This document shows positions 1-47,378 of a stretch of 47,378 nt of DNA, piece after piece; the first letter of the stretch is position 1; the number at the start of each line of letters is the position of its first letter. The position numbers and the translations under genes are program-made. The notes below the pieces were generated by a model. It worked only from the letters and a program-made list of their open reading frames with translations, did no database searches and had not been told where the DNA came from. The DNA is from an uncultured Syntrophaceae bacterium. GTDB taxonomy: Bacteria > Desulfobacterota > BSN033 > UBA1163. The stretch covers positions 1 to 47,378 of the forward strand of contig CAYMTD010000001.1 in assembly GCA_964393245.1 (NCBI GenBank). The letters run 5' to 3'.

Positions 1-125
1 ATATCCACACCACCCGTCGCCCCTTCTTCACAGAGGATGACTGTACAGCCTGTTAGGGCCTTGAAGTTACTGGCGTGACCCACCCTGATACCCGGGACAT
101 CGGTAATCGAACTCGACCTTCTCAT
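1..125 (-). CDS. P1/S58-family peptidase (DmpA-like), N-terminal fragment; gene continues beyond the window start
   Basis: Too short for the ORF track. Reverse-strand ATG at 125 gives MRRSSSITDVPGIRVGHASNFKALTGCTVILCEEGATGGVD. This resembles the ITDVPG-x-VGH / TGCTV N-terminus of DmpA-type peptidases as I recall it. Confidence 0.55.
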   Translation of the reverse strand, partial: MRRSSSITDVPGIRVGHASNFKALTGCTVILCEEGATGGVD

Positions 126-207
126 TTGAAGGCGATCTTACCAAGGAGCGAGGAGAGGTGTCAATGAGTGACTGGTATGCCATCCTTTCTAAGAAAAAAG
201 TAATTTG

Positions 208-235
208 TTGACTTTAACTATGAATTGGCTATAAT
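208..235 (+). promoter_or_regulatory. sigma70-like promoter of the AOR1 leader
   Basis: TTGACT (208-213), 16-nt spacer, TATAAT (230-235). About 215 nt upstream of the AOR1 ATG. Confidence 0.55.
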
Positions 236-261
236 AGAAACGAAAAAAGGGGGTGTCACGA

Positions 262-351
262 AAATACCTCCGACCTATTTCCTCCCTTTGGGAGGGATAG
301 GCGTTAGGGTGCGAGGAGCAATTCTCACGCCTGCCTTGTCTGCAAAGGAGG
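262..351 (+). promoter_or_regulatory. candidate Moco/Tuco (molybdenum/tungsten cofactor) riboswitch aptamer
   Basis: CCUCCGA (267-273) can pair with AAAGGAGG (344-351) to close a multi-stem junction. Internal hairpins at 274-301 and about 300-331, and GCCUG at 329-333. Lies directly upstream of a W/Mo-pterin enzyme gene. Consensus recalled from memory, not scanned. Confidence 0.5.
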
Positions 352-393
352 CAATGTCGGCCCTAAAAAGTTGGACATTGCCCTTTGTTTTTT
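350..393 (+). terminator. intrinsic terminator / riboswitch expression platform
   Basis: 9-bp stem GGCAATGTC (350-358) / GACATTGCC (374-382) followed by CTTTGTTTTTT. Overlaps the 3' strand of the putative aptamer P1. Confidence 0.6.
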
Positions 394-449
394 GGACTCA
401 GGAGGGATGCTCTGCTTTCAAAAAATTCTAAAGGAAAGGAGGATTTTCA

Positions 450-2180
450 ATGGACAGAATCTTCAGAATAAATATGGACAGTCTCAAGGTTTCTGAGGAG
501 AAAGTCAGCGGGGATTATATTGGCCTGGGAGGGCGTGGGTTGACATCTATGGTGGTGAGCAAGGAAGTCCCGCCTCTATGTAATCCGATCGGTCAACATA
601 ACAAACTGGTCATCGCCCCCGGGCTTTTGACGGGGACGACCGCTGCAAATTCGGGGAGGCTTTCCATCGGCGGCAAGAGCCCTTTGACAGGAGGGATCAA
701 GGAGAGCAATGTAGGGGGCACGGCGGCAACCAAATTGGCGCGATTGGGCATTGCTGCCATCATTATCGAAGGGAAGCCGGAGAAGGGAAAGCTTTACGGC
801 CTGGCCGTTAGCAAGGACGGGGCAAAGCTCTTCCCAGCGGATGATTTGAAAGGACTGGGGAACTATGCATTAACAGAGAAACTTCAGGCTAAATATGACA
901 AGAAAGCAGGCATTATCTCCATCGGGCCTGCCGGGGAGATGAAGATGGCAATGGCCAGTATCGCTGTCACCAGTACCAACGGGACCCCTTCTCGTCATGC
1001 AGGAAGGGGAGGCATGGGTGCGGTGATGGGATCAAAAGGCTTGAAGGCGATTGTCATCGATGACACAGGAGGTGAAAAGGTCCCTATAAAGAACCCGGAC
1101 CTTTTCAAGGAGGCTTCTCAAAAGTTTGTGAAGGCATTGCGGGAACATCCCGTGACCAGCCAGGGGCTCCCAAAGTATGGCACTAATATTCTGGCAGCGA
1201 TCATTAATGAGGCCGGAGGGTATCCGACCCGGAATTTCTCCTCGGGACGATTTGAGGGGACTGACAAGATTAGTGGAGAGACGATGCATCAGATTATTTC
1301 CAAGAGGGGAGGCAAGACGACCCATTCCGGATGCACGACCTGCATCATTCAGTGTTCGAATGAGTACGTGGATGAAAAAGGCAAATATATCACCTCAGCC
1401 CTTGAATATGAGACGGTCTGGGCCAACGGGGCCAACTGTGGGATTGACGACCTGGATGCGATTGCCCGTATCGACCGCCTTTGCGACGATTATGGGTTTG
1501 ATACGATTGAAATGGGCTGCACGATAGGGGTGGCCATGGAAGCGGGGGTCAAGGAGTTTGGAGACGCCGAAGGTGCGATCCAGTTGATCCATGAGGCCGG
1601 AAAGGGAACGCCTCTGGGAAGGATTATTGGAAACGGCGCTGCTTTCACAGGGAAGGCTTTTGGCGTGACCCGGGTTCCGGTGGTGAAAAACCAGGGAATG
1701 CCCGCTTATGAGCCCCGGGCCATTCAGGGGATCGGCGTGACCTATGCGACTTCGACCATGGGCGCCGACCATACAGCTGGATACGCTACAGCCACAAATA
1801 TTATGAAAGTCGGGGGATATGTCGATCCATTGAAACCTGATGGCCAGATGGCGTTGTCCCAGAATCTTCAGATTACTACTGCCGCCGTTGATTCAACAGG
1901 CCTCTGCCTGTTTATTGCATTTCCAGCACTGGATATGCCGGAATGCTTTGCGGGTGTGATTGGAATGCTCAATGGTCGGTACGGATGGAATCTAACGGCT
2001 GACGACGTGGCCGCCCTCGGAAAGAAGATTCTGAAGGTGGAGAGAGATTTTAATGAGCGGGCAGGCTTTTCCAATCTGGACGACCGGCTGCCGGAGTTTT
2101 TTAAAGAGGAGAAACTCCCTCCCCATAATCTAACTTTTTTGGTTCCCGATGTTGACCTGGATAAGGTCTTTAAGTTTTAA
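450..2180 (+). CDS. aor: aldehyde:ferredoxin oxidoreductase family tungstopterin enzyme (AOR1)
   Basis: 576 aa. AOR N-terminal domain (GLGGRGL..., GGKSPLTGG). CxxCxxxC cluster motif (GCTTCIIQC), LEYE, GADH, and a distal Cys in DSTGLCLF. SD AAGGAAAGGAGG at 431-442. Confidence 0.9.
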   Translation: MDRIFRINMDSLKVSEEKVSGDYIGLGGRGLTSMVVSKEVPPLCNPIGQHNKLVIAPGLLTGTTAANSGRLSIGGKSPLTGGIKESNVGGTAATKLARLGIAAIIIEGKPEKGKLYGLAVSKDGAKLFPADDLKGLGNYALTEKLQAKYDKKAGIISIGPAGEMKMAMASIAVTSTNGTPSRHAGRGGMGAVMGSKGLKAIVIDDTGGEKVPIKNPDLFKEASQKFVKALREHPVTSQGLPKYGTNILAAIINEAGGYPTRNFSSGRFEGTDKISGETMHQIISKRGGKTTHSGCTTCIIQCSNEYVDEKGKYITSALEYETVWANGANCGIDDLDAIARIDRLCDDYGFDTIEMGCTIGVAMEAGVKEFGDAEGAIQLIHEAGKGTPLGRIIGNGAAFTGKAFGVTRVPVVKNQGMPAYEPRAIQGIGVTYATSTMGADHTAGYATATNIMKVGGYVDPLKPDGQMALSQNLQITTAAVDSTGLCLFIAFPALDMPECFAGVIGMLNGRYGWNLTADDVAALGKKILKVERDFNERAGFSNLDDRLPEFFKEEKLPPHNLTFLVPDVDLDKVFKF

Positions 2181-2197
2181 CGCTTCGCAGTCGCGGG

Positions 2198-2225
2198 GGG
2201 GGCGGGAGAGTTGAGTCCCGCCCCC
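2198..2225 (+). terminator. GC-rich stem-loop after AOR1 (possible terminator or attenuator)
   Basis: GGGGGCGGGA (2198-2207) / TCCCGCCCCC (2216-2225), followed by a T-rich but interrupted tract. Confidence 0.4.
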
Positions 2226-2252
2226 TGTTTCGTCCTTTAAGAATAGGAATAG

Positions 2253-2546
2253 ATGCAGGTTACTGTTAAATTACACGCCTCCCTCAGACCGTATGGAAGG
2301 AGCGATTCCAACGACGGCCTCTTTCCACTTGAGGCAGCCGAGAAAGCAACCGTGCATGAGGTCATACGGGAACTGGGAATTCCTCCTGAAAAAGTGAGGA
2401 TGATTTTACTCAATGGGAGGGGTGTTGATTTTGATAGCATTTTATCCAACGGCGACCGGATTGCTATTTTTCCGCCGGAAATGGCGTTTAATATGTATGT
2501 CGCCATCTCCTTCCGGAGAGATTTAAATCATCAGAAAAAATCTTGA
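2253..2546 (+). CDS. beta-grasp (MoaD/ThiS/Ub-like) small protein lacking a C-terminal diglycine
   Basis: 97 aa. Pattern ...ATVHEVIRELGIPPEKVRMILLNGRGVDFDSILSNGDRIAIFPPE.. is typical of MoaD/ThiS or Ub-Mut7C-type beta-grasp domains. The tail continues about 20 aa with no GG. Confidence 0.65.
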   Translation: MQVTVKLHASLRPYGRSDSNDGLFPLEAAEKATVHEVIRELGIPPEKVRMILLNGRGVDFDSILSNGDRIAIFPPEMAFNMYVAISFRRDLNHQKKS

Positions 2547-2558
2547 GTGTGAGGGGAA

Positions 2559-3020
2559 TTGGTAACGGTCTATGTTAAGTTGACGGGAAGTTTTCTCCCA
2601 TATGGTTCTCCAGAACAGCCGGGGCCCATTGAAATTACCCTCAAGAATGGAGCCACGATCCAGGAGGCCATTCAAGCGTTGGGGATACCCAAGGAAAGAG
2701 TCAAGCTGATCTTTGTTAATCACAGGGGGGCCTTTTTGGATCAGCTGCTCAAAGATGGAGACAGGGTTTCCCTTTTTCCGGCAGAATATCCGGTTTTCGC
2801 TGATTGGAAGGGATCTATTCTTAGGAAAGCACATGACGATGAGATGATCGAGGAGGGGAGAATGAAAAAGTGGAAGTGCTCAATTTGCGACTATATCTAT
2901 GACCCATCAAAGGGAGATCCTGATAACGGAGTGAAACCTGGAACGGCCTTTGAGGCAATTCCAGATGACTGGGTTTGCCCCACTTGCGGTGCCGGAAAGG
3001 ATATGTTTGAACCCCAGTAG
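2559..3020 (+). CDS. beta-grasp domain protein reading in frame into a complete rubredoxin (fusion or read-through)
   Basis: TTG start. Residues 1-80 are a paralogue of 2253..2546. The C-terminal 52 aa, [15 protein letters not shown]...[18 protein letters not shown], is a canonical rubredoxin (CxxC...CPxCG). An internal SD GAGGAGGGG (2850-2858) plus in-frame ATG at 2862 could give a free 52-aa rubredoxin. Confidence 0.7.
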
Positions 3021-3134
3021 CACTTAGAAGGAAGAATGCTGAGGTTGTTAAGCCCAGTCCAATTTGGAGATCTCCCACCAATTACAGGTGCGTGTACAAA
3101 GATATCCTGCAAGGCAAACTATAAAATTCCAGAT

Positions 3135-3333
3135 GGATGGTCTCCTAAAAAGTCCCTAACGTAGTCGTTGCGAGCGAAGCGAAGCAACCTCGTATTTTGT
3201 AAGTGCTTGACTTCACGGGACTGCGGAACCTGTTCCGAGCTTCGCGAGGAATCTCCGGGTTTGCTTCGGCTGCGCCTCGCAACCGCTATGCTCCTCGCAA
3301 TGACATGTGGTTGGACTCTTTACGAATTCATTA
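3135..3333. repeat. MITE-like repeat, diverged member of the TGATG...CATCA family
   Basis: Left end GGATGGTCTCCTAAAAAGTC and right end GACTCTTTACGAATTCATTA resemble the termini of the copies at 10586, 32602 and 45344. Internal hairpin GTCGTTGCGAG...CTCGCAATGAC. Confidence 0.6.
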
Positions 3334-3452
3334 AATTTGAGAATTCAAAATTCTATTTTTTCTATCCCTCAATTCTTCAATTCAGCAAACCGAACTTCTC
3401 CTTTACGAAGACCTGATAATGGGATAATCGTTATTCAAAGGGAGGGGATGGA

Positions 3453-4004
3453 ATGGATCTGATGGAGGCGATCAAGGGAAGACGCAGCATAAGGAAATAC
3501 AAAGCGGAGCCCGTTTCTGAGGAGGTGCTTCAAAATCTGATGGAGGCAGTCAGATGGTCTCCGTCCTGGGCAAATAGCCAGTGCTGGGAGGTGATCCTTG
3601 TCAGGGACCCCAGTATGAAATCCGAATTGGCCAATACGCTACCATCGACTAATCCGGCCCGTTCCTCAATGACCGAGGCTCCATTGGTCGTCGTCCTTTG
3701 TGGTAAGAAGGGAATCTCTGGTTTCAAAAAAGGCGAAGCAGCCACCGTGAAAGGGGATTGGTTGATGTTTGATACTGGCATTGCCATGCAAACCCTCTGT
3801 TTGGCCGCTCATGCGCTGGGATTGGGAACTGTGATTGTTGGGCTATTTGATCACAACAAGGCCGAAGAGATTTTGGGCCTTCCCCAGAATGTTGAAGTGG
3901 TGGCTATGACGCCCCTGGGATACCCCGAGGCACAGGGAACTGCACCCAAGCGAAAAAAAATTTCTGAGTTCGTTTTCAGCGAGAGGTATCCCAAGAAGCA
4001 ATAA
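3453..4004 (+). CDS. nitroreductase-family flavoprotein
   Basis: 183 aa. N-terminus MDLMEAIKGRRSIRKY is the classic nitroreductase signature. SD GGAGGGG upstream. Confidence 0.85.
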   Translation: MDLMEAIKGRRSIRKYKAEPVSEEVLQNLMEAVRWSPSWANSQCWEVILVRDPSMKSELANTLPSTNPARSSMTEAPLVVVLCGKKGISGFKKGEAATVKGDWLMFDTGIAMQTLCLAAHALGLGTVIVGLFDHNKAEEILGLPQNVEVVAMTPLGYPEAQGTAPKRKKISEFVFSERYPKKQ

Positions 4005-4121
4005 ATCCAGATGTTGAAATCCATCCCCCCTTTTACAGAGGAACGAGAGTAACTCATGAAGATGTCCGATAGGGTGTAAGTTCTACCAAGAAAATCTTTA
4101 TAAGATTGGAAATAAAGTGAG

Positions 4122-5270
4122 GTGACTATGCTTTATGAACTGAACGACGAGCAGACGACCTTTCGAAAGAGGGTCCGAGAGATTTACGAAAGAGAGGTCC
4201 GCCCTCTGGTTGAGGAGTATGAGAGAAACGAGACCTTCCCGGTTCACCTCTTTCGAATCCTGGGGGTGGAGCATCTCCTCTGCCTGCGATGCCCTAAAGA
4301 ATATGGGGGGCCTGGCTTAGACAAGATTTCGGAGTGCATTGCAGTGGAGGAATTGAATCGGATCTGCGTGGGCATCGGCGCAGGGATCATGGTTCAAGGA
4401 GGTCTGGCTACAGATCCCATTCTCCATTATGGATCCGACGAGCTCAAGAGAAACTATCTTTTGCCGGCAGCACGAGGAGAGAAAATTGGTGCCTTTGCGC
4501 TGACGGAGCCAGATGCAGGGTCGGATGCCTCTGGAATTCGGATGACTGCTTTGAAACAGGGCAATGGCTACCGCCTCAATGGGTCAAAGACCTTCATCAC
4601 CAATGGGACGATCTGTGATTTTGTGACCGTGGCGGCCTATACAGATCCCACCAAAAGGGGGACGGGGATCAACCTCTTTATCGTGAATCGAGATGATCCC
4701 GGATTTTCTGTAGCGAAAAAGCTGGAGAAGTTAGGCAACCATTCATCAGATACGGCTGAACTGGCTTTTGATGACTGTTTCGTTCCTAAGGAGAGGATGC
4801 TCGGAGAGCAGGAGGGCGGGGGACTAACACAATTAGAGGAGACCCTCAAATCAGGGAGGATTACATACGGAGCGAGGAGCACGGGAGTAGGACAGGCAAC
4901 CTTCGATGCCCTCATTCCGTATATCAAGCGGACTCGGAGGCATGCTGAACCCTTGAGAAGGTCCCAGGCCATTCGATTTGTCTTGGCAGAGATGGCGATG
5001 TCGATCGAGGTGATGAGATATGTGACCTTCCGAGGAGCATGGCTTTATGATCAAGGCATAGCCTCGATGAAGGACGCCTCGGTCGTGAAACTCTTCTGCA
5101 CCGAATCGGTCCAGAGGATCGTTCAGAAGGCCATGGCCATTCAAAAGAATATGGGTTTAATGATGGAGAATCCCATTCAGAGATTTCTGCGGGATGCAAG
5201 ACTGTTCAAAATTCCAGAAGGGACTTCCGAAATACAGCATTTAGTGATCTCAAGAGAATTGGGGATTTAG
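4122..5270 (+). CDS. acyl-CoA dehydrogenase (ACAD-1)
   Basis: 382 aa. GAFALTEPDAGSD, ITNG, and C-terminal PEGTSEIQ block. The ATG at 4128 after AGGTGA may be the true start. Confidence 0.85.
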   Translation: MTMLYELNDEQTTFRKRVREIYEREVRPLVEEYERNETFPVHLFRILGVEHLLCLRCPKEYGGPGLDKISECIAVEELNRICVGIGAGIMVQGGLATDPILHYGSDELKRNYLLPAARGEKIGAFALTEPDAGSDASGIRMTALKQGNGYRLNGSKTFITNGTICDFVTVAAYTDPTKRGTGINLFIVNRDDPGFSVAKKLEKLGNHSSDTAELAFDDCFVPKERMLGEQEGGGLTQLEETLKSGRITYGARSTGVGQATFDALIPYIKRTRRHAEPLRRSQAIRFVLAEMAMSIEVMRYVTFRGAWLYDQGIASMKDASVVKLFCTESVQRIVQKAMAIQKNMGLMMENPIQRFLRDARLFKIPEGTSEIQHLVISRELGI

Positions 5271-5281
5271 GAGAAGAGAGG

Positions 5282-6421
5282 ATGGATTTTGAACTATCCA
5301 GTGAGCAGAAGGATGTTCAAGAAGCGGCTATGAAGTTTGCCCAGGGGGAGTTCGATCCTGACTTGGCCTTAGAGCTGGATCAGAACGGGCAATTCCCAGA
5401 ATCGATATGGAAGAAGGCTTGTCAGTTAGGGTTCATCGGGATTCATTACCCAGAGGAGTTTGGGGGTCAGGGGCTGGGTCTTTTCGAAAATATTCTGGTC
5501 ATTGAAGCATTCTGTAGGGTCGATTCCGGGATTGGGAGCACTTTGGCCATGGTTGATCTTGGTTCAGAGGTCATTCTAAAATTCGGCACCCATGAACAGA
5601 AGACAAGCTTCGTTCTCCCTTTGGCAAAGGGAGGGAAGCGGCTGAGCGTCGCCTTTGCCGAATCAGAAGATGGGAAAGATATCTCATCTATCGTGACTAC
5701 TGTAGAGAAGAGGGAGGGGGGATATCATATCCAAGGCAGAAAGCGATTTGTGCTCAATGCCTCTTTTTCTGATGCCTTCATCGTGCTTTGTAAGGAGGCG
5801 AAAGAAGGTTGGACCACATTGATTGTCGAGAGAAAAAATGGTGGCGTTGAGATCCATCCTATCGAAAAGATGGGGTTGAGGATGGTTCCATTTGGGGATC
5901 TTTACTTAAAGGAGGTTCGGGTACCTGTCGGGAACCGTGTGGGAGATGAAGGTGAGGGGATGGCACATGTTAACTACCACCATCAGGTGATGGGACTTAG
6001 AAGCGTTGCTCAGGCCTTGGGTATGGCGCAGGGGGCTCTTGACCGGACGATTAAATATTCCAAACAGAGAGAGCAATTTGGCAAGAAGCTCTCACAGTTT
6101 CAAGTGATCCGACATAAACTGGCTGACATGGCTGTAAGTATCGAGGTGGCCCGTTGGTTTGCCTATAAGTTGGCGGTAGAACATGATCGGCAAAGAATGG
6201 ATTCTGGACTTCTTTCTATGGCCCAACTGGATGTGGGGAGGAAATTGATCTCTATCGTGGACGAGGCTGTGCAGATCTTTGGAGGCTACGGGTACATTGC
6301 CGAAGAGGCCATCGAGCACTATTTTCGGGATGCATGGGCCATGGCCGTAGAATTGGGGACGGAAGAAGAGCTCAAAGATATGATTGCTGATGGGCTGTTG
6401 GGGCCACTCGATAAGAAGTAA
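5282..6421 (+). CDS. acyl-CoA dehydrogenase family protein (ACAD-2, divergent)
   Basis: 379 aa. ACAD fold motifs are present but the C-terminal catalytic block is diverged (AVELGTEEE instead of IYEGTSEIQ). 11 nt after ACAD-1. Confidence 0.75.
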   Translation: MDFELSSEQKDVQEAAMKFAQGEFDPDLALELDQNGQFPESIWKKACQLGFIGIHYPEEFGGQGLGLFENILVIEAFCRVDSGIGSTLAMVDLGSEVILKFGTHEQKTSFVLPLAKGGKRLSVAFAESEDGKDISSIVTTVEKREGGYHIQGRKRFVLNASFSDAFIVLCKEAKEGWTTLIVERKNGGVEIHPIEKMGLRMVPFGDLYLKEVRVPVGNRVGDEGEGMAHVNYHHQVMGLRSVAQALGMAQGALDRTIKYSKQREQFGKKLSQFQVIRHKLADMAVSIEVARWFAYKLAVEHDRQRMDSGLLSMAQLDVGRKLISIVDEAVQIFGGYGYIAEEAIEHYFRDAWAMAVELGTEEELKDMIADGLLGPLDKK

Positions 6422-6472
6422 TTCCAGTCGTTCCTATTGTTCCAAAAAGGGAAGGGGGGTAGAAAGGGAAGA

Positions 6473-7729
6473 ATGGAAGACGTTGTCATTGTTGGTGGTG
6501 TGCGTACGCCCGTGGGGAACTTCGGCGGTTCGCTAAAAGGCGTAAGGGCCTATGACCTGGGAGCCGTGGTTCTCAATGAAGTACTCAAGAGGACGAAGCT
6601 CGATGCCAATAAAGTAGACATGGTCATCATGGGGCAGAACTACCAGAGCGGTGAATATGTCAATATTGCTCGCATGTCGCTCCTCAAGGCTGGCTGGCCT
6701 GTCGAAATCCCCGGTTTAACGGTTGATCGAAGATGTCCGAGCGGCTTCGATGCTGTCTGTATAGCTTCTATGTTCATCCAGTGTGGGAATGCGGACATCA
6801 TTGTGGCTGGGGGTGTGGAGAGCATGAGCACGGCTGAATTTTATTTGCAGGGCGATGTTCGATGGGGGATCGGTGGGACAGGCGATATGCCCCGTGGCCA
6901 TGGTAGCCTTTCCATGTGGGGGATTCCTTTCTATGACAGAATCCAGCGGGGTCGTGTCATGTCACAACCAGAGGATAGGTTCGGGATCCTGCCAAGCATG
7001 ATGAGTTGGGCAGAAACTGCGGCCAAGGAGTGCGGTATCACCAGAGAGGAAGCCGATCGATGGGCGGTCCTGAGCAACCAAAGAGCTTGTGCTGCCATGG
7101 ATTCGGGGAAATTCAAGGAGGAAATTGTTCCTGTACCTCTCGCTGGGCGGAAGGGAGAAACGGCACTGTTCAGTGAGGATGAACGGCCTCGCAGGGACAC
7201 AACTCTGGAGGGGCTCTCCAAGCTGAAACCGGTGCTGGGCGGGGTTTGCACGGCCGGTAACTCATCGGGTGAGAATGATGGTGCTGCTGTCTGCGTTTTG
7301 ATGACAGAGAAAAGGTCGAAGGAACTAAATCTAAAACCCTTGGGAACGCTCCGGGCATTTGCGTTTAGCGGTGCTGACCCACGTTCTGCCTGGAAGGCGG
7401 CGTCGGTGGCCGCAAATCTGGCTTTGAAAAAAACCGGACTCACAATCGGACAGATTGACCTTATTGAGATCCACGAGGCGTTTGCCGCCCAGACTTTGGC
7501 CAATATGAGAGAGTTAGGACTCACTGAGAAGGATTATGACCGCGTGAACGTCAATGGTTCTTGTGTTTCCATTGGTCATCCTTTAGGTGCGACCGGGGCC
7601 AGGATACTCATCACCCTCCTTTACGAGATGAGAAGACGCCGCTCAAGGTACGGGATGATCGCCATCTGCGGAGGCGGCGGCATGGGCGTCTCCGGTATTA
7701 TCGAACGGGCGGAACCCCTTTTGTGTTAG
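6473..7729 (+). CDS. acetyl-CoA C-acyltransferase (thiolase II type)
   Basis: MEDVVIVGGVRTPVG N-terminus, active-site Cys context RRCPSG, C-terminal GHPLGATGARIL and CGGGGMG. The ORF track starts at TTG 6437; ATG 6473 with an upstream SD is preferred. Confidence 0.85.
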   Translation: MEDVVIVGGVRTPVGNFGGSLKGVRAYDLGAVVLNEVLKRTKLDANKVDMVIMGQNYQSGEYVNIARMSLLKAGWPVEIPGLTVDRRCPSGFDAVCIASMFIQCGNADIIVAGGVESMSTAEFYLQGDVRWGIGGTGDMPRGHGSLSMWGIPFYDRIQRGRVMSQPEDRFGILPSMMSWAETAAKECGITREEADRWAVLSNQRACAAMDSGKFKEEIVPVPLAGRKGETALFSEDERPRRDTTLEGLSKLKPVLGGVCTAGNSSGENDGAAVCVLMTEKRSKELNLKPLGTLRAFAFSGADPRSAWKAASVAANLALKKTGLTIGQIDLIEIHEAFAAQTLANMRELGLTEKDYDRVNVNGSCVSIGHPLGATGARILITLLYEMRRRRSRYGMIAICGGGGMGVSGIIERAEPLLC

Positions 7730-8032
7730 TGCTTGCACTGACGAAAGGATAACGGTGATCAAGGTTGGCAGAGTTCGAATCAAGCCGCTCCTGCCGGCGT
7801 CGCGGCTGGCGCTGGCTGGGACGAGGCCGGAATGCGTCCGGTTAATACGTAAGCAGTTGCTTTTTTAAGGGACATTGTGGGCGAGCCAACTCATGGTTTA
7901 AATTACGTCAATACCTTTCCGTATATGATTCTTGCGTAATAGGGTTTCCTCTTCAAGTTGACCAGTTGCTTTACAAATAATGAATTATGGGATAAACATA
8001 GGATAAACAATAATGAAAAGGGGAAGATACGC

Positions 8033-8131
8033 GTGGAATTAATGGAGGCGATCAGAGGCATAAGAAGCATATGAAAATACGCTGGAGGAAGTATCCGGAA
8101 GAGGAAAGAAGCCTCTGAATTCGTCTTTGGT
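8033..8131 (+). pseudogene. relic of a nitroreductase paralogue (in-frame internal deletion plus stop)
   Basis: VELMEAIRGIRSI*KYAGGSIRKRKEASEFVFG aligns to the first 15 aa (MDLMEAIKGRRSIRKY) and last 15 aa (KRKKISEFVFS) of the 3453..4004 product. Nucleotide similarity is also visible (ATGGAGGCGATCA...AGCATA). Confidence 0.6.
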
Positions 8132-8196
8132 TCATCACTTCGTGCGAGGTTTGCTTTGAAATTTGAGCTTAGAAAAGGAAGGCTGATAGCAGAAAG

Positions 8197-9402
8197 ATGG
8201 TCCCAGATGGAATCCTACGTTCCCTGGTGGTTCAAACCGATTCGAAGCTGTTGATGGTGGTCATCGATGGGTTAGGGGGATTGCCGGTCCGGGGCAGGAC
8301 GGAACTGGAGGCCGCAAAGCATCCCAACCTTGACCGCTTAACGGCTAAGTCGGTTTGCGGTTTAATCGATCCCATCTCTTACGGGATTACTCCTGGCAGC
8401 GGCCCTTCCCATCTCGCCCTTTTCGGATATGACCCCTTTCGATATGAAATTGGAAGAGGGGTGATGGAAGCCTTAGGCATTGGATTGACGCTGACGAAGG
8501 AGGACCTGACGGCGAGAGGCAATTTTGCGACGATCGATCAAACAGGGGTGATTGTGGATCGAAGGGCAGGCAGAATTTCAACGGAGAAGAACCAGGAGAT
8601 TTGCCGCTTCCTCCAGAACGAGATCAGGGAGGTCGACGGAGTTCAAATTTCTATTTATCCGGGGAAGGAACATCGCTTCGTCCTTCTTTTTCGTGGACAA
8701 GAGTTGAGGGAAGATCTCACCGATGCCGACCCTCAGAAGGACGGGTTCAAGGCAAAAAAAACGGAGGGGCTTTCCCCAGAGGCCCAAAGGACAGCCGAAG
8801 TGGTGAATGATTATATAAGAAAGGCCACCGATGCCCTGAAACCATTTCATCCTGCAAACACCATCCTGCTGAGAGGGTTTTCTAAGATTCCGGAGATCCC
8901 GACGATGGCCGATCGCTTTAAGCTCAGGGCAGCTGCCATCGCCACCTACCCGATGTATCGGGGGTTAGCGAGATTGGTGGGAATGGAAATTCTGGAGACA
9001 GGAGAAACCTATCAAAGGGAGATTGAAACCCTGAAAAGCCACCTTCATCGCTATGACTTCTTCTACGTTCATTTCAAGAAGACCGATTCAGCAGGAGAAG
9101 ACGGAAATTTTAAGATGAAGGTGAAGGCGATTGAGGAGATCGATCGGTTTTTTCCTTCCATCTTTAAACTCAACCCCGATGTCCTCGTCGTTACCGGAGA
9201 CCATTCGACGCCCACGGTTCTGAGATCTCATAGCTGGCATCCTAATCCTATCGTTCTATATTCCAAATATATTCGACCGGATGGCATCCGGCGCTTTACC
9301 GAGAGACAATGTCGACGAGGAGAATTAGGGAGGTTCCCAGCAGTGGAGATCCTTCCGCTTATGTTGGCGAATGGGTTAAAGTTGAAGAAGTTTGGAGCCT
9401 AA
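8197..9402 (+). CDS. apgM: cofactor-independent phosphoglycerate mutase, archaeal ApgM type
   Basis: 401 aa. LLMVVIDGLGG...HPNLDRL...GSGPSHLALFGYDP and C-terminal TGDHSTP metalloenzyme motifs. Confidence 0.75.
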   Translation: MVPDGILRSLVVQTDSKLLMVVIDGLGGLPVRGRTELEAAKHPNLDRLTAKSVCGLIDPISYGITPGSGPSHLALFGYDPFRYEIGRGVMEALGIGLTLTKEDLTARGNFATIDQTGVIVDRRAGRISTEKNQEICRFLQNEIREVDGVQISIYPGKEHRFVLLFRGQELREDLTDADPQKDGFKAKKTEGLSPEAQRTAEVVNDYIRKATDALKPFHPANTILLRGFSKIPEIPTMADRFKLRAAAIATYPMYRGLARLVGMEILETGETYQREIETLKSHLHRYDFFYVHFKKTDSAGEDGNFKMKVKAIEEIDRFFPSIFKLNPDVLVVTGDHSTPTVLRSHSWHPNPIVLYSKYIRPDGIRRFTERQCRRGELGRFPAVEILPLMLANGLKLKKFGA

Positions 9403-9405
9403 GCG

Positions 9406-9600
9406 TTGAAATTCCAAGCACCAAATTCCAAATCCCAAATAAACTCCAATTCCTCAATGTTCGAATAACTGAAACGCCCCTCACCCCATCTCTCTCCCCC
9501 CTAGGGGAGAGGGGAAGGGTGAGGGGATTGAATTTGGGTCATTGGGATTTCGGTCATTATTTGGTGCTTGGTTTTTGGAATTTGGTTATTGGAATTGAAA
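9406..9600. repeat. large low-complexity nested hairpin repeat
   Basis: CCAAA-rich left arm (ATTCCAAGCACCAAATTCCAAATCCCAAATAA) and complementary TTGG-rich right arm. They flank an inner palindrome CCCCTCACCCC...GGGGAGAGGGGAAGGGTGAGGGG. Confidence 0.7.
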
Positions 9601-9649
9601 GTTTATTGAGTCAACGCCCAAGTTGAACCCGCAACTCGGTTACAATAGG

Positions 9650-10588
9650 ATGAGAACGTTTCGTTATTTATATGGTCCTGTTCCTTCGAGAAGGCTTGGC
9701 AGGTCCGTGGGAGTCGACCTCGTTCCTCCCAAGGTTTGCACCTATGATTGTGTTTATTGCCAGGTCGGCAAAACAACGAAAAAGACGCTTCGGAGGAAAG
9801 AATATGTCCCCACGGCAGAAGTATTGGAAGAGGTGAGAGACTTTCTTTTGACAGGAGACCCCTCCATCGACCATTTCTCTCTCTCCGGCTCAGGTGAACC
9901 CACGCTTCACTCCCAGATCGGTTCAATCATCCAAGGGGTGAAGGCGATGTCCCCTATTCCTGTTGCTGTCCTCACGAATGGGTCGTTGCTCCATTTCGAG
10001 AGGGTGAGGGGCGATTTACGTCACGCCGATATTGTCCTCCCCTCTTTGGACGCCGTGTCCAGAGAGGTCTTTGTTAGAATCAATCGACCCCACAGGGGGA
10101 TTTCAGTGGAGAAGGTGATCGAGGGGTTGGTCGAATTCCGAAAAGTTTATCAAGGGCAGATCTGGTTAGAGATTCTTTTCTGCAAGGGGATAAACGATAC
10201 CGAGGACGAACTTCTTCAGATGAAGAGGGCCATCGATCGGATCGAGCCTGATCGTATTCATATCAACACGGTCATCCGTCCTCCCACGGAACCCTGGGCG
10301 GCTGCATTGAATTCGGGAGAGATGGAGAGAATTCAGGGCTTTTTTGGAGAAAAGGCCTCGATCATTTCGGAATTTGATCGGCATCCACTCTTCGTTTCCA
10401 AAATTGATGTCAAAGAAAAGATTATCAGAATTCTTGAGCGAAGGCCCCTCTCTTTTGTTGACCTCTCTGAGCGGATGGCTCTTTCAAAGAAAGAATTAGA
10501 GGCCACGATGCAACCGATGGTGAAAGAGGGGAAAATCAAAACCCGTCGCTTCGGGGATTCGGTCTATTATGAGGTTTCCAAGTCTTGA
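9650..10588 (+). CDS. radical SAM protein of unknown specificity with C-terminal winged-helix-like tail
   Basis: YGPVPSRRLGRSVGVDLVPPKVCTYDCVYCQ contains the CxxxCxxC radical SAM motif. ATG 9650 is preferred over the TTG at 9623. Confidence 0.75.
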   Translation: MRTFRYLYGPVPSRRLGRSVGVDLVPPKVCTYDCVYCQVGKTTKKTLRRKEYVPTAEVLEEVRDFLLTGDPSIDHFSLSGSGEPTLHSQIGSIIQGVKAMSPIPVAVLTNGSLLHFERVRGDLRHADIVLPSLDAVSREVFVRINRPHRGISVEKVIEGLVEFRKVYQGQIWLEILFCKGINDTEDELLQMKRAIDRIEPDRIHINTVIRPPTEPWAAALNSGEMERIQGFFGEKASIISEFDRHPLFVSKIDVKEKIIRILERRPLSFVDLSERMALSKKELEATMQPMVKEGKIKTRRFGDSVYYEVSKS

Positions 10589-10779
10589 TGGTCTTGTGAA
10601 AAGTCGCGATTTGTTTGTCACCCTGAACCAGGTCCTGAACCATGCCCTGAAACAAGTTCAGGGTCTAACGAATTCAGGATCTAGCGATTTCAGGGTCTGG
10701 TAGTCCTGGAATTTGTGAGATGCTGAACCAGGTTCAGCATGACATTTTTCCTGGCTTTCGAATTTTTACGAATTCATCA
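10586..10779. mobile_element. MITE-like element, TGATG...CATCA family, long variant
   Basis: Left end TGATGGTCTTGTGAAAAGTC, right end GAATTTTTACGAATTCATCA. The interior is built of hairpin modules (GTCACCCTGAACCAGG..., GCTGAACCAGGTTCAGCATGAC). Confidence 0.6.
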
Positions 10780-10847
10780 GGTCTTGATTGTTTCATTACA
10801 GAGAGGCGTTGTCGGCTTTTTCAGAAATCTTCCCAAAGGAGTTTGAA

Positions 10848-11636
10848 ATGAAGATCCTGCTATCCGTCTTATCCTGTTTACTCGTTTTCCCTTGGCTAGC
10901 GGCCGCCTCGATAAATGAGCAGGGGACCCCGTCATCGAAAGAAATAACTCTTCTGGCGGAATCTGGTAAGACGTCTGAGGGTTCATCAGAGGGCAAAGAA
11001 ACGAAATCCCCAAAGGCCATTGAAGATTATGAAAAAGAAAAGCTCGCCAAGTACAAACAGAATATTGGAAAAAGATTTCTGGCGGTTCGAACGGCCCGCC
11101 CACCGGAATTCTTTGAATCTCCGAACGATTTAAGAAAAAAGATTAAAGTTAAAGAAAAAGAGGAATTCCAGGTGATCGAGGTGGTCCAGAATCAGTCCGG
11201 AACGATGAATTTCTACAAGGTAAGGCTGGAAGCGGGAAAAATCGGGTATTTGGGCGCCGATGGAAACAATTTGGAAATACGGATAAAGGACGGGAGTCTC
11301 ATTCCGATCACTCCGAAAGTCGGGAAGCGAAGCCGGAGCTTTAGAGAAGAGGCTTCTCGAGCCATCGACCTCGTGAAGAACACCTTGATCCCCTCCGATC
11401 CGGCGACCAAGGATAAGAGAACGATTGAGAGAAGAATGCTTGAATTAAGGGCGACTTCCTCCCCGAAATTGAAGTGGAGATACGAGGCGAAAGAGATTGG
11501 GAACCACCGATACAGAGTTTCGCAGGTAGCAGAAGGCGAATCGGACCGGCCGATCGTTCGGACGTGGGTCGTCGATCTCTCAGCGCGCAAAGTAACTCCT
11601 GAAAATCAAGCTGCCAGGGATCTCTACCGGTATTAG
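10848..11636 (+). CDS. hypothetical exported protein
   Basis: SD AAGGAG then ATG. MKILLSVLSCLLVFPWLAAAS looks like a signal peptide. The rest is K/E-rich with no family I recognise. Confidence 0.5.
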   Translation: MKILLSVLSCLLVFPWLAAASINEQGTPSSKEITLLAESGKTSEGSSEGKETKSPKAIEDYEKEKLAKYKQNIGKRFLAVRTARPPEFFESPNDLRKKIKVKEKEEFQVIEVVQNQSGTMNFYKVRLEAGKIGYLGADGNNLEIRIKDGSLIPITPKVGKRSRSFREEASRAIDLVKNTLIPSDPATKDKRTIERRMLELRATSSPKLKWRYEAKEIGNHRYRVSQVAEGESDRPIVRTWVVDLSARKVTPENQAARDLYRY

Positions 11637-11659
11637 GAATTCTTCGGACGGCAGGGAGC

Positions 11660-11932
11660 CTAAAGGTCAGTGATCGCCTGCTCAATCTTTTTCAGGAGCA
11701 TGATGTCAATGTTTCCGTTTCTCCAATCCCAACTGGCATCGATTTCTGCCCGGCTCAGTTCTACTTCTTTGCTCCTCTCTCCTTTTGAGAGAGCGAAGAT
11801 ATAAGAGAAATCGATCTTTCTCATGCTTTCGATCCCCACCTCTGGATCACTCCTCTGAATCAAAGAGTCCACGAGACGCTTCACTTCCCCCTTATCGTCG
11901 AAGATGCTAAATCCCTCAAATTCTCGGACCAT
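11660..11932 (-). CDS. hypothetical small protein (90 aa) downstream of the DUF35 gene
   Basis: Start chosen at the internal ATG (MVREFEGFSIFDDKGEV...) because the longer ORF overlaps the DUF35 gene. No recognisable motif. Confidence 0.3.
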   Translation of the reverse strand: MVREFEGFSIFDDKGEVKRLVDSLIQRSDPEVGIESMRKIDFSYIFALSKGERSKEVELSRAEIDASWDWRNGNIDIMLLKKIEQAITDL

Positions 11933-12047
11933 CTCGCCTTGTCTCTCAAAGGAAGATCGAGCTTTCTGAAGTAAGAGACTTCGCCTTCCCCGCCAAGCCA
12001 GGTGCTTGCCGGACACGTGCCGATTGCAACTTTCCGTTCCCGACGAG

Positions 12048-12461
12048 TTAAGCTTTGGTAAGCTCGAAGGAAAGCTGCCCGTCGTCATATTTCAGAGGCC
12101 GAACGGATATGTCCATGCCCACCCGTATCTCTTCAGGGTTTATGTCCTTGGCCATTCGGGCGAACAGCTTCATCCCATCGCCAAAGTCCACAACGCCCAT
12201 TGTGTAAGGAGGGTCTCCCTCGAAGCCAACCGGTGCGTAGTACGCTGTGGTAAATGTCTCGAGTTTCCCCTTTTTGGGCATATCAAACCACTCCATATTT
12301 TTTGACAAGCATTTTGCACAGTCTGCCCTTGGAGGGAAAAACCTTGCACCGCAATCCTTACAAGCGGTCCCTTTGATCTTCCCTTCTGCAAGAAAGTCGA
12401 CAAACTTTGCCGTCTTGGTGGCTGCCGTAAAGCTTTTTCTTCCGAATTTCTCAAATCCCAT
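12048..12461 (-). CDS. DUF35 OB-fold / Zn-ribbon protein (thiolase-associated)
   Basis: 137 aa. Zn ribbon CKDCGARFFPPRADCAKC followed by an OB-fold region. Sits immediately downstream of an SCP-x-type thiolase, as is usual for this family. Confidence 0.8.
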   Translation of the reverse strand: MGFEKFGRKSFTAATKTAKFVDFLAEGKIKGTACKDCGARFFPPRADCAKCLSKNMEWFDMPKKGKLETFTTAYYAPVGFEGDPPYTMGVVDFGDGMKLFARMAKDINPEEIRVGMDISVRPLKYDDGQLSFELTKA

Positions 12462-12547
12462 ATCTCACCTCATTTGGAAACCTTCAATGCAGGCCCCCCT
12501 CCCTAACCGTCCCCCCTTGAGAGGGAAGAAGAGGGGCTGATCTTTTC

Positions 12548-13735
12548 TCATCCTTTGGCAAAGATGGTGACATTCCCGTATAGTCCTACGCCACCAATGT
12601 TGTGCACAAGTCCCATATCCGGCTCCCCTGTCACCTGCATGGGGCCCGCATCACCGCGGAGCTGAAGAACAATGGTCCGGATCTGGGATCCCCCGGTTGC
12701 ACCAATGGGATGGCCTTTTGACAGGAGTCCACCGTCGACGTTTACGGGTATCCTTCCCTCCTTATAGGTTGCCTTTTCCCGTATGAGCTGTTTTCCCTCG
12801 CCCACGGGTGCAAATCCAAGACCCTCGTATGCCATGATCTCTGCGATGGTGAAACAGTCGTGCACTTCGGCAACCTTGATGTCCTTTGCTGTGATTCCGG
12901 CCATTTTGTAGGCCTCTGCCGCGGCTGCGTAACCCACGCTCAGCCCCTTGCTAAAATCGGGCCTTGCTGCCATGTTGACCGCCTCGGAGGCCGACCCAAT
13001 GCCGATGACCCAGATGGGTTTCTTCGTCATGGCCTTGGCTTTTTCGGCGTTAGCCACGATGATACAGGAGCTTCCGTCTGCATTTGCACAGCAATCACCC
13101 ACCCGGAGCGGCCATGCTACCGGGGCTGCCATTTTGGCCTCAGGGTCGCCCTGCTTAAAGTCTTCCGGTTTTACGGGCTTCCTGTAGACAGCCCTCTCGT
13201 TGATTACCCCGTAAGTCGATGCTTTTATCCTCACCTTCATTAGGTCATCATGGGTGACGCCGTGCTTCGCCATGTAGGCTTGCGCATAGAGGGCGTAATA
13301 CGCAGGCATCATGGTCCCGAAAGGAGCTTCCCACTGGATGTCAGCGCCGCGGCCCATTCTCTCCTGGGACTCCGCAGACGTGATCTCGGACATCTTCTGG
13401 AATCCAAGGACGACGACGACGTCGTGAAGGCCAGACTTAATCAGGCCATACGCTACTTTGAGGCCGCTACTGCTCGAAGAGCAAATGGTTTCCACATAGA
13501 GCGTCGGCTGAGGAACGAGGCCCAAATATTCTGCAAGAACACCTGCGGGCGAGCGTTGTTTGTCATATTCAGGGGCCGAACAGAAGATCGAAGCATTCAC
13601 ATCCTTCTGAGAGAGGCCCGCATCTTGCATGGCTTCCCTGAAAGCCTCGAATGCCAGTTCCCGAATGGATCCTTCGTAACCCCTGACAAAGCTACTCTGA
13701 CCTACACCGATGACCGCCACTTCTTTTTTCATCAA
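12548..13735 (-). CDS. thiolase-domain protein (SCP-x / archaeal-type thiolase)
   Basis: 395 aa. VAVIGVGQSSF N-terminus, nucleophile context ETICSSSSSG, C-terminal GHPIGATG and NIGG. Confidence 0.8.
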   Translation of the reverse strand: MMKKEVAVIGVGQSSFVRGYEGSIRELAFEAFREAMQDAGLSQKDVNASIFCSAPEYDKQRSPAGVLAEYLGLVPQPTLYVETICSSSSSGLKVAYGLIKSGLHDVVVVLGFQKMSEITSAESQERMGRGADIQWEAPFGTMMPAYYALYAQAYMAKHGVTHDDLMKVRIKASTYGVINERAVYRKPVKPEDFKQGDPEAKMAAPVAWPLRVGDCCANADGSSCIIVANAEKAKAMTKKPIWVIGIGSASEAVNMAARPDFSKGLSVGYAAAAEAYKMAGITAKDIKVAEVHDCFTIAEIMAYEGLGFAPVGEGKQLIREKATYKEGRIPVNVDGGLLSKGHPIGATGGSQIRTIVLQLRGDAGPMQVTGEPDMGLVHNIGGVGLYGNVTIFAKG

Positions 13736-14025
13736 TTCCTCCTCTCACCCTTTTAGAAAGCCCTGCTCGACACTATGTCTGCCGGCAGTCCCAGGCGAGT
13801 CAAGCAGGCGCCTTATGTATGACGGGGATGAAATAGATTGGTTTTTCAACCTCCATCGAAAGGGCCGGGTGAAACTCCGGCCATCTCTTATGAAGTAAAT
13901 TTCATTGATCGATTTCAAAGATAATGGAGACCTCATTTTTTTTCAAGCCATTTTTTGAGGATCTCCCAAAAAGCCCGGAAGTCCCTGATTACACGGATTA
14001 AGAATCGATTACACAGATCAGTTTC

Positions 14026-15066
14026 TCATTTTGATGCTTTGTTAGCACCCCTTTTCTGATATTTCCATACGGCTCGATGATGCTCTTCGATGGTCGATGA
14101 GAAATGATGAGACCCATCGTTTCTGGATACGAAATAGAGATGGGAAACAGGGGAAGGATAGAGGGCAGCAAGGATCGCATCTTTTCCGGGATTGCAAATC
14201 GGTGTTGGCGGCAGTCCGTTGATGAGATAAGTATTGTAGGGCGATGGCCTCTCAAGGTCTGCTCGGGTCAAATTTCCGTTGAAATTCTTTATCCCGTAGA
14301 TCACTGTGGGATCGCTCTGCAGAGGCATCTTCTTTTTTAAACGATTGTGGAACACTGCCGAGACGATCGGTTTCTCTTCCGGGAGGGAAGCCTCCTTTTC
14401 AATGATGGATGCGAGGATGACGGCTTCCCGTTGAGATAGTCCCAACTGGGAGGCCCTTTGGATCAATTTTTGATTGAAGACCTTTTGAAATTGATGAACC
14501 ATGATCTGAATGATTTCCTCCGGGTTCATCTCTCTCATGAGATGATAGGTACTCGGGAAGAGATACCCCTCCAGTGTGGAGACCGGCTTGCTGGCCACGG
14601 AATACGGAAGACCTAAAGAGAGGAGGAGCGCAGGAGATGAGGCTTTTTCGAGGAATGTTTTTTTTTCAACAATGTCTAAATCTTCGAGAAGCTGGGCGAC
14701 CTGAGAAAGAGTCAATCCCTCGGCAATGGTGACCAGATGGTATTTCGTCTGCCCTGTGGCGAGAAGATTTAAGACCTGCCAGGGATGCATGGAGCTATGA
14801 AATTCATATTCTCCAGCCTTAATCTCTTTCTTCTTCCCGAGGAGGATGGTCATTCCCATAAAGAAGTTCGCATCTCGGATGATCCTTTCTTCTTCAAGCC
14901 GGATTGAGACTTTTCGGAGGGGACTCCCTTTCTTGATCATAATGGTCTTCGTCATGAATGGGCCCGAGGGAGGACTTAAGAAAAACCAGTAGATGGCAGA
15001 CAGGCCGAGAAGAAAGAAACCGAGGGCAATGAGAAGGGCTTTATGTTTAGAAGCAAATGCTTTCAT
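14026..15066 (-). CDS. mltG: endolytic murein transglycosylase MltG (YceG family)
   Basis: 346 aa. N-terminal TM helix and YceG-like body (GEYEF..., ASIIEKEA, LQSDPTVIYG, YNTY...GLPPTPI). Confidence 0.8.
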   Translation of the reverse strand: MKAFASKHKALLIALGFFLLGLSAIYWFFLSPPSGPFMTKTIMIKKGSPLRKVSIRLEEERIIRDANFFMGMTILLGKKKEIKAGEYEFHSSMHPWQVLNLLATGQTKYHLVTIAEGLTLSQVAQLLEDLDIVEKKTFLEKASSPALLLSLGLPYSVASKPVSTLEGYLFPSTYHLMREMNPEEIIQIMVHQFQKVFNQKLIQRASQLGLSQREAVILASIIEKEASLPEEKPIVSAVFHNRLKKKMPLQSDPTVIYGIKNFNGNLTRADLERPSPYNTYLINGLPPTPICNPGKDAILAALYPSPVSHLYFVSRNDGSHHFSSTIEEHHRAVWKYQKRGANKASK

Positions 15067-15481
15067 CCGAATTCTTGCCCCTATCGATGTGCCCCTGGAG
15101 AATGATTACAGCCGCCAGTTTGTCGAGTGCCTTCCTCCTTTTCCTCCTTGAGACGTCGGCTTCCAAAAGAACCTTTGAGGCTTCAACGGTAGTGAAACGC
15201 TCATCCCAGGTCTCCACAGGAAGATGAACCCTTTCCTTAAGATCTCTTATCCACCGAAGAACCAATTCGGCTTGTTTGCCCAACGTTCCGTTCATATTCA
15301 GAGGAAGGCCGACTACAATCTTCTCAATTTGAAACTGGTTAATGATTCTTCCGATCTCTTCAAAATCGGCTTGTTTCGATGTCCGTCTTATTGTCTTCAG
15401 GGCTTGGGCAGTAATTCCGAGTTCATCGCTGATTGCGACCCCTATTGTATGGGAGCCAATATCTAATCCCATGATTCTCAT
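15047..15481 (-). CDS. ruvX: putative pre-16S rRNA nuclease / Holliday-junction-resolvase-like RuvX (YqgF)
   Basis: 144 aa. MGLDIGSHTIGVAISD..., VVGLPLNMNG, DERFTT motifs. Overlaps the mltG start by 20 nt. Confidence 0.85.
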   Translation of the reverse strand: MRIMGLDIGSHTIGVAISDELGITAQALKTIRRTSKQADFEEIGRIINQFQIEKIVVGLPLNMNGTLGKQAELVLRWIRDLKERVHLPVETWDERFTTVEASKVLLEADVSRRKRRKALDKLAAVIILQGHIDRGKNSDESICF

Positions 15482-15604
15482 TTTTTGTTTATCGCTTATT
15501 TGATTATCCTTGTCAAGAACGACTTAATTTCCCATGGCCTAAAATTAAAAATAGCCAATAATTACAGAGAATTACAAAAAACAAGAACCCGATAATTAAA
15601 GTTG

Positions 15605-15633
15605 TTGACAAAAAAATATTGGTTTGTTATAAA
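15605..15633 (+). promoter_or_regulatory. sigma70-like promoter for ACAD-3
   Basis: TTGACA (15605-15610), 17-nt spacer, TATAAA (15628-15633). About 30 nt before the SD AAGGAGGGGAGG. Confidence 0.55.
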
Positions 15634-15664
15634 TTGCACAATCTAAAGGAGGGGAGGCGAAGAT

Positions 15665-16810
15665 ATGGATTTTTCTTTAACAGAAGAGCAAGAGGCAATG
15701 CGGGAAATGGCCAAAAATTTTGCAGAGAAAAAAATAGCACCCACGATGGAGGAGGATGAAAAAGAGCACCGATTCCGTCGAGAAATCGTCAAGGAGATGG
15801 CCAAACTCGGATTCTTCGGATGCATCGCACCGGAGAAATATGGGGGGAATGAAAGCGGTTACCTTGGTGCCACGGTCATGACGGAAGAGATTGCAAGGAT
15901 TTCACCTTCGTGGGGACTCCCATTTAATCTCCAGATGAACTCCATTCAATCGGTATTGCTCAACTTCGGGACTGAGGCCCAGCGGGAGCGCTGGATTCCC
16001 AAACTAATCAATGCAGACCTTTTGGGTTGTTTCGCCATCACCGAAGCAAATTCCGGATCCGATGTGGCCTCCATGAAGAGCTCTGCCCAGGAGGTAGAGG
16101 ACGGGTTCATCCTCAATGGAACGAAGATGTGGATTTCGGGCATTCCGGTAGCCGATCTCGGTATCGTGTATGCTTTCACGGATCGGGCAGCAAAGCATCG
16201 GGGAATTTCGGCGTTTCTCGTCGATATGCATGCCCCCGGGGTCACCCAAAAAGCCATTGAGTCCAAGCTCGGGCTTTTTTGCTCCCCCACTGGAGAGATC
16301 GTCTTTGAAAATGTCAAGCTGCCGAAAGATAGCCTGGTGGGTCAGAAAGGGGATGGGTTCAAGATCTGTATGGCTATGCTGGACAATACCCGGCTCTCCT
16401 GCGCAGCAAGAGCGGTAGGAGTGGCCCGGGCCTGCAAGGAACACAGTGTTCGTTATGCGAATGAGCGGGAACAGTTCGGTCAACCCATTGCCAATTTCCA
16501 GATGATCCAAGAGCAGATTGCAGAAATGTTCGTGGAGGAGGAAGCCGCACGATTGCTGGTCTATCGGGCCGCCTGGAATAGGGACAAAGGGGCTCGGAAT
16601 ACCGTCGAGGTTTCGACGGCAAAATATTTTGCAGCGGAGATAGCCGTCCGGGCAGCAAACACGGCAGTCAAGATCTTCGGCTCCTATGGCTTTTCATCCG
16701 AATATCCTGTGGAGAGGTTCTATCGGGATGCCAAGTCTTATCAGATCGTGGAAGGAACATCCAATATCCAGAAGATGATCATTGCAAGGAGTGTGTTGGG
16801 TCTCAAATAA
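15665..16810 (+). CDS. acyl-CoA dehydrogenase (ACAD-3; glutaryl-CoA dehydrogenase-like role possible, not proven)
   Basis: 381 aa. GCFAITEANSGSD, KMWISG, YQIVEGTSNIQ. Followed by a biotinyl-carrier gene. Confidence 0.85.
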   Translation: MDFSLTEEQEAMREMAKNFAEKKIAPTMEEDEKEHRFRREIVKEMAKLGFFGCIAPEKYGGNESGYLGATVMTEEIARISPSWGLPFNLQMNSIQSVLLNFGTEAQRERWIPKLINADLLGCFAITEANSGSDVASMKSSAQEVEDGFILNGTKMWISGIPVADLGIVYAFTDRAAKHRGISAFLVDMHAPGVTQKAIESKLGLFCSPTGEIVFENVKLPKDSLVGQKGDGFKICMAMLDNTRLSCAARAVGVARACKEHSVRYANEREQFGQPIANFQMIQEQIAEMFVEEEAARLLVYRAAWNRDKGARNTVEVSTAKYFAAEIAVRAANTAVKIFGSYGFSSEYPVERFYRDAKSYQIVEGTSNIQKMIIARSVLGLK

Positions 16811-16853
16811 CTCTGTTGGGTGAAGAAATCTGATTGGCAGGGAGGAGAATGTT

Positions 16854-17069
16854 ATGGCGACACCGGTGACCGTCCCAATGGTGGGAAAGATTGTTTCTGT
16901 GATTGTGAAAGCAGGAGATCGTGTGCAGGAGGATGATCAGGTGGCTGTGTTGGAAGCGATGAAGATGGAGATGCCGATTGTTGCTCCAATTACCGGAACA
17001 GTGAAAGAAGTTTCTGTGAAGGCAGGTCAGGAGGTTGAGGCAGAAGCGGTCATTGCCATTATCGAATAA
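16854..17069 (+). CDS. stand-alone biotinyl/lipoyl-carrier domain protein (71 aa)
   Basis: VLEAMKMEMPI contains the AMKM biotinylation motif. Domain-only size. Confidence 0.8.
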   Translation: MATPVTVPMVGKIVSVIVKAGDRVQEDDQVAVLEAMKMEMPIVAPITGTVKEVSVKAGQEVEAEAVIAIIE

Positions 17070-17087
17070 CTGTGACGTCAGGGAGAA

Positions 17088-17552
17088 GTGATGGAGGAAG
17101 AACTTCTGAATCAAATAAATATACGGCCCTTGACCCTTGATGACCTGGATGCGATCGTTGAAATCGATCACAAGGTTTTAGGGAGACCGCGGCAGGATTT
17201 CTGGAAGAGGAGAGTGGAATTCATCAGCGTTGTTCAATATCCCCGTTCCTGTCTGGTCGCCGATTTGGAAGGGAAAGTGATCGGATTCATCTTGGGTGAG
17301 GTGAGCGGCTGGGAATTTGGGGTCCCGGATACGATTGGCTGGATCAGCACCATTGGGGTCGATCCAGCCTATCAGCATCGGGGAGTTGCCAGGAGATTAG
17401 GTGAGGAATTTATCAAGAATGTGAAGGCCATTGGTGTGAGCGTCGTCTATACTTTGGTGAATTGGAGTGATTGGGACCTCCTCAAGTTTTTCCGTGCCAT
17501 GGGCTTTGACCGGGGAGGGGACATGATCAATCTCGAATTGAAGATTGAATAA
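17088..17552 (+). CDS. GNAT-family N-acetyltransferase
   Basis: 154 aa. IGVDPAYQHRGVARRLGEEF is the acetyl-CoA-binding motif A (Q/RxxGxG/A) of GNATs. Confidence 0.75.
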   Translation: MMEEELLNQINIRPLTLDDLDAIVEIDHKVLGRPRQDFWKRRVEFISVVQYPRSCLVADLEGKVIGFILGEVSGWEFGVPDTIGWISTIGVDPAYQHRGVARRLGEEFIKNVKAIGVSVVYTLVNWSDWDLLKFFRAMGFDRGGDMINLELKIE

Positions 17553-17717
17553 GAAAAGAGGATCGCCCCGACGGGGCTTAAGGAGCGGAGATGATCTCCT
17601 TCAGGAGCGTCGTGCTTCGCAGAACTTAAGGGTTGAGAATAAAGGATTTCACCTCTAACCTCGAGCGGTGCGGTGCCCAAGCGAAGCGGTCCTCCTGCTG
17701 AACGAAAGGAGAAGGAG

Positions 17718-18473
17718 ATGGGTCGATTGGAGGGTAAGGCTGCCGTTGTTACAGGTGGCGGAAGGGGAATCGGAAGGGCGATCTGCGCTGCATTTGCCAA
17801 GGAGGGGGCTGATGTCATCGTCAACTATGCCTCCAAGGATCAGGCTGCTCAAGAAGTGGTCGGAATGATTCAAGAGATGGGTCGAAAGGCGATCGCGGTC
17901 AAGGGCAACGTGGCCATCAAAGCGGATGTCGAGAGAATCATCCAGTCGGCCATTGAAAATTTTGGAAAGATTGACATCCTGGTGAATAATGCAGGCGTTT
18001 CGAAACCAAATATGCTCTATAAGATGACCGAGGAACAGTGGGATGAGGTGATCGATATCCAACTTAAAGGACCCTTCCTCTGCACCCAGGTGGCTTCTAA
18101 GTATATGATGGAACGAAAGAGTGGAAAGATTATTAATGTGACCTCTTCTGCTGGATTATGGGGGACAAAAGGACAGATCAATTACAGTGCGGCAAAAGGA
18201 GGAATTGTTGCACTAACCAAGTCGGCCGCAAGGGAATTGGCAGGTTATGGGATTACAGTGAATGTCGTCCAGCCAGGATATGTGAGCACCGAGATGACCG
18301 AGAAGATTCGGACAGATCCTAAGCTAAGAGAGATCTATACGGGGAGGATCCTGCTCGGTCGATTTGCGGAGCCAGAAGAAGTAGCCCACACTTTTGTTTT
18401 CTTGGCATCGGACGAATCGAACTATATCACCGGGCAACTTATTTGTGTGGATGGCGGGCTCGGAATGACCTGA
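17718..18473 (+). CDS. short-chain dehydrogenase/reductase (FabG-like)
   Basis: TGGGRGIG, NNAG, and YSAAK catalytic motif. ATG 17718 after GAAGGAG is preferred over the longer ORF. Confidence 0.85.
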   Translation: MGRLEGKAAVVTGGGRGIGRAICAAFAKEGADVIVNYASKDQAAQEVVGMIQEMGRKAIAVKGNVAIKADVERIIQSAIENFGKIDILVNNAGVSKPNMLYKMTEEQWDEVIDIQLKGPFLCTQVASKYMMERKSGKIINVTSSAGLWGTKGQINYSAAKGGIVALTKSAARELAGYGITVNVVQPGYVSTEMTEKIRTDPKLREIYTGRILLGRFAEPEEVAHTFVFLASDESNYITGQLICVDGGLGMT

Positions 18474-18480
18474 TTAATTG

Positions 18481-18585
18481 CAGATTGCGGATTGCGGAGT
18501 GGCGAATTTCAGGGCTAAAGCCCTGAGTTACGTAACTCAGCCCTTTAGGGCTGAATTCCGCATTCCGAAATCCGAATTCCAAAAT
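18481..18585. repeat. long imperfect palindromic repeat
   Basis: Arms GCGGATTGCGGAGTGGCGAATTTCAGGGC / GCTGAATTCCGCATTCCGAAATCCG around the centre AGTTACGTAACT. Inner hairpins CAGGGCTAAAGCCCTG and CAGCCCTTTAGGGCTG. Confidence 0.65.
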
Positions 18586-18605
18586 AAGAAAAGGGGGTGA
18601 AATGT

Positions 18606-19718
18606 ATGGCAACAATACCTGAAAAGATTGAAACGTGGCAAATGGTTCAGCCAACCGCCAAAAATAAGGACACAGGAGAGGTCATCCCTGGGAAGTTAGC
18701 GAGGGCCTCCATTCCGGTTCCAACCTTAGGACCGGGAGATGTCTTAGTGAAGGTGGCGGGGTGCGGTGTCTGCCACACCGACTTGGGTTACTTTTACGAT
18801 GGAGTGCCCACCGTGTCGAAACCACCCTTAACCCTTGGCCATGAGATCAGCGGGACCGTCGTTGCCGGGGATGAGAAATGGATTGGAAAGGAGGTTATTA
18901 TCCCTGCGGTGATGCCCTGCCGGCAATGCCTGCTTTGCAAAACGGGAAGGGGAAATCGCTGTCTGGCCCAGAAGATGCCCGGGAACAGTTTAGGGGCCTA
19001 TGGCGGTTTTTCCAGCCACATTCCTGTGCCTTCCATCGATCTCTGCGAGGTCAGAAACCGTGGAAATATTCCATTGGAGCACCTGGCAGTAGTTGCGGAC
19101 GCGGTGACGACACCCTTCCAGGCGGCAAGGAGGGCAGACCTTCAGCCTGGAGATAATGTCATCATCATCGGCGTCACCGGAGGTGTCGGGGTTTACATGG
19201 CTCAGACAGCAAAGGCCTTGGGCGCAAAGACGGTGATTGGGATCGCAAGAAATCCTGAAAAATTACAAAGGGCCTTGAAATACGGAGCCGATTTTGTAAT
19301 CAGCTCACAAGACAAACAGATCAAGGACATCCGTAATGAGTTTCGAGATATCTGCAAGAAGAACGGTCTGGAGGCTGGGTTCGGTTGGAAGATTTTTGAG
19401 GTCACGGGGACGAAGGCGGGACAGGACATTGCGCTGGAACTGCTCTCTTTCACGGGAAAGCTTGTCCTCATCGGATTTGGGATGGCCAAGAATGAGTATA
19501 GCATCTCTCGGCTTATGGCGTTTGACGCCGAGATGATCGGCACCTGGGGATGTCTGCCCGAATATTATCCGATCGTGCTGGATATGGTCCTGTCGAAGAG
19601 GATCGATATCGCTCCTTTCGTGGAGACAAGACCGATGAGCCAAATTGCTTCGGTTTTCGACGAAGTCCATAAAGCGGGTTCTCCGGCGAAGAGAATGGTT
19701 CTGACACCTGATTTTTAG
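18606..19718 (+). CDS. had: Zn-dependent alcohol dehydrogenase family; likely 6-hydroxycyclohex-1-ene-1-carbonyl-CoA dehydrogenase (Had/BamQ)
   Basis: GCGVCHTDLGYFYDGV...LTLGHEISG Zn-ADH motifs and a second Zn site CRQCLLCKTGRGNRC. Sits immediately upstream of oah/bamA. ATG 18606 after AAGGGGGTGA is preferred. Confidence 0.7.
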   Translation: MATIPEKIETWQMVQPTAKNKDTGEVIPGKLARASIPVPTLGPGDVLVKVAGCGVCHTDLGYFYDGVPTVSKPPLTLGHEISGTVVAGDEKWIGKEVIIPAVMPCRQCLLCKTGRGNRCLAQKMPGNSLGAYGGFSSHIPVPSIDLCEVRNRGNIPLEHLAVVADAVTTPFQAARRADLQPGDNVIIIGVTGGVGVYMAQTAKALGAKTVIGIARNPEKLQRALKYGADFVISSQDKQIKDIRNEFRDICKKNGLEAGFGWKIFEVTGTKAGQDIALELLSFTGKLVLIGFGMAKNEYSISRLMAFDAEMIGTWGCLPEYYPIVLDMVLSKRIDIAPFVETRPMSQIASVFDEVHKAGSPAKRMVLTPDF

Positions 19719-19808
19719 GCATAAAATCCCCCTTTCTCCCCCCCTTTGCCAAAGGGGGGGGTGGGGGGGTTAGGATGTCAATTTTAAAAATAGAAAGGAG
19801 GAATGTTT

Positions 19809-20957
19809 ATGGCATTAGAGTGGATGCCGAGGGAACATGAAATTAAATTTCACGATCGTCATAGCAAAGAGCATTGGGGGACAGAGGCGCCGTGTGTGGT
19901 CTATGAGAAAAAGCCTTTGAAGGATCCAAAGGGCAATGTCATTCAGGGCCTCTATAATGTCTGGATCAGACTCAATAACCCTGCTCAGTACAACTCCTAT
20001 ACGACGGAGATGGTGAAGGGTGTTATCGCTGGTATGGAGAATGCGTCCACGGATCGCTCGATTGTGGCCGTTGTATTTACCGGCACTGGCCCTTACGCTT
20101 TCTGTACGGGCGGAAATACCAAAGAGTATTCAGAGTATTACAGTATGCGGCCGGAGGAGTATGGGGCTTACATGGAGCTTTTCAATAACATGGTTGATGC
20201 CATCCTCATGTGTAAGAAACCTGTGATCTGCCGCGTCAATGGGATGAGGGTGGCTGGAGGACAGGAAATCGGGACGGCCTGTGACCTCTCGATTGCCTCA
20301 GACCTTGCGATTTTTGGACAGGCTGGTCCCCGCCATGGGTCAGCCCCTGTGGGCGGTGCCTCTGACTTCCTTCCCTGGTACCTGAGCATCGAAGATGCGA
20401 TGTGGAGCTGCATCAGCTGTGAGATGTGGTCTGCCTACAAAATGTGGCGAAAGGGACTCATCACAAGGTGCGTTCCTGTTCTCAAGGATGATAAGGGCAA
20501 ATGGGTACGCAACCCACAGATTATTACAGATGATTACGTGAAGGACGGTGAGTTGGTATACGGTGAGTTCAAGACAGGCGACGAATTCAAGCAGGCACGA
20601 GAGTGGGTGAACAATAAACTTAAGAATAATGAGTTCGATTTCTCCCTGCTTGACGCCGAAGTGGAGAAGATCTGCTGGACCTTTGCAAATCTCTTCCCCG
20701 GCTGTCTGATGATGTCCATCGACGGCATCCGAAATAAGAAGAAGTTTTTCTGGGATCAAATGAAGAACCCGAACAGACACTGGCTCGCAGCAAATATGAT
20801 GGGAGAAGCCTTCCTTGGGTTCGGTGCCTTCAATACGAAGAAGATCACGGGTGTGGATACGATCGACTTCATCAAGTATCGCCAGAATATTGCCGAAGGC
20901 AAACTCGTGGATGAGAAATTCTTTGAGGAAGTGCTGGGAAAACCTCAGAAGAAGTAA
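19809..20957 (+). CDS. bamA: 6-oxocyclohex-1-ene-1-carbonyl-CoA hydrolase (ring-opening enzyme Oah/BamA)
   Basis: LEWMPREHE N-terminus, QYNSYTT, FCTGGNTKEYSEYY, VNGMRVAGGQEIG, FGQAGPRHGSAPVGGASDFLP. These are blocks I recall from Oah/BamA. About 380 aa, crotonase-like. Confidence 0.88.
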   Translation: MALEWMPREHEIKFHDRHSKEHWGTEAPCVVYEKKPLKDPKGNVIQGLYNVWIRLNNPAQYNSYTTEMVKGVIAGMENASTDRSIVAVVFTGTGPYAFCTGGNTKEYSEYYSMRPEEYGAYMELFNNMVDAILMCKKPVICRVNGMRVAGGQEIGTACDLSIASDLAIFGQAGPRHGSAPVGGASDFLPWYLSIEDAMWSCISCEMWSAYKMWRKGLITRCVPVLKDDKGKWVRNPQIITDDYVKDGELVYGEFKTGDEFKQAREWVNNKLKNNEFDFSLLDAEVEKICWTFANLFPGCLMMSIDGIRNKKKFFWDQMKNPNRHWLAANMMGEAFLGFGAFNTKKITGVDTIDFIKYRQNIAEGKLVDEKFFEEVLGKPQKK

Positions 20958-21076
20958 GGATTTTGATTGAATGATTCAAAAAACATTACACCCTTTGGGC
21001 TTGATAATATTTCCTTGCCCAAAGGGTGTTTTTTCCCTGAACCATGTGGGGTCCAGGGCGACGGGAGGTGAGACCA

Positions 21077-21844
21077 ATGGCATACAAACATATTCAGACA
21101 GAACTTAAAGAAGGCGTGGCTGCCCTGACCTTGAACCGGGCTCCACTCAATGTACTGAATATCGAGATGATGGAGGAGATCAATGATTATCTCGAGGGGT
21201 TGAAGAAAGAGAAATCACTGAAGCTCCTGGTCATCCAGGCGGCTGGGAAAGCCTTCTCCGCAGGTGTCGATGTCGGAGAACATCTCGGTGATCTGGTCTA
21301 TAAGATGATTGAGGTCTTCCACAAAATGTTTCGATTGATGGACGCCCTGGAGGTCCCCTCCATTGCTGTCGTAAACGGTTCTGCCTTGGGAGGAGGATGC
21401 GAACTGGCTCTCTACTGCGATATGGTGATTGCGACTGACAAATCGAAATTTGGACAACCCGAAATACAGGTCGGAGTCTTCCCTCCGATCGCCGCCCTGA
21501 TCTTCCCGAGAATGATCGGACGGAAGAAGGCCATGGAGTTGATTCTTTCAGGAGATATCATCAGTGCCCAGGAAGCCCTCTCCATGGGTTTGATCAACAA
21601 GGTGGTTCCGGAGGCTTCCCTTGCCGATGAGGTCAATGGATTTATTGGAAAGTTTAAGAAATTAAGTAGGATCGTTTTGAAATTGGCGAAAGAGGCGACG
21701 CTCGCAGGTCTCAATGATGATGTGGATAAAGGCCTTAAGACGATTGAAAAAATCTACTTGGATCGGCTCATGAAGACGGGCGATGCTATGGAAGGCCTCA
21801 AGGCCTTTTTGGAGAAGCGAAAACCCAACTGGAAAGATATTTGA
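21077..21844 (+). CDS. dch: enoyl-CoA hydratase (crotonase); likely cyclohexa-1,5-diene-1-carbonyl-CoA hydratase (Dch/BamR)
   Basis: 255 aa crotonase fold (FSAGVDV, NGSALGGGCELAL, FGQPEIQVG). Gene context had-oah-dch. SD GGGAGGTGA before the ATG. Confidence 0.65.
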   Translation: MAYKHIQTELKEGVAALTLNRAPLNVLNIEMMEEINDYLEGLKKEKSLKLLVIQAAGKAFSAGVDVGEHLGDLVYKMIEVFHKMFRLMDALEVPSIAVVNGSALGGGCELALYCDMVIATDKSKFGQPEIQVGVFPPIAALIFPRMIGRKKAMELILSGDIISAQEALSMGLINKVVPEASLADEVNGFIGKFKKLSRIVLKLAKEATLAGLNDDVDKGLKTIEKIYLDRLMKTGDAMEGLKAFLEKRKPNWKDI

Positions 21845-21850
21845 AATCGC

Positions 21851-21875
21851 AGGGGAGGCTCTTGCAGCCTCCCCT
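21851..21875 (+). terminator. stem-loop after dch
   Basis: Perfect 10-bp stem AGGGGAGGCT / AGCCTCCCCT with a 5-nt loop. The T-run is not immediately adjacent. Confidence 0.4.
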
Positions 21876-21910
21876 CTGTCCCCTCTTTCCACCAACCTCT
21901 TTTTTTCTAC

Positions 21911-21939
21911 TTGACATGGGAAATAGTAAAAATTAATAC
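21911..21939 (+). promoter_or_regulatory. candidate promoter for the CoA-ligase gene
   Basis: TTGACA (21911-21916), 17-nt spacer, TAATAC (21934-21939). Confidence 0.4.
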
Positions 21940-21990
21940 TATATTTACCTCCATTCCCATAAGACATTTCTTCATTTGCTGGGGAAAAAG

Positions 21991-23667
21991 ATGGCGCTCG
22001 AAGGGACCAATCCTTTTCCAAAGGAGCTCGTTGAGCTTTACTCCAAGAACAAGTGGTGGTCGGGGCTGACCCTGGGTGAGATGCTCGACCGGACCTGTGA
22101 CCTCTACCCGAATAAAGAGGCCCTGGTTGCGGGTGATGTGAGGCTGACCTACCACGAACTAAAGGAGTGGACAGACCGAGCGGCCATCGCGTTTATCGAG
22201 CTGGGTCTCAGGAAACTCGACCGGATACTCCTCCAGATTCCGAACTGGGCGGAATTCGTTTACGCCTATTATGGCCTCCATAAAATGGGTGCTATCCCCG
22301 TCATGTGCATTCCGCGGTTCTCTGAGAGGGAGATTGAGCATTTCTGCCAAACAACGGAGGCCAAAGCCTGGATTGTTCCTCTTCGGTTTGAAAAGATGGA
22401 TTACAGGCCAATGGTTGAAGCCATTCGCTCACGCTCCTCTTTCTTGAAGCACTTTCTCGTGATAGCTCCCTCCGAGGGGAAGGTAGGGCCCTTGCCTGAA
22501 GGAACGCTCTCCTTTTTGGAGCTTTTGAGGGGGGTGGATCTGGACAGGTATCCGCGGAATCATCTTCTGTCCGTTCGGCCAGATCCAAACGAGGTCTGCC
22601 ATCTCATGCCAACAGGTGGAACCACTGGCCTTCCAAAGATCGTTCCAAGGACCCATAATGACTGGATCTGCAACGTCGAACATCGGGCAAAGGCTTGGCA
22701 GCGAAGCCCCCATGACATCACGCTCATCGCCACACCCATTACGCATAACATGGCGATTGAGGTTTCACTGAATCCATCCTTCCTGACAGGGGGGAAGGTG
22801 GTGATGATTCCCTCGACGCAACCCAGAGATATTCTGGAGGCAATCGAGAAGGAGAAAGTGACAACGACCATCCTCGCCGTCGCTCAGGTGCAACAGATGG
22901 TCGATGACCCGGAGCTTGATCGATACGATCTTTCCTCGCTCAAGGTGATTGCCACCGGGGGCTCCCCCATGCCCCCTGATACGATTCGAAAGGTCTATAG
23001 CAGGCTGAAATGCAAATTCTACAATGTCTACGGAAGTTCGGAGGGTCCTTGCGCCCAAACGCGATGGGAAGATCCGGAAGAGGTAGTGCTTCATACGGTG
23101 GGATGGCCGATCTGTCCCTACGATGATTTCAAAGTAATTGATGGGAGTGGTCAGCCCCTCCCGGCGGGGGAGGAGGGCGAGTTAGTGGCCAGGGGCCCTT
23201 GCATCTTTCGGGGCTACTATAAATCGGGAGCGGAGAATCGCGAGGCATTTACGGCCGATGGCTTTTACCGAACGGGCGATCTTGCAAAATTTGACAGAGA
23301 GGGACGCCTGATTCTGACCGGGCGAAGAAAAGATATCATCATTCGGGGCGGCGAAAATATCAGCGCCAAGGAGGTGGAGGAACTGCTCAGCAGCCACCCC
23401 AAGGTGGCACAGGTGGCGGCCGTCGGGATGCCTGATCGCATGCTTGGAGAAAGGGTCTGTGTTTTTATAAAGCCTAAGGGGGACGCGAAGGTCTCTCTTG
23501 AAGAGATCGTCGCCTGCCTGAAGGAGAGAAAGGCCTCCGTTCTATATTTCCCTGAGCGGGTCGAGATCCTCGAGGAGATACCTTTCACTCCTGTGGGAAA
23601 GGTGGATAAGAAACGCTTGAGGGAGGTGATTAGGGAGAGACTGAGGGAAGAGGGCAAGATTGAGTAG
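21991..23667 (+). CDS. AMP-dependent acyl/aryl-CoA ligase (aryl-acid-activating, DhbE/EntE-like N-terminus)
   Basis: PTGGTTGLPKIVPRTH (AMP-binding P-loop), YGSSEG, YRTGDL, GRRKDIIIRGGENI motifs. Confidence 0.85.
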   Translation: MALEGTNPFPKELVELYSKNKWWSGLTLGEMLDRTCDLYPNKEALVAGDVRLTYHELKEWTDRAAIAFIELGLRKLDRILLQIPNWAEFVYAYYGLHKMGAIPVMCIPRFSEREIEHFCQTTEAKAWIVPLRFEKMDYRPMVEAIRSRSSFLKHFLVIAPSEGKVGPLPEGTLSFLELLRGVDLDRYPRNHLLSVRPDPNEVCHLMPTGGTTGLPKIVPRTHNDWICNVEHRAKAWQRSPHDITLIATPITHNMAIEVSLNPSFLTGGKVVMIPSTQPRDILEAIEKEKVTTTILAVAQVQQMVDDPELDRYDLSSLKVIATGGSPMPPDTIRKVYSRLKCKFYNVYGSSEGPCAQTRWEDPEEVVLHTVGWPICPYDDFKVIDGSGQPLPAGEEGELVARGPCIFRGYYKSGAENREAFTADGFYRTGDLAKFDREGRLILTGRRKDIIIRGGENISAKEVEELLSSHPKVAQVAAVGMPDRMLGERVCVFIKPKGDAKVSLEEIVACLKERKASVLYFPERVEILEEIPFTPVGKVDKKRLREVIRERLREEGKIE

Positions 23668-23682
23668 GATATCTTGTCAGTC

Positions 23683-24987
23683 CTAATAGGTAATAAAGCT
23701 TGGTAAATAGGTGGCGATGATAGGGAAAATCATAATTATAATTGTACAAACAATCATTGCAGCAATGAAGGGTAGTACACCCTTAAAGATGCTTTGAAGA
23801 GGTACCTCTGGAGCAATCGATTTAATTATAAATACATTTACCCCCTCTGGCGGCGAGATGACTCCCATCTCGGCAATCAAGACTATGATCACTCCAAACC
23901 ATATTGGGTCAAAGCCAAGGCGAATAACGACGGGGAAAAAGATAGGGATGGTAAGCACGATCAGCGCCATGGAATCCATAAAGGTGCCGCCCAAAAAATA
24001 AAAGAAGATTATTGCCCCCATTATAATCTTTGGAGAGAAAGGAAGTGCCGCAACCCAGTCAGCCAATTCAAAGGTTATCCTTGATACCGCCATAAAGTGA
24101 CCAAAGACTGTGGCTCCGGTGATACAGAATATAACCATACAGGATGTCTGTAAGGCATCTTTCACAGCCTCGAAAAATCCTCGCCAGCCGAGCTGCCGTC
24201 TGACTAAGCCGATCAGTAAGGTACCGCAAGCTCCGATCGCCCCAGCCTGAGTGGGGCTGAACCAGCCAAGAAATAACCCACCAATGACGAAAAGGAACAG
24301 AATCAGAGTCTCAATCACCCCCGTCAGTGATCTTATCTTCCCTTTCCAACTCGTTGGAACCCCAGGGGGGGCGATGGCAGGATTGCGCCAGCAGAGAATA
24401 GCTACGGTGATCATCATGAGCAGGGAAAGGAGTATTCCAGGCAATACACCAGCGATGAAAAGTTTACCTATGGACTGTTCAGTCAAAATTCCATAAACGA
24501 GGAAGACAGTGCTTGGTGGGATCATGATACCAAGTGTCCCGGCAGAAGCAACCGAACCCGTGGCTAATGTATCATCGTAATTATACTTCTTCATTTCCGG
24601 AATGGCGATCCTGCCCATTGTAGCCGCCGTGGCCGCCGATGACCCACAGATCGCCCCAAAACCAGCGCAGGCAAGTACTGTAGCCATAATGAGCCCACCG
24701 CGAACATGGCCCACCCAGGCATAAGTGGTATCATAGAGCCTTTTGCCAATTCCCGTTGAGAAGGCAAAGCAACCCATAAGTATAAACATTGGGATACAAC
24801 TCAATGGGTAAGAAGAAAACTGTTCGAAGATATCTCGGGCGAGAATGCTAAATCCGGCCTCAAGGTTAGTCAGATAGGCAAAACCAACAAACCCCACTAT
24901 AGCCATACTGAAAGCCACTGGCACTCTAATAAGAAAAAGAACCATGAGTACAATAGTACCAATAACACCTACCGTAATTTCACTCAT
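23683..24987 (-). CDS. dctM: TRAP transporter large permease (DctM family)
   Basis: 434 aa polytopic membrane protein. 4-nt overlap with the upstream DctQ-like gene. Confidence 0.85.
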   Translation of the reverse strand: MSEITVGVIGTIVLMVLFLIRVPVAFSMAIVGFVGFAYLTNLEAGFSILARDIFEQFSSYPLSCIPMFILMGCFAFSTGIGKRLYDTTYAWVGHVRGGLIMATVLACAGFGAICGSSAATAATMGRIAIPEMKKYNYDDTLATGSVASAGTLGIMIPPSTVFLVYGILTEQSIGKLFIAGVLPGILLSLLMMITVAILCWRNPAIAPPGVPTSWKGKIRSLTGVIETLILFLFVIGGLFLGWFSPTQAGAIGACGTLLIGLVRRQLGWRGFFEAVKDALQTSCMVIFCITGATVFGHFMAVSRITFELADWVAALPFSPKIIMGAIIFFYFLGGTFMDSMALIVLTIPIFFPVVIRLGFDPIWFGVIIVLIAEMGVISPPEGVNVFIIKSIAPEVPLQSIFKGVLPFIAAMIVCTIIIMIFPIIATYLPSFITY

Positions 24988-25493
24988 CCTTTGACCATCC
25001 GAGTTAGAGAGCTAATAAACCTTTGTAAAAACACCAGACAAACCGGGATACTGCCCAGAGCAATAGCATAGGGGAAAGGGAAAAGAACAAAGCGTAATTG
25101 GGACATGCTCCTTTCACCCGCTGTCTGAAATGAATGACCAAGACCATAGAGCTGCCAAACAACGGTAATGAAGAAAGCTAATCCGAGAAGAGAAGCAATG
25201 CTGTCGATAATCCCTTGGATACGCTTTGACAGGCTTGAGATAAAAATGTCTACTTGGATATGACGGCCTAAAATGAGTGATATCGGTAAGGCGAAGGCAA
25301 TGGCTATTAACTGGGAAAATTGGACAACATCAATAGCACCTTGGATTGGGAGGGTAAAAAATTTTGCCAAGAAAACATCAGTGCACGTGGTGAACATCAT
25401 GACCAGAAGCCCTATGACCCCTAACCACTCAAGCCAGCCGCTTAACCGACGATTGAATTTTTCAAATTTGCTTAGCATAGTGGCAAAATTCAA
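24984..25493 (-). CDS. dctQ: TRAP transporter small permease (DctQ family)
   Basis: 169 aa with four predicted TM helices, between the DctP and DctM genes. Confidence 0.75.
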   Translation of the reverse strand: MNFATMLSKFEKFNRRLSGWLEWLGVIGLLVMMFTTCTDVFLAKFFTLPIQGAIDVVQFSQLIAIAFALPISLILGRHIQVDIFISSLSKRIQGIIDSIASLLGLAFFITVVWQLYGLGHSFQTAGERSMSQLRFVLFPFPYAIALGSIPVCLVFLQRFISSLTRMVKG

Positions 25494-25559
25494 CCTTTTA
25501 CAATCTTGGTATTAATTTAGCCCTTTGAAAAATGATAAAAGGGCTGGCAAATAAAGCTT

Positions 25560-25630
25560 GTCATTCCTGCGGAAGCAGGAATCCAGATTTTAGTCTCCAG
25601 GTCCTGGATTCCCGTTTTCACGGGAATGAC
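25560..25630. repeat. hairpin repeat sharing the core of the 135-bp MITE, opposite orientation
   Basis: GTCATTCCTGCGGAAGCAGGAATCCAG...CTGGATTCCCGTTTTCACGGGAATGAC is the reverse complement of the core at 32622-32698, with a different loop and without the TGATG/CATCA termini. Confidence 0.7.
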
Positions 25631-25700
25631 AGAATAATTGAAACAGCAGATAGGTCTTTCTAAGAGCTAAACTGTTACGAATCTTGCTGTATTCCCCAGA

Positions 25701-25730
25701 TTTGGGTGCGGGTTTTACCCCGCACCCAAA
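25701..25730 (-). promoter_or_regulatory. intercistronic stem-loop just downstream of dctP
   Basis: 12-bp perfect arms TTTGGGTGCGGG / CCCGCACCCAAA with a short intervening loop. 21 nt after the dctP stop and before dctQ. Confidence 0.5.
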
Positions 25731-25750
25731 TTCAGGGGTTGGAAAAAAGA

Positions 25751-26860
25751 TTACCTCAAAATTGATTCGGGTCTCATCTCTTTAGGCCCGGTCGGTGACG
25801 GGATTCTCCATTCAATCTGCTTCTTGGTCCAATAGTCAATTCGCTCGCGGAGGAATTTAATCCAGCCTCTAATCTCATCCTCTTTATGCCCTTTACCAAC
25901 CATCTCCTTCACATAGCCATCCATTGCCGGCTCAGCAGCCTTCCTCCATCGGACTTCTTCTTCTGGTGAGAGTTCAATCAGTTCCACACCCTTGGACTTG
26001 GCAAACTCCAACCCTTCAAAGTCTATCGAATTCCACATCAGAGCATACCTCTCCCTGAATATTCCGCTGACCTCAGTGAAGACAGCTTGAATGTCAGGAG
26101 GCAGCTTTTTCCAGGTGTCCTTGTTCATTGCCACGTAAAAGGCGTAGACGCTGCCGACCTGCCAGGATACGGTCGTATATTTTACTACTTCAGCAAATCT
26201 GAAGGTCTTGAGCGTCTCGTAGGGGGTAAATACCCCGTCGTTCACACCCTTAGCTATCGCCTCGTAGACTTCCATCATGGGTGTGGGGGCTGGAGTTCCA
26301 CCCAGTGCCTTCATGACGTCACCGACTCGGCCTGGGGCTCTGATGATTAACCCTTTCAGGTCTTCCAGCTTTCGGACTGGCTTCTTACAGATGATAAGAC
26401 CGGGGTTACTGCTATTGAACCAGAGCGGATGCAGTACACCCCATTCCTTGGGTTTAAATTTTTGGTAAAAGTCATTCATGCAATGGGTAGCTACCCAAGC
26501 ACTGGGATAGCCGAGAGGCATATCACAGACCTCGGTTACGGGGAAGCGACCTGGGCTATATTCAACATGAGTATAGCCCATATCGGCGATTCCCTTAATG
26601 ATGCCATCGGCCATCGCTGGAGCAGTAAGTAATGTGCCACCGGGATAATAGGTGATCTTCACCCTTCCAGCCGTGCGCCTCTCTATTTCTTCAATAAATT
26701 CGTTCCCTATCAGAGTTTGTTTCGCGACAGGAGGGAAGTAGTTGGCAAATTTTAGGCTTATCACCTTAGGTTGAGCATAAGCGCCTCCGAAGGGTAAAAC
26801 AGCTACCGTGAGCCCCAAGCAAAGAATCCCTACCACAATCAATAGTCTCTTCTGTTCCAT
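25751..26860 (-). CDS. dctP: TRAP transporter substrate-binding protein (DctP family)
   Basis: 369 aa. Signal peptide MEQKRLLIVVGILCLGLTVAVLPFGGAYA. DctP-like body upstream of dctQM. Confidence 0.8.
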   Translation of the reverse strand: MEQKRLLIVVGILCLGLTVAVLPFGGAYAQPKVISLKFANYFPPVAKQTLIGNEFIEEIERRTAGRVKITYYPGGTLLTAPAMADGIIKGIADMGYTHVEYSPGRFPVTEVCDMPLGYPSAWVATHCMNDFYQKFKPKEWGVLHPLWFNSSNPGLIICKKPVRKLEDLKGLIIRAPGRVGDVMKALGGTPAPTPMMEVYEAIAKGVNDGVFTPYETLKTFRFAEVVKYTTVSWQVGSVYAFYVAMNKDTWKKLPPDIQAVFTEVSGIFRERYALMWNSIDFEGLEFAKSKGVELIELSPEEEVRWRKAAEPAMDGYVKEMVGKGHKEDEIRGWIKFLRERIDYWTKKQIEWRIPSPTGPKEMRPESILR

Positions 26861-27137
26861 CTTTAATACCTCCTTTCAAAATTGGGTTATCTCACAACAG
26901 CCCCATCACTGTTATGAGTTATCGTAACATACCCAATATCATTTCGTATTGTCAATCTTTTTATGAAAGACTAAACCTCTTTTTTACGTGATGGGAAAAG
27001 AGATGTTCCTTAGAGCCTTTGAGATCTTGCATTTTTTTTGAAAAAAGGATATTGAATAAACCGCGCTTTTATCTCTGTCTGAGCGACCCTCGCCCGCAAG
27101 GCGAGGGGGCAGAGTGATCTAATTCTGAAGTGAAGCA

Positions 27138-27878
27138 ATGAGACTCAAGGGTAAAAAGGCGATCGTAACCGGAGCAGGGCAGGGCATCGGTCGAAGCATC
27201 GCGCTGAAGATGGCTGAGGAAGGAGCAGATGTCGTCATTGCCGAGTGGAATCCTGAGACAGGGAATCAGACGAAGAAAGAAGTGGGGGCCTTAGGGAGGA
27301 GAGCCCTGTTGATGAAGGTCGATGTAGCGAATCAAAATCAGGTTCGGAACATGGTGAGCGAAGTATTGAAGACCTGGGGGAGGATCGATATTCTGGTCAA
27401 CAACGCAGGGTTCGATCGAGGCGCCACCCTTTTGAAAGTGAAGGAAGAAGATTGGGATGCTGTGTTGAATGTCCATTTGAAAGGAACCTTGAACTGCATC
27501 CAGGCTGTTGCCCCTCACATGATCGAAAACCGTTATGGTAAAATTATTAACATTTCTTCCATCTATGCAAAAAGCGGGGGGGTCGCGGCAATCAGTTACA
27601 GTGCCGCAAAGGCGGGGATCATTGGCCTCACAAAAAGCGTGGCCAGAGAACTGGGTCGTTACCAGATCAATGTGAATGTTGTTCTTCCAGGGTTGATTTT
27701 GACCCCCACCATTGCCAAGATGGCTGAGAAATATCGAAATATGATCATTGAGCGTACGCCTTTAGGACGCATTGGCCAGCCGGAGGAGGTGGCCAGTGTC
27801 GTGGCTTTTTTGGCATCGGACGAGGCAAGTTTTATGACAGGAGCCACCGTAGAAGTCTCGGGCGGATCGAGTATGTAG
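27138..27878 (+). CDS. short-chain dehydrogenase/reductase (FabG-like)
   Basis: TGAGQGIG, NNAG, YSAAK motifs. 246 aa. Confidence 0.85.
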   Translation: MRLKGKKAIVTGAGQGIGRSIALKMAEEGADVVIAEWNPETGNQTKKEVGALGRRALLMKVDVANQNQVRNMVSEVLKTWGRIDILVNNAGFDRGATLLKVKEEDWDAVLNVHLKGTLNCIQAVAPHMIENRYGKIINISSIYAKSGGVAAISYSAAKAGIIGLTKSVARELGRYQINVNVVLPGLILTPTIAKMAEKYRNMIIERTPLGRIGQPEEVASVVAFLASDEASFMTGATVEVSGGSSM

Positions 27879-28045
27879 GTCAATTTAGAGGGTAAGGTTG
27901 AGGTTTAGGCTAAGAAGGCCCTTAAGTAAGGAGTTGATATTGACAAAAGATTGTCGATATAACAAATGGCAATATTCAAAGAAATTGTAGGAGGCGGCCC
28001 TCTGTGGCCGCCTATCGGGAGGGCCTTTCCCAAAACGCCAGTAGA

Positions 28046-28144
28046 GATGCTGAAATGAATTCAGCATGACAACGGGAGGCTATTCTTCCTTGTCATCCCG
28101 AACCAGGTCCTGAATCAAGTTCAGGATCTAACGATTTCGGGATG
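28046..28144. repeat. hairpin-module repeat
   Basis: GATGCTGAAATGAATTCAGCATGAC and GTCATCCCGAACCAGGTCCTGAATCAAGTTCAGGATCTAACGATTTCGGGATG are the same modules as in 10617-10742, in permuted order. A third GCTGAAC..GTTCAGCAT module lies at about 35073-35096. Confidence 0.65.
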
Positions 28145-28230
28145 TGAGTTATTGGTGTCCCCTTCGGGGATGGTAAAAACCCCTCGCCTTCAAGGCGAGG
28201 GTAGTTCAGTTCTTATCCGCGGAGTAGATA

Positions 28231-29376
28231 ATGAATGATATCGAACAGATGAGAGAGGGTTGGAGAAAAAAGGCCAGGGAAGTGGCCAAGAATATTGTCG
28301 CCCCACGGGCAGCGGAGATCGATGCAACGGGAGAATTTGCCTGGGATATCGTCGACGTCTTCGCGCAGGAAGGATTTTTGAGCCTTATCATCCCGAAAGA
28401 ATATGGGGGAATGGATGGTGACATTACCTCCTTCTGCATGGTGGCCGAAGAGATGGCGATCTACTGCGCCTCCTCCTCACTCCTCGTAATCGTTCAAGCG
28501 GTTGGAACAATGCCTCTTGTCTTGGGAGGATCCGAGGAACTGAAGAAAAAGTTTCTACCGAAATTGTCCAAGGAGAAGGGTTTGATCTGTTTCTGCATTA
28601 CGGAACCTGAGGCAGGATCCGATGCGGCTTCGATCCGAACCAAAGCCATTCTGAGCGGCGACCACTATGTCCTGAACGGCAGGAAATGTTTTATCACGAA
28701 TGGTGGCGTCTCAGACCTTTACACGGTTTTTGCCGTGACGAGTCATGAAAAGAAGATGGAGGGGATCACAGGTTTTGTGATCGAAAAGGGGACACCGGGT
28801 CTTTCTGTTGGGAAGACAGAAGAAAAAATGGGAATCCGAGGCTCGAATACCACGGAAGTGGTCTTGGAAGATGTGAAGGTGCCAATCTCCCAACGGATCG
28901 GAGATGAGGGGGTGGGTTGGTGGCTTATGATGAGAACGTTGAATCGTTCGAGGCCAGCCATCGGTGCTCAGGCCGTGGGATTGGCACAAGGGGCTTTAAA
29001 CTATCTCGTTGAAAAAGGCAGAGAGAAGGGATGGTTTAGGAGCAAGAACGGGGCGTTAGGAGTTCAATCAAAGTTAGCCGAACTCGCCGTGGAGATTGAG
29101 GCCGCCAGAGCCTTGGTTTACAAATCTGCGAGAATGATGGACGAAAAGGTCAAAGGGACCCCGGTCCAGATGTTTTCAGCCATGTCGAAATACTTTGCCT
29201 CTGATATTGCCATGAAAGTAACGACCGAAGCCGTCCAGATCCTGGAATGGGAAGGACTCACGAGAAATCATCCGGTTGAACGAATGATGAGAGATGCAAA
29301 GGTGATCCAGATCTTCGAGGGAACAAATCAGGTTCAACGGATGGTAGTGGCCCACACGTTGCTCAAAGGAAGGTAA
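28231..29376 (+). CDS. acyl-CoA dehydrogenase (ACAD-4)
   Basis: 381 aa. CFCITEPEAGSD, FITNG, IQIFEGTNQVQ. Confidence 0.85.
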   Translation: MNDIEQMREGWRKKAREVAKNIVAPRAAEIDATGEFAWDIVDVFAQEGFLSLIIPKEYGGMDGDITSFCMVAEEMAIYCASSSLLVIVQAVGTMPLVLGGSEELKKKFLPKLSKEKGLICFCITEPEAGSDAASIRTKAILSGDHYVLNGRKCFITNGGVSDLYTVFAVTSHEKKMEGITGFVIEKGTPGLSVGKTEEKMGIRGSNTTEVVLEDVKVPISQRIGDEGVGWWLMMRTLNRSRPAIGAQAVGLAQGALNYLVEKGREKGWFRSKNGALGVQSKLAELAVEIEAARALVYKSARMMDEKVKGTPVQMFSAMSKYFASDIAMKVTTEAVQILEWEGLTRNHPVERMMRDAKVIQIFEGTNQVQRMVVAHTLLKGR

Positions 29377-29448
29377 ATTCGAGTCTGGGGGGAATGCCTG
29401 TCTGCCTCCGATCTTGCAGGCGAGCCTCCCGCATCCCACGATCTTTCT

Positions 29449-29464
29449 GTTCACTATTGTGAAC
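29449..29464. promoter_or_regulatory. operator-like palindrome S1 (GTTCAC TATT GTGAAC)
   Basis: Perfect 6-N4-6 inverted repeat. About 45 nt upstream of the -35 of the AOR2 promoter. Confidence 0.55.
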
Positions 29465-29505
29465 CCCACTCGCATAGGAAAATGGTTCAAAAATCAACCT
29501 TACCC

Positions 29506-29534
29506 TTGACAGATGGATAAATGTAGGATATTAG
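29506..29534 (+). promoter_or_regulatory. candidate promoter of the Zn-ribbon/AOR2/ferredoxin operon
   Basis: TTGACA (29506-29511), 17-nt spacer, TATTAG (29529-29534). Confidence 0.45.
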
Positions 29535-29566
29535 TTTGTTATGTCCAAGGTTCAGGATTACTGTCT

Positions 29567-29582
29567 GTTCAGTATTGTGAAC
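29567..29582. promoter_or_regulatory. operator-like palindrome S2 (GTTCAG TATT GTGAAC)
   Basis: One mismatch relative to S1. About 30 nt downstream of the putative -10, in the leader. Confidence 0.55.
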
Positions 29583-29652
29583 ATGATGGGTAGCGGGCGC
29601 GGTCCCGAAACCGAGCGATCATTGTTTCTTGGCATTAAGAAAGGGGGTTGTT

Positions 29653-29934
29653 ATGGGAAACGAGAAACAAGGCCTTTCAACAGCTGAATCCCTGCGTAAG
29701 ACTCGTACCTATGGCCAGGTGAGGTGCCATAATCCCAGTTGTATGGGAAGAATTACGCCAGAGCCCGGGGCAAAGCAAGTGAAATGTCCCCGTTGTGGTA
29801 TGGAATGGCGTATCGCCTGGGTCAAAGACGGTTTTCCCCGGATCAGAGGTCCCGTATGGGATGTGGACACAAGATTAGCACAAGAGGCATTTGAAAGAAA
29901 AATGAAGGAGGAAAGGAAAGATGGCCCTAAATAG
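29653..29934 (+). CDS. Zn-ribbon miniprotein (93 aa), unknown family
   Basis: SD AAGGGGG then ATG. Cys pairs CHNPSC and CPRC. Basic C-terminus. Its stop overlaps the AOR2 start by 14 nt (translational coupling). Confidence 0.55.
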   Translation: MGNEKQGLSTAESLRKTRTYGQVRCHNPSCMGRITPEPGAKQVKCPRCGMEWRIAWVKDGFPRIRGPVWDVDTRLAQEAFERKMKEERKDGPK

Positions 29935-31861
29935 GAAGATAGCGTACATTGATCTCACCACCGGCAAGATTGAAATCAAGCCTATTCCGATCGAAATCCG
30001 GAAAAAATTCCTGGGAGGCAGGGGGCTGGATGCCTACCTGCTTTACAATCATACGAAAAAAGCGTGTGACCCCCTTGGGCCTGACAATACCTTGATGGTG
30101 AGCGGTGGAATTTTAACTGCCACTTTGGCCTCGGCAACCTCCAGATGCCACGTGATGGCCAAATCTCCGTTGGGAGGGATGTTAGGAAGCTCTAACATGG
30201 GAGGTTTCTTTACTCCTGAGTTAGCCTGGGCAGGGTTTCATCATCTTGTCATCAAGGGCAAGGCGCAAAAACCTGTCTACCTGTGGATCCACAATGGGAA
30301 GATTGAGATCCGCGATGCAAAAAACATTTGGGGAAAAACGGTCACAGACACCCAATGGGCGATCCGAGAGGAGCTAGGGGATGAGGATATCAAGAGTTTG
30401 GTGATCGGTCCGGCGGGGGAAAATCTGGTAAGGTATGCGAATGTGATGACCGGAATCAAGAATTCTGGTGGAAGGACCGGGATGGGAGCAGTCATGGGCT
30501 CAAAAAATTTGAAGGCCGTTGCTGCCCGTGGCACCATGGATATAAAGATCGCCTATCCAAAAGAAGCACTCGAATACAACAAACGCTTTATTGATCAAAT
30601 TACAAGCGCGAAGGTCAACCAGACCCAGGGGGCCCTCGGAACCCCATTCATTTGGGGAGCGACCAACTCCTGGGGCGGGGTTCGAACCAGAAACTTCCAG
30701 TATAACCAGCAGCTCTATTGCGATGAAATCGAGCCGGAATCGATTGATGATAACGCTACAGAAACGATTGGGCCCTACCATATGACGGGTTGCTTCGGTT
30801 GCCAGGTCCACTGCCGGGCTAAGTATAAGATTCCGACCGGACCTTACGCAGGAAAGTATGATGAGGGTCCGGAGTATACTTCCCAGGGTGCTTTTTGCTC
30901 TGAACCAGATATCCCCAGCCTCGAAACCCTATTGACGGCGAATCACTTGGTCGATCAATGGGGGGTGGACAACCTCGAAATCGGAAGCCTCATCTCTTGG
31001 GCGATGGAGCTCTATGAGCTGGGAATTCTCACGAACAAGGAGACCGATGGCTTAGAATTGCGGTTTGGCAGTAGTGAGGCACTGCTGGAGATGATCGAAC
31101 GGATCTGCTTTAGAAAGGGCTGGTTGGGTGATACCTTGGCCGAGGGAGGGATTATTGCCTCTGAGAGAATTGGGAAAGATTCTTTTGACTACCTGATTCA
31201 GGTCAAAGGAGTGAGCAATCTTCACTCTGATGAGCGCGCAACCCCTGCCCTTGCTCTTAATATTGCTACCGCTTCGCGCGGCTCAGACCACTTAAGAAGT
31301 CGACCCGCAATTGATCTATACCATCTGCCCGTGGATGTGCTGAGGAAGATTTACAGTAGCCCGGTTCCCTATGACGGCCCGCTGAGTTCGGAGCATACGG
31401 AATACATCGGCAAGCCATGGCAGGTCTTTTGGCAAGAAAATTGTTATATGGGGGTGGATTGTCTTGGGATCTGTAAGTATCACACGACCTTCCTGGGTGC
31501 AACGCTTCCCAACTTTGAAGACTGGTCTAAAGTGCTTTATTACAATACCGGGCTGGAGCTTACCCCCCGGGAAATCTGGGAGGTTGCTGAGCGGTGCAAT
31601 ATGATGGAGCGGCTCTTCAACCTCCGTGAAGGTTTGAAACGGGAAGATCTTTACAGGGGTGATATGCTCAATCACCGATACTTTGATGAGCCCACCCGAA
31701 GAGGTGCGCCCGACGTTGTCGGCAGGGTGATCGATCGGGAAAAATTCAGGAAGATGGTCGACGAATTCTACGAATATAAGGGCCTTGACCAGAACGGCGT
31801 TCCGAAGCCAGAGACGCTCAAGAGGCTTGGCCTGGATAAGGAACCCTCCCACCTGCTGTAA
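29921..31861 (+). CDS. AOR-family tungstopterin enzyme, long form (AOR2; BamB/WOR5/AorB-like size class)
   Basis: 646 aa. AOR N-domain (FLGGRGLDAYL, KSPLGG), CFGCQVHC cluster motif, GPEY, SRGSDH, distal Cys in DCLGICKY. SD AGGAGG. No Tat signal. Confidence 0.88.
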   Translation: MALNRKIAYIDLTTGKIEIKPIPIEIRKKFLGGRGLDAYLLYNHTKKACDPLGPDNTLMVSGGILTATLASATSRCHVMAKSPLGGMLGSSNMGGFFTPELAWAGFHHLVIKGKAQKPVYLWIHNGKIEIRDAKNIWGKTVTDTQWAIREELGDEDIKSLVIGPAGENLVRYANVMTGIKNSGGRTGMGAVMGSKNLKAVAARGTMDIKIAYPKEALEYNKRFIDQITSAKVNQTQGALGTPFIWGATNSWGGVRTRNFQYNQQLYCDEIEPESIDDNATETIGPYHMTGCFGCQVHCRAKYKIPTGPYAGKYDEGPEYTSQGAFCSEPDIPSLETLLTANHLVDQWGVDNLEIGSLISWAMELYELGILTNKETDGLELRFGSSEALLEMIERICFRKGWLGDTLAEGGIIASERIGKDSFDYLIQVKGVSNLHSDERATPALALNIATASRGSDHLRSRPAIDLYHLPVDVLRKIYSSPVPYDGPLSSEHTEYIGKPWQVFWQENCYMGVDCLGICKYHTTFLGATLPNFEDWSKVLYYNTGLELTPREIWEVAERCNMMERLFNLREGLKREDLYRGDMLNHRYFDEPTRRGAPDVVGRVIDREKFRKMVDEFYEYKGLDQNGVPKPETLKRLGLDKEPSHLL

Positions 31862-31937
31862 CGATATCATCCCCACCGTTGCCATCCCCCCTTGAGGGGG
31901 AGGGGTGGGTGGGGGGTAACGAAAGGAGAACAAGTTA

Positions 31938-32447
31938 ATGGAACCGATGGGTAAAGTTCTTGCGATCAGTCCTGAAAAGTGCACCGGCTGCAGGCTCTGT
32001 GAGCTCGTCTGTTCGGTTTTCCATGATGGCGTATCCAATCCTGCTCGAAGCCGGATAAAAGTTATGAAATGGGAGTCAGAAGGGATCTATGTTCCGATGT
32101 CCTGTCAGCAGTGTCAGGATGCCCCCTGTATGATCGTTTGTCCTGTGAAGGCAATTACCCGCGACGAGTCACTCAGCCGGGTGGTGGTCAATCATGATAT
32201 CTGCATTGGCTGCCGTTCCTGTGTGGCGGTTTGCCCCTTTGGAGCAATGAATTTCAGCGTTATGGATCGAAAGAATTTTAAGTGCGATCTCTGTGACGGA
32301 GATCCGCAGTGCGTTCGTTTCTGTGAAGTTAAAGCAGTGGATTATGTGGATGCGGACCGGGTAAGTATTGCCAAGAAGAGGGCAGCGGCTGAAAAGATCA
32401 CTGCCGCTCAAAGGCAGGCGATCGCCTTAGAGTCAGAATCACGCTAA
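31938..32447 (+). CDS. four-cluster [4Fe-4S] ferredoxin subunit (BamC/AorA/DmsB-like, FCP-1)
   Basis: 169 aa with four Cys motifs: CTGCRLCELVC, CQQCQDAPCMIVCP, CIGCRSCVAVCP, CDLCDGDPQCVRFC. No signal peptide. Confidence 0.85.
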   Translation: MEPMGKVLAISPEKCTGCRLCELVCSVFHDGVSNPARSRIKVMKWESEGIYVPMSCQQCQDAPCMIVCPVKAITRDESLSRVVVNHDICIGCRSCVAVCPFGAMNFSVMDRKNFKCDLCDGDPQCVRFCEVKAVDYVDADRVSIAKKRAAAEKITAAQRQAIALESESR

Positions 32448-32533
32448 GGTGAATTAGTTTCGTCTGCGAATAGAAAGGTTTTGTAGGCGCAACCTTTAGG
32501 TTGCGTAATATCCAATGGTCTGCGATTTGTACA

Positions 32534-32562
32534 GGGGCTGGTTTGATGCCAGCCCCTTTTCT
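32534..32562 (+). terminator. intrinsic terminator of the AOR2 operon
   Basis: GGGGCTGG (32534-32541) / CCAGCCCC (32549-32556) followed by TTTTCTT. Confidence 0.65.
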
Positions 32563-32601
32563 TATGTCCTCCGTTTTCTAAATCCCAAGTTAGACAATTT
32601 T

Positions 32602-32736
32602 TGATGAAGTCGTAAAAAGTCGTCATTCCCGTGAAAACGGGAATCCAGGGAATTCTAACTACATGAAAATACTGGATTCCTGCTTCCGCAGGAATGACAA
32701 AAAATCCCTTTTCAGACTTTTTACGAAACCATCATT
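32602..32736. mobile_element. 135-bp MITE-like element, copy A
   Basis: Identical base for base to 45344-45478 by direct reading. Imperfect terminal inverted repeats TGATGAAGTCGTAAAAAGTC / GACTTTTTACGAAACCATCA. Internal hairpin GTCATTCCCGTGAAAACGGGAATCCAG ... CTGGATTCCTGCTTCCGCAGGAATGAC. Confidence 0.75.
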
Positions 32737-32847
32737 TTTTTAAAATCATTTGTAGCCGCAGGACTTCGGCGTGAGCTCAGTCGAACGCTTTAGCCTGCGT
32801 ATAAGACGCAACCTAAAGGTTGCGGCTACAGAGGTTCATGTGTCGTC

Positions 32848-33120
32848 TTATCCTCCTGCAAGCATCACAAGAAGGTTGATTTCGTCCCCATCCTTGACGG
32901 GTTTGGTGAGTTCATTGGGGTAGGCGGTTACATTATTTACAAAAATCTCAACGACATTGAGCAGTTTGTCCTTCTTGGCAAACAACGCCTTCTCCATCCC
33001 AGGGTACTGTTTGACCAATTGGTTCAGACACTCCCCAACCGTATTTCCCTCTACGATGACCATATCCTGGCCGTTGGTAAATCGGCGGTGTGTGATGTGA
33101 ATATGTACCTTGACAGGCAT
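32848..33120 (-). CDS. MoaD-family beta-grasp sulfur-carrier-like protein with C-terminal GG
   Basis: 90 aa ending ...KDGDEINLLVMLAGG*, a canonical MoaD/SAMP-type tail. Confidence 0.75.
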   Translation of the reverse strand: MPVKVHIHITHRRFTNGQDMVIVEGNTVGECLNQLVKQYPGMEKALFAKKDKLLNVVEIFVNNVTAYPNELTKPVKDGDEINLLVMLAGG

Positions 33121-33139
33121 GTCTTATTTTTTTCCATGG

Positions 33140-33167
33140 GTAGGGAACGCATATATGCGTTCCCTAC
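33140..33167. promoter_or_regulatory. perfect 28-bp palindrome between FCP-2 and the MoaD-like gene
   Basis: GTAGGGAACGCATA|TATGCGTTCCCTAC, 14-bp perfect arms with no loop. Confidence 0.5.
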
Positions 33168-33182
33168 AGAGGATTCCACTCG

Positions 33183-33668
33183 CTACCTCAACTGTTTTAT
33201 CGATTCGATAAATCTGTTGGCGGCTTCTCGCTTCTTGGTCACCTCAATCCTATCGGCATCGACATAAGTGACTGCCTTCGGTTCACAGAAGGCGACGCAC
33301 TTAGGATCCCCATCACAAAAGTCGCACTTCACCGTCACCCGATCCTGAACGTCAAAGAATGGGTGACCAAAAGGACAGGCGACGACACAAGTCCTGCACC
33401 CGATGCATAGATTTTTGTCGATCACTACCCGGTTATTGTTTTCGGGTTCCCGATGACAGGCCTTGGTCGGACAGACCTCAACGCAGTAGGCCTTTTCACA
33501 GTGATTGCAGATCATAGGAAGGTAGATCCCCACATGCTCCCATTTCACCACCCTGATACGGGACCGGCTCGGATTGCTTGCGCCAGTGTGCTGCACGGAA
33601 CAGACCAGCTCACAGAGGCGGCATCCGGTGCACTTTTGCTGATCGACCACTAATACCTTTTGCTCCAT
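33183..33668 (-). CDS. four-cluster [4Fe-4S] ferredoxin (FCP-2), paralogue of 31938..32447
   Basis: 161 aa. CTGCRLCELVC, CNHCEKAYCVEVCP, CIGCRTCVVACP, CDFCDGDPKCVAFC. Collinear with FCP-1 along its whole length. No signal peptide. Confidence 0.85.
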   Translation of the reverse strand: MEQKVLVVDQQKCTGCRLCELVCSVQHTGASNPSRSRIRVVKWEHVGIYLPMICNHCEKAYCVEVCPTKACHREPENNNRVVIDKNLCIGCRTCVVACPFGHPFFDVQDRVTVKCDFCDGDPKCVAFCEPKAVTYVDADRIEVTKKREAANRFIESIKQLR

Positions 33669-33724
33669 TTTAAGCCCCTTTTCCTATAAGGGTTGCGCGA
33701 GAGCGTGAGCCACAAGTGCAATCA

Positions 33725-33855
33725 AAATTCCAAGTTCCAAGCACCAAACTCCAAATAAATTCCAAGCACCAAATTAGAAAAGAAGAAAGTTTTGGTCGTT
33801 TGATGTTGGAATTTGGAGCTTATTTGGAAATTGGGATTTGGTGATTGGTGCTTCA
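33725..33855. repeat. low-complexity CCAAA/TTTGG giant hairpin, same family as 9406-9600
   Basis: ATTCCAAGTTCCAAGCACCAAACTCCAAATAAATTCCAAGCACCAAATT ... TTGGAATTTGGAGCTTATTTGGAAATTGGGATTTGGTGATTGGTGCTT. Confidence 0.65.
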
Positions 33856-33876
33856 TATCCTAATAAACCTTGATCT

Positions 33877-34878
33877 TTACGAATTATGATTTGGATTCTT
33901 AACCAAATCATACTGGATTTCCATCAACCGAATCATCGGAATCCGATCCTTGATACCCGCTTGGAGGACTCCCAGGCGGAGAAAAAAGCCCCCGCAAAGA
34001 AGGAGGACCCCGGCGGTGAAGATCAACGTTATACTTCCGGGGGAGAACGAGGCAATGGCCTCAAGAATCAAAGGAAAGATGAAGCCAAGGAGAACGATTC
34101 CTCCCCAAAAGATCAGTTTCATATCTCCAAACAGAAGAAGACGAACCGAATCCTTTCCCTGTTCGGCGGCTTTATACCTCTGAAAAAGGAAGAAATAAAG
34201 CACCATTCCTTCGAGTACGACGAGAATCTGTTCCCCGCGCATCAAGAATTTAAGCGCCTCACCCTGACTCGAGAGAAGGCCAGTTCCAAGGGTGGAAAGG
34301 ATGATGGCCATGGATCCGGTTGACAGTGCTGAAACCAGAAAGAGCAGCGGAAGAAGATTGGTATTCCATAAGGGGATCGATTTGGTCGCCTTCAAAAGAA
34401 TGCCTGTGTACAGGGCGGTGGCAAATGCAAAGGCGAGGGTGACGACCTCGGGGACAATCCAGAAGGGAGACTCAGCATGGAGCCATTTGAAAGGGAAAGC
34501 AGATTTTGCCAAAAGAACCACTCCCAATACAATGAAAATGGCGAGGATAAGAAAGCCCCGAGCCACCCAAGAGGTTCTTGGGTTCAGACAGGCATATAAG
34601 AATCTCCTCTTGATACCTAGATCTAAAATGAGGAAAGGAGCACCGATGGCGACCAGAAGGGGCCCCCACAAAATAGCGGCTTTTGCAGAGTCGAAGGGCA
34701 ACCCCCAAATCGATAGACCCCTGGTAGGCTGAACAAACCAGTTGAGGAGGGTACCAATCACATAAGCGCCGGCTCCCATTCCCGCAAGATAGAGATAAAT
34801 AGCCGGAATTTCCTTCCATTCTTGTTGAGGCCTGAGACACCTCACGTTTCTTATGGGATAAATAGACTCTTTCCCCAT
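33877..34878 (-). CDS. NrfD/PsrC/DmsC-family polytopic membrane protein (quinone-interacting anchor type)
   Basis: About 333 aa from the ATG at 34878 (MGKESIYP...). WKEIPAIYLYLAGMGAGAY, LDLG.KRRF, SW.ARG, and 8 or more hydrophobic helices are typical of NrfD-like anchors. The longer ORF-track start at 34977 would cover operator S3. Confidence 0.75.
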   Translation of the reverse strand: MGKESIYPIRNVRCLRPQQEWKEIPAIYLYLAGMGAGAYVIGTLLNWFVQPTRGLSIWGLPFDSAKAAILWGPLLVAIGAPFLILDLGIKRRFLYACLNPRTSWVARGFLILAIFIVLGVVLLAKSAFPFKWLHAESPFWIVPEVVTLAFAFATALYTGILLKATKSIPLWNTNLLPLLFLVSALSTGSMAIILSTLGTGLLSSQGEALKFLMRGEQILVVLEGMVLYFFLFQRYKAAEQGKDSVRLLLFGDMKLIFWGGIVLLGFIFPLILEAIASFSPGSITLIFTAGVLLLCGGFFLRLGVLQAGIKDRIPMIRLMEIQYDLVKNPNHNS

Positions 34879-34959
34879 GCTCGTGTTTACATCCCCCTTC
34901 CTGCTGATCTGATGAAGTCTCCCCCTCTCAAAGAGCGAAAGACAAGGCGAAAAGAAAGA

Positions 34960-34975
34960 GTTCTTTAGAGTGAAC
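34960..34975. promoter_or_regulatory. operator-like palindrome S3 (GTTCTT TAGA GTGAAC)
   Basis: Right half-site perfect, left 4/6. Lies 10-25 nt downstream of the putative minus-strand promoter and about 85 nt upstream of the nrfD-like ATG. Confidence 0.45.
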
Positions 34976-34992
34976 AAGCAAGAAGTGACTTA

Positions 34993-35020
34993 ATCATAGC
35001 ATATCTTTTTATCCTGTCAA
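34993..35020 (-). promoter_or_regulatory. candidate promoter of the nrfD-like gene
   Basis: On the minus strand: TTGACA (35020-35015), 16-nt spacer, TATGAT (34998-34993). Confidence 0.4.
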
Positions 35021-35200
35021 GATTTATGGAAAAAAGATTTCCCGACGTCTCATCGAAACCCTTTCCCATGAGATGCTGAACCGAGTTCAGCATAACAGCA
35101 GAGGCCAATTCCATTGTTGCCCTGAACTTGGTTCTGGGTCTGATAGGGAATTGCATTCGCCGTGTGGGCGACGGACTTCAAGAATACTTTAAGGGGTATA

Positions 35201-35229
35201 TTGACAAAAGGAGAAAGAATCTGTTACTT
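35201..35229 (+). promoter_or_regulatory. candidate promoter of the IclR gene
   Basis: TTGACA (35201-35206), 17-nt spacer, weak -10 TTACTT (35224-35229). Confidence 0.35.
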
Positions 35230-35239
35230 TTTGCTAAGA

Positions 35240-35255
35240 GTTCATTATGGTGAAC
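35240..35255. promoter_or_regulatory. operator-like palindrome S4 (GTTCAT TATG GTGAAC)
   Basis: Ends 3 nt before the IclR ATG. Same architecture as S1-S3. Confidence 0.55.
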
Positions 35256-35257
35256 GA

Positions 35258-36028
35258 ATGAAAAAGACGGGTTATTTTGCTCCCTCTGTTCAAAAGGCAT
35301 TCAAGATTCTCCAGACGATTGCGGATTCCCCCTCGGGTTTGGGGGTGAGTGAGCTGGCAAAGAAATTGGGCATGGGAAAAAGCACCGTTCATGGGATTAC
35401 AATGGGGCTTGAGGGCTTGGGAGTCCTCGTTAGAGATCCCGTAGATAAGAGGTTCAATCTTGGATACAGCTTGTTAGAACTGGGCCGAAGAACTTATGTG
35501 AGGATTGAACTCCGGGATGTCGCCAGGGTGCCGATGGAACGATTGATGGAAAGGGTAGGGGAGACGGTCTTCCTGGGGATTCTCAATGGAGACCATGTAA
35601 CCATTTTAGAGGTGGTGGAATCTCATCGTGAGATGAAGATTACCTCACCCCCTGGGACAAAACTCCCGCTGCTCGCCGGAGCAACAGGGAAGGTCTTTCT
35701 TTCTCTGGTTGATGAGAAAAAGGCTAAAGAGATTGTTCTGAAATTAGGCTTGGTCAAATTCACTCCCAAGTCCCTCGTCGATCAAAAAAAGTTTCTCAGA
35801 GAAGTGGAGGAGACGAGAAAAAGAGGCTATGCCATTGACGATGAGGAGTATATGCTCGGGGTCAGAGCGGTTGCAGCCCCCATTCACACGGCTTCCCCTC
35901 CTGTGGCTGCAATTTGGGCGGTGGGATTTACTTCAAGTCTCAACGACCAAAAAATGGACCGAGCGATTTCGGAGATTAAGAAAACCGCTGAGGAAATTAG
36001 CCAGTCGATGAAGAAACACGTTAGCTGA
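35258..36028 (+). CDS. IclR-family transcriptional regulator
   Basis: SVQKAFKILQTIADSPSGLGVSELAKKLGMGKSTVHGI is the IclR wHTH, followed by a C-terminal effector domain. The longer ORF-track start is unlikely because it would cover the promoter and operator. Confidence 0.85.
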   Translation: MKKTGYFAPSVQKAFKILQTIADSPSGLGVSELAKKLGMGKSTVHGITMGLEGLGVLVRDPVDKRFNLGYSLLELGRRTYVRIELRDVARVPMERLMERVGETVFLGILNGDHVTILEVVESHREMKITSPPGTKLPLLAGATGKVFLSLVDEKKAKEIVLKLGLVKFTPKSLVDQKKFLREVEETRKRGYAIDDEEYMLGVRAVAAPIHTASPPVAAIWAVGFTSSLNDQKMDRAISEIKKTAEEISQSMKKHVS

Positions 36029-36097
36029 AGACGGTGGGTAGGGGCGACTTCAGGCGCCCTCATTTCAGACGAAAAAGATAGAAGCGGGAAGGCGAAA

Positions 36098-37171
36098 TCA
36101 GAGTGTCCGGAGGGCTCTTACAATATCATCTCCGACCTCATTCGTCTTTGAGCGTCCGCCAAGATCAATGGTTCTAACCTTCTTCTCAGCCAGATTTTTC
36201 TTAACAGCCTGATATAAGAGATTGGCCGCTTCCATTTCATTCAAATATTCCAACATCATCTTGGCTGTGAGAATAGCTGCGATGGGGTTGGCCAACCCTT
36301 TTCCAGCAATATCAGGAGCGGAGCCGTGAACGGGATCGAAAAATCCGGGGTAGGTTTTGTCCTTGGGATTAAAGCTGGCTCCAGGGGCCAATCCCATTCC
36401 TCCTGTGACGGAAGCGGTCAGGTCTGAGAGGATATCGGCAAAGAGATTCGAAGCGACAATCACATCGTATCCCTTGGGATTTCGCACCACGTCCATACAG
36501 GCGGCGTCGATCAGTTTGGATTCGGTTTGAATCTCAGGAAAGCGAGAAGCCACCTCTCTAAAGACTCGATCCCAGAGGACCATTCCATAACGCTGGGCAT
36601 TCGATTTGGTCACGGAGGTGACCTTCTTTCTTCGCTTCTCTCTTGCATATTCGAAGGCGAAGGTGATGATCCTTTCGATTCCCTTTCGGGTGAAGAGACC
36701 ACTCTGGATGGCCAGTTGTTGTTCCTCAATTCCAACGATCCCTCCGATGTTCGAATACTCCCCCTCGGTATTCTCCCGGATGACGACGATATCGATCTCG
36801 CCTTCCGAGATGTTCGCCACCGGAGACTCAATCCCCGGAAAGAGATAGACAGGTCGCAGTCCCACATAAAGATCAAATCCCATCTTAATGGGTAGAAGAA
36901 GGCCATGAAGGGTCACATCGTCCGGAATTCTCGGGTCTCCGACGGCTCCCAGATAGATCGCATCAAATCCTTTTAAGATCTCCAGCCCGTCTTCGGGCAT
37001 CATCCCTCCGTGCTGAAGATAGTACTCACTGCCCCATGGGAAATATTCGAATTCGAATTGGATGGTCTCCATGATTTCAGAGAGGGCATTTAGGCATTTA
37101 ATCCCTTCTGAGATCACTTCCTTTCCGATTCCATCTCCAGGGATGACAGCGATTCGATGAGGTCCCTTCAT
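36098..37171 (-). CDS. isocitrate/isopropylmalate dehydrogenase superfamily; tartrate/D-malate dehydrogenase (decarboxylating)-like
   Basis: 357 aa. HRIAVIPGDGIGKEV, FDAIYLGAVGDP, LRPV, NLFADILSD, GSAPDIAGKG. The N-terminal region resembles the TtuC type as I recall it. Confidence 0.7.
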   Translation of the reverse strand: MKGPHRIAVIPGDGIGKEVISEGIKCLNALSEIMETIQFEFEYFPWGSEYYLQHGGMMPEDGLEILKGFDAIYLGAVGDPRIPDDVTLHGLLLPIKMGFDLYVGLRPVYLFPGIESPVANISEGEIDIVVIRENTEGEYSNIGGIVGIEEQQLAIQSGLFTRKGIERIITFAFEYAREKRRKKVTSVTKSNAQRYGMVLWDRVFREVASRFPEIQTESKLIDAACMDVVRNPKGYDVIVASNLFADILSDLTASVTGGMGLAPGASFNPKDKTYPGFFDPVHGSAPDIAGKGLANPIAAILTAKMMLEYLNEMEAANLLYQAVKKNLAEKKVRTIDLGGRSKTNEVGDDIVRALRTL

Positions 37172-37223
37172 AAGTTAAAGATAGAGAAAATTATCTTTCT
37201 CTCCTTGTTTTTTAAGCCCTAAC

Positions 37224-38111
37224 TCACAGCGCCCCGACGCTCCGGAGAATGCCTTCCACCACTCGCCTCCCTTCGGCATCCAGCGGCTTCTGCGGCGGCA
37301 GGGGCGGGCCGACGGGAAAACCCTGCATTTCGAGCCCCGCCTTGACACATGCTGACAAAGAAAAACGCTGGAAAGCCACGTTGAGCGGCCATTGTTTTTT
37401 CTGGATCTCGGCCGCCTCTTCCCACCGTTTTTTGTGTGCCGCCTCGTACAGCTCGATACTCTGGGAAGGGATGACGCAGGCCGGACCGGACATCCAGCCT
37501 ACAGCGCCGATAAGAAACATGAACAGGGGTACGGAGGAGGTATCGCTGAAGATCCTGATGCGCTGACCGAGGGTTGTCACGATGGACATGATCTTCCCTA
37601 CGTCGCCGGAGGCGTCTTTCAGGTAGAGGATATTCGGTTCTTCGGTCAATTGCTTAAGTGCCTCCACCGTGAAGTCCCAAGTCTGGAACTTGGGATTGGT
37701 ATACAGGGTGATCGGGCAGGAGACGGCCTTCGCGATGGCCCGAAAGTGGCCGATGACCTGTTGGTCGTTTAGCGGAAAATAGCCGGGCATCAGCGTCAGG
37801 ATGCCGTCGACCCCCAATTTTTCGGTCTCCGCCGCTTCGCGGACGGCGCCGTGCGTGGAGTTATTGCAGACCCCGGCCACCACCGGCACGCGTCCCGCTG
37901 TCGACTTCACGACCACCTCAATCGTGCGTCGTTTCGTTTCCCAATCCAGGTAGGGTGCCTCTCCAGTGCTACCCAGTGGGGTGAGGCCGTGAACGCTCTT
38001 GCGGATCAGGTGATCGACGAGATCGGCCAGGACCTGCTCTTTGAGGCGACCCTTTTCGTCCAACGGTGTAACAAGGTACGGGAAGATGCCGTGGAATTCG
38101 CTCTTGCCCAT
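37224..38111 (-). CDS. dihydrodipicolinate synthase / N-acetylneuraminate lyase family (class I aldolase or dehydratase)
   Basis: 295 aa. GSTGE motif, LYTNP, and Schiff-base lysine context LYLKDASGD. Confidence 0.75.
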   Translation of the reverse strand: MGKSEFHGIFPYLVTPLDEKGRLKEQVLADLVDHLIRKSVHGLTPLGSTGEAPYLDWETKRRTIEVVVKSTAGRVPVVAGVCNNSTHGAVREAAETEKLGVDGILTLMPGYFPLNDQQVIGHFRAIAKAVSCPITLYTNPKFQTWDFTVEALKQLTEEPNILYLKDASGDVGKIMSIVTTLGQRIRIFSDTSSVPLFMFLIGAVGWMSGPACVIPSQSIELYEAAHKKRWEEAAEIQKKQWPLNVAFQRFSLSACVKAGLEMQGFPVGPPLPPQKPLDAEGRRVVEGILRSVGAL

Positions 38112-38122
38112 CCTTTCCTCCT

Positions 38123-38833
38123 TTAAAAAGCCCCCTCCTTGGCCAGCGCAAGAAAGTGGGCGACATCAATCTGCTTCGGACAGACATGGGAACAGGCCTT
38201 CGAGGTGTGGCAACGGTAGATTCCCTCCTCGCTGTAGAGGAGATTGAGCCGTTCATCCTTTTCCTCTTCCCTCGGATCCATCATCCGGACGATGCTGGCC
38301 ATCGCTGCATTGGGGCCGATGAAGCTCTTGTTCCCGCTGATGCAGGCCTCGGCGCAGCAAAAGCAGTTGATACAACGCGTTGCCTCTTCATAACGGGTAA
38401 GCTCCTGGGGAGAGATTCGATGCTCCGTCATACCGGGGGGAAGCTCTTTCGGCTTGATGAGGTAGGGCTTTGCCCTGTGGACACGTTCATAGGCCCTCTC
38501 CCAGTCCACGACGAGATCCCGGATGACCGGAGCAACGGACACTGGCGTGATCTTGAATTTGGTCGTACCAAACAGGTTGACGGCGTTCTCCACAAGCAGC
38601 TCACAGGCCAGCATGGGCCTCCCGTTGACATTCACCGAGCAACTGCCGCACTGCGCGTGCTCGCAGGACGATGCCCAGGCCAGGGTGGCGTCCTGTTCCA
38701 CATTGATTCTGCGGAAGAGATCGACGAAACGCAGGATCGGGCCACAGTCAAGCTTGTAGGTCTGAAACCAGGCAGCAGATCTATCTGGATCGTAACGCTT
38801 GATCGTCAATGTCAGGGAGTAGGTTTTGGACAC
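38123..38833 (-). CDS. sdhB: succinate dehydrogenase / fumarate reductase iron-sulfur subunit
   Basis: 236 aa. 2Fe-2S CGSCSVNVNG...AC, 4Fe-4S CINCFCCAEAC, and CHTSKACSHVCP. Confidence 0.85.
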   Translation of the reverse strand: MSKTYSLTLTIKRYDPDRSAAWFQTYKLDCGPILRFVDLFRRINVEQDATLAWASSCEHAQCGSCSVNVNGRPMLACELLVENAVNLFGTTKFKITPVSVAPVIRDLVVDWERAYERVHRAKPYLIKPKELPPGMTEHRISPQELTRYEEATRCINCFCCAEACISGNKSFIGPNAAMASIVRMMDPREEEKDERLNLLYSEEGIYRCHTSKACSHVCPKQIDVAHFLALAKEGAF

Positions 38834-38866
38834 GGTTTCCTCCTCTTGAGGGCAACGATGGAAGGT

Positions 38867-40663
38867 TCAATATTTTCTCGGGATAACCCTGAAGTGTTCG
38901 TAAAGCTCCCCTTTGGATTCATAGATGCTCATGTCGATCGGGCGTTTCCCGAAGCTGACCTCGCCGAATTCCGTCATGGAGACAAGCGTATGGAACTGAA
39001 ACTCGTCACTTCGTTCGGGATAATCCTCCCGAAAATGCGCCCCCCGCGATTCCTTTCTCATCAGAGCGCCCTGGGTGATGGTTATCGCGTTGTCGAGGAG
39101 GTTGTCCAGCTCCCACCGCTCCAACAGCTCCTGATTCATTTTCATACTCTTCGTGGAGATGGCGGCCTTGGCTGCCCGCTGTTTCAACGCGATCAGGGAG
39201 GTGATGGCCTCCTGCATTCCCCTTTCGATCCGAAAGACGCCCACTTTGCTGGTCATCAGCTCCCGCATCTCCTGACGGATCTGGCCGACGCTTTCATTTC
39301 CTTGGGTCTCGAGATAACTTGCAAACAGGGCAAGCGTGGCCTCTCCCGCCCCCTTCGGCGACGGCACCTGCTTTTCCGCGAGGTAGGAAAGGATCCGTTC
39401 TCCTGCGATGCGGCCCATCACCAGCAGCTCCAGCAAGGAATTGGTGCCGAGGCGATTGAATCCATGGAGACTCGCGCAGGCGCACTCGCCGAGAGCGAAA
39501 AGCCCAGGAACGACCCTGTTTGCGGCATCTTGCACCTCCCCATGCTCATTGGTCGGGATGCCTCCCATATGGTAGTGGTTACTCGGTCGCACGGGGCAGA
39601 GCTGCGTGCGCGCGTCCAGATTGGCATAAGTCTTGAAGAAACTTGCCACCTCCTTCAATTTGACCTCGTGGACATAGTCGGGCAGGTGGCGAAGATCGAT
39701 CCAGACATGCTCGGTCTGATGGTCGGGGTTCATGATCCCCCTCCCCTCCCGGATCTCTGTCTCGATCGCTCTGGCAACAATATCCCGAGGAGCAAGATCT
39801 TTCATCTTGGGGGCATATCGCTCCATGAATGGTTCCAATTCTTTGTTGCGCAAGATTCCACCCTCGCTTCGCAGGGCCTCGCTGGCCAGGATGCCGGGTC
39901 CGACGATCCCAGTAGGATGGAACTGGACGGCCTCCGGATCCATCACAGGCAAACCGGCCCTCAGAATCACCGCCAGCCCGTCTCCCGTATTGTTACGGCA
40001 GTTTGTCGTAATCCGAAACACCTGGCCGGAGCCGCCGGTGGCCAGGACTGTTGCCTTGGCCAAGACGGTAAAGAACTCCCCTTCTTTGATCTTGAACAGG
40101 ACCGCGCCCACGCAGCACCCCTCGTTGAAAAGAAGTTCTGTGACGACTGTCGAATTAATAAAAACAGAACCCCCTTTGAGCGCCTCTCCCCAGACTGTAT
40201 CCATCATTCCCTTGCCCGTACGATCGGCTACGAATACGGCCCGTAAGGCGTCTCCTTTGCCGAACTCAAGGGTGTGGCCACCAAACTGCCGCTTGGCGAT
40301 GTTCCCCTCCTCATCGCGGCTAAAGTGTATCCCCTTGCGCTCTAACCATTGGACCTCCTCCCACCCGCCCTCGATGATCTTCTTGACGACGTTCTGGTCC
40401 GAACTGCAGTCGCCCCCCTTCCACGTGTCGAACATATGGTAGATTGCCCGGTCCGCCTGATCCCTCGGGTCGACGGCGGCCATCCCACCCTGGGCGGTGC
40501 TGGTGTGGGATTTTTGGGGATGAGCCACCTTGGTCACCGCAAAGATTGAGAGATCGGGTCTCCGTTCGTGGAGAAACGCCGCACATCGGAGACCCGCCCC
40601 TCCCGCCCCGATAATCAGAACATCGCACGTTAACGTGGAATGGATCTGCAGCTTTTCCCCCAT
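38867..40663 (-). CDS. sdhA: succinate dehydrogenase / fumarate reductase flavoprotein subunit
   Basis: DVLIIGAGGAGLR dinucleotide fold, SHTSTAQGG (covalent-FAD His context), HYHMGG, RGAHFRED. ATG 40663 is preferred over the TTG at 40690. Confidence 0.88.
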   Translation of the reverse strand: MGEKLQIHSTLTCDVLIIGAGGAGLRCAAFLHERRPDLSIFAVTKVAHPQKSHTSTAQGGMAAVDPRDQADRAIYHMFDTWKGGDCSSDQNVVKKIIEGGWEEVQWLERKGIHFSRDEEGNIAKRQFGGHTLEFGKGDALRAVFVADRTGKGMMDTVWGEALKGGSVFINSTVVTELLFNEGCCVGAVLFKIKEGEFFTVLAKATVLATGGSGQVFRITTNCRNNTGDGLAVILRAGLPVMDPEAVQFHPTGIVGPGILASEALRSEGGILRNKELEPFMERYAPKMKDLAPRDIVARAIETEIREGRGIMNPDHQTEHVWIDLRHLPDYVHEVKLKEVASFFKTYANLDARTQLCPVRPSNHYHMGGIPTNEHGEVQDAANRVVPGLFALGECACASLHGFNRLGTNSLLELLVMGRIAGERILSYLAEKQVPSPKGAGEATLALFASYLETQGNESVGQIRQEMRELMTSKVGVFRIERGMQEAITSLIALKQRAAKAAISTKSMKMNQELLERWELDNLLDNAITITQGALMRKESRGAHFREDYPERSDEFQFHTLVSMTEFGEVSFGKRPIDMSIYESKGELYEHFRVIPRKY

Positions 40664-40690
40664 GGCGATTCCCCTTGTGGGACTCCCCAA

Positions 40691-41515
40691 TCAAATTGGC
40701 AAGATGATTCTGACGGCAAAAACGAAAAGAACGACAATGACGGCAATGACGATCGCCGTCATTCCGGTCAGCACCTTCTTCGAAAAGATGTAGTCGGCTG
40801 CGATCGAGAAGAGACCATACCCTGCATGGTAAAGCATCAATATTGTTACAATCAGAATGGCCATCCGTGTAAAGCCGTTCTGGATCCATACGATCGCGCC
40901 ATGAGCCGTCTCGGTTTGGCTCGGATTGAGGTACAAAAAGAGAAGGTAGGCGGGGACGGTCGTGAACAGGAAGCCGCCGCTGATCCTCTGTAGCTTCCAA
41001 AGAAGCGAATGGGGGTTTATCCATATACGGGAGGCGATGGCATAAGCGGCAATCGCACCGGAAAAAAACGCCATCAGCCAAAAAAAGAAGGTGGATGCGT
41101 GCTGGTTTTTCATCATCATCAGCCCGATCATTGCGGCATACCCAGCGGTGAGACCGAAGATCCAACGAATCATGTCCGCATCGTTACGTCTTCCGAATAA
41201 TTCATACAGAATGAGGCGACCCCCGTTCAGGGCATGAAACCCTACAACCAGAGATGAGACCAAGGCGAGGAAGACAAAGATCGGCTGACCCGGAATTTTC
41301 ATGTCGACATTGAAGACGTTGGGAGTTTGCCATGACGAGAGGGCAACCATATGGACCATGAAGGCGACGAAGAGCCAGATCCCCGTGAACCTGTGCAGCC
41401 AACTGATCACGTAAAACCAGCCGCGGGTCTTTGCATAACGGGAAAGAACAGGCAACTTATCGAGGATCGGGAACAAAGAAGCGCCGATCCCTTGACCCTC
41501 TTTCGGAACCTTCAT
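40691..41515 (-). CDS. sdhC: Sdh/Frd membrane anchor, apparently fused SdhC- and SdhD-like halves
   Basis: 274 aa with about 6-7 hydrophobic helices. LHRFTGIWLF and FHALNGGR are SdhC-like; LYHAGYGLFSIAADY in the second half is SdhD-like. Confidence 0.55.
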   Translation of the reverse strand: MKVPKEGQGIGASLFPILDKLPVLSRYAKTRGWFYVISWLHRFTGIWLFVAFMVHMVALSSWQTPNVFNVDMKIPGQPIFVFLALVSSLVVGFHALNGGRLILYELFGRRNDADMIRWIFGLTAGYAAMIGLMMMKNQHASTFFFWLMAFFSGAIAAYAIASRIWINPHSLLWKLQRISGGFLFTTVPAYLLFLYLNPSQTETAHGAIVWIQNGFTRMAILIVTILMLYHAGYGLFSIAADYIFSKKVLTGMTAIVIAVIVVLFVFAVRIILPI

Positions 41516-41608
41516 ACGCGCTTTCCTCCCTGATATCCATCAAAGCGATGGTCATGCTATACAAGATTGGATGAAAAATATCAAGTCTCAAAGAGAGGAA
41601 TATTCTTG

Positions 41609-41637
41609 TTGACATATAAACAAATTTTGGCTATTTT
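41609..41637 (+). promoter_or_regulatory. candidate promoter of the TAXI-TRAP operon
   Basis: TTGACA (41609-41614), 17-nt spacer, TATTTT (41632-41637). About 200-nt leader. Confidence 0.45.
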
Positions 41638-41841
41638 TCATAGCCAAGCAATAAAAGAAGCCCTATCACCTATCATTGACGTCCAATATCGCGGGTGGAG
41701 CAATCCGTCTTAGCAATATCTGGAATAGCTGGCTTGAAGCCGAAGTCCGGTTGATGTGACGGTCGGTACGAACAGAGGTACTTTGCCAGAGACATGTGGC
41801 GGCGCCCCGTCCCGCGAAATTAAACTCAAAGGAGGAAAGCT

Positions 41842-42888
41842 ATGTCAAAGACAAGATCAGGTTATGTTTTTTCAGTATTAGTTGTGACGCTTGTCGCCGT
41901 TTTTGCTCTTTTGGCGATCAACCCGGCCAACGCACAGGAGCGCAAGCCGATGCGGATAGCGACCGCCCCTGTAGGCTCGTACGGCTACCAGATCGCCGCC
42001 TTGTTGGCCAAGGTCATCGAGGGGACGTTTGGCGGGGAGTACACTGTCACTGTCCAACCGTATACCTCTCCCACTGTTGCCATGAAGGCGGTGATGAATG
42101 GGGAGGCGGAGATCTCCTACACGGCAGACATCGGCATGAGCGAGTTTTATCAGCGCGTCGGCGGGTTCAAGGATTACAAGCCCAAGATGCCGGAGCTCGT
42201 TCACACCTGGTATTCCTACCCGATGGAGTCGATGATGGCCGTTGCGGCGAAGCATGCCGACAAGTTCAAATGCTGGCGCGACTTTAGCGGCAAGCCGGTC
42301 TTCTTCACCAACGCTGGGTTCATGAACTGGCTGAACTGGGTGCGCATCTTCAAGGCCCTCGGCTATGACTTCAAGCACGTTCAGATCGACCTCAAGGCGA
42401 ATGCCGACGCATTGGAGTCCGGCTCCATAGTGGGGTCGGCCACCTATACCACCGCTGGCCGCTCGATCCCCGCATACTGGAAAGAAACAGAGATCCGCAT
42501 GGACATCCGGGTCGTGAATCCCTGCCCTGACGAGGTCGCGAAGCTCAAGGCAGCCGGGCTCCCGGTCATCGAAGTCGACCCAAAGGGCGCTTTCAGCAAG
42601 AGCGTCGGCCCGTCCACGTTATTGGGCGTGGGTATCCTGTTTGGCCACAATGCGGGAACAAACATTTCAGAGGATGTGGTCTACAAGATGGTCACCGCGT
42701 TCTACAAGAACAAGGACGATCTCGCCAAGAGCGAGCCGGGATTCACGCCGCTGGCCAAGGACTTCGTCGGCATGCAGGTGCAGGGAATCAACGCCAATCC
42801 AGACATTCCGGTGCATCCGGGCCTGGCCAGGTTCCTGAAGGAGCAGAAGGCCTGGAACGCCAGGTGGAAGGTCGCGGGCAGCAAGTAA
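41842..42888 (+). CDS. TAXI-family TRAP transporter solute receptor
   Basis: 348 aa. Signal peptide then IATAPVGSYGYQIAALLAKVI. Followed by a fused TRAP permease. SD AAAGGAGG. Confidence 0.65.
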   Translation: MSKTRSGYVFSVLVVTLVAVFALLAINPANAQERKPMRIATAPVGSYGYQIAALLAKVIEGTFGGEYTVTVQPYTSPTVAMKAVMNGEAEISYTADIGMSEFYQRVGGFKDYKPKMPELVHTWYSYPMESMMAVAAKHADKFKCWRDFSGKPVFFTNAGFMNWLNWVRIFKALGYDFKHVQIDLKANADALESGSIVGSATYTTAGRSIPAYWKETEIRMDIRVVNPCPDEVAKLKAAGLPVIEVDPKGAFSKSVGPSTLLGVGILFGHNAGTNISEDVVYKMVTAFYKNKDDLAKSEPGFTPLAKDFVGMQVQGINANPDIPVHPGLARFLKEQKAWNARWKVAGSK

Positions 42889-42897
42889 GTGCATAAA

Positions 42898-42937
42898 CCC
42901 CGTTAGAAATTCCAGCGGGGCATTATTTCTAACGGGG
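42898..42937 (+). promoter_or_regulatory. intercistronic stem-loop between the TAXI receptor and permease genes
   Basis: Perfect 13-bp arms CCCCGTTAGAAAT (42898-42910) / ATTTCTAACGGGG (42925-42937). Confidence 0.55.
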
Positions 42938-42985
42938 TAAACGGTATGTTCGGGACGCAGGGGGCGCCGCGCACGGGGGGAATCT

Positions 42986-45010
42986 ATGCTCATTGACCGG
43001 ATCAGAAGCCACGTCAATATCGGTAACCTCATATTCGTGCTCTCGTTTGTCTTCTCCGTCTGGCTGATCTATTACTTCTACACGGGTCTTGGCGGCGCTC
43101 TGTTGCTTGCCGCGCGCCTGATTCCGGTCGCTCTGGCCCTGCAAGTCCTGATTCACTACCGGCGGGGCTACCTGTACAAGCGGCTGCCTCCGGCGGTCAA
43201 CCATGTCCTCGTCGCGTTCTACGTCGCGATCGGCGCCTATGCGTTCGTGTACTTACTGTTCGAATACGATAGGATCGCGATCTACAGCCAGGGCACCTTC
43301 ACGACACAAGATTTCATCGTCGGCCTGCTGATGTTCCTGCTGGTGATGGAGCTGACGCGTCTTGATCATCCGATTCTGTTCTGGACCAATGTCGTGATGG
43401 TCGTCTATACGCTTTACGGCTACATCTTTCCGCGCTGGCTCGACTTCTTCTGGCATCCAGGGACGACCCTCTATCGCGTGGTCATGTCCTCCACGCTCGA
43501 GTTTTCCACCGGCATTTACGGCATCTATGGGCAGCTTGCACTAACGTTGATTGCTGCCTTCCTGCTGCTGGCCGGCGCTGCCGAAGGCTTCAACGCCCAA
43601 AGCGCGATGATGAATGTCGTGCGGCTGTTGATCCGGTCCAGGCGGTTGATCCCGCAGACTGCGGTGCTGGGGGCGAGCGCAATCGGACTGATCAGCGGCA
43701 GCGGATCGGCCAGTGCCGCTGTGGGCGGCGCCATCACCATTCCCTTGATGATTCGCTATGGTTTACCGCGGACCTTCGCCGCCGCGGTCGAGACCTCGGC
43801 GGCGATGGGCGGGCTGATCGATCCCCCGATGATGGGAGCGGCCGCCTTTCTGATGGCGGAATTCCTCGGCGTGCCCTACTGGGACGTTGTGCTACGCGGC
43901 TTCGGGTTCACCTTCATCTACTACATCTCGATTGGCGTGGCAATCTATCTCCTGTCCGTGCGCCTGCTGCCGCGCGGCGCCATTGACAAACCCCAGGTGC
44001 CGCTCTACCAGAAGTTGACGACCGCCATCTTCTTTGGCTCCGTGGCCTATCTCGTGGTTCTGATTGGGTTCCTCGGCAAGGGCGAACTGCTTGGAGCGGT
44101 CATCACCGCGAGCTGGATGTTCGCGGTGCTGGTTGCGGTTTTCCTCCTTTTCAAATACGTTCGCAAGGATCCCGCCCTTGCGGGGGAGACGTTGTTCGGC
44201 AGCATCCGGCGCGGGATCGAAACGCATGCCGAGATGACCTCCTACCTTGTGCAGCTGCTCGCCACGCTCGGCATCATGATCGGCTTGTTCACGATCACGG
44301 GCTTCATCCTCCGGATGGGAGCGATGTTGCTTGAGATCGGCACATGGAACATCATTGCGATGATCCTGATGTCCTGGCTTTTCGGCTGGTTTCTCGGCAC
44401 CGGCCTGCCGCCGACGGCAACCTACATCATCGGCGCAGTGATCATCGTGCCGCCGATGACGAAACTCGGGATTAATCCGTGGGTCGCCCACTTCTTTGTC
44501 TTCTTTTTGTCGGTCTGGGGCGAGCTCTCGCCGCCGACGTCGCTTTCAGCCGCGGTCTCCGCGCGCATTGCGAACACGTCGTTCATGCAAACCATGTGGG
44601 AAGCGCTAAAAATCTGCCTGCCGATCACGGTCCTGACTTTTGCGCTCTTCACCCGCTCGGATCTGGTGGTGAAACTGGGCTGGAGGCAGATTGGCGACAT
44701 CCTGCTGGTGACCGTTGGCAACTGCGGGTTCGCTTTCGCGGTGTTCGGGCGATGTATCAGGAATTTATGGGGCAATATCGTGGTACGTATCTTCATCGGG
44801 GCGGTCTCCGCTATGACTTTGTTCCACCCAAACGACAAATTGGTTTGGGCGTTCGGTGCAATCACCCTCGTTGCTCTGATCTGGGGTATCAGGCGTCACA
44901 ACGTGATTGCTCCGCTGAAGCTGGTGCCCACGCCCGAAACCGAGGAAGGCGCACCGAGGCCGGGGGACTTTGAAAGCGTTCTCGGCGAGGCGCGACGCGA
45001 TATCGGCTGA
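42986..45010 (+). CDS. TRAP transporter fused permease (DctQM-type fusion, TAXI-associated)
   Basis: 674 aa, highly hydrophobic polytopic protein directly after the TAXI receptor. Confidence 0.75.
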   Translation: MLIDRIRSHVNIGNLIFVLSFVFSVWLIYYFYTGLGGALLLAARLIPVALALQVLIHYRRGYLYKRLPPAVNHVLVAFYVAIGAYAFVYLLFEYDRIAIYSQGTFTTQDFIVGLLMFLLVMELTRLDHPILFWTNVVMVVYTLYGYIFPRWLDFFWHPGTTLYRVVMSSTLEFSTGIYGIYGQLALTLIAAFLLLAGAAEGFNAQSAMMNVVRLLIRSRRLIPQTAVLGASAIGLISGSGSASAAVGGAITIPLMIRYGLPRTFAAAVETSAAMGGLIDPPMMGAAAFLMAEFLGVPYWDVVLRGFGFTFIYYISIGVAIYLLSVRLLPRGAIDKPQVPLYQKLTTAIFFGSVAYLVVLIGFLGKGELLGAVITASWMFAVLVAVFLLFKYVRKDPALAGETLFGSIRRGIETHAEMTSYLVQLLATLGIMIGLFTITGFILRMGAMLLEIGTWNIIAMILMSWLFGWFLGTGLPPTATYIIGAVIIVPPMTKLGINPWVAHFFVFFLSVWGELSPPTSLSAAVSARIANTSFMQTMWEALKICLPITVLTFALFTRSDLVVKLGWRQIGDILLVTVGNCGFAFAVFGRCIRNLWGNIVVRIFIGAVSAMTLFHPNDKLVWAFGAITLVALIWGIRRHNVIAPLKLVPTPETEEGAPRPGDFESVLGEARRDIG

Positions 45011-45076
45011 CGAAACGGCGCAGCAGAGAAGCCACACCACTGAAACCAGCGAAATAACGGATCGTAGGTTCTTATT

Positions 45077-45322
45077 TCAGAGGCAGGAGGGATTTTGTTT
45101 GCAGGCGAGGACTGAATGGGCAAGTTCGTTATATCGATAATCCATCTGTTTAGCGATGTGGATCCTCGCTTTGCGACCTGCAATTCGTTCAACGAGGTAA
45201 AGCGCCAGATCAATGCCCGACGTCGCCCTCTGCGCCCTTACAACTTCGCCTTCATCGACGATTCGATGCTCAACGACAACGGTGGCCCAGTACTCACCCT
45301 TTGCCCTCTTTTTCCCGCTCAA
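45077..45322 (-). pseudogene. 3' fragment of a DJ-1/PfpI (GATase1-like) family gene
   Basis: ...GKKRAKGEYWATVVVEHRIVDEGEVVRAQRATSGIDLALYLVERIAGRKARIHIAKQMDY matches only the C-terminal third of DJ-1/PfpI-type proteins (SGIDLALYLVE block). The missing N-terminal part would lie where the MITE copy now sits. Confidence 0.55.
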
Positions 45323-45343
45323 AATTTACCACATAATTATTCG

Positions 45344-45478
45344 TGATGAAGTCGTAAAAAGTCGTCATTCCCGTGAAAACGGGAATCCAGGGAATTCTAA
45401 CTACATGAAAATACTGGATTCCTGCTTCCGCAGGAATGACAAAAAATCCCTTTTCAGACTTTTTACGAAACCATCATT
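45344..45478. mobile_element. 135-bp MITE-like element, copy B
   Basis: Identical to 32602-32736, same orientation. Confidence 0.75.
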
Positions 45479-45677
45479 CATGATTCATATAAGAAACAAA
45501 TTCAAAAACGTCCACTCATTTGTCCTTTGAGGTTGAATTACAGGTAGGGAAAATGATACTTTTATCCATATCTGACCGGAATGTGCTCCGCAAGCTCCGT
45601 GCTGTGCACGGAGTCCCCGCGTACCGGCAGGCAAAAAGGGAGGCGAAAAGCCAGGACGGCTATTGGGAGGAAACCGA

Positions 45678-47060
45678 ATGGGTATCACACAAGAACTTGT
45701 CAAATACTGCAGTGGGTTGAGGTTTAGCCAACTTCCTGAAGAGGTGATCGACCGTGTCAAATACTTGTTCCTTGATTTTATCGGAGTCGCCTGCCGAGGA
45801 TCCCAAGAGGAGTCTTCTAAGACGATTTATCGTTTCGTGAGGGAGATGATCCAAGGTCTCCAAAATGGGGAGATCATTGGGACGAAACAAAAAGCTCCTT
45901 ACCTTTATGCAGCGTTGGCAAACGGAACCTCAGCCCATGCCATTGAGATGGACGACATCAATAACGAGGCTTCTCTCCATCCAGGGGTCGTTGTCTTTCC
46001 TTCCTCCCTGGCGACCGGCGAAATGGTTGGAGCGGACGGAAAGCGTTTTATCGAAGCTGTGGTTTCAGGTTACGAGGTGACGATCCGTTTGGGAAGAGCA
46101 CTGGGACCAGAAAACAGTTACAAGCGGGGCTTCCATCCCACCGGCACGTGTGGAACCTTTGGATCGAGTATCGCTGCCTCGAAGCTCATGGGGCTTAAAG
46201 AAGAGAGAATGGTGAGTGCCATGGGGATAGCTGGTAGCCAGGCCGCCGGCTCCATGGAGTATTTGGCTCAAGGGGCGTGGACGAAGCGGTTTCATGCCGG
46301 ATGGGCTGCCCTGAGCGGGATGATCGCAGCCCAACTCGCCCAAAAGGGATTCAAGGGGCCGTCCTCTATTATTGAAGGCAGAGACGGTTTTCTTCATGCC
46401 TACTCAAACGGCGCGGATCCAGGTAAGGTTTTGGAAGGAATTGGGTCTTGGTTTGGAGTGACTCGTACATCGGTGAAACCTCATGCGTGCTGTCGTTATA
46501 TGCAGCCTCCAATCGATGCAGTTTTAAAAATCCTGAGAGAGAATGACCTGCAGCCAGATCGAGTGGAGAAGATTAGACTGGGACTCTTGAGAGCGGGTTT
46601 CCATCTCATTGCTGATCCCATTGAGCGCAAGTATTCTCCCCAATCGATCGTGGATGCCCAGTTCAGCGCACCTTTTGGCGCGGCTGTGGCGCTTCTCTAC
46701 AGAAGAGCAGGTTTGGATGAATTCCAGCTCTCTAAGATCAAATCCGAAAAGGTAAAGCAGGCGATGAGACTGGTTGAATGTGTGGGAGATCCTGAATTGG
46801 ATAGAACCTTTCCCAAACAATGGTGCGCGACTGCTGAAATCATAACCCGAGATGGTAAGAAATATTTCGCCAAGGTTGACCATTGCAAAGGTGACCCTGA
46901 GAATCCGCTATCGTGGGACGAATTGATCGAAAAATTTCACGGGTTATGCCATCGAAGGATGACGAAGGAGAGGCGATTAAAGGTGGTAAAGGAGGTGAGG
47001 CGCTTAGAAAAGGTTCGAGACTTAAAGAAATGGTCTTCCCTTCTCTTAAGCGATCGATAG
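45678..47060 (+). CDS. MmgE/PrpD-family protein (2-methylcitrate dehydratase superfamily)
   Basis: About 460 aa. LVKYCSGLRFSQLPEEVIDRVKYLFLDFIGVA N-terminus and AHAIEMDD, HPG, KPHACCRY blocks are typical of the family. ATG 45678 after GGGAGGA is preferred. Confidence 0.8.
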   Translation: MGITQELVKYCSGLRFSQLPEEVIDRVKYLFLDFIGVACRGSQEESSKTIYRFVREMIQGLQNGEIIGTKQKAPYLYAALANGTSAHAIEMDDINNEASLHPGVVVFPSSLATGEMVGADGKRFIEAVVSGYEVTIRLGRALGPENSYKRGFHPTGTCGTFGSSIAASKLMGLKEERMVSAMGIAGSQAAGSMEYLAQGAWTKRFHAGWAALSGMIAAQLAQKGFKGPSSIIEGRDGFLHAYSNGADPGKVLEGIGSWFGVTRTSVKPHACCRYMQPPIDAVLKILRENDLQPDRVEKIRLGLLRAGFHLIADPIERKYSPQSIVDAQFSAPFGAAVALLYRRAGLDEFQLSKIKSEKVKQAMRLVECVGDPELDRTFPKQWCATAEIITRDGKKYFAKVDHCKGDPENPLSWDELIEKFHGLCHRRMTKERRLKVVKEVRRLEKVRDLKKWSSLLLSDR

Positions 47061-47228
47061 ATGAGGGGTAAGGGGGGACTTGACAGAATATTCCGGGGCG
47101 TTGTTGGGGCTGTTTTTGTATCTTTTGCCTACCCTGTCTCTATCAACGGAAAGATTCATAGAGAACTTTCGACGCCTATCCTGGACGGGGATGAGATCTT
47201 CTTCTTTACACCCTTAGGAGGAGGGTGA
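47061..47228 (+). CDS. ThiS/MoaD-like miniprotein (55 aa) ending in GGG
   Basis: Below the ORF-track cutoff. The ATG abuts the PrpD-family TAG stop (TAGATG). The C-terminal half VSINGKIHRELSTPILDGDEIFFFTPLGGG* is a ThiS/MoaD-type tail. The N-terminal half is atypical. Confidence 0.4.
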   Translation: MRGKGGLDRIFRGVVGAVFVSFAYPVSINGKIHRELSTPILDGDEIFFFTPLGGG

Positions 47229-47378
47229 TGATCGATCATCCCTGATTCAAAGATGTAATTTCGATTATTCGGGAAATTCCTCTGTCGTAATTCATCGCGA
47301 TAACCGAATTCCAAGCGTCAACTAAATTCTAGCCAAACATATTTGAAATTTCCCCACCTATTACCCTCCCCCTTTTCG

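Follow-up and report, generated by a model that had tools for sequence, protein, structure and literature searches.

What does a rubredoxin do at the end of a beta-grasp protein encoded next to a tungsten-type aldehyde:ferredoxin oxidoreductase (AOR)? We addressed this question in a 47,378-nt stretch of DNA (the window) from a MAG of an uncultured Syntrophaceae bacterium (664 contigs, 70.5% completeness). Little is known of the physiological electron partners of bacterial tungsten AORs or of the factors that assemble these enzymes, and the MoaD-like genes linked to them have remained 'putative maturation factors' since 2006. A preliminary description of the window had noted two beta-grasp ORFs after the AOR gene, the second of which runs without a stop into a rubredoxin, and had offered three explanations, namely a genuine fusion, a recent loss of a stop codon, or two products from one frame.

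Organization of the AOR1 operon

The locus is a single operon, comprising a promoter, a P3-less Moco/Tuco riboswitch, AOR1, BG1, BG2-rubredoxin and then a clade-specific nitroreductase-family flavoprotein gene (Table 1). The spacers are 72 nt between AOR1 and BG1 and 12 nt between the BG1 stop and the BG2 TTG, and the order AOR1-BG1-BG2 was kept in 41 loci.

Table 1. Coordinates of the features of the operon, counted from the first nucleotide of the window
Feature	Position	Strand	Basis
Sigma-70-like promoter (TTGACT-16-TATAAT)	208..235	+	consensus match only, 11/12 positions
Moco/Tuco riboswitch aptamer without P3 stem	256..366	+	Rfam RF01055
Intrinsic terminator hairpin and U-run, sharing sequence with stem P1 of the aptamer (3' strand)	343..393	+	fold
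AOR1, tungsten-type aldehyde:ferredoxin oxidoreductase family, short-C-terminus subfamily, 576 aa	450..2180	+	Pfam
BG1 (ORF1), MoaD/ThiS-like beta-grasp protein without Gly-Gly, 97 aa, conserved C-terminal helical tail FPPEMAFNMYVAISFRRDL	2253..2546	+	Pfam, AF2
ORF2 (BG2-rubredoxin), 153 aa, TTG start	2559..3020	+	
BG2 beta-grasp core, ORF2 residues 1-76	2559..2786	+	Pfam, AF2
BG2 conserved tail, residues 77-90, replacing the Gly-Gly end	2787..2828	+	
Variable 11-codon linker, ORF2 residues 91-101, doubling as rubredoxin translation-initiation region	2829..2861	+	
Internal Shine-Dalgarno GGAGGG, 4 nt ahead of the ATG at 2862	2852..2857	+	conservation
Rubredoxin domain or gene, 52 aa, CSIC...CPTCG, own ATG	2862..3020	+	Pfam, NCBIfam, Foldseek
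Enlarged spacer with dispersed-repeat insertion, repeat copies elsewhere in the genome	3021..3452	.	
FMN flavoprotein of the nitroreductase family, 183 aa, conserved as the next gene in the operon of this clade	3453..4004	+	Pfam

The leader scored 53.4 bits against the RF01055 covariance model (gathering score 36, E = 3.7e-11), and the P3 stem was deleted in the alignment. The presence or absence of P3 is the proposed class call between Moco and Tuco within RF01055, and P3-less variants have been tied to tungsten-cofactor genes (Regulski et al. 2008, PMC2408646). We assign the leader aptamer to the P3-less Moco/Tuco riboswitches, with its ligand specificity predicted. When nucleotides 256-396 were folded (MFE -52.6 kcal/mol, z = -3.2), CAAAGGAGGCAAUGUCGG sat in the terminator stem, and the overlap of the terminator with P1 predicts a switch that would be ON with cofactor, which would suit cofactor users better than cofactor makers. 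At the gathering score the riboswitch fell below detection in six close orthologous loci, all with shorter leaders, and it was therefore rejected as a constant part of the module; locus L200 carries tandem copies.

AOR1 matched both Pfam domains of the family, AFOR_N (E = 3.9e-62) and AFOR_C (E = 3.5e-80, the match stopping at model position 346 of 385), and aligned with solved tungsten AORs (9mqx_D, E = 5e-102, the best match; 8c0z_A, 3e-82; 1aor_A, 6e-82); on these grounds it is assigned to the tungsten AOR family. The alignment to 9mqx_D stops at residue 557, leaving 19 residues compared with ~50 in canonical AORs, and the C-terminus is ~30 residues shorter than in canonical tungsten members. 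Although the genome contains ~10 AOR-family genes, the BG genes accompany AOR1 only, which argues for a dedicated partner and against a general role in cofactor synthesis.

The last gene of the operon (Pfam Nitroreductase, E = 1.9e-32) follows BG2-rubredoxin in ~34/38 loci, and no such gene was present in 28 AOR1-BG1 loci lacking rubredoxin; rubredoxin and the nitroreductase-family gene occur together, and only in the present clade. The gap between them is 436 nt here compared with ~30 nt in most orthologous loci, and contigs C146 and C147 carry partial copies of the spacer repeat at 84-86% identity. Loci without the nitroreductase-family gene tended to be those in which rubredoxin was split off or lost (Fisher p = 0.004), an association that was not relied on since the loci are not phylogenetically independent.

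BG1 and BG2 are beta-grasp proteins without a Gly-Gly end

Both ORFs scored above the Pfam gathering thresholds for Ub-Mut7C (PF14451; BG1 50.5 bits, BG2 36.0 bits; threshold 23) and ThiS (PF02597; BG1 39.5 bits, BG2 27.8 bits; threshold 22.5), and BG1 and BG2 were 43% identical over 74 residues (BLASTP). The pair is thus paralogous and of the beta-grasp type, as first described, and the concern that the N-terminal domains might match no beta-grasp family fell away, Pfam matching both domains. The AF2 model of BG1 (pLDDT 86.6) consisted of a beta-grasp and a helix at residues 75-96, the BG2 core was modelled at pLDDT ~85-90, and a Foldseek search with the beta-grasp model matched MoaD and SAMP1 (TM 0.6-0.7).

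The C-terminal Gly-Gly needed for adenylation and thiocarboxylation was missing from both proteins. ORF1 reads FPPEMAFNMYVAISFRRDLNHQKKS (FPPEMAFNMY...), with no Gly after the FPP motif, whereas the third family member of the genome, on contig C155, closes with Gly-Gly (FPPVAGG*). Since no Gly follows the FPP/FPA motif, trimming or cutting could not expose a Gly-Gly either, and the doubt that the preliminary description had cast on a sulfur-carrier role was justified. Having no C-terminal glycine to adenylate or thiocarboxylate, BG1 and BG2 must act via non-covalent binding.

In place of the Gly-Gly end, each protein carries a conserved tail. The BG1 tail was invariant across 26 homologues, and ~20 further representatives at 50% identity carry it among the matches listed in an exhaustive HMM search. 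The BG2 tail has the consensus EYPVFADW[EK]GS[IV]L.., with E76, Y77, P78, F80 and W83 invariant across 34 homologues; AF2 predicted it to be disordered from ~residue 81 onward in isolation, and unfused BG2 forms terminate exactly at K90. No solved homologue of the tails was found, the PDB sequence matches ending at the FPP motif. BG2 was 41-43% identical to BG1-type proteins and 30-39% identical to GG-type carriers, and its origin as a decayed GG-type carrier was rejected because it is nearer the BG1 type, although proteins this short do not resolve the matter strongly. BG2 is best described as a clade-specific duplicate of BG1 with a different conserved tail.

Outside the clade, a BG1-type gene followed the AOR1-type gene in 23/28 loci from other families, usually beside a normal carrier ending in Gly-Gly. 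By these comparisons BG1 is the local member of a GG-less, C-terminal-helix subfamily that directly trails a short-C-terminus AOR subfamily across many families of the phylum. Rubredoxin was found near 1/28 of these AOR1-BG1 modules and was consequently rejected as their general partner; together with its loss from the in-clade locus L003, this means that rubredoxin is not essential to the AOR1-BG module. A 726-aa frame in G110, considered as an AOR-beta-grasp fusion that could serve as Rosetta-stone evidence, proved to be a high-GC artefact; the real genes there are those of a GG-type beta-grasp protein, MoeB, a flavoprotein resembling AorC and a protein of the 4Fe-4S kind.

BG2 is fused to a complete rubredoxin

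Residues 102-153 of ORF2 form the complete 52-aa rubredoxin that had been described (PF00301, E = 4e-24, 88.4 bits), which also exceeded the cut-off of the NCBIfam RubredRD equivalog (100.4 bits; cut-off 90). C107, C110, C140 and C143 were invariant in the homologue alignment, and the domain was 63-69% identical to the rubredoxins of C. pasteurianum, Desulfovibrio and Pyrococcus, with an rmsd of 0.4-0.6 A (Foldseek). The '25-aa linker' of the preliminary description was right in length, but it is not a single linker, being composed of the conserved 14-residue tail (77-90) and a variable 11-residue linker (91-101). In the AF2 model the linker had pLDDT <50, the pTM of the whole model was 0.52, and the beta-grasp and rubredoxin domains were not packed together.

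When sequences were clustered at 90% identity, 87 clusters had the BG2-rubredoxin architecture, with 68-90% identity to ORF2, and 24 clusters were unfused; the architecture was present in every clade of a Thermodesulfobacteriota group, and the same open frame occurred in >30 independent assemblies. At the junction of 41 loci we recorded 31 fused alleles, 7 with TAA (in one case together with a -1 deletion), a single +1 frameshift and one case without rubredoxin. Among the loci compared as DNA, every fused or TAA-split one had a linker of 33 nt, with one longer linker elsewhere (P0084, an in-frame +6 nt); the true intergenic spacers of these loci, by contrast, ranged over 68-325 nt and -4 to 348 nt. 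Its residues evolve almost neutrally, the entropy at codon positions 1 and 2 being close to that at position 3. A random 11-codon stretch stays open ~59% of the time, and if only substitutions occurred, chance could keep a purine-rich one open, so the case for selection rests on the missing indels and the long persistence of the frame.

Codon 91 is TAA in the split alleles and GCA here (2829-2831), two substitutions away; in >30 independent assemblies from different samples it was a sense codon (GGA, GGG, GAA, AAA or GCA). The closest relatives include TAA-at-codon-91 alleles with otherwise identical linker DNA. In the tree, fused forms occupied all clades on both sides of the midpoint root, and splits were nested. 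The link was broken at least three times, by in-frame TAA at codon 91 and by ±1 frameshifts, with both halves kept, and every split locus retained an intact rubredoxin as a gene of its own. On this evidence the fusion is judged genuine, ancestral in the clade and not recent, with frame and length maintained, and a recent stop-codon loss finds no support, the stop-containing alleles being derived and nested. Orthologues with a stop codon, which the preliminary description had taken as a sign against the fusion, do exist (24/111 clusters); as repeated splits retained both halves, they point to a covalent link that is dispensable, not to a spurious fusion.

A profile search with the fusion alignment recovered no fused forms outside the clade, and among the best 150 of 2166 matches of the exhaustive HMM search the sole fusion was the clade's own representative. 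Two sequences matched beyond the rubredoxin were rejected as independent beta-grasp-rubredoxin fusions, since L018 (Dehalococcoidia) is a flavin-reductase-rubredoxin fusion and L019 (Methanocella) a stand-alone rubredoxin; flavin-reductase-rubredoxin fusions were also seen among the matches of the homologue searches. No beta-grasp-rubredoxin fusion was found in the literature, and the architecture is undescribed. Natural rubredoxin fusions include flavorubredoxin NorV, high-molecular-weight rubredoxin (flavin reductase-rubredoxin), rubrerythrin and two-domain AlkG. Like these, ORF2 tethers a canonical Fe(Cys)4 rubredoxin to a redox partner or adaptor, but in all of them the partner domain is itself a redox enzyme whereas BG2 is a cofactor-less beta-grasp, and the rubredoxin of ORF2 differs in keeping a functional-looking Shine-Dalgarno (SD) sequence and start codon within the ORF.

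The putative internal start of rubredoxin is conserved as nucleotides

The strong rubredoxin SD and the in-frame ATG at 2862 that had been pointed out are both present, the former in the motif GAGGAGGGG. Codon 98 always had G in its third position, though the amino acid it encodes could be E, A, G, K or R. At codon 99, GAG occurred 27 times and GGG twice but GAA never, whereas GAG made up 47% of Glu codons elsewhere. The GGAGGG hexamer ranked 13th of 454 windows by conservation. By this pattern the rubredoxin SD and ATG are under nucleotide-level constraint. Since their nucleotides are conserved even at free or synonymous positions, and the amino acids encoded there differ, it is very probable that free rubredoxin is made alongside the fusion. 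Of the three original explanations, two products from one frame is thereby upheld as likely, together with the genuine fusion.

A proposed role as AOR1 adaptors

The reading that we favour, and to which we give an even chance, is that BG1 and BG2 are non-covalent AOR1 adaptors tethering an electron carrier, with rubredoxin feeding the nitroreductase-type flavoprotein. In this scheme, translation of BG2, which with its TTG start and poorly spaced SD would probably be coupled to BG1 termination, would always yield the 17-kDa fusion. Judging from conservation, ribosomes starting inside the frame, at the strong SD and ATG, would supply a free 6-kDa rubredoxin as well, probably in excess. BG1 and BG2 would dock onto AOR1 via their conserved tails, and docked BG2 would keep rubredoxin close to the [4Fe-4S] cluster of AOR1. 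Rubredoxin would then pass the electrons of aldehyde oxidation to the co-inherited nitroreductase-type flavoprotein, and the outcome would be an essentially irreversible aldehyde-oxidising (detoxifying) chain replacing the usual ferredoxin-coupled one. The tethered electron acceptor for the tungsten enzyme suggested in the preliminary description is plausible as a putative role. Redox chemistry counts against the adaptor reading: with potentials of roughly 0 mV, rubredoxins lie far higher than the acid/aldehyde couple and also higher than the acceptors typical of AORs, and no AOR is known to use rubredoxin. A more far-reaching version, which we hold only tentatively, would make the GG-less beta-grasp a modular docking plug, the BG1 type being an obligate partner of the short-C-terminus AOR1 and the BG2 duplicate tethering rubredoxin. 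In that case AOR1, with electrons going on to a nitroreductase-type flavoprotein, would be the first AOR coupled to rubredoxin, and one ORF would give tethered and free products in a ratio set by the internal SD.

TmoB of toluene monooxygenase is a non-catalytic beta-grasp subunit, and may resemble BG1 and BG2 as a ubiquitin-fold protein that serves, without Gly-Gly chemistry, as a small structural or assembly subunit in a redox complex. Iyer et al. (2006, PMC1779556) list TmoB among the Ub-like families that stand alone; it has no detectable sequence relationship with BG1 and BG2, which clearly come from the MoaD/ThiS lineage. In Aromatoleum aromaticum, aorABCDE carries the tandem MoaD-like genes aorD and aorE (products WP_041646405 and WP_041646407) after the aor genes; the purified enzyme contained neither AorD nor AorE, and their co-expression raised specific activity from 4.5 to 16 U/mg (Arndt et al. 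2019, PMC6365974; Winiarska et al. 2022, PMC9295118). Compared by gene order, the two systems are alike in having two tandem MoaD-like genes directly 3' of a tungsten AOR in one operon, and AorD and AorE, like BG1 and BG2, are accessory and not catalytic proteins; they differ in that AorD and AorE have no attached rubredoxin and that the A. aromaticum AOR is a three-subunit NAD-linked AorABC, whereas AOR1 has no adjoining AorA or AorC gene. MoaD genes linked to AOR in a 'tungsten cofactor biosynthesis' neighbourhood have been proposed for tungsten-cofactor synthesis, and AOR-MoaD fusions, which imply physical association, have been reported (Iyer, Burroughs and Aravind 2006, PMC1779556). In Thermococcus kodakarensis, deletion of the AOR-adjacent GG-type Ubl TK1065/UblC lowers AOR and FOR activity (PMC11323500). 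These genes share with BG1 and BG2 a beta-grasp MoaD/ThiS gene that strictly adjoins the AOR gene and a sporadic distribution, but they end in Gly-Gly as (proposed) thiocarboxylate carriers or modifiers, whereas BG1 and BG2 have conserved C-terminal extensions in its place and no MoeB or MoaE gene was seen in their operon. A 2025 review of tungsten enzymes mentions neither MoaD nor rubredoxin.

Alternative explanations

The main rival to the adaptor reading, which we regard as possible though doubtful, is that BG1 and BG2 are AorD/AorE-like maturation factors that help to build, deliver or insert the tungsten cofactor and stay outside the working enzyme, while rubredoxin and the nitroreductase-type protein move electrons in cofactor or cluster assembly, or repair or protect an oxygen-sensitive AOR1. 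By analogy, the behaviour of AorD and AorE favours a maturation role for such proteins and speaks against the adaptor reading; the earlier proposal for AOR-adjacent MoaD genes, the TK1065 phenotype and the presence of a BG1-type gene beside a true GG-type carrier in other families point the same way. Since BG1 and BG2 cannot be thiocarboxylated, however, such a role must differ from that of MoaD, and both the restriction of the BG genes to one of ~10 AOR paralogues and a leader predicted to be ON with cofactor, which is unusual for cofactor-synthesis genes, weigh against it. An unlikely explanation is that rubredoxin is an independent gene, for example one working with the nitroreductase-type protein in oxidative-stress electron transfer, which lies in frame with BG2 by chance and gives a near-neutral read-through polypeptide with no special role. 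The conserved SD and ATG, the three or more splits with both halves retained, the near-neutral evolution of a purine-rich 11-codon stretch that is likely to stay open, and the unpacked domains of the AF2 model all agree with it. Yet the spacer has stayed at 33 nt over synonymous-saturating divergence while real intergenic spacers vary by hundreds of nucleotides, even the longer linker of P0084 kept the frame, and the fused state is dominant (87 versus 24 clusters) and present in all deep clades, whereas neutrality predicts that frameshift splits, which are hard to reverse, should accumulate.

It is highly improbable that the fusion in the window is an artefact of sequencing or assembly, or that this lineage lost a stop codon very recently: the fragmented MAG and the TAA alleles of the closest relatives would allow it, but codon 91 lies two substitutions from TAA and is a sense codon in all those independent assemblies, and the fused state is found on both sides of the midpoint root. 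We attach almost no weight to BG1 and BG2 being trimming-activated ubiquitin-like modifiers or sulfur carriers, or RNA-binding beta-grasp proteins of the RnfH/RatB or Mut7-C type, even though Ub-Mut7C was the best-scoring Pfam family and JGI labels many homologues 'RatB antitoxin' or 'ThiS'. No cut exposes a Gly-Gly, and no MoeB/ThiF (E1-like), MoaE or JAMM gene was recognised in the gene tables and ORFs of the orthologous loci examined. Pfam found no Mut7-C (PIN-like) RNase domain in ORF1, which stands alone, or in ORF2, which continues into rubredoxin; the Ub-RnfH scores (12.3 and 19.7 bits) lay below the cut-off of 23.7, and the strict linkage is with AOR genes.

Significance

AOR-linked MoaD-like genes were known before (Iyer et al. 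2006; aorD, aorE); what is added here is a wider subfamily that lacks GG, bears the tail and is linked to a single AOR subfamily, and a nitroreductase-family gene co-inherited with rubredoxin. The locus offers a natural experiment, in which proteins unable to perform MoaD chemistry have strongly conserved tails, accompany one AOR subfamily and, in one clade, have a rubredoxin attached. It is also a clean, well-sampled case in which two genes toggle between being joined and being apart, and the ribosome-binding site inside the frame is kept throughout. A handful of recombinant proteins would suffice to test three ideas: that the beta-grasp protein binds the AOR, that the AOR uses rubredoxin, and that one bacterial ORF is kept for both a tethered and a free carrier.

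Beta-grasp and rubredoxin domains downstream of AOR1

Both ORFs downstream of AOR1, which encodes a tungsten-type aldehyde:ferredoxin oxidoreductase (AOR) family protein, scored above the Pfam thresholds for Ub-Mut7C and for ThiS and were 43% identical, bearing out the tandem beta-grasp ORFs of the preliminary description. Residues 102-153 of ORF2 matched rubredoxin (Pfam E = 4e-24; NCBIfam equivalog over its cut-off), and this domain shared 63-69% identity with the rubredoxins of C. pasteurianum, Desulfovibrio and Pyrococcus (rmsd ~0.5 A). The HMM searches suggested in that description thus returned beta-grasp and rubredoxin matches, all over thresholds, and the ORF2 beta-grasp domain (BG2) does run in frame into a complete rubredoxin. 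Gly-Gly was absent from both beta-grasp domains, as had been noticed: ORF1 reads FPPEMAFNMYVAISFRRDL... at that place, and the third family member of the same genome, on contig C155, terminates there as ...GDVVSIFPPVAGG*. Since no glycine follows the FPP motif in ORF1 or ORF2, proteolytic trimming could not yield a reactive end. These results establish the gene identities and the Gly-Gly loss, and every detail of the preliminary observation held. The C155 gene is the genome's sole canonical GG-ending family member; upstream of it lie a putative SelD/AIR-synthase-type gene, judged by eye, and a 145-aa ORF, a neighbourhood that could indicate a sulfur or selenium carrier.

Coordinates of the AOR1 operon (window) and of features in related loci
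Feature	Location	Strand	Description
Leader (riboswitch, then terminator)	256-396		terminator 5' arm overlaps P1 3' strand
AOR1	450-2180	+	576 aa; directly 5' of the two ORFs
ORF1 (BG1)	2253-2546	+	97 aa
ORF2 (BG2, linker, rubredoxin)	2559-3020	+	153 aa; TTG start, 12 nt past ORF1 stop
Rubredoxin-nitroreductase gap	3021-3452		436 nt; widened by repeat insertion
GG-ending beta-grasp gene	C155:4444-4668 (L167 1498-1737)		79 aa; ...FPPVAGG
Double beta-grasp ORF	L204 7013-7654 (G303:C21)		213 aa
Split orthologous AOR gene	L004 2868-4597 (183-kb contig)		called as two ORFs, 358 + 214 aa
Separate rubredoxin-like ORF	L220 7939-8139 (G354:C1)		67 aa; CQGNNC...CPSCG

The fusion is ancestral in its clade

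A search of 5.8 billion proteins recovered the fused two-domain architecture in 87 clusters at 90% identity (130-159 aa, 68-90% identical to ORF2), and 24 other clusters held unfused beta-grasp proteins of ~90 aa ending ...SILRK. Junction classes were assigned across 41 orthologous loci collected as DNA. The stop codon sought in orthologues was found as an in-frame TAA at codon 91 (GCA in the window) alone in 6 loci and together with a 1-nt deletion in another, whereas 31 loci were fused; one locus carried a +1 frameshift and one lacked rubredoxin altogether. The remaining linker DNA of the TAA alleles was identical to that of fused relatives. In the beta-grasp DNA tree, fused forms occurred in all clades, on either side of the midpoint root, and broken forms were nested inside fused clades; the fusion is therefore the ancestral state of the group, and stop-bearing alleles are derived. 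Five species-representative genomes carried the fusion, all uncultured Thermodesulfobacteriota/Syntrophia-type MAGs, and a profile of 34 fused sequences retrieved no fused relatives beyond the clade. The comparative evidence for a real fusion is strong.

The linker is maintained in length but dispensable

Chance alone could keep a purine-rich stretch of 11 codons free of stops, so the genuine intergenic spacers of the operon, in the same loci, were taken as the control. The AOR-BG1 spacer ranged from 68 to 325 nt and the BG1-BG2 spacer, where insertions resembling repeats occur, from -4 to 348 nt, whereas the BG2-to-rubredoxin segment was exactly 33 nt in all fused and TAA-only loci; the single longer linker seen (protein P0084) differed by an in-frame +6 nt. 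Linker residues 91-97 showed near-neutral amino-acid evolution, the entropy of codon positions 1 and 2 approximating that of position 3, and AlphaFold2 placed disordered residues 81-100 (pLDDT <50) between two confident domains (pTM 0.52). With this fixed length, near-neutral sequence and predicted disorder, the linker behaves as a flexible tether, constrained in length and free in sequence, as a real fusion needs. At least three independent breaks indicate that the covalent link is inessential: the TAA, the +1 frameshift (locus L115 and the P0108/P0110 type) and, in P0111, the likely loss of one A in the A-run ahead of the ATG, read from the protein end EEGK*. Every break kept the rubredoxin ORF intact as its own gene. 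The fusion is thus established as ancestral, length-constrained and dispensable.

The BG1-BG2 spacer is usually 12-13 nt, but L005, L009, L085, L086, L094 and L099 have 110-350 nt inserted there, in some cases including GC-rich palindromes; this would uncouple BG2 translation from BG1.

An internal SD and ATG are conserved at the RNA level

The rubredoxin ATG was invariant, and the nucleotides nnG-GAG-GGn close upstream make GGAGG(G). Codon 98 ended in G in all sequences while its residue differed (E, A, G, K, R), and codon 99 was GAG 27 times, GGG twice and GAA never, compared with 47% GAG for Glu codons in the rest of these sequences. Just 15 of 146 third positions were invariant, including two adjacent ones inside the Shine-Dalgarno (SD) motif, and the SD hexamer ranked 13th of 454 windows in conservation although it lies in the protein's most variable part. 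This established conservation of SD and ATG concerns the RNA sequence, not the protein, and is good evidence for additional, internal initiation that yields a free 52-aa rubredoxin. Two products from one frame, already raised in the preliminary description, are hence likely, the SD being conserved at free or synonymous sites. The BG2 start codon is TTG, with a G-rich SD ending just 2 nt ahead, so free rubredoxin may outnumber the fusion.

BG1-type proteins accompany one AOR subfamily

An invariant C-terminal extension, FPPEMAFNMYVA[IL]SFRRD[LF], characterizes the ORF1 family and was modelled in BG1 as a helix (residues 75-96). Among the best 150 of 2166 HMM matches, 101 representatives were 76-81-aa proteins ending FPP[VLI]AGG and ~20 more had the GG-less tail FPP[EQ][LM][AS][FY]N.[YF]VA. 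In a search of 400 genomes from the phylum, extended to wider neighbourhoods, a tail-type gene lay immediately 3' of an AOR1-type gene in 23/28 loci from many families; these AOR1-type genes were 57-67% identical to AOR1 and equally 576 aa long. A normal GG-ending carrier often adjoined the tail-type gene, in variable order. AOR1 was alignable to solved AORs as far as residue 557, followed by 19 residues versus ~50 in canonical enzymes, and among ~10 AOR-family genes in this 70%-complete MAG, only AOR1 had beta-grasp partners. The specific linkage of BG1-type to AOR1-type genes is thus established and makes BG1 the hallmark companion of a single AOR subfamily rather than a protein of cofactor synthesis in general. 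BG2 was 41-43% identical to BG1-type proteins versus 30-39% to GG types, which points to a clade-specific BG1 duplicate that gained rubredoxin and a distinct tail, conserved just as strongly (E76, Y77, P78, F80 and W83 invariant).

In L204, a GG-type carrier with a decayed end (FPRSPGAER) continues in frame into a tail-type BG1-like domain, a further fusion event inside the module. A ~260-300-aa gene, short-chain-dehydrogenase-like by its sequence, separates the AOR1-type gene from the BG1-type/GG-type pair in one group of families (L177, L179, L192, L193). The split AOR gene of L004 is either a frameshifted pseudogene or an assembly indel error.

Downstream flavoprotein and operon leader

A nitroreductase-family flavoprotein gene lay 3' of rubredoxin in ~34/38 loci, mostly ~30 nt past the stop. 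The 28 AOR1-BG1 loci lacking the fused rubredoxin contained no nitroreductase-family gene (0/28), and rubredoxin was close to just one, L220. This distribution establishes co-inheritance: the two genes joined the clade together. The L220 ORF lies ~400 nt 3' of an AOR1-BG1-GG-carrier cluster in a different family and has an unusual Cx4C first knuckle; no other rubredoxin association was found beyond the fusion clade. Partial copies of the dispersed repeat in the window's gap (84-86% identical over 80-90 nt) occurred on contigs C146 and C147 of the same genome. Besides the fused rubredoxin, the MAG encodes just one other, on contig C151.

Ahead of the operon lie a near-consensus promoter and a Moco/Tuco riboswitch without stem P3 (RF01055, 53.4 bits), a variant associated with tungsten-cofactor genes (Regulski et al., PMC2408646). 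Given the terminator/P1 overlap, cofactor binding is predicted to prevent termination; such an ON switch would suit a cofactor user. Six close orthologous loci with shorter leaders (~200 nt in L001 and L004) gave no aptamer match at the gathering score, and L200 carries two tandem copies 5' of its AOR1-type gene.

Competing explanations and proposed role

MoaD-like accessory genes beside tungsten AORs are already known, as are rubredoxin fusions in other contexts. A role in W-cofactor synthesis was proposed for the former, and an AOR-MoaD fusion recorded in Azoarcus (Iyer et al. 2006, PMC1779556); in Thermococcus, an AOR-adjacent GG-type Ubl contributes to W-enzyme activity (PMC11323500). The A. 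aromaticum aor operon ends with two MoaD-like genes, aorD and aorE, whose products are missing from purified preparations of the enzyme and whose co-expression raises specific activity (PMC6365974, PMC9295118). The chemistry differs here, the BG1 family being GG-less with an invariant C-terminal extension. In the literature we found neither a beta-grasp-rubredoxin fusion nor its internal start described, and no account of GG-less beta-grasp proteins with a tail that form a subfamily linked to short AORs; database labels of the fusion proteins are automated names only, e.g. 'rubredoxin/RatB antitoxin'.

The main rival explanation, which we consider possible but rather unlikely, gives the beta-grasp proteins a maturation role like that of AorD and AorE, with rubredoxin acting in assembly or protection; the failure of AorD and AorE to co-purify with the enzyme counts for it. 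Near-neutral read-through of two independent genes is less probable still, because spacer lengths vary in the indel control and the junction stays at 33 nt. An artefact or recent stop-codon loss, the latter also raised in the preliminary description, is very improbable: stop alleles are derived and nested within fused clades, and the genuine fusion proposed there is found in 87 clusters and every clade of the tree.

To the favoured reading, a tail-docked, tethered rubredoxin, we give roughly even chances. BG1 and BG2 would dock on AOR1 by their conserved tails, without a covalent bond, and BG2 would hold rubredoxin on a ~20-residue leash close to the AOR1 iron-sulfur cluster. Electrons from aldehyde oxidation would then pass via rubredoxin to the flavoprotein, and the internal start would supply additional free rubredoxin.

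Follow-up and report, generated by a model that had tools for sequence, protein, structure and literature searches.

Conserved palindromes predicted to place a tungsten-type aldehyde oxidoreductase operon and an nrfD operon under an autoregulated IclR-family regulator

IclR-family transcription factors form dimers and tetramers, and activators of the PobR, PcaU and PcaR types exist among them. In E. coli, IclR autoregulates, and two boxes are present at aceBAK, one overlapping the core promoter and the other upstream. The window analysed here, which is the whole 47,378-nucleotide stretch of DNA, encodes a protein of the same family and domain architecture (256 aa; 35258–36028, plus strand). 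Pfam HTH_IclR (PF09339) covers its residues 10–61 (E 2.3e-13; 50 bits against a cut-off of 22) and IclR_C (PF01614) covers residues 82–248 (E 2.6e-40), placing it in the family by both domains. As in E. coli, the candidate operator is a palindrome of 15–16 bp, autorepression of the regulator gene is predicted, and a target promoter has one box overlapping its core and a second box upstream. However, the half-sites differ (TGGAAAT-N-ATTTCCA in E. coli, GTTCA-N6-TGAAC here), as do the targets, which are the glyoxylate shunt in E. coli and a tungsten aldehyde oxidoreductase (AOR) together with an NrfD module here.

The best-scoring named families for this protein are those of BhcR, KdgR and PcaR/PcaU/PobR. 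These are local regulators of catabolic operons, encoded beside and often divergently from their targets, and the same arrangement is seen here. The protein is nevertheless not a member of these families, since its NCBIfam scores lie far under the cut-offs for BhcR (172 against 350), KdgR (133 against 275) and PcaR (130 against 285). As it also falls short for IclR (114 against 380) and AllR (103 against 406), and thus below every named equivalog cut-off, it is assigned to an unnamed subfamily. The half-sites of the KdgR box (TGAAAC...GTTTCA) are arranged in the opposite way to GTTCA-N6-TGAAC. The closest structure is Thermotoga maritima IclR (TM0065, PDB 1MKM; E 3.6e-37, full-length alignment), a distant relation with a different DNA motif and regulon. 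It crystallised as a dimer/tetramer, which is the basis for the model considered below, with one dimer per palindrome and a tetramer bridging two sites. In the literature searched, we found neither an IclR–AOR regulon nor the GTTCA-N6-TGAAC motif.

The oxidoreductase can be compared with the AOR of Aromatoleum aromaticum (AorABC, PDB 8C0Z). AOR2 (29921–31861, plus strand; 646 aa), a tungsten-type aldehyde:ferredoxin oxidoreductase catalytic subunit, resembles AorB, and its neighbouring poly-[4Fe-4S] ferredoxin (31938–32447, plus strand; 169 aa) resembles AorA, its best PDB match being 8c0z_C, the Fe–S subunit of the Aromatoleum enzyme. AOR2 carries both Pfam domains of the AOR/WOR family (AFOR_N, 252 bits; AFOR_C, 324 bits) and is 76–94% identical across the loci compared below. 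An assignment of AOR2 as BamB, the class II benzoyl-CoA reductase, was rejected because true AORs rank first in the PDB (1AOR at 5.8e-90, then 9MQX and 8C0Z) and BamB ranks last (4Z3W, far lower at 3e-59 and partial). MoaD-like and MoeB-like genes accompany the enzyme in both systems. In contrast to the Aromatoleum AOR, no FAD subunit (AorC) is encoded here, whereas an NrfD membrane protein and an NrfC-like Fe–S protein, both predicted to be co-regulated, and a leading 93-aa open reading frame are found only here. This small ORF (29653–29934, plus strand) is the first gene of the AOR2 operon, overlaps the start of AOR2 by 14 nt and is zinc-ribbon-like with two CxxC pairs. It matched no Pfam or NCBIfam family, and lies directly upstream of AOR2 in 49 loci with 58–84% identity.

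Four palindromes and their predicted promoters

A preliminary description of this DNA had reported four intergenic palindromes linking the AOR2 operon, the nrfD-like gene and the iclR gene, with all other GTGAAC and GTTCAC hexamers being half-sites in coding regions. All four were recovered with the same coordinates and sequences: GTTC-N6-GTGAAC occurs in four copies in the window, at 29449, 29567, 34960 and 35240. Judged against Pfam-supported genes, all four are intergenic and the remaining hexamers (14 of 14) are genic. In the case of S3, the overlapping TTG-started nrfD ORF of a mechanical ORF list is replaced by a start at ATG 34878, which is supported by orthologues. The palindrome spans 16 bp (GTTCA-N6-TGAAC), with half-site centres 11 bp apart, and no strand is assigned to its copies. 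S1 (29449–29464; GTTCACTATTGTGAAC) is a perfect palindrome and the predicted distal operator of the AOR2 operon, for which S2 (29567–29582; GTTCAGTATTGTGAAC) is the predicted proximal operator. S3 (34960–34975; GTTCTTTAGAGTGAAC), with a conserved mismatch in one half-site, is the predicted operator of the nrfD operon, and S4 (35240–35255; GTTCATTATGGTGAAC) is the predicted autoregulatory operator of iclR. GGTGA, the likely Shine-Dalgarno sequence, lies within S4, whose end is separated from the iclR ATG (35258) by 2 nt and not, as first described, by 3 nt.

The pattern GTTCNNNNNNGTGAAC matches these four sites (five strand matches) in the window, against 0.04 expected from 100 dinucleotide-preserving shuffles, none of which reached five strand matches. 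A position weight matrix built solely from 222 sites of other genomes and then run on the window scored S4 at 25.5 bits, S1 at 24.1, and S2 and S3 at 21.0 each. The next match, at 10.5 bits, equals the null median (null maximum 19.3 in 100 simulations), and a search of the window allowing up to two mismatches returned no further sequence similar to S1–S4.

Each of the three transcription units is preceded by a predicted promoter. For the AOR2 operon, a predicted sigma-70 promoter (29506–29534, plus strand) consists of TTGACA (29506–29511), a 17-nt spacer and TATTAG (29529–29534). It was missed by a simple promoter scan because its -10 box ends in G, and the block cccTTGACAaagaaataaatgtagttTATTAAt is conserved across orthologues. 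The predicted nrfD promoter (34993–35020, minus strand) has TTGACA at 35020–35015, a 16-nt spacer and an extended -10 element, TGcTATGAT, ending at 34993; with 11 of 12 matches plus the TG in the promoter scan, it is nearly invariant among orthologues. The predicted iclR promoter (35201–35230, plus strand) combines TTGACA (35201–35206), an 18-nt spacer and TGtTACTTT, whose -10 box occupies 35225–35230; orthologues keep TTGACA-N18-TGGTAyCTT in front of iclR.

S2, S3 and S4 had been placed 5–40 nt downstream of TTGACA-type promoter candidates, and S1 upstream of the AOR2 -35 box. Counting from where the -10 box ends, S4 starts after 9 nt, S3 after 17 nt and S2 after 32 nt, and the end of S1 is 41 nt upstream of the AOR2 -35 box. 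Relative to the predicted starts, S4 occupies about +3 to +18, S3 about +9 to +24 and S2 about +26 to +41, in the 5' UTR. Thus, with respect to the predicted, conserved promoters, an operator lies over or directly after the core promoter or start at every target, as is expected for repressor operators.

Conservation across related loci and alternative readings

Conservation was assessed in 80 loci encoding related IclR proteins (46–76% identity), comprising 1.11 Mb. GTTCA-N6-TGAAC occurs 136 times in this set, against approximately 0.6 copies expected, and none of the 136 perfect sites lies inside a recognised gene, so the motif does not appear at similar frequency in coding or shuffled DNA. 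Nearly all of the sites (131) are found no more than 400 bp upstream of iclR (66), the small-ORF/AOR2 operon (53) or another ferredoxin operon (12). The preliminary description had proposed checking whether orthologous loci keep the motif, and the outcome is strongly positive. With up to one mismatch, a site precedes iclR in 72 of the 80 loci, and these 72 span Thermodesulfobacteriota, Desulfobacterales and Acidobacteriota metagenome-assembled genomes (MAGs); three more loci have no upstream sequence. A site precedes nrfD in 36–39 of 39 loci, where the consensus GTTCTTyAtArTGAAC retains one conserved mismatch (GTTCTT...TGAAC), and the small-ORF/AOR2 operon has a site in 43 of 49 loci and two sites in 39. 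Core motif positions are 96–100% conserved and the flanking DNA is not. One locus carries a paralogous IclR whose upstream DNA falls outside the locus.

Spacing is conserved as well. Measured from the start of the -35 box, S3-type sites always start at 44–45 nt in the nrfD loci, S4-type sites at 35–45 nt (mode 38–39) in the 72 loci, and S2-type proximal sites at 42 or 51–67 nt in the 43 of 49 loci (61 in the window). The promoter-proximal site is always just downstream of the -10 box and the second site is 105–240 bp away. S1–S4 and their promoter geometry are conserved beside the IclR regulator across distant genomes. The motif stays with iclR whether this gene diverges from nrfD, diverges directly from AOR2 or has neither nearby, and a site before iclR whatever the neighbours is the usual mark of a local regulator that controls its own gene. 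The earlier suggestion that S4 mediates autoregulation is in keeping with the conserved iclR promoter and its fixed spacing, which fit the predicted repression and autoregulation. Likewise, the shared conserved sites in the 80 loci support co-regulation of the AOR2 operon, the nrfD module and iclR as one putative regulon, as had been proposed.

The explanation that we favour, and regard as very likely, is repression of iclR itself, the AOR2 operon and the nrfD–ferredoxin–moaD operon by the adjacent IclR protein, acting via S1–S4 until a ligand releases it. From the sequence, we infer the IclR protein as binder, repression as opposed to activation, possible looping by tetramers and the existence of a ligand. 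Each 16-bp palindrome would bind one IclR dimer through the winged helix-turn-helix domains, and a protein bound just downstream of the -10 box or start would block open-complex formation or promoter escape. At S4 the regulator would repress its own gene, at S3 the divergent nrfD–ferredoxin–moaD operon, and at S2 with the upstream S1 the small-ORF–AOR2–ferredoxin operon. The position of an operator directly after the -10 box or start at all three promoters argues for repression. As sites are paired 105–240 bp apart, a pair may be bridged by two dimers joined as an IclR tetramer, but these spacings have no 10.5-bp periodicity; helical phasing was therefore dropped as an argument, and the geometry gives looping no support. 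A putative small-molecule ligand, bound by the C-terminal IclR domain, would cause release and joint induction of all three units. Neighbouring genes for a DHDPS-type aldolase, Iso_dh and PrpD, together with the resemblance to BhcR, point to aldehydes and 2-oxo or hydroxy acids as candidate ligands, for example glyoxylate, acetaldehyde or phenylacetaldehyde, along with the matching acids and CoA esters. That the same sites recur at the corresponding promoters of about 70 other uncultured anaerobes suggests a real but conventional repressor-operator regulon. Two other sets of genes were considered as members. AOR1 (450–2180) has no site and is not orthologous to the AOR-like gene that has sites in other loci, and the sdh–DHDPS–Iso_dh operon adjoining iclR likewise has no site and is therefore not placed in the regulon.

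It is also conceivable, although we think it unlikely, that bound IclR activates transcription, or has a dual role, at one or several of the promoters; RNA polymerase might, for instance, be recruited from the distal S1. Activators of the PobR, PcaU and PcaR types provide precedent in the family, and S1 is centred at about -85 from the predicted start, compatible with upstream activation. However, the distance by which the distal site precedes the -35 box differs among orthologues, at approximately 45 bp in some and 170 bp in others, and this variability does not fit a fixed activator position. In addition, an activator would not be needed, given -35 and -10 boxes close to consensus (TTGACA; TGnTATGAT), and at every promoter the start point is covered, or closely followed, by a site.

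The identity of the binder can be questioned too, since S1–S4 could be recognised by a factor encoded elsewhere (CRP/FNR-type or another 5-6-5 dimer), with iclR merely a target. A 5-N6-5 inverted repeat is the classical CRP geometry, and this layout is typical of CRP/FNR-type factors. Conservation of the recognition helix, moreover, was dropped as evidence for IclR because it is circular: the peptide GKSTVHGI was among the patterns used for fetching the 80 loci. Against such a factor, the site stands directly before iclR in 72 loci whatever the neighbouring genes, and the proximal sites are downstream of the -10 box and not at the CRP/FNR activator positions of -41.5 or -61.5. The Pfam scan of ORFs in the window revealed no gene for a cNMP-binding or other regulator. 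A factor other than IclR is therefore considered improbable.

Since S2, S3 and S4 are predicted to be transcribed, the palindromes might instead act as 5' UTR RNA hairpins that affect stability or translation, with S4 sequestering the Shine-Dalgarno sequence, and S2 (-10.9 kcal/mol) and S1 (-7.1 kcal/mol) do fold better than shuffled sequences. This is very improbable, however, as distal sites of the S1 type, being upstream of the promoters, would not enter the transcript, the folding energies are weak, the half-sites are invariant without compensatory changes, the nrfD-site mismatch breaks the stem (-2.7 kcal/mol, no better than shuffles) and no Rfam family reached threshold. Finally, although a genuine REP-like palindrome with TGAAC and GTTCA pentamers occurs in the nrfD–iclR spacer as well as at other places in the window, an origin of S1–S4 as repetitive extragenic palindromes, mobile-element ends or a chance cluster with no regulatory role is effectively refuted by their retention at orthologous promoter positions and at fixed distance from the -35 box in dozens of genomes, by the opposite arrangement of the REP-like element (TGAAC-N3-GTTCA), present in only three loci, and by the 0.04 sites expected per window. 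It is this element, also found at about 10724, that accounts for the extra 150 bp of the nrfD–iclR spacer, which was rejected as a source of more operators.

The nrfD operon and a possible membrane link

The nrfD operon is encoded on the minus strand. It begins with an NrfD/PsrC-family integral membrane protein (33877–34878; 333 aa from ATG 34878; Pfam NrfD, 6e-30), whose orthologues are 46–73% identical, and continues with an NrfC/DmsB-like 4x[4Fe-4S] protein (33183–33668; 161 aa). The last gene encodes a MoaD/ThiS-like small sulfur-carrier (32848–33120; Pfam ThiS, NCBIfam MoaD family), which in orthologous loci is preceded by a ThiF/MoeB-like gene. The presence of MoaD-like and, in orthologues, MoeB/ThiF-like maturation genes in the nrfD operon fits a functional link to a tungstopterin enzyme.

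Association of a WOR-family enzyme with membrane or respiratory-type subunits is also a feature of the Class V WORs (YdhV type), which are periplasmic, carry a Tat signal on the small subunit and belong to clade 41 (PMC13328260). In contrast, no twin-arginine leader was seen by eye at the N-termini of the two ferredoxins (MEPMGKVLAISPEKCTGC, MEQKVLVVDQQKCTGC) or of AOR2, so that, on this visual judgement, the small Fe–S subunit with a Tat signal or transmembrane domain that characterizes Class V was not found. NrfD is not mentioned in the Class V paper (PMC13328260), and a 2021 review of NrfD-containing complexes includes no aldehyde oxidoreductase among them. A tentative and rather doubtful proposal is that a cytoplasmic tungsten AOR (AorAB-like, with the 93-aa zinc-ribbon protein as a new partner) passes electrons via the NrfC-like Fe–S protein to NrfD as quinone-interacting subunit, forming an aldehyde:menaquinone oxidoreductase, or the reverse, in syntrophic Thermodesulfobacteriota. 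If so, the Fe–S module of this unit would face the cytoplasm, unlike those of known NrfD complexes and the periplasmic Class V WORs, and an AOR–NrfD functional unit defined by a shared operator would be one not described in the reviews consulted.

As a regulon, this is an added case of the known IclR repressor-operator type; of more interest is a by-product, the predicted regulatory connection of a cytoplasmic tungsten AOR to a membrane module of NrfD type. For most clades of WORs no physiological role has been assigned (PMC13328260), which makes co-regulation one of the few handles on WOR function; the predicted regulon connects a tungsten AOR with genes for pterin-cofactor maturation as well as with an NrfD/Fe–S membrane module. 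GTTCA-N6-TGAAC and a core regulon are now proposed for an uncharacterised subfamily of IclR proteins found widely in uncultured Thermodesulfobacteriota, both syntrophs and sulfate reducers, and also in some Acidobacteriota. To our knowledge, almost nothing has been established about transcriptional control in such organisms. Complete MAGs can be scanned with this motif for further members, and the predicted repressor-operator pair could help to identify the inducing metabolite.

Palindromes and predicted promoters in the window

Scanning of the 47,378-bp window found matches to GTTCNNNNNNGTGAAC at 29449, 29567, 34960 and 35240 only (S1, S2, S3 and S4), exactly as written in the preliminary description, against an expected count of 0.04. 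None of 100 dinucleotide-preserving shuffles of the window equalled this number, and allowing two mismatches added matches at background level only. A position weight matrix trained solely on sites from other genomes scored S4 at 25.5 bits, S1 at 24.1, and S2 and S3 at 21.0 each; the next-best position in the window reached 10.5 bits, the median of the maxima of 100 simulated windows (largest maximum, 19.3 bits). The other 14 GTGAAC or GTTCAC hexamers in the window are all isolated and within Pfam-supported genes, as had been claimed, and the original observation is confirmed.

Pfam assigns an acyl-CoA dehydrogenase (28231-29376), the aldehyde:ferredoxin oxidoreductase AOR2 (29921-31861) and a poly-ferredoxin (31938-32447) to the plus strand, and a ThiS/MoaD-like protein (32848-33120), an NrfC/DmsB-like Fe-S protein (33183-33668) and an NrfD-family membrane protein (33877-34878) to the minus strand. 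The IclR-family regulator (35258-36028, plus strand) carries HTH_IclR and IclR_C domains. It falls far under the curated cut-offs of BhcR, KdgR, PcaR/PcaU, IclR and AllR, and among solved structures Thermotoga IclR 1MKM is the nearest. AOR2 is nearest to genuine AORs (1AOR, 9MQX, 8C0Z), which are closer than the benzoyl-CoA reductase BamB, so the latter assignment was rejected. The ferredoxin of its operon is nearest to AorA of the Aromatoleum enzyme, and a twin-arginine leader is not visible on either ferredoxin or on AOR2. The AOR2 operon opens with a zinc-ribbon-like 93-aa ORF (29653-29934, plus strand) with two CxxC pairs and a 14-nt overlap with the start of AOR2; it matches nothing in Pfam or NCBIfam and nothing significantly in the PDB.

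The remaining genes encode beta-oxidation-type enzymes, a CoA ligase, TRAP transporters, a succinate dehydrogenase/fumarate reductase, a DHDPS-family protein, an Iso_dh-family dehydrogenase and a second AOR (450-2180); the matrix scan placed no operator at any of them. A 153-aa fusion of ThiS and rubredoxin comes next after the second AOR (576 aa), the two together spanning 450-3020; the sole close relative of this AOR among the fetched loci (45% identity) is in locus L078.

Three promoters with the -35 box TTGACA were predicted. For nrfD, the promoter scan gives a near-consensus promoter with its -35 box at 35020-35015 (minus strand) and, after a 16-nt spacer, the -10 element TGcTATGAT ending at 34993; S3 starts 17 nt past it. 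For iclR, the -35 box (35201-35206, plus strand) and, after 18 nt, the -10 box in TGtTACTTT (35225-35230) were recognized by eye and by conservation, and S4 starts 9 nt past the latter. For AOR2, sequence and orthologues indicate a -35 box at 29506-29511 (plus strand) and, after 17 nt, the -10 box TATTAG at 29529-29534; S2 starts 32 nt past it, and S1 lies upstream of the -35 box, ending 41 nt short of it. The described placement of S2, S3 and S4 downstream of such promoters, and of S1 upstream of the AOR2 -35 box, therefore holds. S4 does adjoin the iclR ATG, at a gap of 2 nt rather than the 3 nt originally given, and a probable Shine-Dalgarno GGTGA falls inside it. S4 also contains ATGGTGAACGAATGA (35247-35261), a four-codon mini-ORF (MVNE) whose stop overlaps the iclR ATG; many orthologues retain ATGGTGAACGnATGA, although this may be a mere consequence of the operator sequence.

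Conservation across related loci

The decisive step was a comparison across loci, which gave unusually clean evidence. Guided by an alignment of 27 IclR homologues, we retrieved 80 loci from species-representative genomes, all MAGs (Syntrophorhabdus, Syntrophaceae, other Thermodesulfobacteriota, Desulfobacterales, Acidobacteriota and a few others), whose IclR proteins are 46-76% identical to that of the window. The motif is kept at the iclR, AOR2-operon and nrfD promoters. In almost all loci (100 nt upstream compared) a palindrome stands directly ahead of the iclR start codon, and a conserved TTGACA with an extended -10 box lies farther upstream. Perfect GTTCA-N6-TGAAC sites number 136 in 1.11 Mb, versus 0-1 per Markov-1 simulation (n = 5), and none lies within a recognized gene: 66 are at most 400 bp upstream of iclR, 53 precede the 93-aa ORF, 12 precede other ferredoxin genes and 5 are elsewhere. 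Core positions are 96-100% conserved and flanks are not. At each class of promoter a conserved spacing separates the start of the -35 box from that of the operator: 35-45 nt for iclR (mode 38-39; window 39), 44-45 nt for nrfD (window 45), and 42 or 51-67 nt for AOR2 (window 61).

Sites with one mismatch are also in excess (147 versus ~33 expected) and include the nrfD site of 35 loci; with few exceptions this site shares the asymmetry of S3 and reads GTTCTTyAtArTGAAC. Since GTTCTT replaces GTTCAn in ~35 genomes, the deviation itself is under selection; perhaps it sets a lower affinity, or the position has another role in the 5' UTR.

The operators come in pairs. In Syntrophales-type loci iclR diverges from nrfD, with sites ~127-134 bp apart, and a further pair, one proximal and one distal, belongs to the AOR2 operon at a spacing of 105-121 bp or 219-240 bp. 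In Desulfobacterales-type loci the divergent partner of iclR is the AOR2 operon itself, and the sites are ~151 bp apart. The S3-S4 distance in the window is stretched to 280 bp, versus the usual ~130 bp, by a separate REP-like palindrome (35062-35150) that accounts for the extra 150 bp of the nrfD-iclR spacer. Its core, ATGCTGAAC-N3-GTTCAGCAT, sits in a 36-nt imperfect inverted repeat and recurs in another intergenic region of the window at ~10700-10760 (about 10724), in L009 (9841-9861) and in the aligned region of L012. The element and the operator have the pentamers TGAAC and GTTCA in common, in everted order in the element.

The probable binding factor and predicted regulation

The motif stays with iclR as the neighboring operon changes, and this is the main argument for IclR as the binder. 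The palindromes also have a CRP-like 5-6-5 geometry, and a different factor of that kind might bind them. This is highly improbable, as it would leave the site following iclR through changing contexts unexplained, and the operator positions fit a repressor rather than an activator. It is also unlikely that the palindromes act as RNA hairpins: distal sites lie upstream of promoters, half-sites are invariant without co-variation, the nrfD site retains a stem-breaking mismatch, predicted energies are weak (S3, -2.7 kcal/mol, no better than shuffles), and an Rfam search returned nothing above threshold. A repeat-element origin of S1-S4 is excluded by conservation at orthologous positions.

With IclR as the binder, each palindrome would take one dimer, half-site centers being 11 bp apart. 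Bound at or just past the transcription start, IclR would repress its own gene, the nrfD-fd-moaD operon and the small-ORF-AOR2-fd operon, and a ligand would free all three transcription units together. The analysis demonstrates the sites, with their significance, conservation and promoter geometry; from these we infer the binder, the sign of regulation, the ligand and any bridging by tetramers. Looping between paired sites is unsupported by phasing, since the spacings show no 10.5-bp periodicity. The IHF-consensus match WATCAANNNNTTR occurs between the paired sites of 9/14 long-form AOR2 promoters (L010, L018, L021, L023, L028, L034, L035, L041 and L046) versus 0/25 shorter ones, which hints at bend-assisted bridging or may reflect a second regulator. 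Long-form promoters (operators 219-240 bp apart) also contain a conserved AT-rich insert with repeated ATTAC motifs.

These comparisons support the proposed regulon of AOR2, nrfD-like and IclR genes, and the system is probably a local autoregulated IclR-family repressor of ordinary type with palindromic operators. A full-text literature search found no description of the regulator, motif or regulon. In Geobacter metallireducens, a cultured relative, the IclR-family gene Gmet_2064, which adjoins the 4Fe-4S gene Gmet_2065, shows 13- to 29-fold induction on benzoate (PMC1924859); it could be a tractable analogue of the regulator.

Predicted regulon content

In orthologous loci the nrfD operon reads nrfD-fd-thiF/moeB-moaD, with the ThiF/MoeB-like gene between the Fe-S and MoaD-like genes (L004, 7322-8083). 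The window has a mere 62-bp gap at this position (33120-33183), and the gene is therefore missing. The 93-aa protein is conserved in 49 loci (58-84% identity), in each directly before AOR2, and thus may be an unrecognized AOR subunit or maturation factor.

Paired sites front two additional operon types in other genomes. One, with distal and proximal operators in L041 (10992-13970), comprises genes for a 157-aa ferredoxin, a 503-aa AOR-like protein that is truncated (AFOR_N present, AFOR_C incomplete) and a protein of 288 aa that Pfam does not recognize; this operon also occurs in L028, L032, L033, L038, L039 and L046 and is absent from the window. The other is a ferredoxin-ThiS-ferredoxin-DUF5981-EutA-like operon (L054, 10820-14715; L057, 2446-6280; L059, 2799-5856), whose DUF5981 gene is MTHFR C-terminal-like. 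Desulfobacterales-type loci would thereby place a different redox/maturation module, replacing the nrfD operon, under the same predicted regulator. Together, these contents suggest that the regulon centers on AOR-type enzymes, along with their electron-transfer partners and the maturation of cofactors.

A review of NrfD-containing complexes (PMC8076601) includes no aldehyde oxidoreductase among them. Co-regulation of AOR2 and NrfD therefore points to, without proving, an AOR-NrfD electron-transfer unit of a type that neither that review nor a paper on tungsten oxidoreductases (PMC13328260) covers. One useful by-product of this analysis is the connection, through regulation, of a tungsten AOR to an NrfD membrane module.

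Follow-up and report, generated by a model that had tools for sequence, protein, structure and literature searches.

A conserved zinc-ribbon, tungsten oxidoreductase and polyferredoxin trio forms the core of an uncharacterised AOR-family branch

The closest described counterparts of the locus studied here are AorAB(C) of Aromatoleum aromaticum (8c0z) and the WorSL part of WorABCSL of Acetomicrobium mobile (9mqx), which combine a tungsten subunit with a polyferredoxin holding four [4Fe-4S] clusters. The WorS/AorA chains form nanowires with exchangeable "plugs" (PMC12318220). WOR5/ASOR of Pyrococcus furiosus (6x6u), a class II WorLS enzyme, has a two-gene WorL plus WorS layout, while the aldehyde oxidoreductase of the same organism (Pf AOR, 1aor) is built from one type of subunit only and works with soluble ferredoxin. 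BamBC of Geobacter metallireducens (4z3w) belongs to the same superfamily and has a ferredoxin-like second subunit, but in BamB the tungsten carries a Cys ligand and the aldehyde-type second shell is reportedly absent (PMC12096430). AOR-family, ferredoxin-like and membrane subunits come together in YdhYVWXUT of E. coli and the class V WORs (clade 41), in a layout suggesting a respiratory role; class V enzymes reside in the periplasm, their WorS bearing a Tat signal, and have a Cys ligand (C336). In the uncharacterised "type U" WORs (clade 87; Feng et al. 2025, PMC12318220), proposed to be respiratory, WorSL adjoins genes for a quinone-related module bound to the membrane; the paper gives this type no more than a brief mention and describes neither a zinc-ribbon partner nor active-site changes.

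Within the window, the whole 47,378-nucleotide stretch of DNA analysed, three open reading frames and a terminator-like hairpin make up one unit:

29653-29934, + strand: zinc-ribbon ORF (93 aa, ATG start; 682 homologues, unnamed family)
29921-31861, + strand: AOR2, AOR/WOR-family catalytic subunit of the WorL type (646 aa; Pfam AFOR_N and AFOR_C)
31938-32447, + strand: Fd1, AorA/WorS-type polyferredoxin (169 aa, four [4Fe-4S] motifs; PDB matches)
32533-32557, + strand: intrinsic-terminator-like hairpin (10-bp stem, T-rich tail), closing the unit

All three genes of the initial annotation proved real, as did the 14-nt overlap between the zinc-ribbon gene and AOR2 (29921-29934). Mechanical ORF calling put the zinc-ribbon start at TTG 29629, but orthologues use the ATG, and a Shine-Dalgarno-like AAGGGGG lies upstream. 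To assess conservation, we surveyed related loci from 80 species genomes whose AOR2 shows 81-94% identity, all clade members deriving from metagenome-assembled genomes. The zinc-ribbon gene lies directly upstream of AOR2 in 79 of the 80 loci (56-84% amino-acid identity), the one exception being a locus whose sequence reaches just some 100 nt upstream, and Fd1 follows AOR2 in every one (80/80). Conversely, a search starting from zinc-ribbon loci found an AOR2-like gene immediately downstream in 14/14 cases (long-form 5/5, divergent 2/2, short-form 7/7). Translational coupling is conserved as well: at 73/79 junctions the zinc-ribbon stop and the AOR2 start overlap by 14 nt or are separated by a couple of bases. 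All three genes are under purifying selection (dN/dS 0.155, 0.041 and 0.061, the first being the median for the zinc-ribbon gene). The trio is a conserved module and the core of an uncharacterised AOR-family branch found mainly in Thermodesulfobacteriota, and it differs from AorAB and WorSL in always having the extra zinc-ribbon gene.

The zinc-ribbon miniprotein (10.7 kDa, pI 9.7) has four Cys in two knuckles, CHNPSC...CPRC (C25, C30, C45, C48), and presumably binds a metal. Its AF2 model (pLDDT 77) comprises a zinc ribbon, a β-hairpin and a C-terminal helix. The assignment to an unknown family was borne out: no Pfam or NCBIfam match exceeded the cut-off, and PDB and Foldseek searches returned no significant match and no informative relative of the fold. 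The family has 682 homologues in 81 clusters at 50% identity, and 32/93 positions are invariant among 17 diverse members. The linkage to AOR2 is strict, making the protein a partner specific to this branch. Among zinc-ribbon homologues and clusters we found no fusion to AOR2 or to a ferredoxin, which would have favoured a complex. The weak, non-significant Foldseek neighbours are ribosomal zinc-ribbon proteins, and some family members carry the automatic JGI name "RNA-binding Zn-ribbon".

Sequence matches in the PDB place AOR2 closest to Pf AOR (306 bits), with which it has domains and cluster cysteines in common, and A. mobile WorL (304 bits); AorB scores 257, WOR5 214 and BamB 204. Fd1, whose 16 Cys are arranged in four cluster motifs, scores highest against AorA (151 bits) and WorS (148), compared with 107 for the WorS of WOR5 and 59 for BamC. 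The proposed BamBC-like match therefore fails, whereas the comparison with AorAB and WorSL was apt and the caution against calling AOR2 a BamB was justified. The BamB-like size reflects clade-specific insertions of about 40 residues in all, absent from AorAB and WorSL, and not kinship.

Sequence alignments were used to map the AOR2 active site. The motifs said to be shared with aldehyde-oxidising AORs are present (C291xxC294xxxC298, E318-Y319 and G454-S-D-H457), with C291, C294, C298 and C518 as [4Fe-4S] ligands and a loop after CxxCxxxC that aligns with WOR5 without gaps. The resemblance is incomplete in the second shell, of which four residues, including Pf Glu313 and Tyr427, are reported as conserved in known aldehyde-oxidising relatives (PMC12096430, a 2025 review). 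AOR2 keeps the equivalents of Pf Thr243, Glu311, Tyr312 and His448, but the residue after EY is T320 in place of Glu313, and S436 replaces Tyr427. Both positions are unchanged in Pf AOR and, according to the alignments, replaced relative to AorAB and WorSL; WOR5, which has no zinc-ribbon partner, also keeps the Glu (DYE). T320 and S436 are invariant in 81/81 clade sequences and retained in a 60%-identity subclade. The segment around the catalytic His (453-470), with a clade-specific 6-aa insertion, is likewise invariant (18/18). One known AOR tolerates a Tyr-to-His change (PMC12096430), and by analogy H435 could functionally replace the missing Tyr. With half of these four residues replaced, AOR2 probably departs in its substrate or chemistry from the classical broad-spectrum aldehyde oxidoreductases. 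A second AOR-family gene of the window serves as an internal comparison:

450-2180: AOR1 (576 aa)

AOR1 carries the canonical second-shell residues and has neither a zinc-ribbon nor a ferredoxin partner.

The initial annotation described AOR2 as lacking its usual partners and left its electron partner open. Its statement that no BamDEFGHI-like or AorC-like genes follow AOR2 holds throughout the window; unlike AorAB(C) and WorABCSL, the trio has neither an FAD subunit (AorC) nor a WorABC bifurcating module. The enzyme nevertheless does not appear partnerless but seems connected to the quinone pool of the membrane, for the opposite strand directly downstream carries three genes, followed by an IclR-family gene and marked by a shared operator:

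32848-33120, - strand: MoaD/ThiS-like protein of the "WorX" type (90 aa; Pfam ThiS, NCBIfam moaD_arch)
33183-33668, - strand: Fd2, second polyferredoxin (161 aa; Pfam, NCBIfam)
33877-34977, - strand: NrfD-family integral membrane subunit (Pfam NrfD, 1.2e-29; multiple hydrophobic segments)

The MoaD/ThiS-like protein is a probable tungsten-cofactor biosynthesis factor. Such genes occur near the trio in 25/80 loci, as they do near AorAB and WorSL, and MoaD-AOR linkage has been described before (PMC1779556, PMC6365974, PMC13328260). Fd2 is a paralogue of Fd1 (59% identical). In both, a C-terminal helix follows a KKR motif and resembles the nanowire-building helix of AorA/WorS (PMC12318220). Neither ferredoxin has a Tat signal, and Fd2 is therefore predicted to be cytoplasmic. 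The NrfD-family subunit, which may begin at either TTG 34977 or ATG 34878, is a predicted quinone-interacting anchor.

This membrane NrfD module, which sets the window apart from AorAB and WorSL, is one of three partner modules that are mutually exclusive among related loci. NrfD with Fd2 occurs in the window and 14 other loci (only about 15/81), a TmcC/HmcE-like cytochrome b-ferredoxin fusion in 15, and an HdrA-like protein with an Fe-S protein in 7; 41/80 loci have no partner module within their flanks. The TmcC-like and HdrA-like genes precede the trio on its own strand, apart from one TmcC-like gene located downstream; NrfD precedes it in the same orientation in 10 loci, whereas in 4 loci and the window it is downstream and convergent. 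In gene layout, the locus resembles the "type U" WORs, although the membrane genes of the window are convergent and not downstream in one operon. From class V enzymes the trio differs in location, Tat signal and Cys ligand; AOR2 is 25% identical to YdhV, and the membrane subunit in the window is NrfD-type.

Both promoter regions contain an operator-like palindrome, and a regulator gene lies beside one of them:

29449-29464: operator-like palindrome copy 1, GTTCACTATTGTGAAC, upstream of the zinc-ribbon gene
29567-29582: operator-like palindrome copy 2, GTTCAGTATTGTGAAC, upstream of the zinc-ribbon gene
34993-35020, - strand: sigma-70-like promoter TTGACA-16-TATGAT before the NrfD gene (11/12 matches, TG extension; a consensus match only)
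35162-36028, + strand: IclR-family regulator (Pfam HTH_IclR and IclR_C; likely true start ATG 35259)
35240-35255: operator palindrome copy 3, GTTCATTATGGTGAAC, between the divergent NrfD and IclR genes, immediately preceding the likely IclR start

The operator-like palindrome upstream of the zinc-ribbon gene is present twice in the window, where shuffled sequences give an expectation of 0; the shared motif reads GTTCAY-N4-RTGAAC. A GTTCA-N6-TGAAC site precedes the zinc-ribbon gene in 49/71 related loci, and the IclR/NrfD intergenic position of NrfD-containing loci has an operator in 11/14 by intergenic scan and 12/14 by whole-locus listing. In 51/80 loci the trio has an IclR gene nearby. Judged from these motifs, the IclR-type regulator probably controls the gene set through GTTCAY-N4-RTGAAC operators. 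In the window, roughly 220 nt separate the third operator, located at the IclR start, from the promoter-like site of NrfD, and this operator may serve only in IclR autoregulation.

Taken together, we put at roughly 60% the probability that the locus encodes a distinct tungsten AOR/WOR branch with a zinc-ribbon subunit, an Fd1-Fd2-NrfD-menaquinone chain, IclR control and altered chemistry. AOR2 would be the catalytic subunit, with a tungsten bis-pyranopterin and one [4Fe-4S] cluster, and the four [4Fe-4S] clusters of Fd1 would carry electrons away from it or towards it. The zinc-ribbon protein, presumably produced in step with AOR2 through translational coupling, most likely joins the AOR2-Fd1 core as a third, small subunit. 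In the window, electrons would pass from Fd1 to Fd2, the NrfD-type membrane protein and the menaquinone pool; we infer this wiring, and likewise the substrate and the direction in which electrons flow. The MoaD-like protein would act in tungsten-cofactor synthesis and the IclR-type regulator on the set through its operators.

Zinc- or iron-binding accessory proteins serve the maturation of other metalloenzymes, and the zinc-ribbon protein might instead be a dedicated AOR2 maturation or assembly factor (inserting tungsten cofactor or Fe-S clusters, or holding the apo-protein) that is not part of the mature enzyme. The cofactor-biosynthesis genes around the trio fit this role (a radical-SAM-like protein of 462 aa in 28 loci, a MoaD-like one in 25, ThiF in 10 and, in some, MobB), and strict co-occurrence suits it as well as it suits a subunit. 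The small AOR-adjacent proteins aorD/aorE and WorX are also viewed as non-subunit maturation factors (PMC6365974; PMC13328260). However, the gene is first in the operon and coupled in 73/79 loci, suggesting matched rather than catalytic amounts, 32/93 invariant positions would be very high conservation for a chaperone, and other AOR clades, including AOR1 on the same fragment, mature without such a protein; we regard this alternative as unlikely, though a serious contender. A nucleic-acid-binding regulator, such as a translational autoregulator of the operon, would account for the strongly basic pI and agree with the ribosomal neighbours and JGI names, but those structural matches are not significant, the IclR regulator with its matching operators already explains control, and strict one-clade linkage plus translational coupling is what protein partners typically show, leaving this role improbable.

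The trio could also encode an ordinary two-subunit class II WorLS aldehyde:ferredoxin oxidoreductase using soluble ferredoxin, with NrfD/Fd2 separate and the residue changes tuning substrate range. Ferredoxin-using WorLS enzymes are common (PMC13328260), the best AOR2 matches are genuine aldehyde oxidoreductases, 41/80 loci lack a nearby partner module, and GAPOR still oxidises an aldehyde with a partial second shell. Yet three mutually exclusive electron-transfer modules adjoin the trio, Fd2 is a close paralogue of Fd1, the operator motif is common to both promoter regions, and the proposed general base Glu313 is lost invariantly across the clade, so that we consider it doubtful. For a BamBC-like dearomatising benzoyl-CoA reductase core with bifurcation partners encoded elsewhere, there speak the similar length (646 vs 653 aa), the partly missing aldehyde-type second shell, an HdrA-like gene upstream in 7 related loci, and two genes of the window that pass their NCBIfam cut-offs:

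18597-19718: had
19803-20957: oah

Of the had-oah-dch set reported near AOR2, these two do lie about 8-10 kb upstream, while the third hydratase falls below the dch cut-off. We rejected a BamBC identity: BamB is only the eighth-best PDB match (204 vs 306 bits), and Fd1 is far closer to AorA than BamC (151 vs 59 bits). Moreover, AOR2 has no Cys aligning with the YdhV ligand, and the 60%-identity subclade does not conserve the nearest one, C326. AOR2 keeps equivalents of T243, H448, E311 and Y312, and half of the second shell, whereas BamB reportedly has no second-shell residues (PMC12096430), and most related loci lie outside aromatic-degradation contexts. This identity is scarcely credible.

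Two further genes precede the trio:

27138-27878, + strand: SDR-family dehydrogenase (Pfam adh_short)
28231-29376, + strand: acyl-CoA dehydrogenase (Pfam, NCBIfam)

Both are recurrent neighbours outside the core, SDR homologues occurring within 8 kb of the trio in 24/80 loci and acyl-CoA dehydrogenase homologues near it in 13/80; the best match of the latter is cyclohexane-1-carbonyl-CoA dehydrogenase, below the family cut-off.

Gene calls upheld the trio of a zinc-ribbon ORF, AOR2 and a ferredoxin (Fd1) that the initial annotation had described, together with the 14-nt overlap of its first two genes. AOR2 was also the longer of the two AOR-family proteins in the window, as stated there:

450–2180 (+), AOR1, AOR-family gene, 576 aa
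29653–29934 (+), zinc-ribbon ORF from ATG to stop, 93 aa, with CHNPSC...CPRC knuckles and a Shine-Dalgarno-like sequence upstream
29921–31861 (+), AOR2, AOR-family gene, 646 aa, overlapping the zinc-ribbon ORF by 14 nt
31938–32447 (+), Fd1, polyferredoxin of 169 aa with four [4Fe-4S] motifs
32533–32557, strong terminator-like hairpin after Fd1

AOR2 covered the Pfam profiles AFOR_N (5.9e-75) and AFOR_C (1.8e-96) over their full length. Its [4Fe-4S] ligands C291, C294 and C298 were invariant in 81/81 sequences (80 related loci and the window), and the fourth ligand, C518, aligned to C494 of the Pyrococcus furiosus AOR (Pf) set C288, C291, C295 and C494. We then scored AOR2, which had nine PDB sequence matches, and Fd1 against all PDB sequences.

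Scores of AOR2 and Fd1 against PDB sequences
AOR2, P. furiosus AOR: 306 bits
AOR2, A. mobile WorL: 304 bits
AOR2, AorB: 257 bits
AOR2, FOR: 245 bits
AOR2, WOR5: 214 bits
AOR2, BamB: 204 bits in two stretches, eighth of the nine matches
Fd1, AorA: 151 bits (8c0z_C, 2.7e-43)
Fd1, WorS: 148 bits
Fd1, WOR5-S: 107 bits
Fd1, BamC: 59 bits

By these scores AOR2 and Fd1 group with AorAB/WorSL and not with BamBC. The agreement in size and gene order with BamB–BamC that had been pointed out earlier did not hold up at this level (BamB 204 vs 306 bits, BamC 59 vs 151). E. coli YdhV and BamB have a tungsten/molybdenum cysteine ligand in common (PMC12096430), namely C336 in YdhV and C322 in BamB. In an alignment with YdhV, which is 25% identical to AOR2, Cys336 fell on Glu315 of AOR2; being made via YdhV, this comparison is indirect for BamB. 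AOR2 has no cysteine at residues 299 to 325, and the nearby Cys326 is replaced by glycine in a subclade of 60% identity. As had been noted initially, no BamDEFGHI-type genes follow AOR2, and the window as a whole contains none; an HdrA-like gene upstream of the trio occurred in 7 related loci only. We reject BamBC identity of the AOR2–Fd1 pair because of the PDB scores, the missing conserved cysteine ligand and the missing Bam partner genes.

Among the known tungsten enzymes, the pair shares its AorA-type polyferredoxin with the NAD-linked class III AorABC enzymes, but the FAD-containing AorC/WorN subunit is absent from both the window and the conserved neighbourhood, in agreement with the earlier reading. 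The WorL plus four-cluster WorS gene pair is likewise that of the ferredoxin-linked class II WorLS heterodimers. Those enzymes consist of two subunits and use a soluble ferredoxin; a third conserved gene, for the zinc ribbon, and alternative partner modules would speak against such an arrangement here. The cofactor of AOR2 is predicted to be a tungsten (or molybdenum) bis-pyranopterin, with indirect support from the MoaD-like, ThiF and MobB genes that adjoin the trio.

The association of the three genes was examined from both sides. Starting from the zinc-ribbon protein, all five long-form loci examined (5/5) encoded the zinc ribbon, an AOR of 646–647 aa and a ferredoxin of 168–170 aa in this order. 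Two divergent forms of 66 and 84 aa were followed by a gene 65–66% identical to AOR2, and each zinc ribbon of seven short-form metagenome loci by one that was 60–65% identical; the single short-form locus long enough to show a ferredoxin encoded one of 158 aa. From the AOR2 side, an AOR2-specific peptide scan of species-representative genomes matched 253, and the best 80 (81–94% identity) were examined. A ferredoxin lay downstream in 80/80 of these loci and the zinc-ribbon gene upstream in 79/80, the exception offering no more than about 100 nt of sequence ahead of AOR2. The zinc-ribbon ORF, whose conservation beside AOR2 homologues had been a point on which the module could fall, therefore accompanied AOR2 in 79/80 loci and in every locus approached from the opposite direction. 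In 30 loci the zinc-ribbon gene and AOR2 overlapped by the identical 14 nt, and in 43 others a couple of bases separated them. The module delimits a strongly conserved AOR clade; its hosts are mostly syntrophic or sulfate-reducing Thermodesulfobacteriota, and every member seen was from a metagenome-assembled genome.

As the initial annotation had it, the zinc-ribbon protein belongs to no named family, and the profile and structure searches gave no significant match. The only Pfam signal was IBR at 17.3 bits, under the cut-off of 24.3, without a rubredoxin or DUF1610 match, and NCBIfam returned no match; a profile search of the PDB reached an E-value of 0.059 at best, and Foldseek found no match at E ≤ 0.001. 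Across these four sources the sub-threshold resemblances were to IBR/RING2 and ribosomal zinc ribbons only. A word-indexed search recovered 682 homologues of about 93 aa and 62–85% identity, all from uncultured Thermodesulfobacteriota-type genomes, and an exhaustive profile search resolved the family into 81 clusters at 50% identity. In ten clusters looked up for cultured hosts, every named member derived from a metagenome-assembled genome. Family forms of 60–80 aa retain only the core R-C-x2-4-C-x2-R...C-P-x-C...W-R-I-x-W...(K/R)-I-R-G-P-V-W. Cysteines C25, C30, C45 and C48 are invariant and make up two knuckles (CxnC...CPxC) flanking beta strands; in the AF2 model (pLDDT 77), the ribbon is preceded by a short helix at the N-terminus and followed by a beta-hairpin and then a helix at the C-terminus. 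The protein is basic (pI 9.7). At a dN/dS of 0.155 (AOR2, 0.041; Fd1, 0.061), its gene is under purifying selection. The second knuckle reads CPxCG, as it does in rubredoxins, and the four cysteines could hold iron instead of zinc.

Homology to the C-terminal zinc-finger/helix "plug" of WorA (9mqx) was also considered and rejected: this structure was absent from the PDB profile matches at E ≤ 10 and from the 50 Foldseek PDB matches listed. Because of this, and because the short family members have no C-terminal helix, an analogy to the WorA plug is speculation. Many NCBI genome records carry the zinc-ribbon homologues without a protein accession, and others name them "IBR domain-containing" or "hypothetical". 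Annotation pipelines frequently overlook this small gene or label it wrongly. The module ties a small ORF that often goes unannotated in public records to a tungsten enzyme system.

The active site sets the clade apart. According to a 2025 review, the second shell that aldehyde-oxidising members conserve consists of Thr243, Glu313, Tyr427 and His448 (residue numbers of Pf), and Glu313 is the proposed proton acceptor or general base (PMC12096430). AOR2 keeps Thr243 and His448 as T241 and H457, both invariant in 81/81 sequences, and also retains Glu311 and Tyr312. By sequence alignment, the Glu313 position is Thr320, which turns EYE into EYT, and the Tyr427 position is Ser436, preceded by H435, in the replacement of PAYDPR by NLHSDER. 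Glutamate occupies the first position in Pf AOR, WorL, AorB, C. autoethanogenum AFOR and AOR1 (all EYE) and in WOR5 (DYE); AOR1, from the same window, has canonical residues at both sites (EYE, PAYEPR). T320 and S436 were invariant in 81/81 clade sequences and persist in the 60%-identity subclade, and T320 is kept in the related locus L092. At the catalytic histidine, all 18 of 18 positions of the stretch RGSDHLRSRPAIDLYHLP were invariant, including a clade-specific six-residue insertion. The earlier statement that AOR2 keeps the motifs of aldehyde-oxidising enzymes is therefore only half right: threonine, histidine and the Glu-Tyr pair remain, and Glu313 and Tyr427 are replaced. Their loss suggests a substrate or chemistry unlike broad-spectrum aldehyde oxidation.

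Genomic context did not name the substrate. The proposed proximity of AOR2 to had-oah-dch stood for had and oah, which passed curated cut-offs and lie 8–10 kb upstream, but not for dch: the enoyl-CoA hydratase at 21044–21844 (+) reached 163 bits with the dienoyl-CoA hydratase model, which has a cut-off of 292.5, and generic enoyl-CoA hydratase models scored higher. Across the related loci the neighbouring genes vary, and the context therefore points to no specific substrate.

The trio had also been described as lacking its usual partners. This was not supported, as a convergent operon with candidate partner genes lies directly downstream on the minus strand, followed by a regulator gene:

33120–32848 (−), MoaD/ThiS-like protein
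33668–33183 (−), Fd2, polyferredoxin 59% identical to Fd1, without a Tat signal
34977–33877 (−), NrfD-family membrane protein
35259 (likely start, +), IclR-family regulator, after the NrfD/Fd2/MoaD-like operon

Genes for MoaD-like proteins are known to accompany AOR genes, an association linked to the synthesis of the tungsten cofactor (PMC1779556, PMC6365974; "WorX" in PMC13328260). Clustering of all ORFs of the 80 loci revealed three candidate electron-partner modules beside the trio, which were mutually exclusive.

Candidate partner modules among the 80 related loci
NrfD and Fd2: 14 loci (plus the window)
TmcC/HmcE-like membrane cytochrome b carrying a fused di-cluster ferredoxin domain: 15 loci (e.g. 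L056:1915-2940)
HdrA-like flavoprotein (430 bits to HdrA) and a small Fe-S protein (175 aa): 7 loci (e.g. L045:5408-7129)
No partner module within the flanks: 41 loci

All HdrA-like genes, and all TmcC-like genes but one that lies downstream, precede the trio on its own strand. NrfD does so in 10 loci; in the remaining 4 it sits downstream in convergent orientation, which is also the arrangement of the window. Other recurrent neighbours were genes for IclR (51 loci), a radical-SAM-like 462-aa protein (28), MoaD-like proteins (25), SDR (24), an EutA-like ATPase (21), acyl-CoA dehydrogenase (13) and ThiF (10).

This pattern matches two published observations: WorS/AorA polyferredoxins have been described as "nanowires" that take different plugs, and uncharacterised "type U" WorSL genes adjoin membrane quinone-related genes (both PMC12318220). 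In the window, NrfD and Fd2 are placed about 0.7–2.5 kb downstream and convergent. In the 2026 five-class scheme, the only membrane-associated WORs are those of clade 41, which are periplasmic and depend on Tat (PMC13328260). In these class V enzymes a Tat signal or transmembrane segment is found on WorS, whereas the N-termini of Fd1 (MEPMGKVLAISPEKC) and Fd2 (MEQKVLVVDQQKC) carry no twin-arginine signal.

We propose that substrate would be turned over at the tungsten centre of AOR2 and that electrons would pass from its [4Fe-4S] cluster to the four clusters of Fd1. In the organism of the window they would probably then run through the paralogous Fd2 and NrfD to menaquinone, with flow possible in either direction. 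The zinc-ribbon protein stays constant while the plugs vary and would be produced in step with AOR2. We assign a probability of roughly 0.5–0.55 to its being a small structural subunit of the AOR2–Fd1 core. The main alternative, a maturation factor dedicated to the enzyme, appears unlikely to us.

With the zinc ribbon taken as a subunit, the observations may be joined into one tentative picture, which as a whole we consider somewhat improbable: a three-subunit tungsten enzyme with a non-classical reaction, plug-linked electron exchange and an integral zinc ribbon. The replacement of Glu313 and Tyr427 and the invariant remodelled loop by the catalytic histidine would then reflect a different reaction, possibly one on a CoA-thioester or on a carboxylated or alicyclic intermediate. 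For electron exchange, exchangeable plugs on the polyferredoxin wire would link the enzyme to the menaquinone pool or, in other lineages, to an HdrA-type module. The zinc-ribbon miniprotein could shape the substrate channel or cap the wire, or it might bind iron in a rubredoxin-like manner and serve as an extra redox centre.

The WorL plus WorS enzyme type itself is already known. Judged from sequence, three features appear new or undescribed: a zinc ribbon as obligate partner, a non-canonical second shell that is invariant in the clade, and a putative cytoplasm-facing membrane coupling with interchangeable modules. The 2026 classification mentions no zinc-binding partner, and the non-canonical active site and the putative cytoplasm-facing coupling to membrane quinone modules, with its interchangeable partners, are likewise absent from it; a defined physiological role is available for a member in only 5/92 of its WOR/AOR clades (PMC13328260). 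The module offers experimental handles in the residues for mutation and in a 10.7-kDa protein to seek in the purified enzyme, and the effector of the IclR regulator and its operator could reveal the substrate.

The palindrome GTTCAY-N4-RTGAAC is a candidate for this operator. Two copies, at 29449 and 29567, lie ahead of the zinc-ribbon gene, against none expected by chance, and a third is at 35240 in the divergent NrfD/IclR region. The palindrome precedes the zinc-ribbon gene in 49/71 related loci and lies in the IclR/NrfD intergenic region of 11–12 of the 14 NrfD-containing loci. This common motif fits a single regulon that would comprise the trio and the NrfD/IclR region. The 35240 site could instead serve IclR autoregulation only, with the NrfD promoter-like site about 220 nt away. 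A second, perfect palindrome of 9-3-9 structure (ATGCTGAACCGAGTTCAGCAT) lies at 35073–35093, between that promoter-like site and IclR, with the half-sites of the operator arranged the opposite way round; the other loci with NrfD showed no conservation of it.

Two further genes adjoin the regulator: a tartrate-dehydrogenase-like gene at 36098–37171 (−), at 459 bits just under the cut-off of 470, and a DHDPS/KdgD-family gene at 37224–38111 (−). The former recurs by the IclR gene in about seven related loci and in L002.

Several further genes were observed near the trio in other genomes. The radical-SAM-like protein (about 462–477 aa), absent from the window, has a weak radical-SAM signal and no PDB sequence match; in 28/80 loci its gene either directly precedes that of the zinc ribbon or comes right behind the ferredoxin gene (e.g. 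L083:4019-5407, L010:5999-7408, L071:10540-11973). The EutA-like ASKHA ATPase, with 463 bits to the Pfam model EutA, was found in 21/80 loci, mostly Desulfobacteraceae-type (e.g. L073:10840-12270, L004:12880-14310). Such a gene is not expected next to a tungsten enzyme and may point to a step of reactivation or activation that depends on ATP. Five of the closest related genomes encode a further short AOR-like paralogue of about 475–553 aa, 26–31% identical to AOR2, several kb upstream of the trio (L015:441-1952, L029:649-2154, L026:2360-3871, L030:85-1512, L033:93-1754).

The only Mo/W-cofactor riboswitch aptamer of the window (Rfam RF01055; 53.4 bits, cut-off 36) lies at 256–366 (+), directly upstream of AOR1. 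The zinc-ribbon/AOR2 operon has no such element in front of it, so that regulation should differ between the two AOR paralogues. AOR1 is short at its C-terminus. The gene that follows it, at 2559–3020 (+), encodes a beta-grasp (Ub-Mut7C/MoaD-like) domain fused to a bona fide rubredoxin domain, which scored 100 bits with the NCBIfam rubredoxin model.

Follow-up and report, generated by a model that had tools for sequence, protein, structure and literature searches.

The window analyzed here, a 47,378-nucleotide stretch of DNA from an uncultured Syntrophaceae bacterium, carries on its two strands genes for an AOR-family enzyme, two polyferredoxins, a MoaD/ThiS-type protein, and an NrfD-like membrane protein (Table 1). 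A first-pass annotation, made from the sequence alone, had placed NrfD-like, four-cluster ferredoxin, and MoaD-GG genes at 32848-34878, and all three were found where it had put them.

Table 1. Genes and sequence features of the locus, with positions in the window
Feature	Position	Strand	Description
Operator-like palindrome GTTCACTATTGTGAAC	29449-29464		Distal copy, 5' of the small-AOR2 operon
Operator-like palindrome GTTCAGTATTGTGAAC	29567-29582		Proximal copy, 5' of the small-AOR2 operon
Small Zn-ribbon-like protein	29653-29934	+	CxxC...CxxC; FPRIRGPVW motif
AOR2	29921-31861	+	AOR-family catalytic subunit; Pfam AFOR_N and AFOR_C
FCP-1	31938-32447	+	169 aa; AorA-type 4x[4Fe-4S] polyferredoxin adjoining AOR2
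Terminator-like GC-rich hairpin, then T run	32533-32557	+	Ends the AOR2-FCP-1 operon
MoaD/ThiS-type gene	32848-33120	-	90 aa; C terminus ...MLAGG
Perfect 28-bp palindrome	33140-33167		Between FCP-2 and moaD; single copy in the window
FCP-2	33183-33668	-	161 aa; four Cys motifs, 16 Cys; AorA-type 4x[4Fe-4S] polyferredoxin
Repeat-rich spacer with imperfect hairpin	33669-33876	-	208 nt; splits nrfD from FCP-2
NrfD-like gene	33877-34878	-	333 aa counted from ATG; 8-helix membrane protein
Sigma-70-like promoter	34993-35020	-	TTGACA-16-TATGAT with TG extension; 5' of nrfD
Operator-like palindrome GTTCATTATGGTGAAC	35240-35255		Third copy, nrfD-iclR divergent region, just 5' of the iclR ATG
IclR-family regulator	35258-36028	+	Conserved divergent neighbor of nrfD

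A profile search assigned the MoaD/ThiS-type protein to Pfam ThiS (34.4 bits; cut-off, 22.5), with moaD_arch and SAMP1 scores under their cut-offs, and this beta-grasp match together with the C-terminal Gly-Gly meets the criteria for the sulfur-carrier family. MoaD-like genes, AorD and AorE among them, are a hallmark of aor operons (PMC6365974), and by analogy the protein is likely to be a tungsten cofactor maturation factor. The small Zn-ribbon-like protein matched no family in profile searches; the 3' end of its ORF overlaps the AOR2 start by 14 nt, and such a gene lies 5' of the AOR gene in both Thermodesulfobacteriota and Chloroflexota-type loci.

The first-pass annotation had also reported that no bisPGD gene is present here, which held within the scope of our searches: no molybdopterin-family match was obtained among 37 window ORFs scanned with Pfam (mostly the larger ones, with the succinate-dehydrogenase-like ORFs at 38123-41515 left out), and tblastn of the 47-kb window with a related bisPGD protein was also empty. 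The presence of a bisPGD catalytic subunit in the same operon, a criterion of complex iron-sulfur molybdoenzymes, is unmet in the window. The ORFs scanned with Pfam contained no HdrA- or NuoF-type families, and no gene for an FAD/NAD-binding subunit (AorC) was found in the cluster, either in the window or in the related loci examined. Elsewhere in the window, had and oah genes scoring above curated NCBIfam cut-offs lie 9 to 11 kb upstream, and a group of ORFs reads, from translations only, as a succinate dehydrogenase/fumarate reductase operon.

Conserved linkage across genomes

In a survey of 48 species-level genomes or loci, FCP-2 lay immediately downstream of nrfD in all 44 loci with room for it. 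An AOR2 ortholog was present in 27 of the 48; where flanks were full (8 kb or more on each side), it was found within 10 kb in 15 of 18 loci. No AOR was found in the available sequence of L038, L040, and L044, which have full flanks, or of L003 and L057. The linkage between AOR and NrfD survives several rearrangements of gene order, being collinear, convergent, or divergent. In Chloroflexota, the genes form a single same-strand cluster in the order small-AOR-FCP1-MoaD-NrfD-FCP2. Individual same-strand clusters read AOR-FCP1-NrfD-FCP2, with gaps of 23, 185, and 38 nt (L042), or small-AOR-FCP1-ThiS(1-2)-NrfD-FCP2 (L055, L060, and L062), and NrfD-FCP directly follows AOR in L061 and L063, with gaps of 21 and 7 nt, respectively. 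Collinear versions also exist in Syntrophaceae (L001 and L002).

The window has the two halves pointing toward each other across 400 nt of repeats. This layout is a rearranged version of a gene set that is conserved in at least two bacterial phyla. The "orphan" label given to the nrfD half in the first-pass annotation therefore failed, whereas its core idea, that NrfD and FCP-2 serve an AOR enzyme and not a bisPGD enzyme, is supported: in the co-occurrence check it had called for, NrfD/FCP pairs neighbor AOR2 orthologs in most genomes, so that the idea is not refuted, although complex formation and quinone use are still inferred.

The gene set is also present in Dehalococcoidales. It adjoins had/oah genes in two phyla and ATPase-less BzdN/O-like genes in one locus.

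Ferredoxins, active site, and anchor

FCP-1 and FCP-2 are 59% identical across 156 aa, with a single one-residue gap, and have KCTGCRLCELVCSV in common, which bears out the earlier claim of collinear paralogs sharing an identical block. FCP-1 scored 151 bits against AorA (8c0z_C) and 148 bits against 9mqx_E, and FCP-2 scored 136 bits against 9mqx_E and 131 bits against AorA; scores of the FCPs against PsrB were far lower, at 38 to 43.5 bits (43.5 bits for FCP-2 against 2vpw_B). By family assignment, both proteins are AorA-type AOR "nanowire" subunits and are not PsrB-like. Electron wiring from AorA to AorA is established (PMC10413684). FCP-1 retains all 16 Cys for four clusters and, as an AorA-type polyferredoxin beside the catalytic gene, meets the AorABC-type criterion; across phyla, the AOR-adjacent and NrfD-adjacent FCP paralogs stay distinct. 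N-terminal alignments gave no signal peptide in AOR2, FCP-1, or FCP-2, so that the earlier statement that all three lack Tat and Sec signals held. Their residues 1 to 4 align to residues 1 to 2 of cytoplasmic AOR subunits, the exception being AorA (8c0z_C), in which the match begins at residue 35 to 37. With the first Cys of each FCP already at residue 13 to 15, neither of these two proteins could accommodate a Tat or Sec signal.

The closest solved structure to AOR2 is 1aor (306 bits, versus 204 bits for BamB). Residues C291, C294, and C298 and the Cys of a GICKY motif align with the [4Fe-4S] ligands of Pf AOR, and AOR2 meets the AOR sensu stricto criterion of AFOR_N, AFOR_C, and four cluster Cys. 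Of the AOR second-shell residues Thr243, Glu313, Tyr427, and His448 (PMC12096430), the Thr and the His are kept, Glu313 is replaced by Thr320, and Tyr427 is replaced by Ser. Both replacements are present in most aligned members of the NrfD-linked clade, the exception being the NrfD-adjacent AOR of L061, which retains the Glu and lacks the His; the Glu and the Tyr are retained in five solved AORs, the window's AOR1, and L060_615. In the Glu313 column, AOR2 T320 aligns to C336 of YdhV. This residue is equivalent to the metal ligand Cys322 of BamB (PMC12096430), an equivalence taken from that study, as BamB was not itself in our ligand alignment. With Thr at this position, AOR2 fails the criterion of a BamB/YdhV Cys metal ligand, and its C326 is not conserved in the clade. 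We rejected AOR2 both as a BamB ortholog, given the lower BamB score and the missing Cys ligand, and as a member of the ordinary aldehyde oxidoreductases, given the loss of Glu313 and Tyr427. Since Thr stands where aldehyde oxidoreductases have Glu313 and BamB and YdhV have Cys, the substrate of AOR2 is unknown, and the two replacements leave the earlier suggestion of aldehyde or acid oxidation uncertain.

The NrfD-like protein matched Pfam NrfD (PF03916) with 104.4 bits (cut-off, 25.8) over profile positions 11 to 309 of 313. Its score with NCBIfam cyt_nit_nrfD, 79 bits, is under the equivalog cut-off, and the protein is therefore not an NrfD ortholog. It has eight hydrophobic segments and, in an AlphaFold2 model, eight long helices; confidence in this model is low (pLDDT, 59.5), and it was used only for this helix count and for a weak match to ActC, chains of which, from alternative complex III, were the best Foldseek matches (E, 3e-4 to 7e-4; TM, ~0.5). 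Sequence searches against solved structures with the protein or a 25-member profile yielded nothing usable. The protein aligns collinearly with E. coli NrfD across TM1 to TM8.

Lys and Arg residues on the N-terminal side versus the opposite side number 19 to 20 versus 3 to 5 in the window protein, 11 to 26 versus 0 to 4 across the family, and 5 versus 13 in E. coli NrfD, and the inverted bias was found in 79 of 124 full-length representatives. By the positive-inside rule, we predict an inverted anchor whose two ends are cytoplasmic (N-in/C-in), a topology that is inferred. In PsrC, the termini and the FCP lie on the P-side (PMC8076601), and by prediction only, the canonical NrfD/PsrC criterion of P-side termini and FCP with Tat-exported partners is not met. 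The predicted inversion would fit the signal-less partners, as the FCP-docking and quinone side would face the cytoplasm, and it resolves the earlier worry over an unusual topology. The quinone-site check that the first-pass annotation had proposed showed that Y28, S103, Y157, T158, and R301 are conserved, corresponding to Y21, S92, Y162, T163, and R306 of E. coli NrfD; S103 is the Ser strictly conserved in quinone-reactive NrfD members. D86 occupies the His/Asp position of this site, with Lys instead in the Chloroflexota clade, and conservation does not extend to the counterpart of D15.

Palindromes and repeats

On reading the AOR2 upstream region, a shared palindrome, GTTCA-N6-TGAAC, emerged, which has exactly three copies in the window, two 5' of the AOR2 operon and one in the nrfD-iclR intergenic region. 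The proximal copy lies 62 nt upstream of a TTG (29629) and 86 nt upstream of the ATG (29653) of the small ORF. The motif has 97 matches in 732 kb of related loci, compared with 0 to 3 in shuffles; 41 of the 97 precede small-AOR2, and 39 fall between iclR and nrfD. Counted by locus, it was found 5' of small-AOR2 in 21 of 23 related loci, and of the 41 loci in which iclR and nrfD diverge, 39 have it between the two genes. In about 40 genomes, the palindrome is a shared motif that marks both the promoter region of AOR2 and the stretch between iclR and nrfD. Its operator role is inferred, and the IclR-family regulator is a possible binder. The nrfD-side copy, at the iclR start, is about 220 nt from the nrfD promoter-like site and may serve iclR autoregulation only. 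Among 11-mers shared by intergenic regions, none linked the AOR2 and nrfD units. An "operator S3" said in the first-pass annotation to link the two units could not be identified by name; GTTCA-N6-TGAAC is what the two regions have in common.

A 20-nt core of the 28-bp palindrome recurs in L023, where an FCP gene flanks it on one side and an AOR paralog on the other. The large repeat hairpin reported earlier between the nrfD-like gene and FCP-2 is present as imperfect inverted repeats of 27 nt (78%) and 18 nt (89%) with a 24-nt direct repeat; the fold predicted for this RNA stands out only moderately (z = -1.9), and the spacer yielded no terminator-like call. At orthologous junctions, the two genes overlap or lie up to about 340 nt apart, with tight spacing in several loci, and the spacer has no counterpart in related loci past short matches. 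We rejected it as a conserved regulatory RNA and treat it as a lineage-specific local insertion.

A proposed AOR-family:menaquinone oxidoreductase and its rivals

We lean, by a modest margin, toward the view that the small Zn-ribbon protein, AOR2, FCP-1, the MoaD-GG protein, FCP-2, and NrfD form one conserved gene set for a cytoplasm-facing AOR-family:menaquinone oxidoreductase. What the data show is the gene content and its conserved linkage, the motif in common, the family assignments, and the conservation of residues; we infer the complex itself, its topology, its use of quinone, and which way electrons flow, with no experiment or complex model behind them. In this scenario, AOR2, with a W-bis-metallopterin and one [4Fe-4S] cluster, would oxidize a still unknown substrate, and electrons would pass from the four clusters of FCP-1 to the four of FCP-2, AorA-type subunits being known to stack as a wire, to arrive at a menaquinone site on the cytoplasmic face of the inverted NrfD-type anchor. 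The MoaD-like protein would aid tungsten cofactor synthesis, the IclR-type regulator would govern the gene set via the shared palindromic operator, and the NrfD/FCP-2 module would replace the FAD/NAD subunit AorC of soluble AorABC enzymes. Against this proposal, passing electrons of about -0.5 V into menaquinone seems wasteful unless the anchor conserves energy, and some Dehalococcoidia are reported to lack quinones (PMC10772276). Also counting against it are the loci whose available sequence has no AOR, the convergent halves and the repeat hairpin of the window, the placement of the nrfD-side palindrome copy, the bisPGD gene near some loci, and the low confidence of the NrfD model.

An AOR enzyme with an NrfD-type anchor is undescribed in the literature that we searched, most subscription journals being outside the search. 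AorABC (Aromatoleum aromaticum; PDB 8c0z) and the two-subunit AOR 9mqx likewise join an AOR catalytic subunit to a 4x[4Fe-4S] AorA-type polyferredoxin, and AorABC also has MoaD-like maturation genes in its operon and AorA subunits that touch one another and conduct electrons. Unlike AorABC, the window set has no AorC but a second AorA paralog and an NrfD membrane protein at the exit position, an AOR2 without Glu313 and Tyr427, and an extra small Zn-ribbon gene 5' of AOR2. PsrABC, DmsABC, NrfABCD, and TtrABC share with it the NrfD-family 8-helix anchor, the adjoining four-cluster ferredoxin gene, and the quinone-site Ser, Tyr, and Tyr-Thr, but in the window the partner is AOR-family instead of bisPGD or multihaem, Tat signals are lacking, the anchor is predicted to be inverted, and the FCP is AorA-like and not PsrB-like. 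SoeABC, a sulfite:quinone oxidoreductase, is the sole described NrfD-type complex with proposed cytoplasm-facing subunits and an inverted anchor (PMC8076601); however, SoeA is a bisPGD enzyme, and the SoeC quinone-site residues as listed differ, without a direct sequence comparison. E. coli ydhYVWXUT, which combines genes for the AOR-family YdhV, two ferredoxin-like proteins, and a membrane protein, sets a precedent for linking an AOR-family system to the membrane, but its anchor YdhU is of the cytochrome b561 type (PF01292) and YdhV has the Cys ligand where AOR2 has Thr. The first ferredoxin domain of YdhX begins at about residue 45, after what we take to be a Tat signal, whereas the window FCPs have no N-terminal extension. 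Finally, class II benzoyl-CoA reductase BamBC (PDB 4z3w) resembles the window set in its AOR-family subunit with an FeS partner, its benzoyl-CoA pathway neighborhood, and its loss of canonical AOR second-shell residues; in contrast, AOR2 has no Cys ligand and scores only 204 bits, FCP-1 scores only 59 bits and keeps its 16 Cys, and no HdrA/NuoF-type family occurs in the scanned window ORFs.

The strongest rival, though itself unlikely, is that NrfD/FCP-2 is a general cytoplasmic iron-sulfur:menaquinone oxidoreductase for other donors of aromatic or alicyclic acid pathways (ferredoxin, acyl-CoA dehydrogenase/ETF-type), with AOR2 co-regulated but unbound. Three loci without a nearby AOR (L034, L038, and L040) retain MoaD-NrfD-FCP2 by acyl-CoA dehydrogenase and SDR genes, Fer4 and CCG (HdrD-like) proteins substitute for FCP-2 in L064, and BzdN/O-like genes follow FCP-2 in L061; from these contexts, the NrfD module appears exchangeable. 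However, FCP-2 is of the AOR polyferredoxin type, the MoaD gene travels with it, and L063 consists of AOR-NrfD-FCP only, joined by a 7-nt gap and an overlap, with no other obvious partner. Another reading, which we regard as unlikely, assigns NrfD/FCP-2 to a classical Mo/W enzyme of three subunits as its membrane module; the bisPGD subunit would be encoded elsewhere, and AOR proximity would reflect a shared pathway only. The candidate subunit is a cytoplasmic, signal-less acetylene-hydratase/PsrA-like protein near many related loci: a gene for a 685- to 686-aa bisPGD protein of the acetylene-hydratase-like kind occurs within 10 kb at 11 of the 48 loci. In L042, L055, and L062 it converges directly on FCP-2, and L060 has it close by on the other strand; its product, scoring 270 bits against PsrA (2vpw_A) and lacking a Tat signal, would suit an inverted anchor. 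Yet ORF scanning and tblastn of the 47-kb window gave no such gene, and it was not observed on the same strand directly beside nrfD-FCP-2, lying on the other strand or several genes off. Among solved proteins, its product comes nearest to the non-redox acetylene hydratase (340 bits), FCP-2 is AorA-like and not PsrB-like, and AOR linkage is commoner, including same-strand clusters with 7- to 21-nt gaps.

It is similarly doubtful that the NrfD-like protein uses no quinone and serves only as a membrane tether or as a channel for protons, in the manner of the NrfD-like subunit in the quinone-free organohalide-respiration complex of Dehalococcoides. Dehalococcoidales carry the gene set, Dehalococcoides strains without quinones use a large membrane-bound respiratory complex (PMC10772276), and D86 is replaced by Lys in the Chloroflexota clade; on the other hand, the strictly conserved Ser, the Tyr-Thr pair, and the TM1 Tyr are kept family-wide, and window ORFs read, from translations only, as a succinate dehydrogenase/fumarate reductase operon. 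Least credible is the speculative first-pass proposal that the anchor stands in for the BamDEFGHI module of class II benzoyl-CoA reductase, using pmf to push menaquinol electrons uphill to AOR2 as a ring-reducing enzyme. The had/oah genes 9 to 11 kb upstream in the window, and after the convergent bisPGD gene beside the cluster in L055, speak for it, as does the loss of the aldehyde-oxidizing Glu313 and Tyr427. It is not supported, as AOR2 has Thr and not Cys at the BamB/YdhV metal-ligand position (PMC12096430) and scores 204 bits against BamB versus 306 against AOR. Menaquinol lies at about -74 mV and benzoyl-CoA at about -620 mV, a step of about 0.55 V uphill, or roughly 100 kJ per two electrons; from these established redox values, we estimate that six or more protons would be required.

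All characterized AOR-family enzymes deliver electrons to soluble carriers (ferredoxin or NAD) or, as in class II benzoyl-CoA reductase, to a large soluble bifurcating module. If our proposal of an anchored, quinone-coupled AOR is true, very low-potential tungsten chemistry would be tied directly to the respiratory chain, which could conserve energy in syntrophs living near the thermodynamic limit. The NrfD anchor family would gain a catalytic partner that is neither bisPGD nor haem based, as well as a second, much larger case of an inverted anchor besides SoeC. The altered active site, the benzoyl-CoA pathway neighborhood, and the well-defined candidate operator offer experimental handles. 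A bolder reading is conceivable, in which these genes specify an energy-converting tungstoenzyme of the membrane that forms a class of its own. Its active site would be of a third type (Thr for Glu or Cys), a two-protein FeS chain would wire it to an inverted, possibly proton-translocating NrfD module, and it would catalyze an unknown redox step in anaerobic aromatic or alicyclic acid metabolism.

Gene content and conserved linkage

Our analysis confirmed the gene content proposed for 32848-34878 by the first-pass annotation: genes for a MoaD/ThiS-type sulfur-carrier protein, the polyferredoxin FCP-2 and an NrfD-family membrane protein are present, and no gene for a molybdopterin (bisPGD) catalytic subunit was found. 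On this set converge the plus-strand genes for a small Zn-ribbon-like protein, the AOR-family catalytic subunit AOR2 and the polyferredoxin FCP-1, a paralogue of FCP-2 (59% identity over 156 residues, with one 1-residue gap). Pfam scans covering 37 ORFs of the window, most of them among its larger ORFs, detected no bisPGD protein, and a tblastn search of the window with a related bisPGD protein as the query gave no match. The repeat hairpin reported between nrfD and the FCP-2 gene is real, though imperfect; its predicted folding is only moderately stronger than that of shuffled sequence (z = -1.9), and it was not found to contain a terminator-like site.

The label "orphan" given to the NrfD, FCP-2 and MoaD genes did not hold, as their linkage to AOR2 orthologues is conserved. 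Metagenomes contain hundreds of close relatives of the NrfD protein. When one genome was scanned for each species, 48 loci were obtained, mostly from Thermodesulfobacteriota MAGs (Syntrophaceae and Syntrophorhabdus) with two from Dehalococcoidales, and the window proteins were mapped onto them. An FCP-2 orthologue lies directly 3' of nrfD in 44 of the 44 loci with room for it, at distances from overlapping to about 340 nt. AOR2 orthologues are present in 27 of the 48 loci and in 15 of the 18 with at least 8 kb on either side; identity to the window counterpart is mostly 88-94% for these but only 47-73% for the NrfD orthologues. Many loci are collinear, in the order NrfD-FCP2-unknown protein-small-AOR2-FCP1, while others are convergent as in the window (MoaD to FCP-1 spacer of 0.1 to about 5 kb) and two have a divergent order. 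That the AOR2-NrfD linkage has outlasted repeated rearrangement argues for selection. Outside the Thermodesulfobacteriota, the gene set forms a single same-strand cluster (see the table; L-numbers denote related loci in other genomes). Exceptions to AOR linkage are L003, L038, L040, L044 and L057. The first-pass annotation would have counted its AOR-linked reading as refuted by NrfD/FCP pairs that always neighbored a bisPGD subunit and never AOR genes; the opposite is seen across related loci.

Two uncharacterized proteins accompany the set, neither matching any Pfam or NCBIfam family. In both phyla, the small Zn-ribbon-like gene is found directly 5' of the NrfD-linked AOR gene, overlapping it in several loci, and its product might be an extra subunit or assembly factor. 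The unknown 438- to 448-aa protein of the collinear loci is absent from the window; about 17 of the 48 loci, as well as L001, encode an orthologue. The spacer between the FCP-1 and moaD genes carries a 135-nt element that resembles a dispersed MITE/REP-like repeat, possibly at a rearrangement junction. A CetZ-type tubulin gene on two contigs with the complete same-strand cluster raises the possibility of an archaeal host and of interdomain transfer of the entire set.

Features of the window and of related loci
Feature	Location	Strand	Description
MoaD/ThiS-type gene	within 32848-34878	-	90 aa, C-terminal Gly-Gly
FCP-2 gene	within 32848-34878	-	ferredoxin, 161 aa, four Cys motifs
nrfD	ATG at 34878	-	333 aa; Pfam PF03916, 104 bits
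Promoter, sigma-70-like	5' of nrfD		TTGACA-16-TATGAT
Small ORF	29653-29934	+	3' end overlaps AOR2 start; conserved FPRIRGPVW motif, also in L055 4509-4766
AOR2 gene	29921-31861	+	AFOR_N and AFOR_C domains
FCP-1 gene	31938-32447	+
Terminator-like hairpin	end of AOR2-FCP-1 operon
135-nt element	32602-32736		100% identical to 45344-45478, 12.6 kb off; third copy at about 25558-25630 (about 84% identity)
Inverted repeats	32482-32511 / 32801-32830		flank the 135-nt element
Perfect 28-bp palindrome	33140-33167		between FCP-2 and moaD; role unknown
20-nt core of that palindrome, GGAACGCATATATGCGTTCC	L023 1870-1889		between FCP gene and AOR-paralogue gene
AOR1 gene	450-2180		second AOR, canonical (Glu313 and Tyr427 kept)
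ThiS/Mut7-C ubiquitin-like domain fused to rubredoxin	2559-3020		3' of AOR1
had and oah/bamA	18597-21844		crotonase gene 3'
Cluster	L042		AOR-FCP1-NrfD-FCP2; gaps 23, 185 and 38 nt
Cluster	L055, L060, L062		small-AOR-FCP1-ThiS(1-2)-NrfD-FCP2
Cluster	L059		same order as L055, genes frameshifted
Cluster	L061, L063		AOR then directly NrfD-FCP; gaps 21 and 7 nt
Cluster	L064		small-AOR-FCP1-NrfD
NrfD, then Fer4 and CCG-domain (HdrD-like) proteins	L064 7962-10002		in place of FCP-2
BzdN/BzdO-like proteins	L061 9743-12221		3' of FCP-2; no ATPase subunit gene directly after
bisPGD protein	L002 1729-3789; L042 3679-5736; L055 9470-11527		685-686 aa, no Tat signal
438- to 448-aa protein	L002 12073-13389		between FCP-2 and small-AOR2
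CetZ-type tubulin	L055 498-1670; L062 1-837		PF21011

Polyferredoxins, anchor topology and active site

Both FCPs match best the polyferredoxins of multisubunit AORs (AorA 8c0z_C and 9mqx_E, 131-151 bits), scoring only 38-43.5 bits against PsrB. In AorABC, AorA subunits form a wire for electrons, aligned via the FS3/FS4 clusters and the C-terminal helices and terminating in the FAD subunit AorC (PMC10413684). The aor operon also encodes two MoaD-like proteins with a presumed function in tungsten cofactor maturation (PMC6365974). The gene set described here comprises a catalytic subunit, two AorA-type paralogues and MoaD without AorC, and the NrfD protein occupies the expected place of the exit module. 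From the Thermodesulfobacteriota to the Chloroflexota, the AOR-adjacent and NrfD-adjacent FCPs remain distinct, which suggests that they have distinct docking roles.

None of AOR2, FCP-1 and FCP-2 carries an export signal, and the first-pass annotation had considered the resulting topology unusual. This concern is resolved if the anchor is inverted, as its charge bias predicts. The window NrfD protein is collinear with E. coli NrfD across all eight helices. Lys plus Arg counts in the loops of the N-terminal side versus the opposite side are 19-20 versus 3-5 in the window protein and 11-26 versus 0-4 in 23 family members, compared with 5 versus 13 in E. coli NrfD and 4 versus 7 in DmsC. In PsrC, the periplasmic side holds the two termini as well as the quinone site and FCP, and an inverted orientation has been proposed for SoeC only (PMC8076601). 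By the positive-inside rule, the termini, the FCP-docking face and the quinone-site residues of the window family are predicted to face the cytoplasm, which would remove the apparent conflict with the signal-less partners; confidence in a structure model of the protein was low. An exhaustive search gave 124 full-length representatives, of which 79 had an inverted, 30 a conventional and 15 an ambiguous bias, and the nearest relatives of the window protein were all inverted. These 79 (within P0225-P0373) would imply that inverted NrfD anchors form a large clade that has apparently not been described.

The best solved relatives of AOR2 are P. furiosus AOR (306 bits), 9mqx_D and AorB; BamB scores 204 bits over part of the length. 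Four second-shell residues are conserved in AORs, namely, Thr243, Glu313, Tyr427 and His448 (PMC12096430). AOR2 retains Thr243 and His448, while Glu313 is replaced by Thr320 and Tyr427 by Ser, changes present in most aligned NrfD-linked AORs of both phyla. The Glu and Tyr are retained in five solved AORs, in AOR1 and in the second AOR of L060. Cys336 of E. coli YdhV, a metal ligand in common with BamB, falls in the Thr320 column. We thus rejected assignment of AOR2 to the AOR type, for want of Glu at the Glu313 position, and to the BamB/YdhV type, for want of Cys at the ligand position. Being of neither type, AOR2 has a substrate that remains open.

Regulation and metabolic neighborhood

An operator was said to link the NrfD unit to AOR2; it probably corresponds to the palindrome TGTTCA[C/G]TATTGTGAAC, which we found at both units. 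Two copies lie 180 and 62 nt 5' of the TTG start of the small ORF, and a third, degenerate copy lies just 5' of the iclR ATG in the divergent nrfD-iclR region; the window contains no other GTTCA-N6-TGAAC sites. Across the 48 genome loci (732 kb), we counted 97 occurrences of the motif, versus 0-3 in shuffles, with 41 sites 5' of small-AOR2 (21/23 loci) and 39 in the iclR-nrfD region (39/41 loci); several of the remaining 17 are 5' of a paralogous FCP-AOR cluster. Together with the conserved divergent position of the IclR-type regulator gene next to nrfD, this distribution provides good evidence of a single regulon. The copy near nrfD, however, lies about 220 nt from the nrfD promoter-like site and may have iclR as its main target.

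The window is an aromatic/alicyclic acid island. Its had (TIGR03201, 483 bits) and oah/bamA (TIGR03200, 550 bits) genes exceed the curated cutoffs and, with the crotonase gene, represent the lower benzoyl-CoA pathway; an acyl-CoA ligase and glutaryl-CoA and cyclohexanecarboxyl-CoA dehydrogenase-like proteins are also encoded. In L055, the AOR-NrfD cluster adjoins a convergent bisPGD-ECH-oah-had block (oah, 479 bits; had, 463 bits; both above cutoff). By Pfam, an equivalent bisPGD-ECH-ECH-ADH arrangement is present in L060 and L062; L042 has at least convergent bisPGD and ECH genes, and L061 has BzdN/O-like genes. In both phyla, the bisPGD gene is repeatedly found near the cluster, often beside enoyl-CoA hydratase and had/oah genes, and its product most resembles acetylene hydratase (2e7z, 340 bits; PsrA, 270 bits).

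A putative AOR2-to-menaquinone chain

We modestly favor a cytoplasm-facing AOR2-FCP-1-FCP-2-NrfD chain that would transfer electrons to menaquinone from a substrate not yet identified, with MoaD acting in cofactor maturation and IclR regulating the gene set. The direction is inferred from potentials, because acid/aldehyde-type couples lie far below menaquinone. Energy conservation via NrfD-type subunits is thought to be possible.

The bisPGD enzyme could instead be the true partner of NrfD and FCP-2, but we regard this as unlikely. It is also improbable that NrfD and FCP-2 form a general FeS:quinone module merely coregulated with AOR2. We likewise doubt that the NrfD protein serves as a tether or channel independent of quinone, as in Dehalococcoides. 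Of the quinone-site residues of E. coli NrfD, Y21, Y162 and T163 correspond to Y28, Y157 and T158, the strictly conserved S92 to S103, and H74 to D86 (Lys in the Chloroflexota clade); the channel residue R306 corresponds to R301. Least probable is the suggested proton motive force-driven reverse flow to a ring-reducing enzyme, as the Cys ligand is missing and the span is about 0.55 V uphill.

The favored chain shares its catalytic and wire modules with AorABC, from which the exit module differs, and its anchor module with NrfD-anchored molybdoenzymes, from which the catalytic family and orientation differ; the predicted orientation is that proposed for SoeABC. In E. coli ydhYVWXUT, too, a membrane protein accompanies an AOR-family enzyme, but that anchor is of the cytochrome b561 type and the enzyme has a Cys ligand. 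An AOR partner is absent from the complexes in a 2021 review of NrfD-containing complexes, a 2025 tungsten-enzyme review mentions neither quinone nor NrfD, and we found no description of the AOR-NrfD arrangement in the literature searched, in which subscription journals were incompletely covered. The gene set would thus bring known modules together in a combination and a predicted orientation not described before, with a distinct type of active site.
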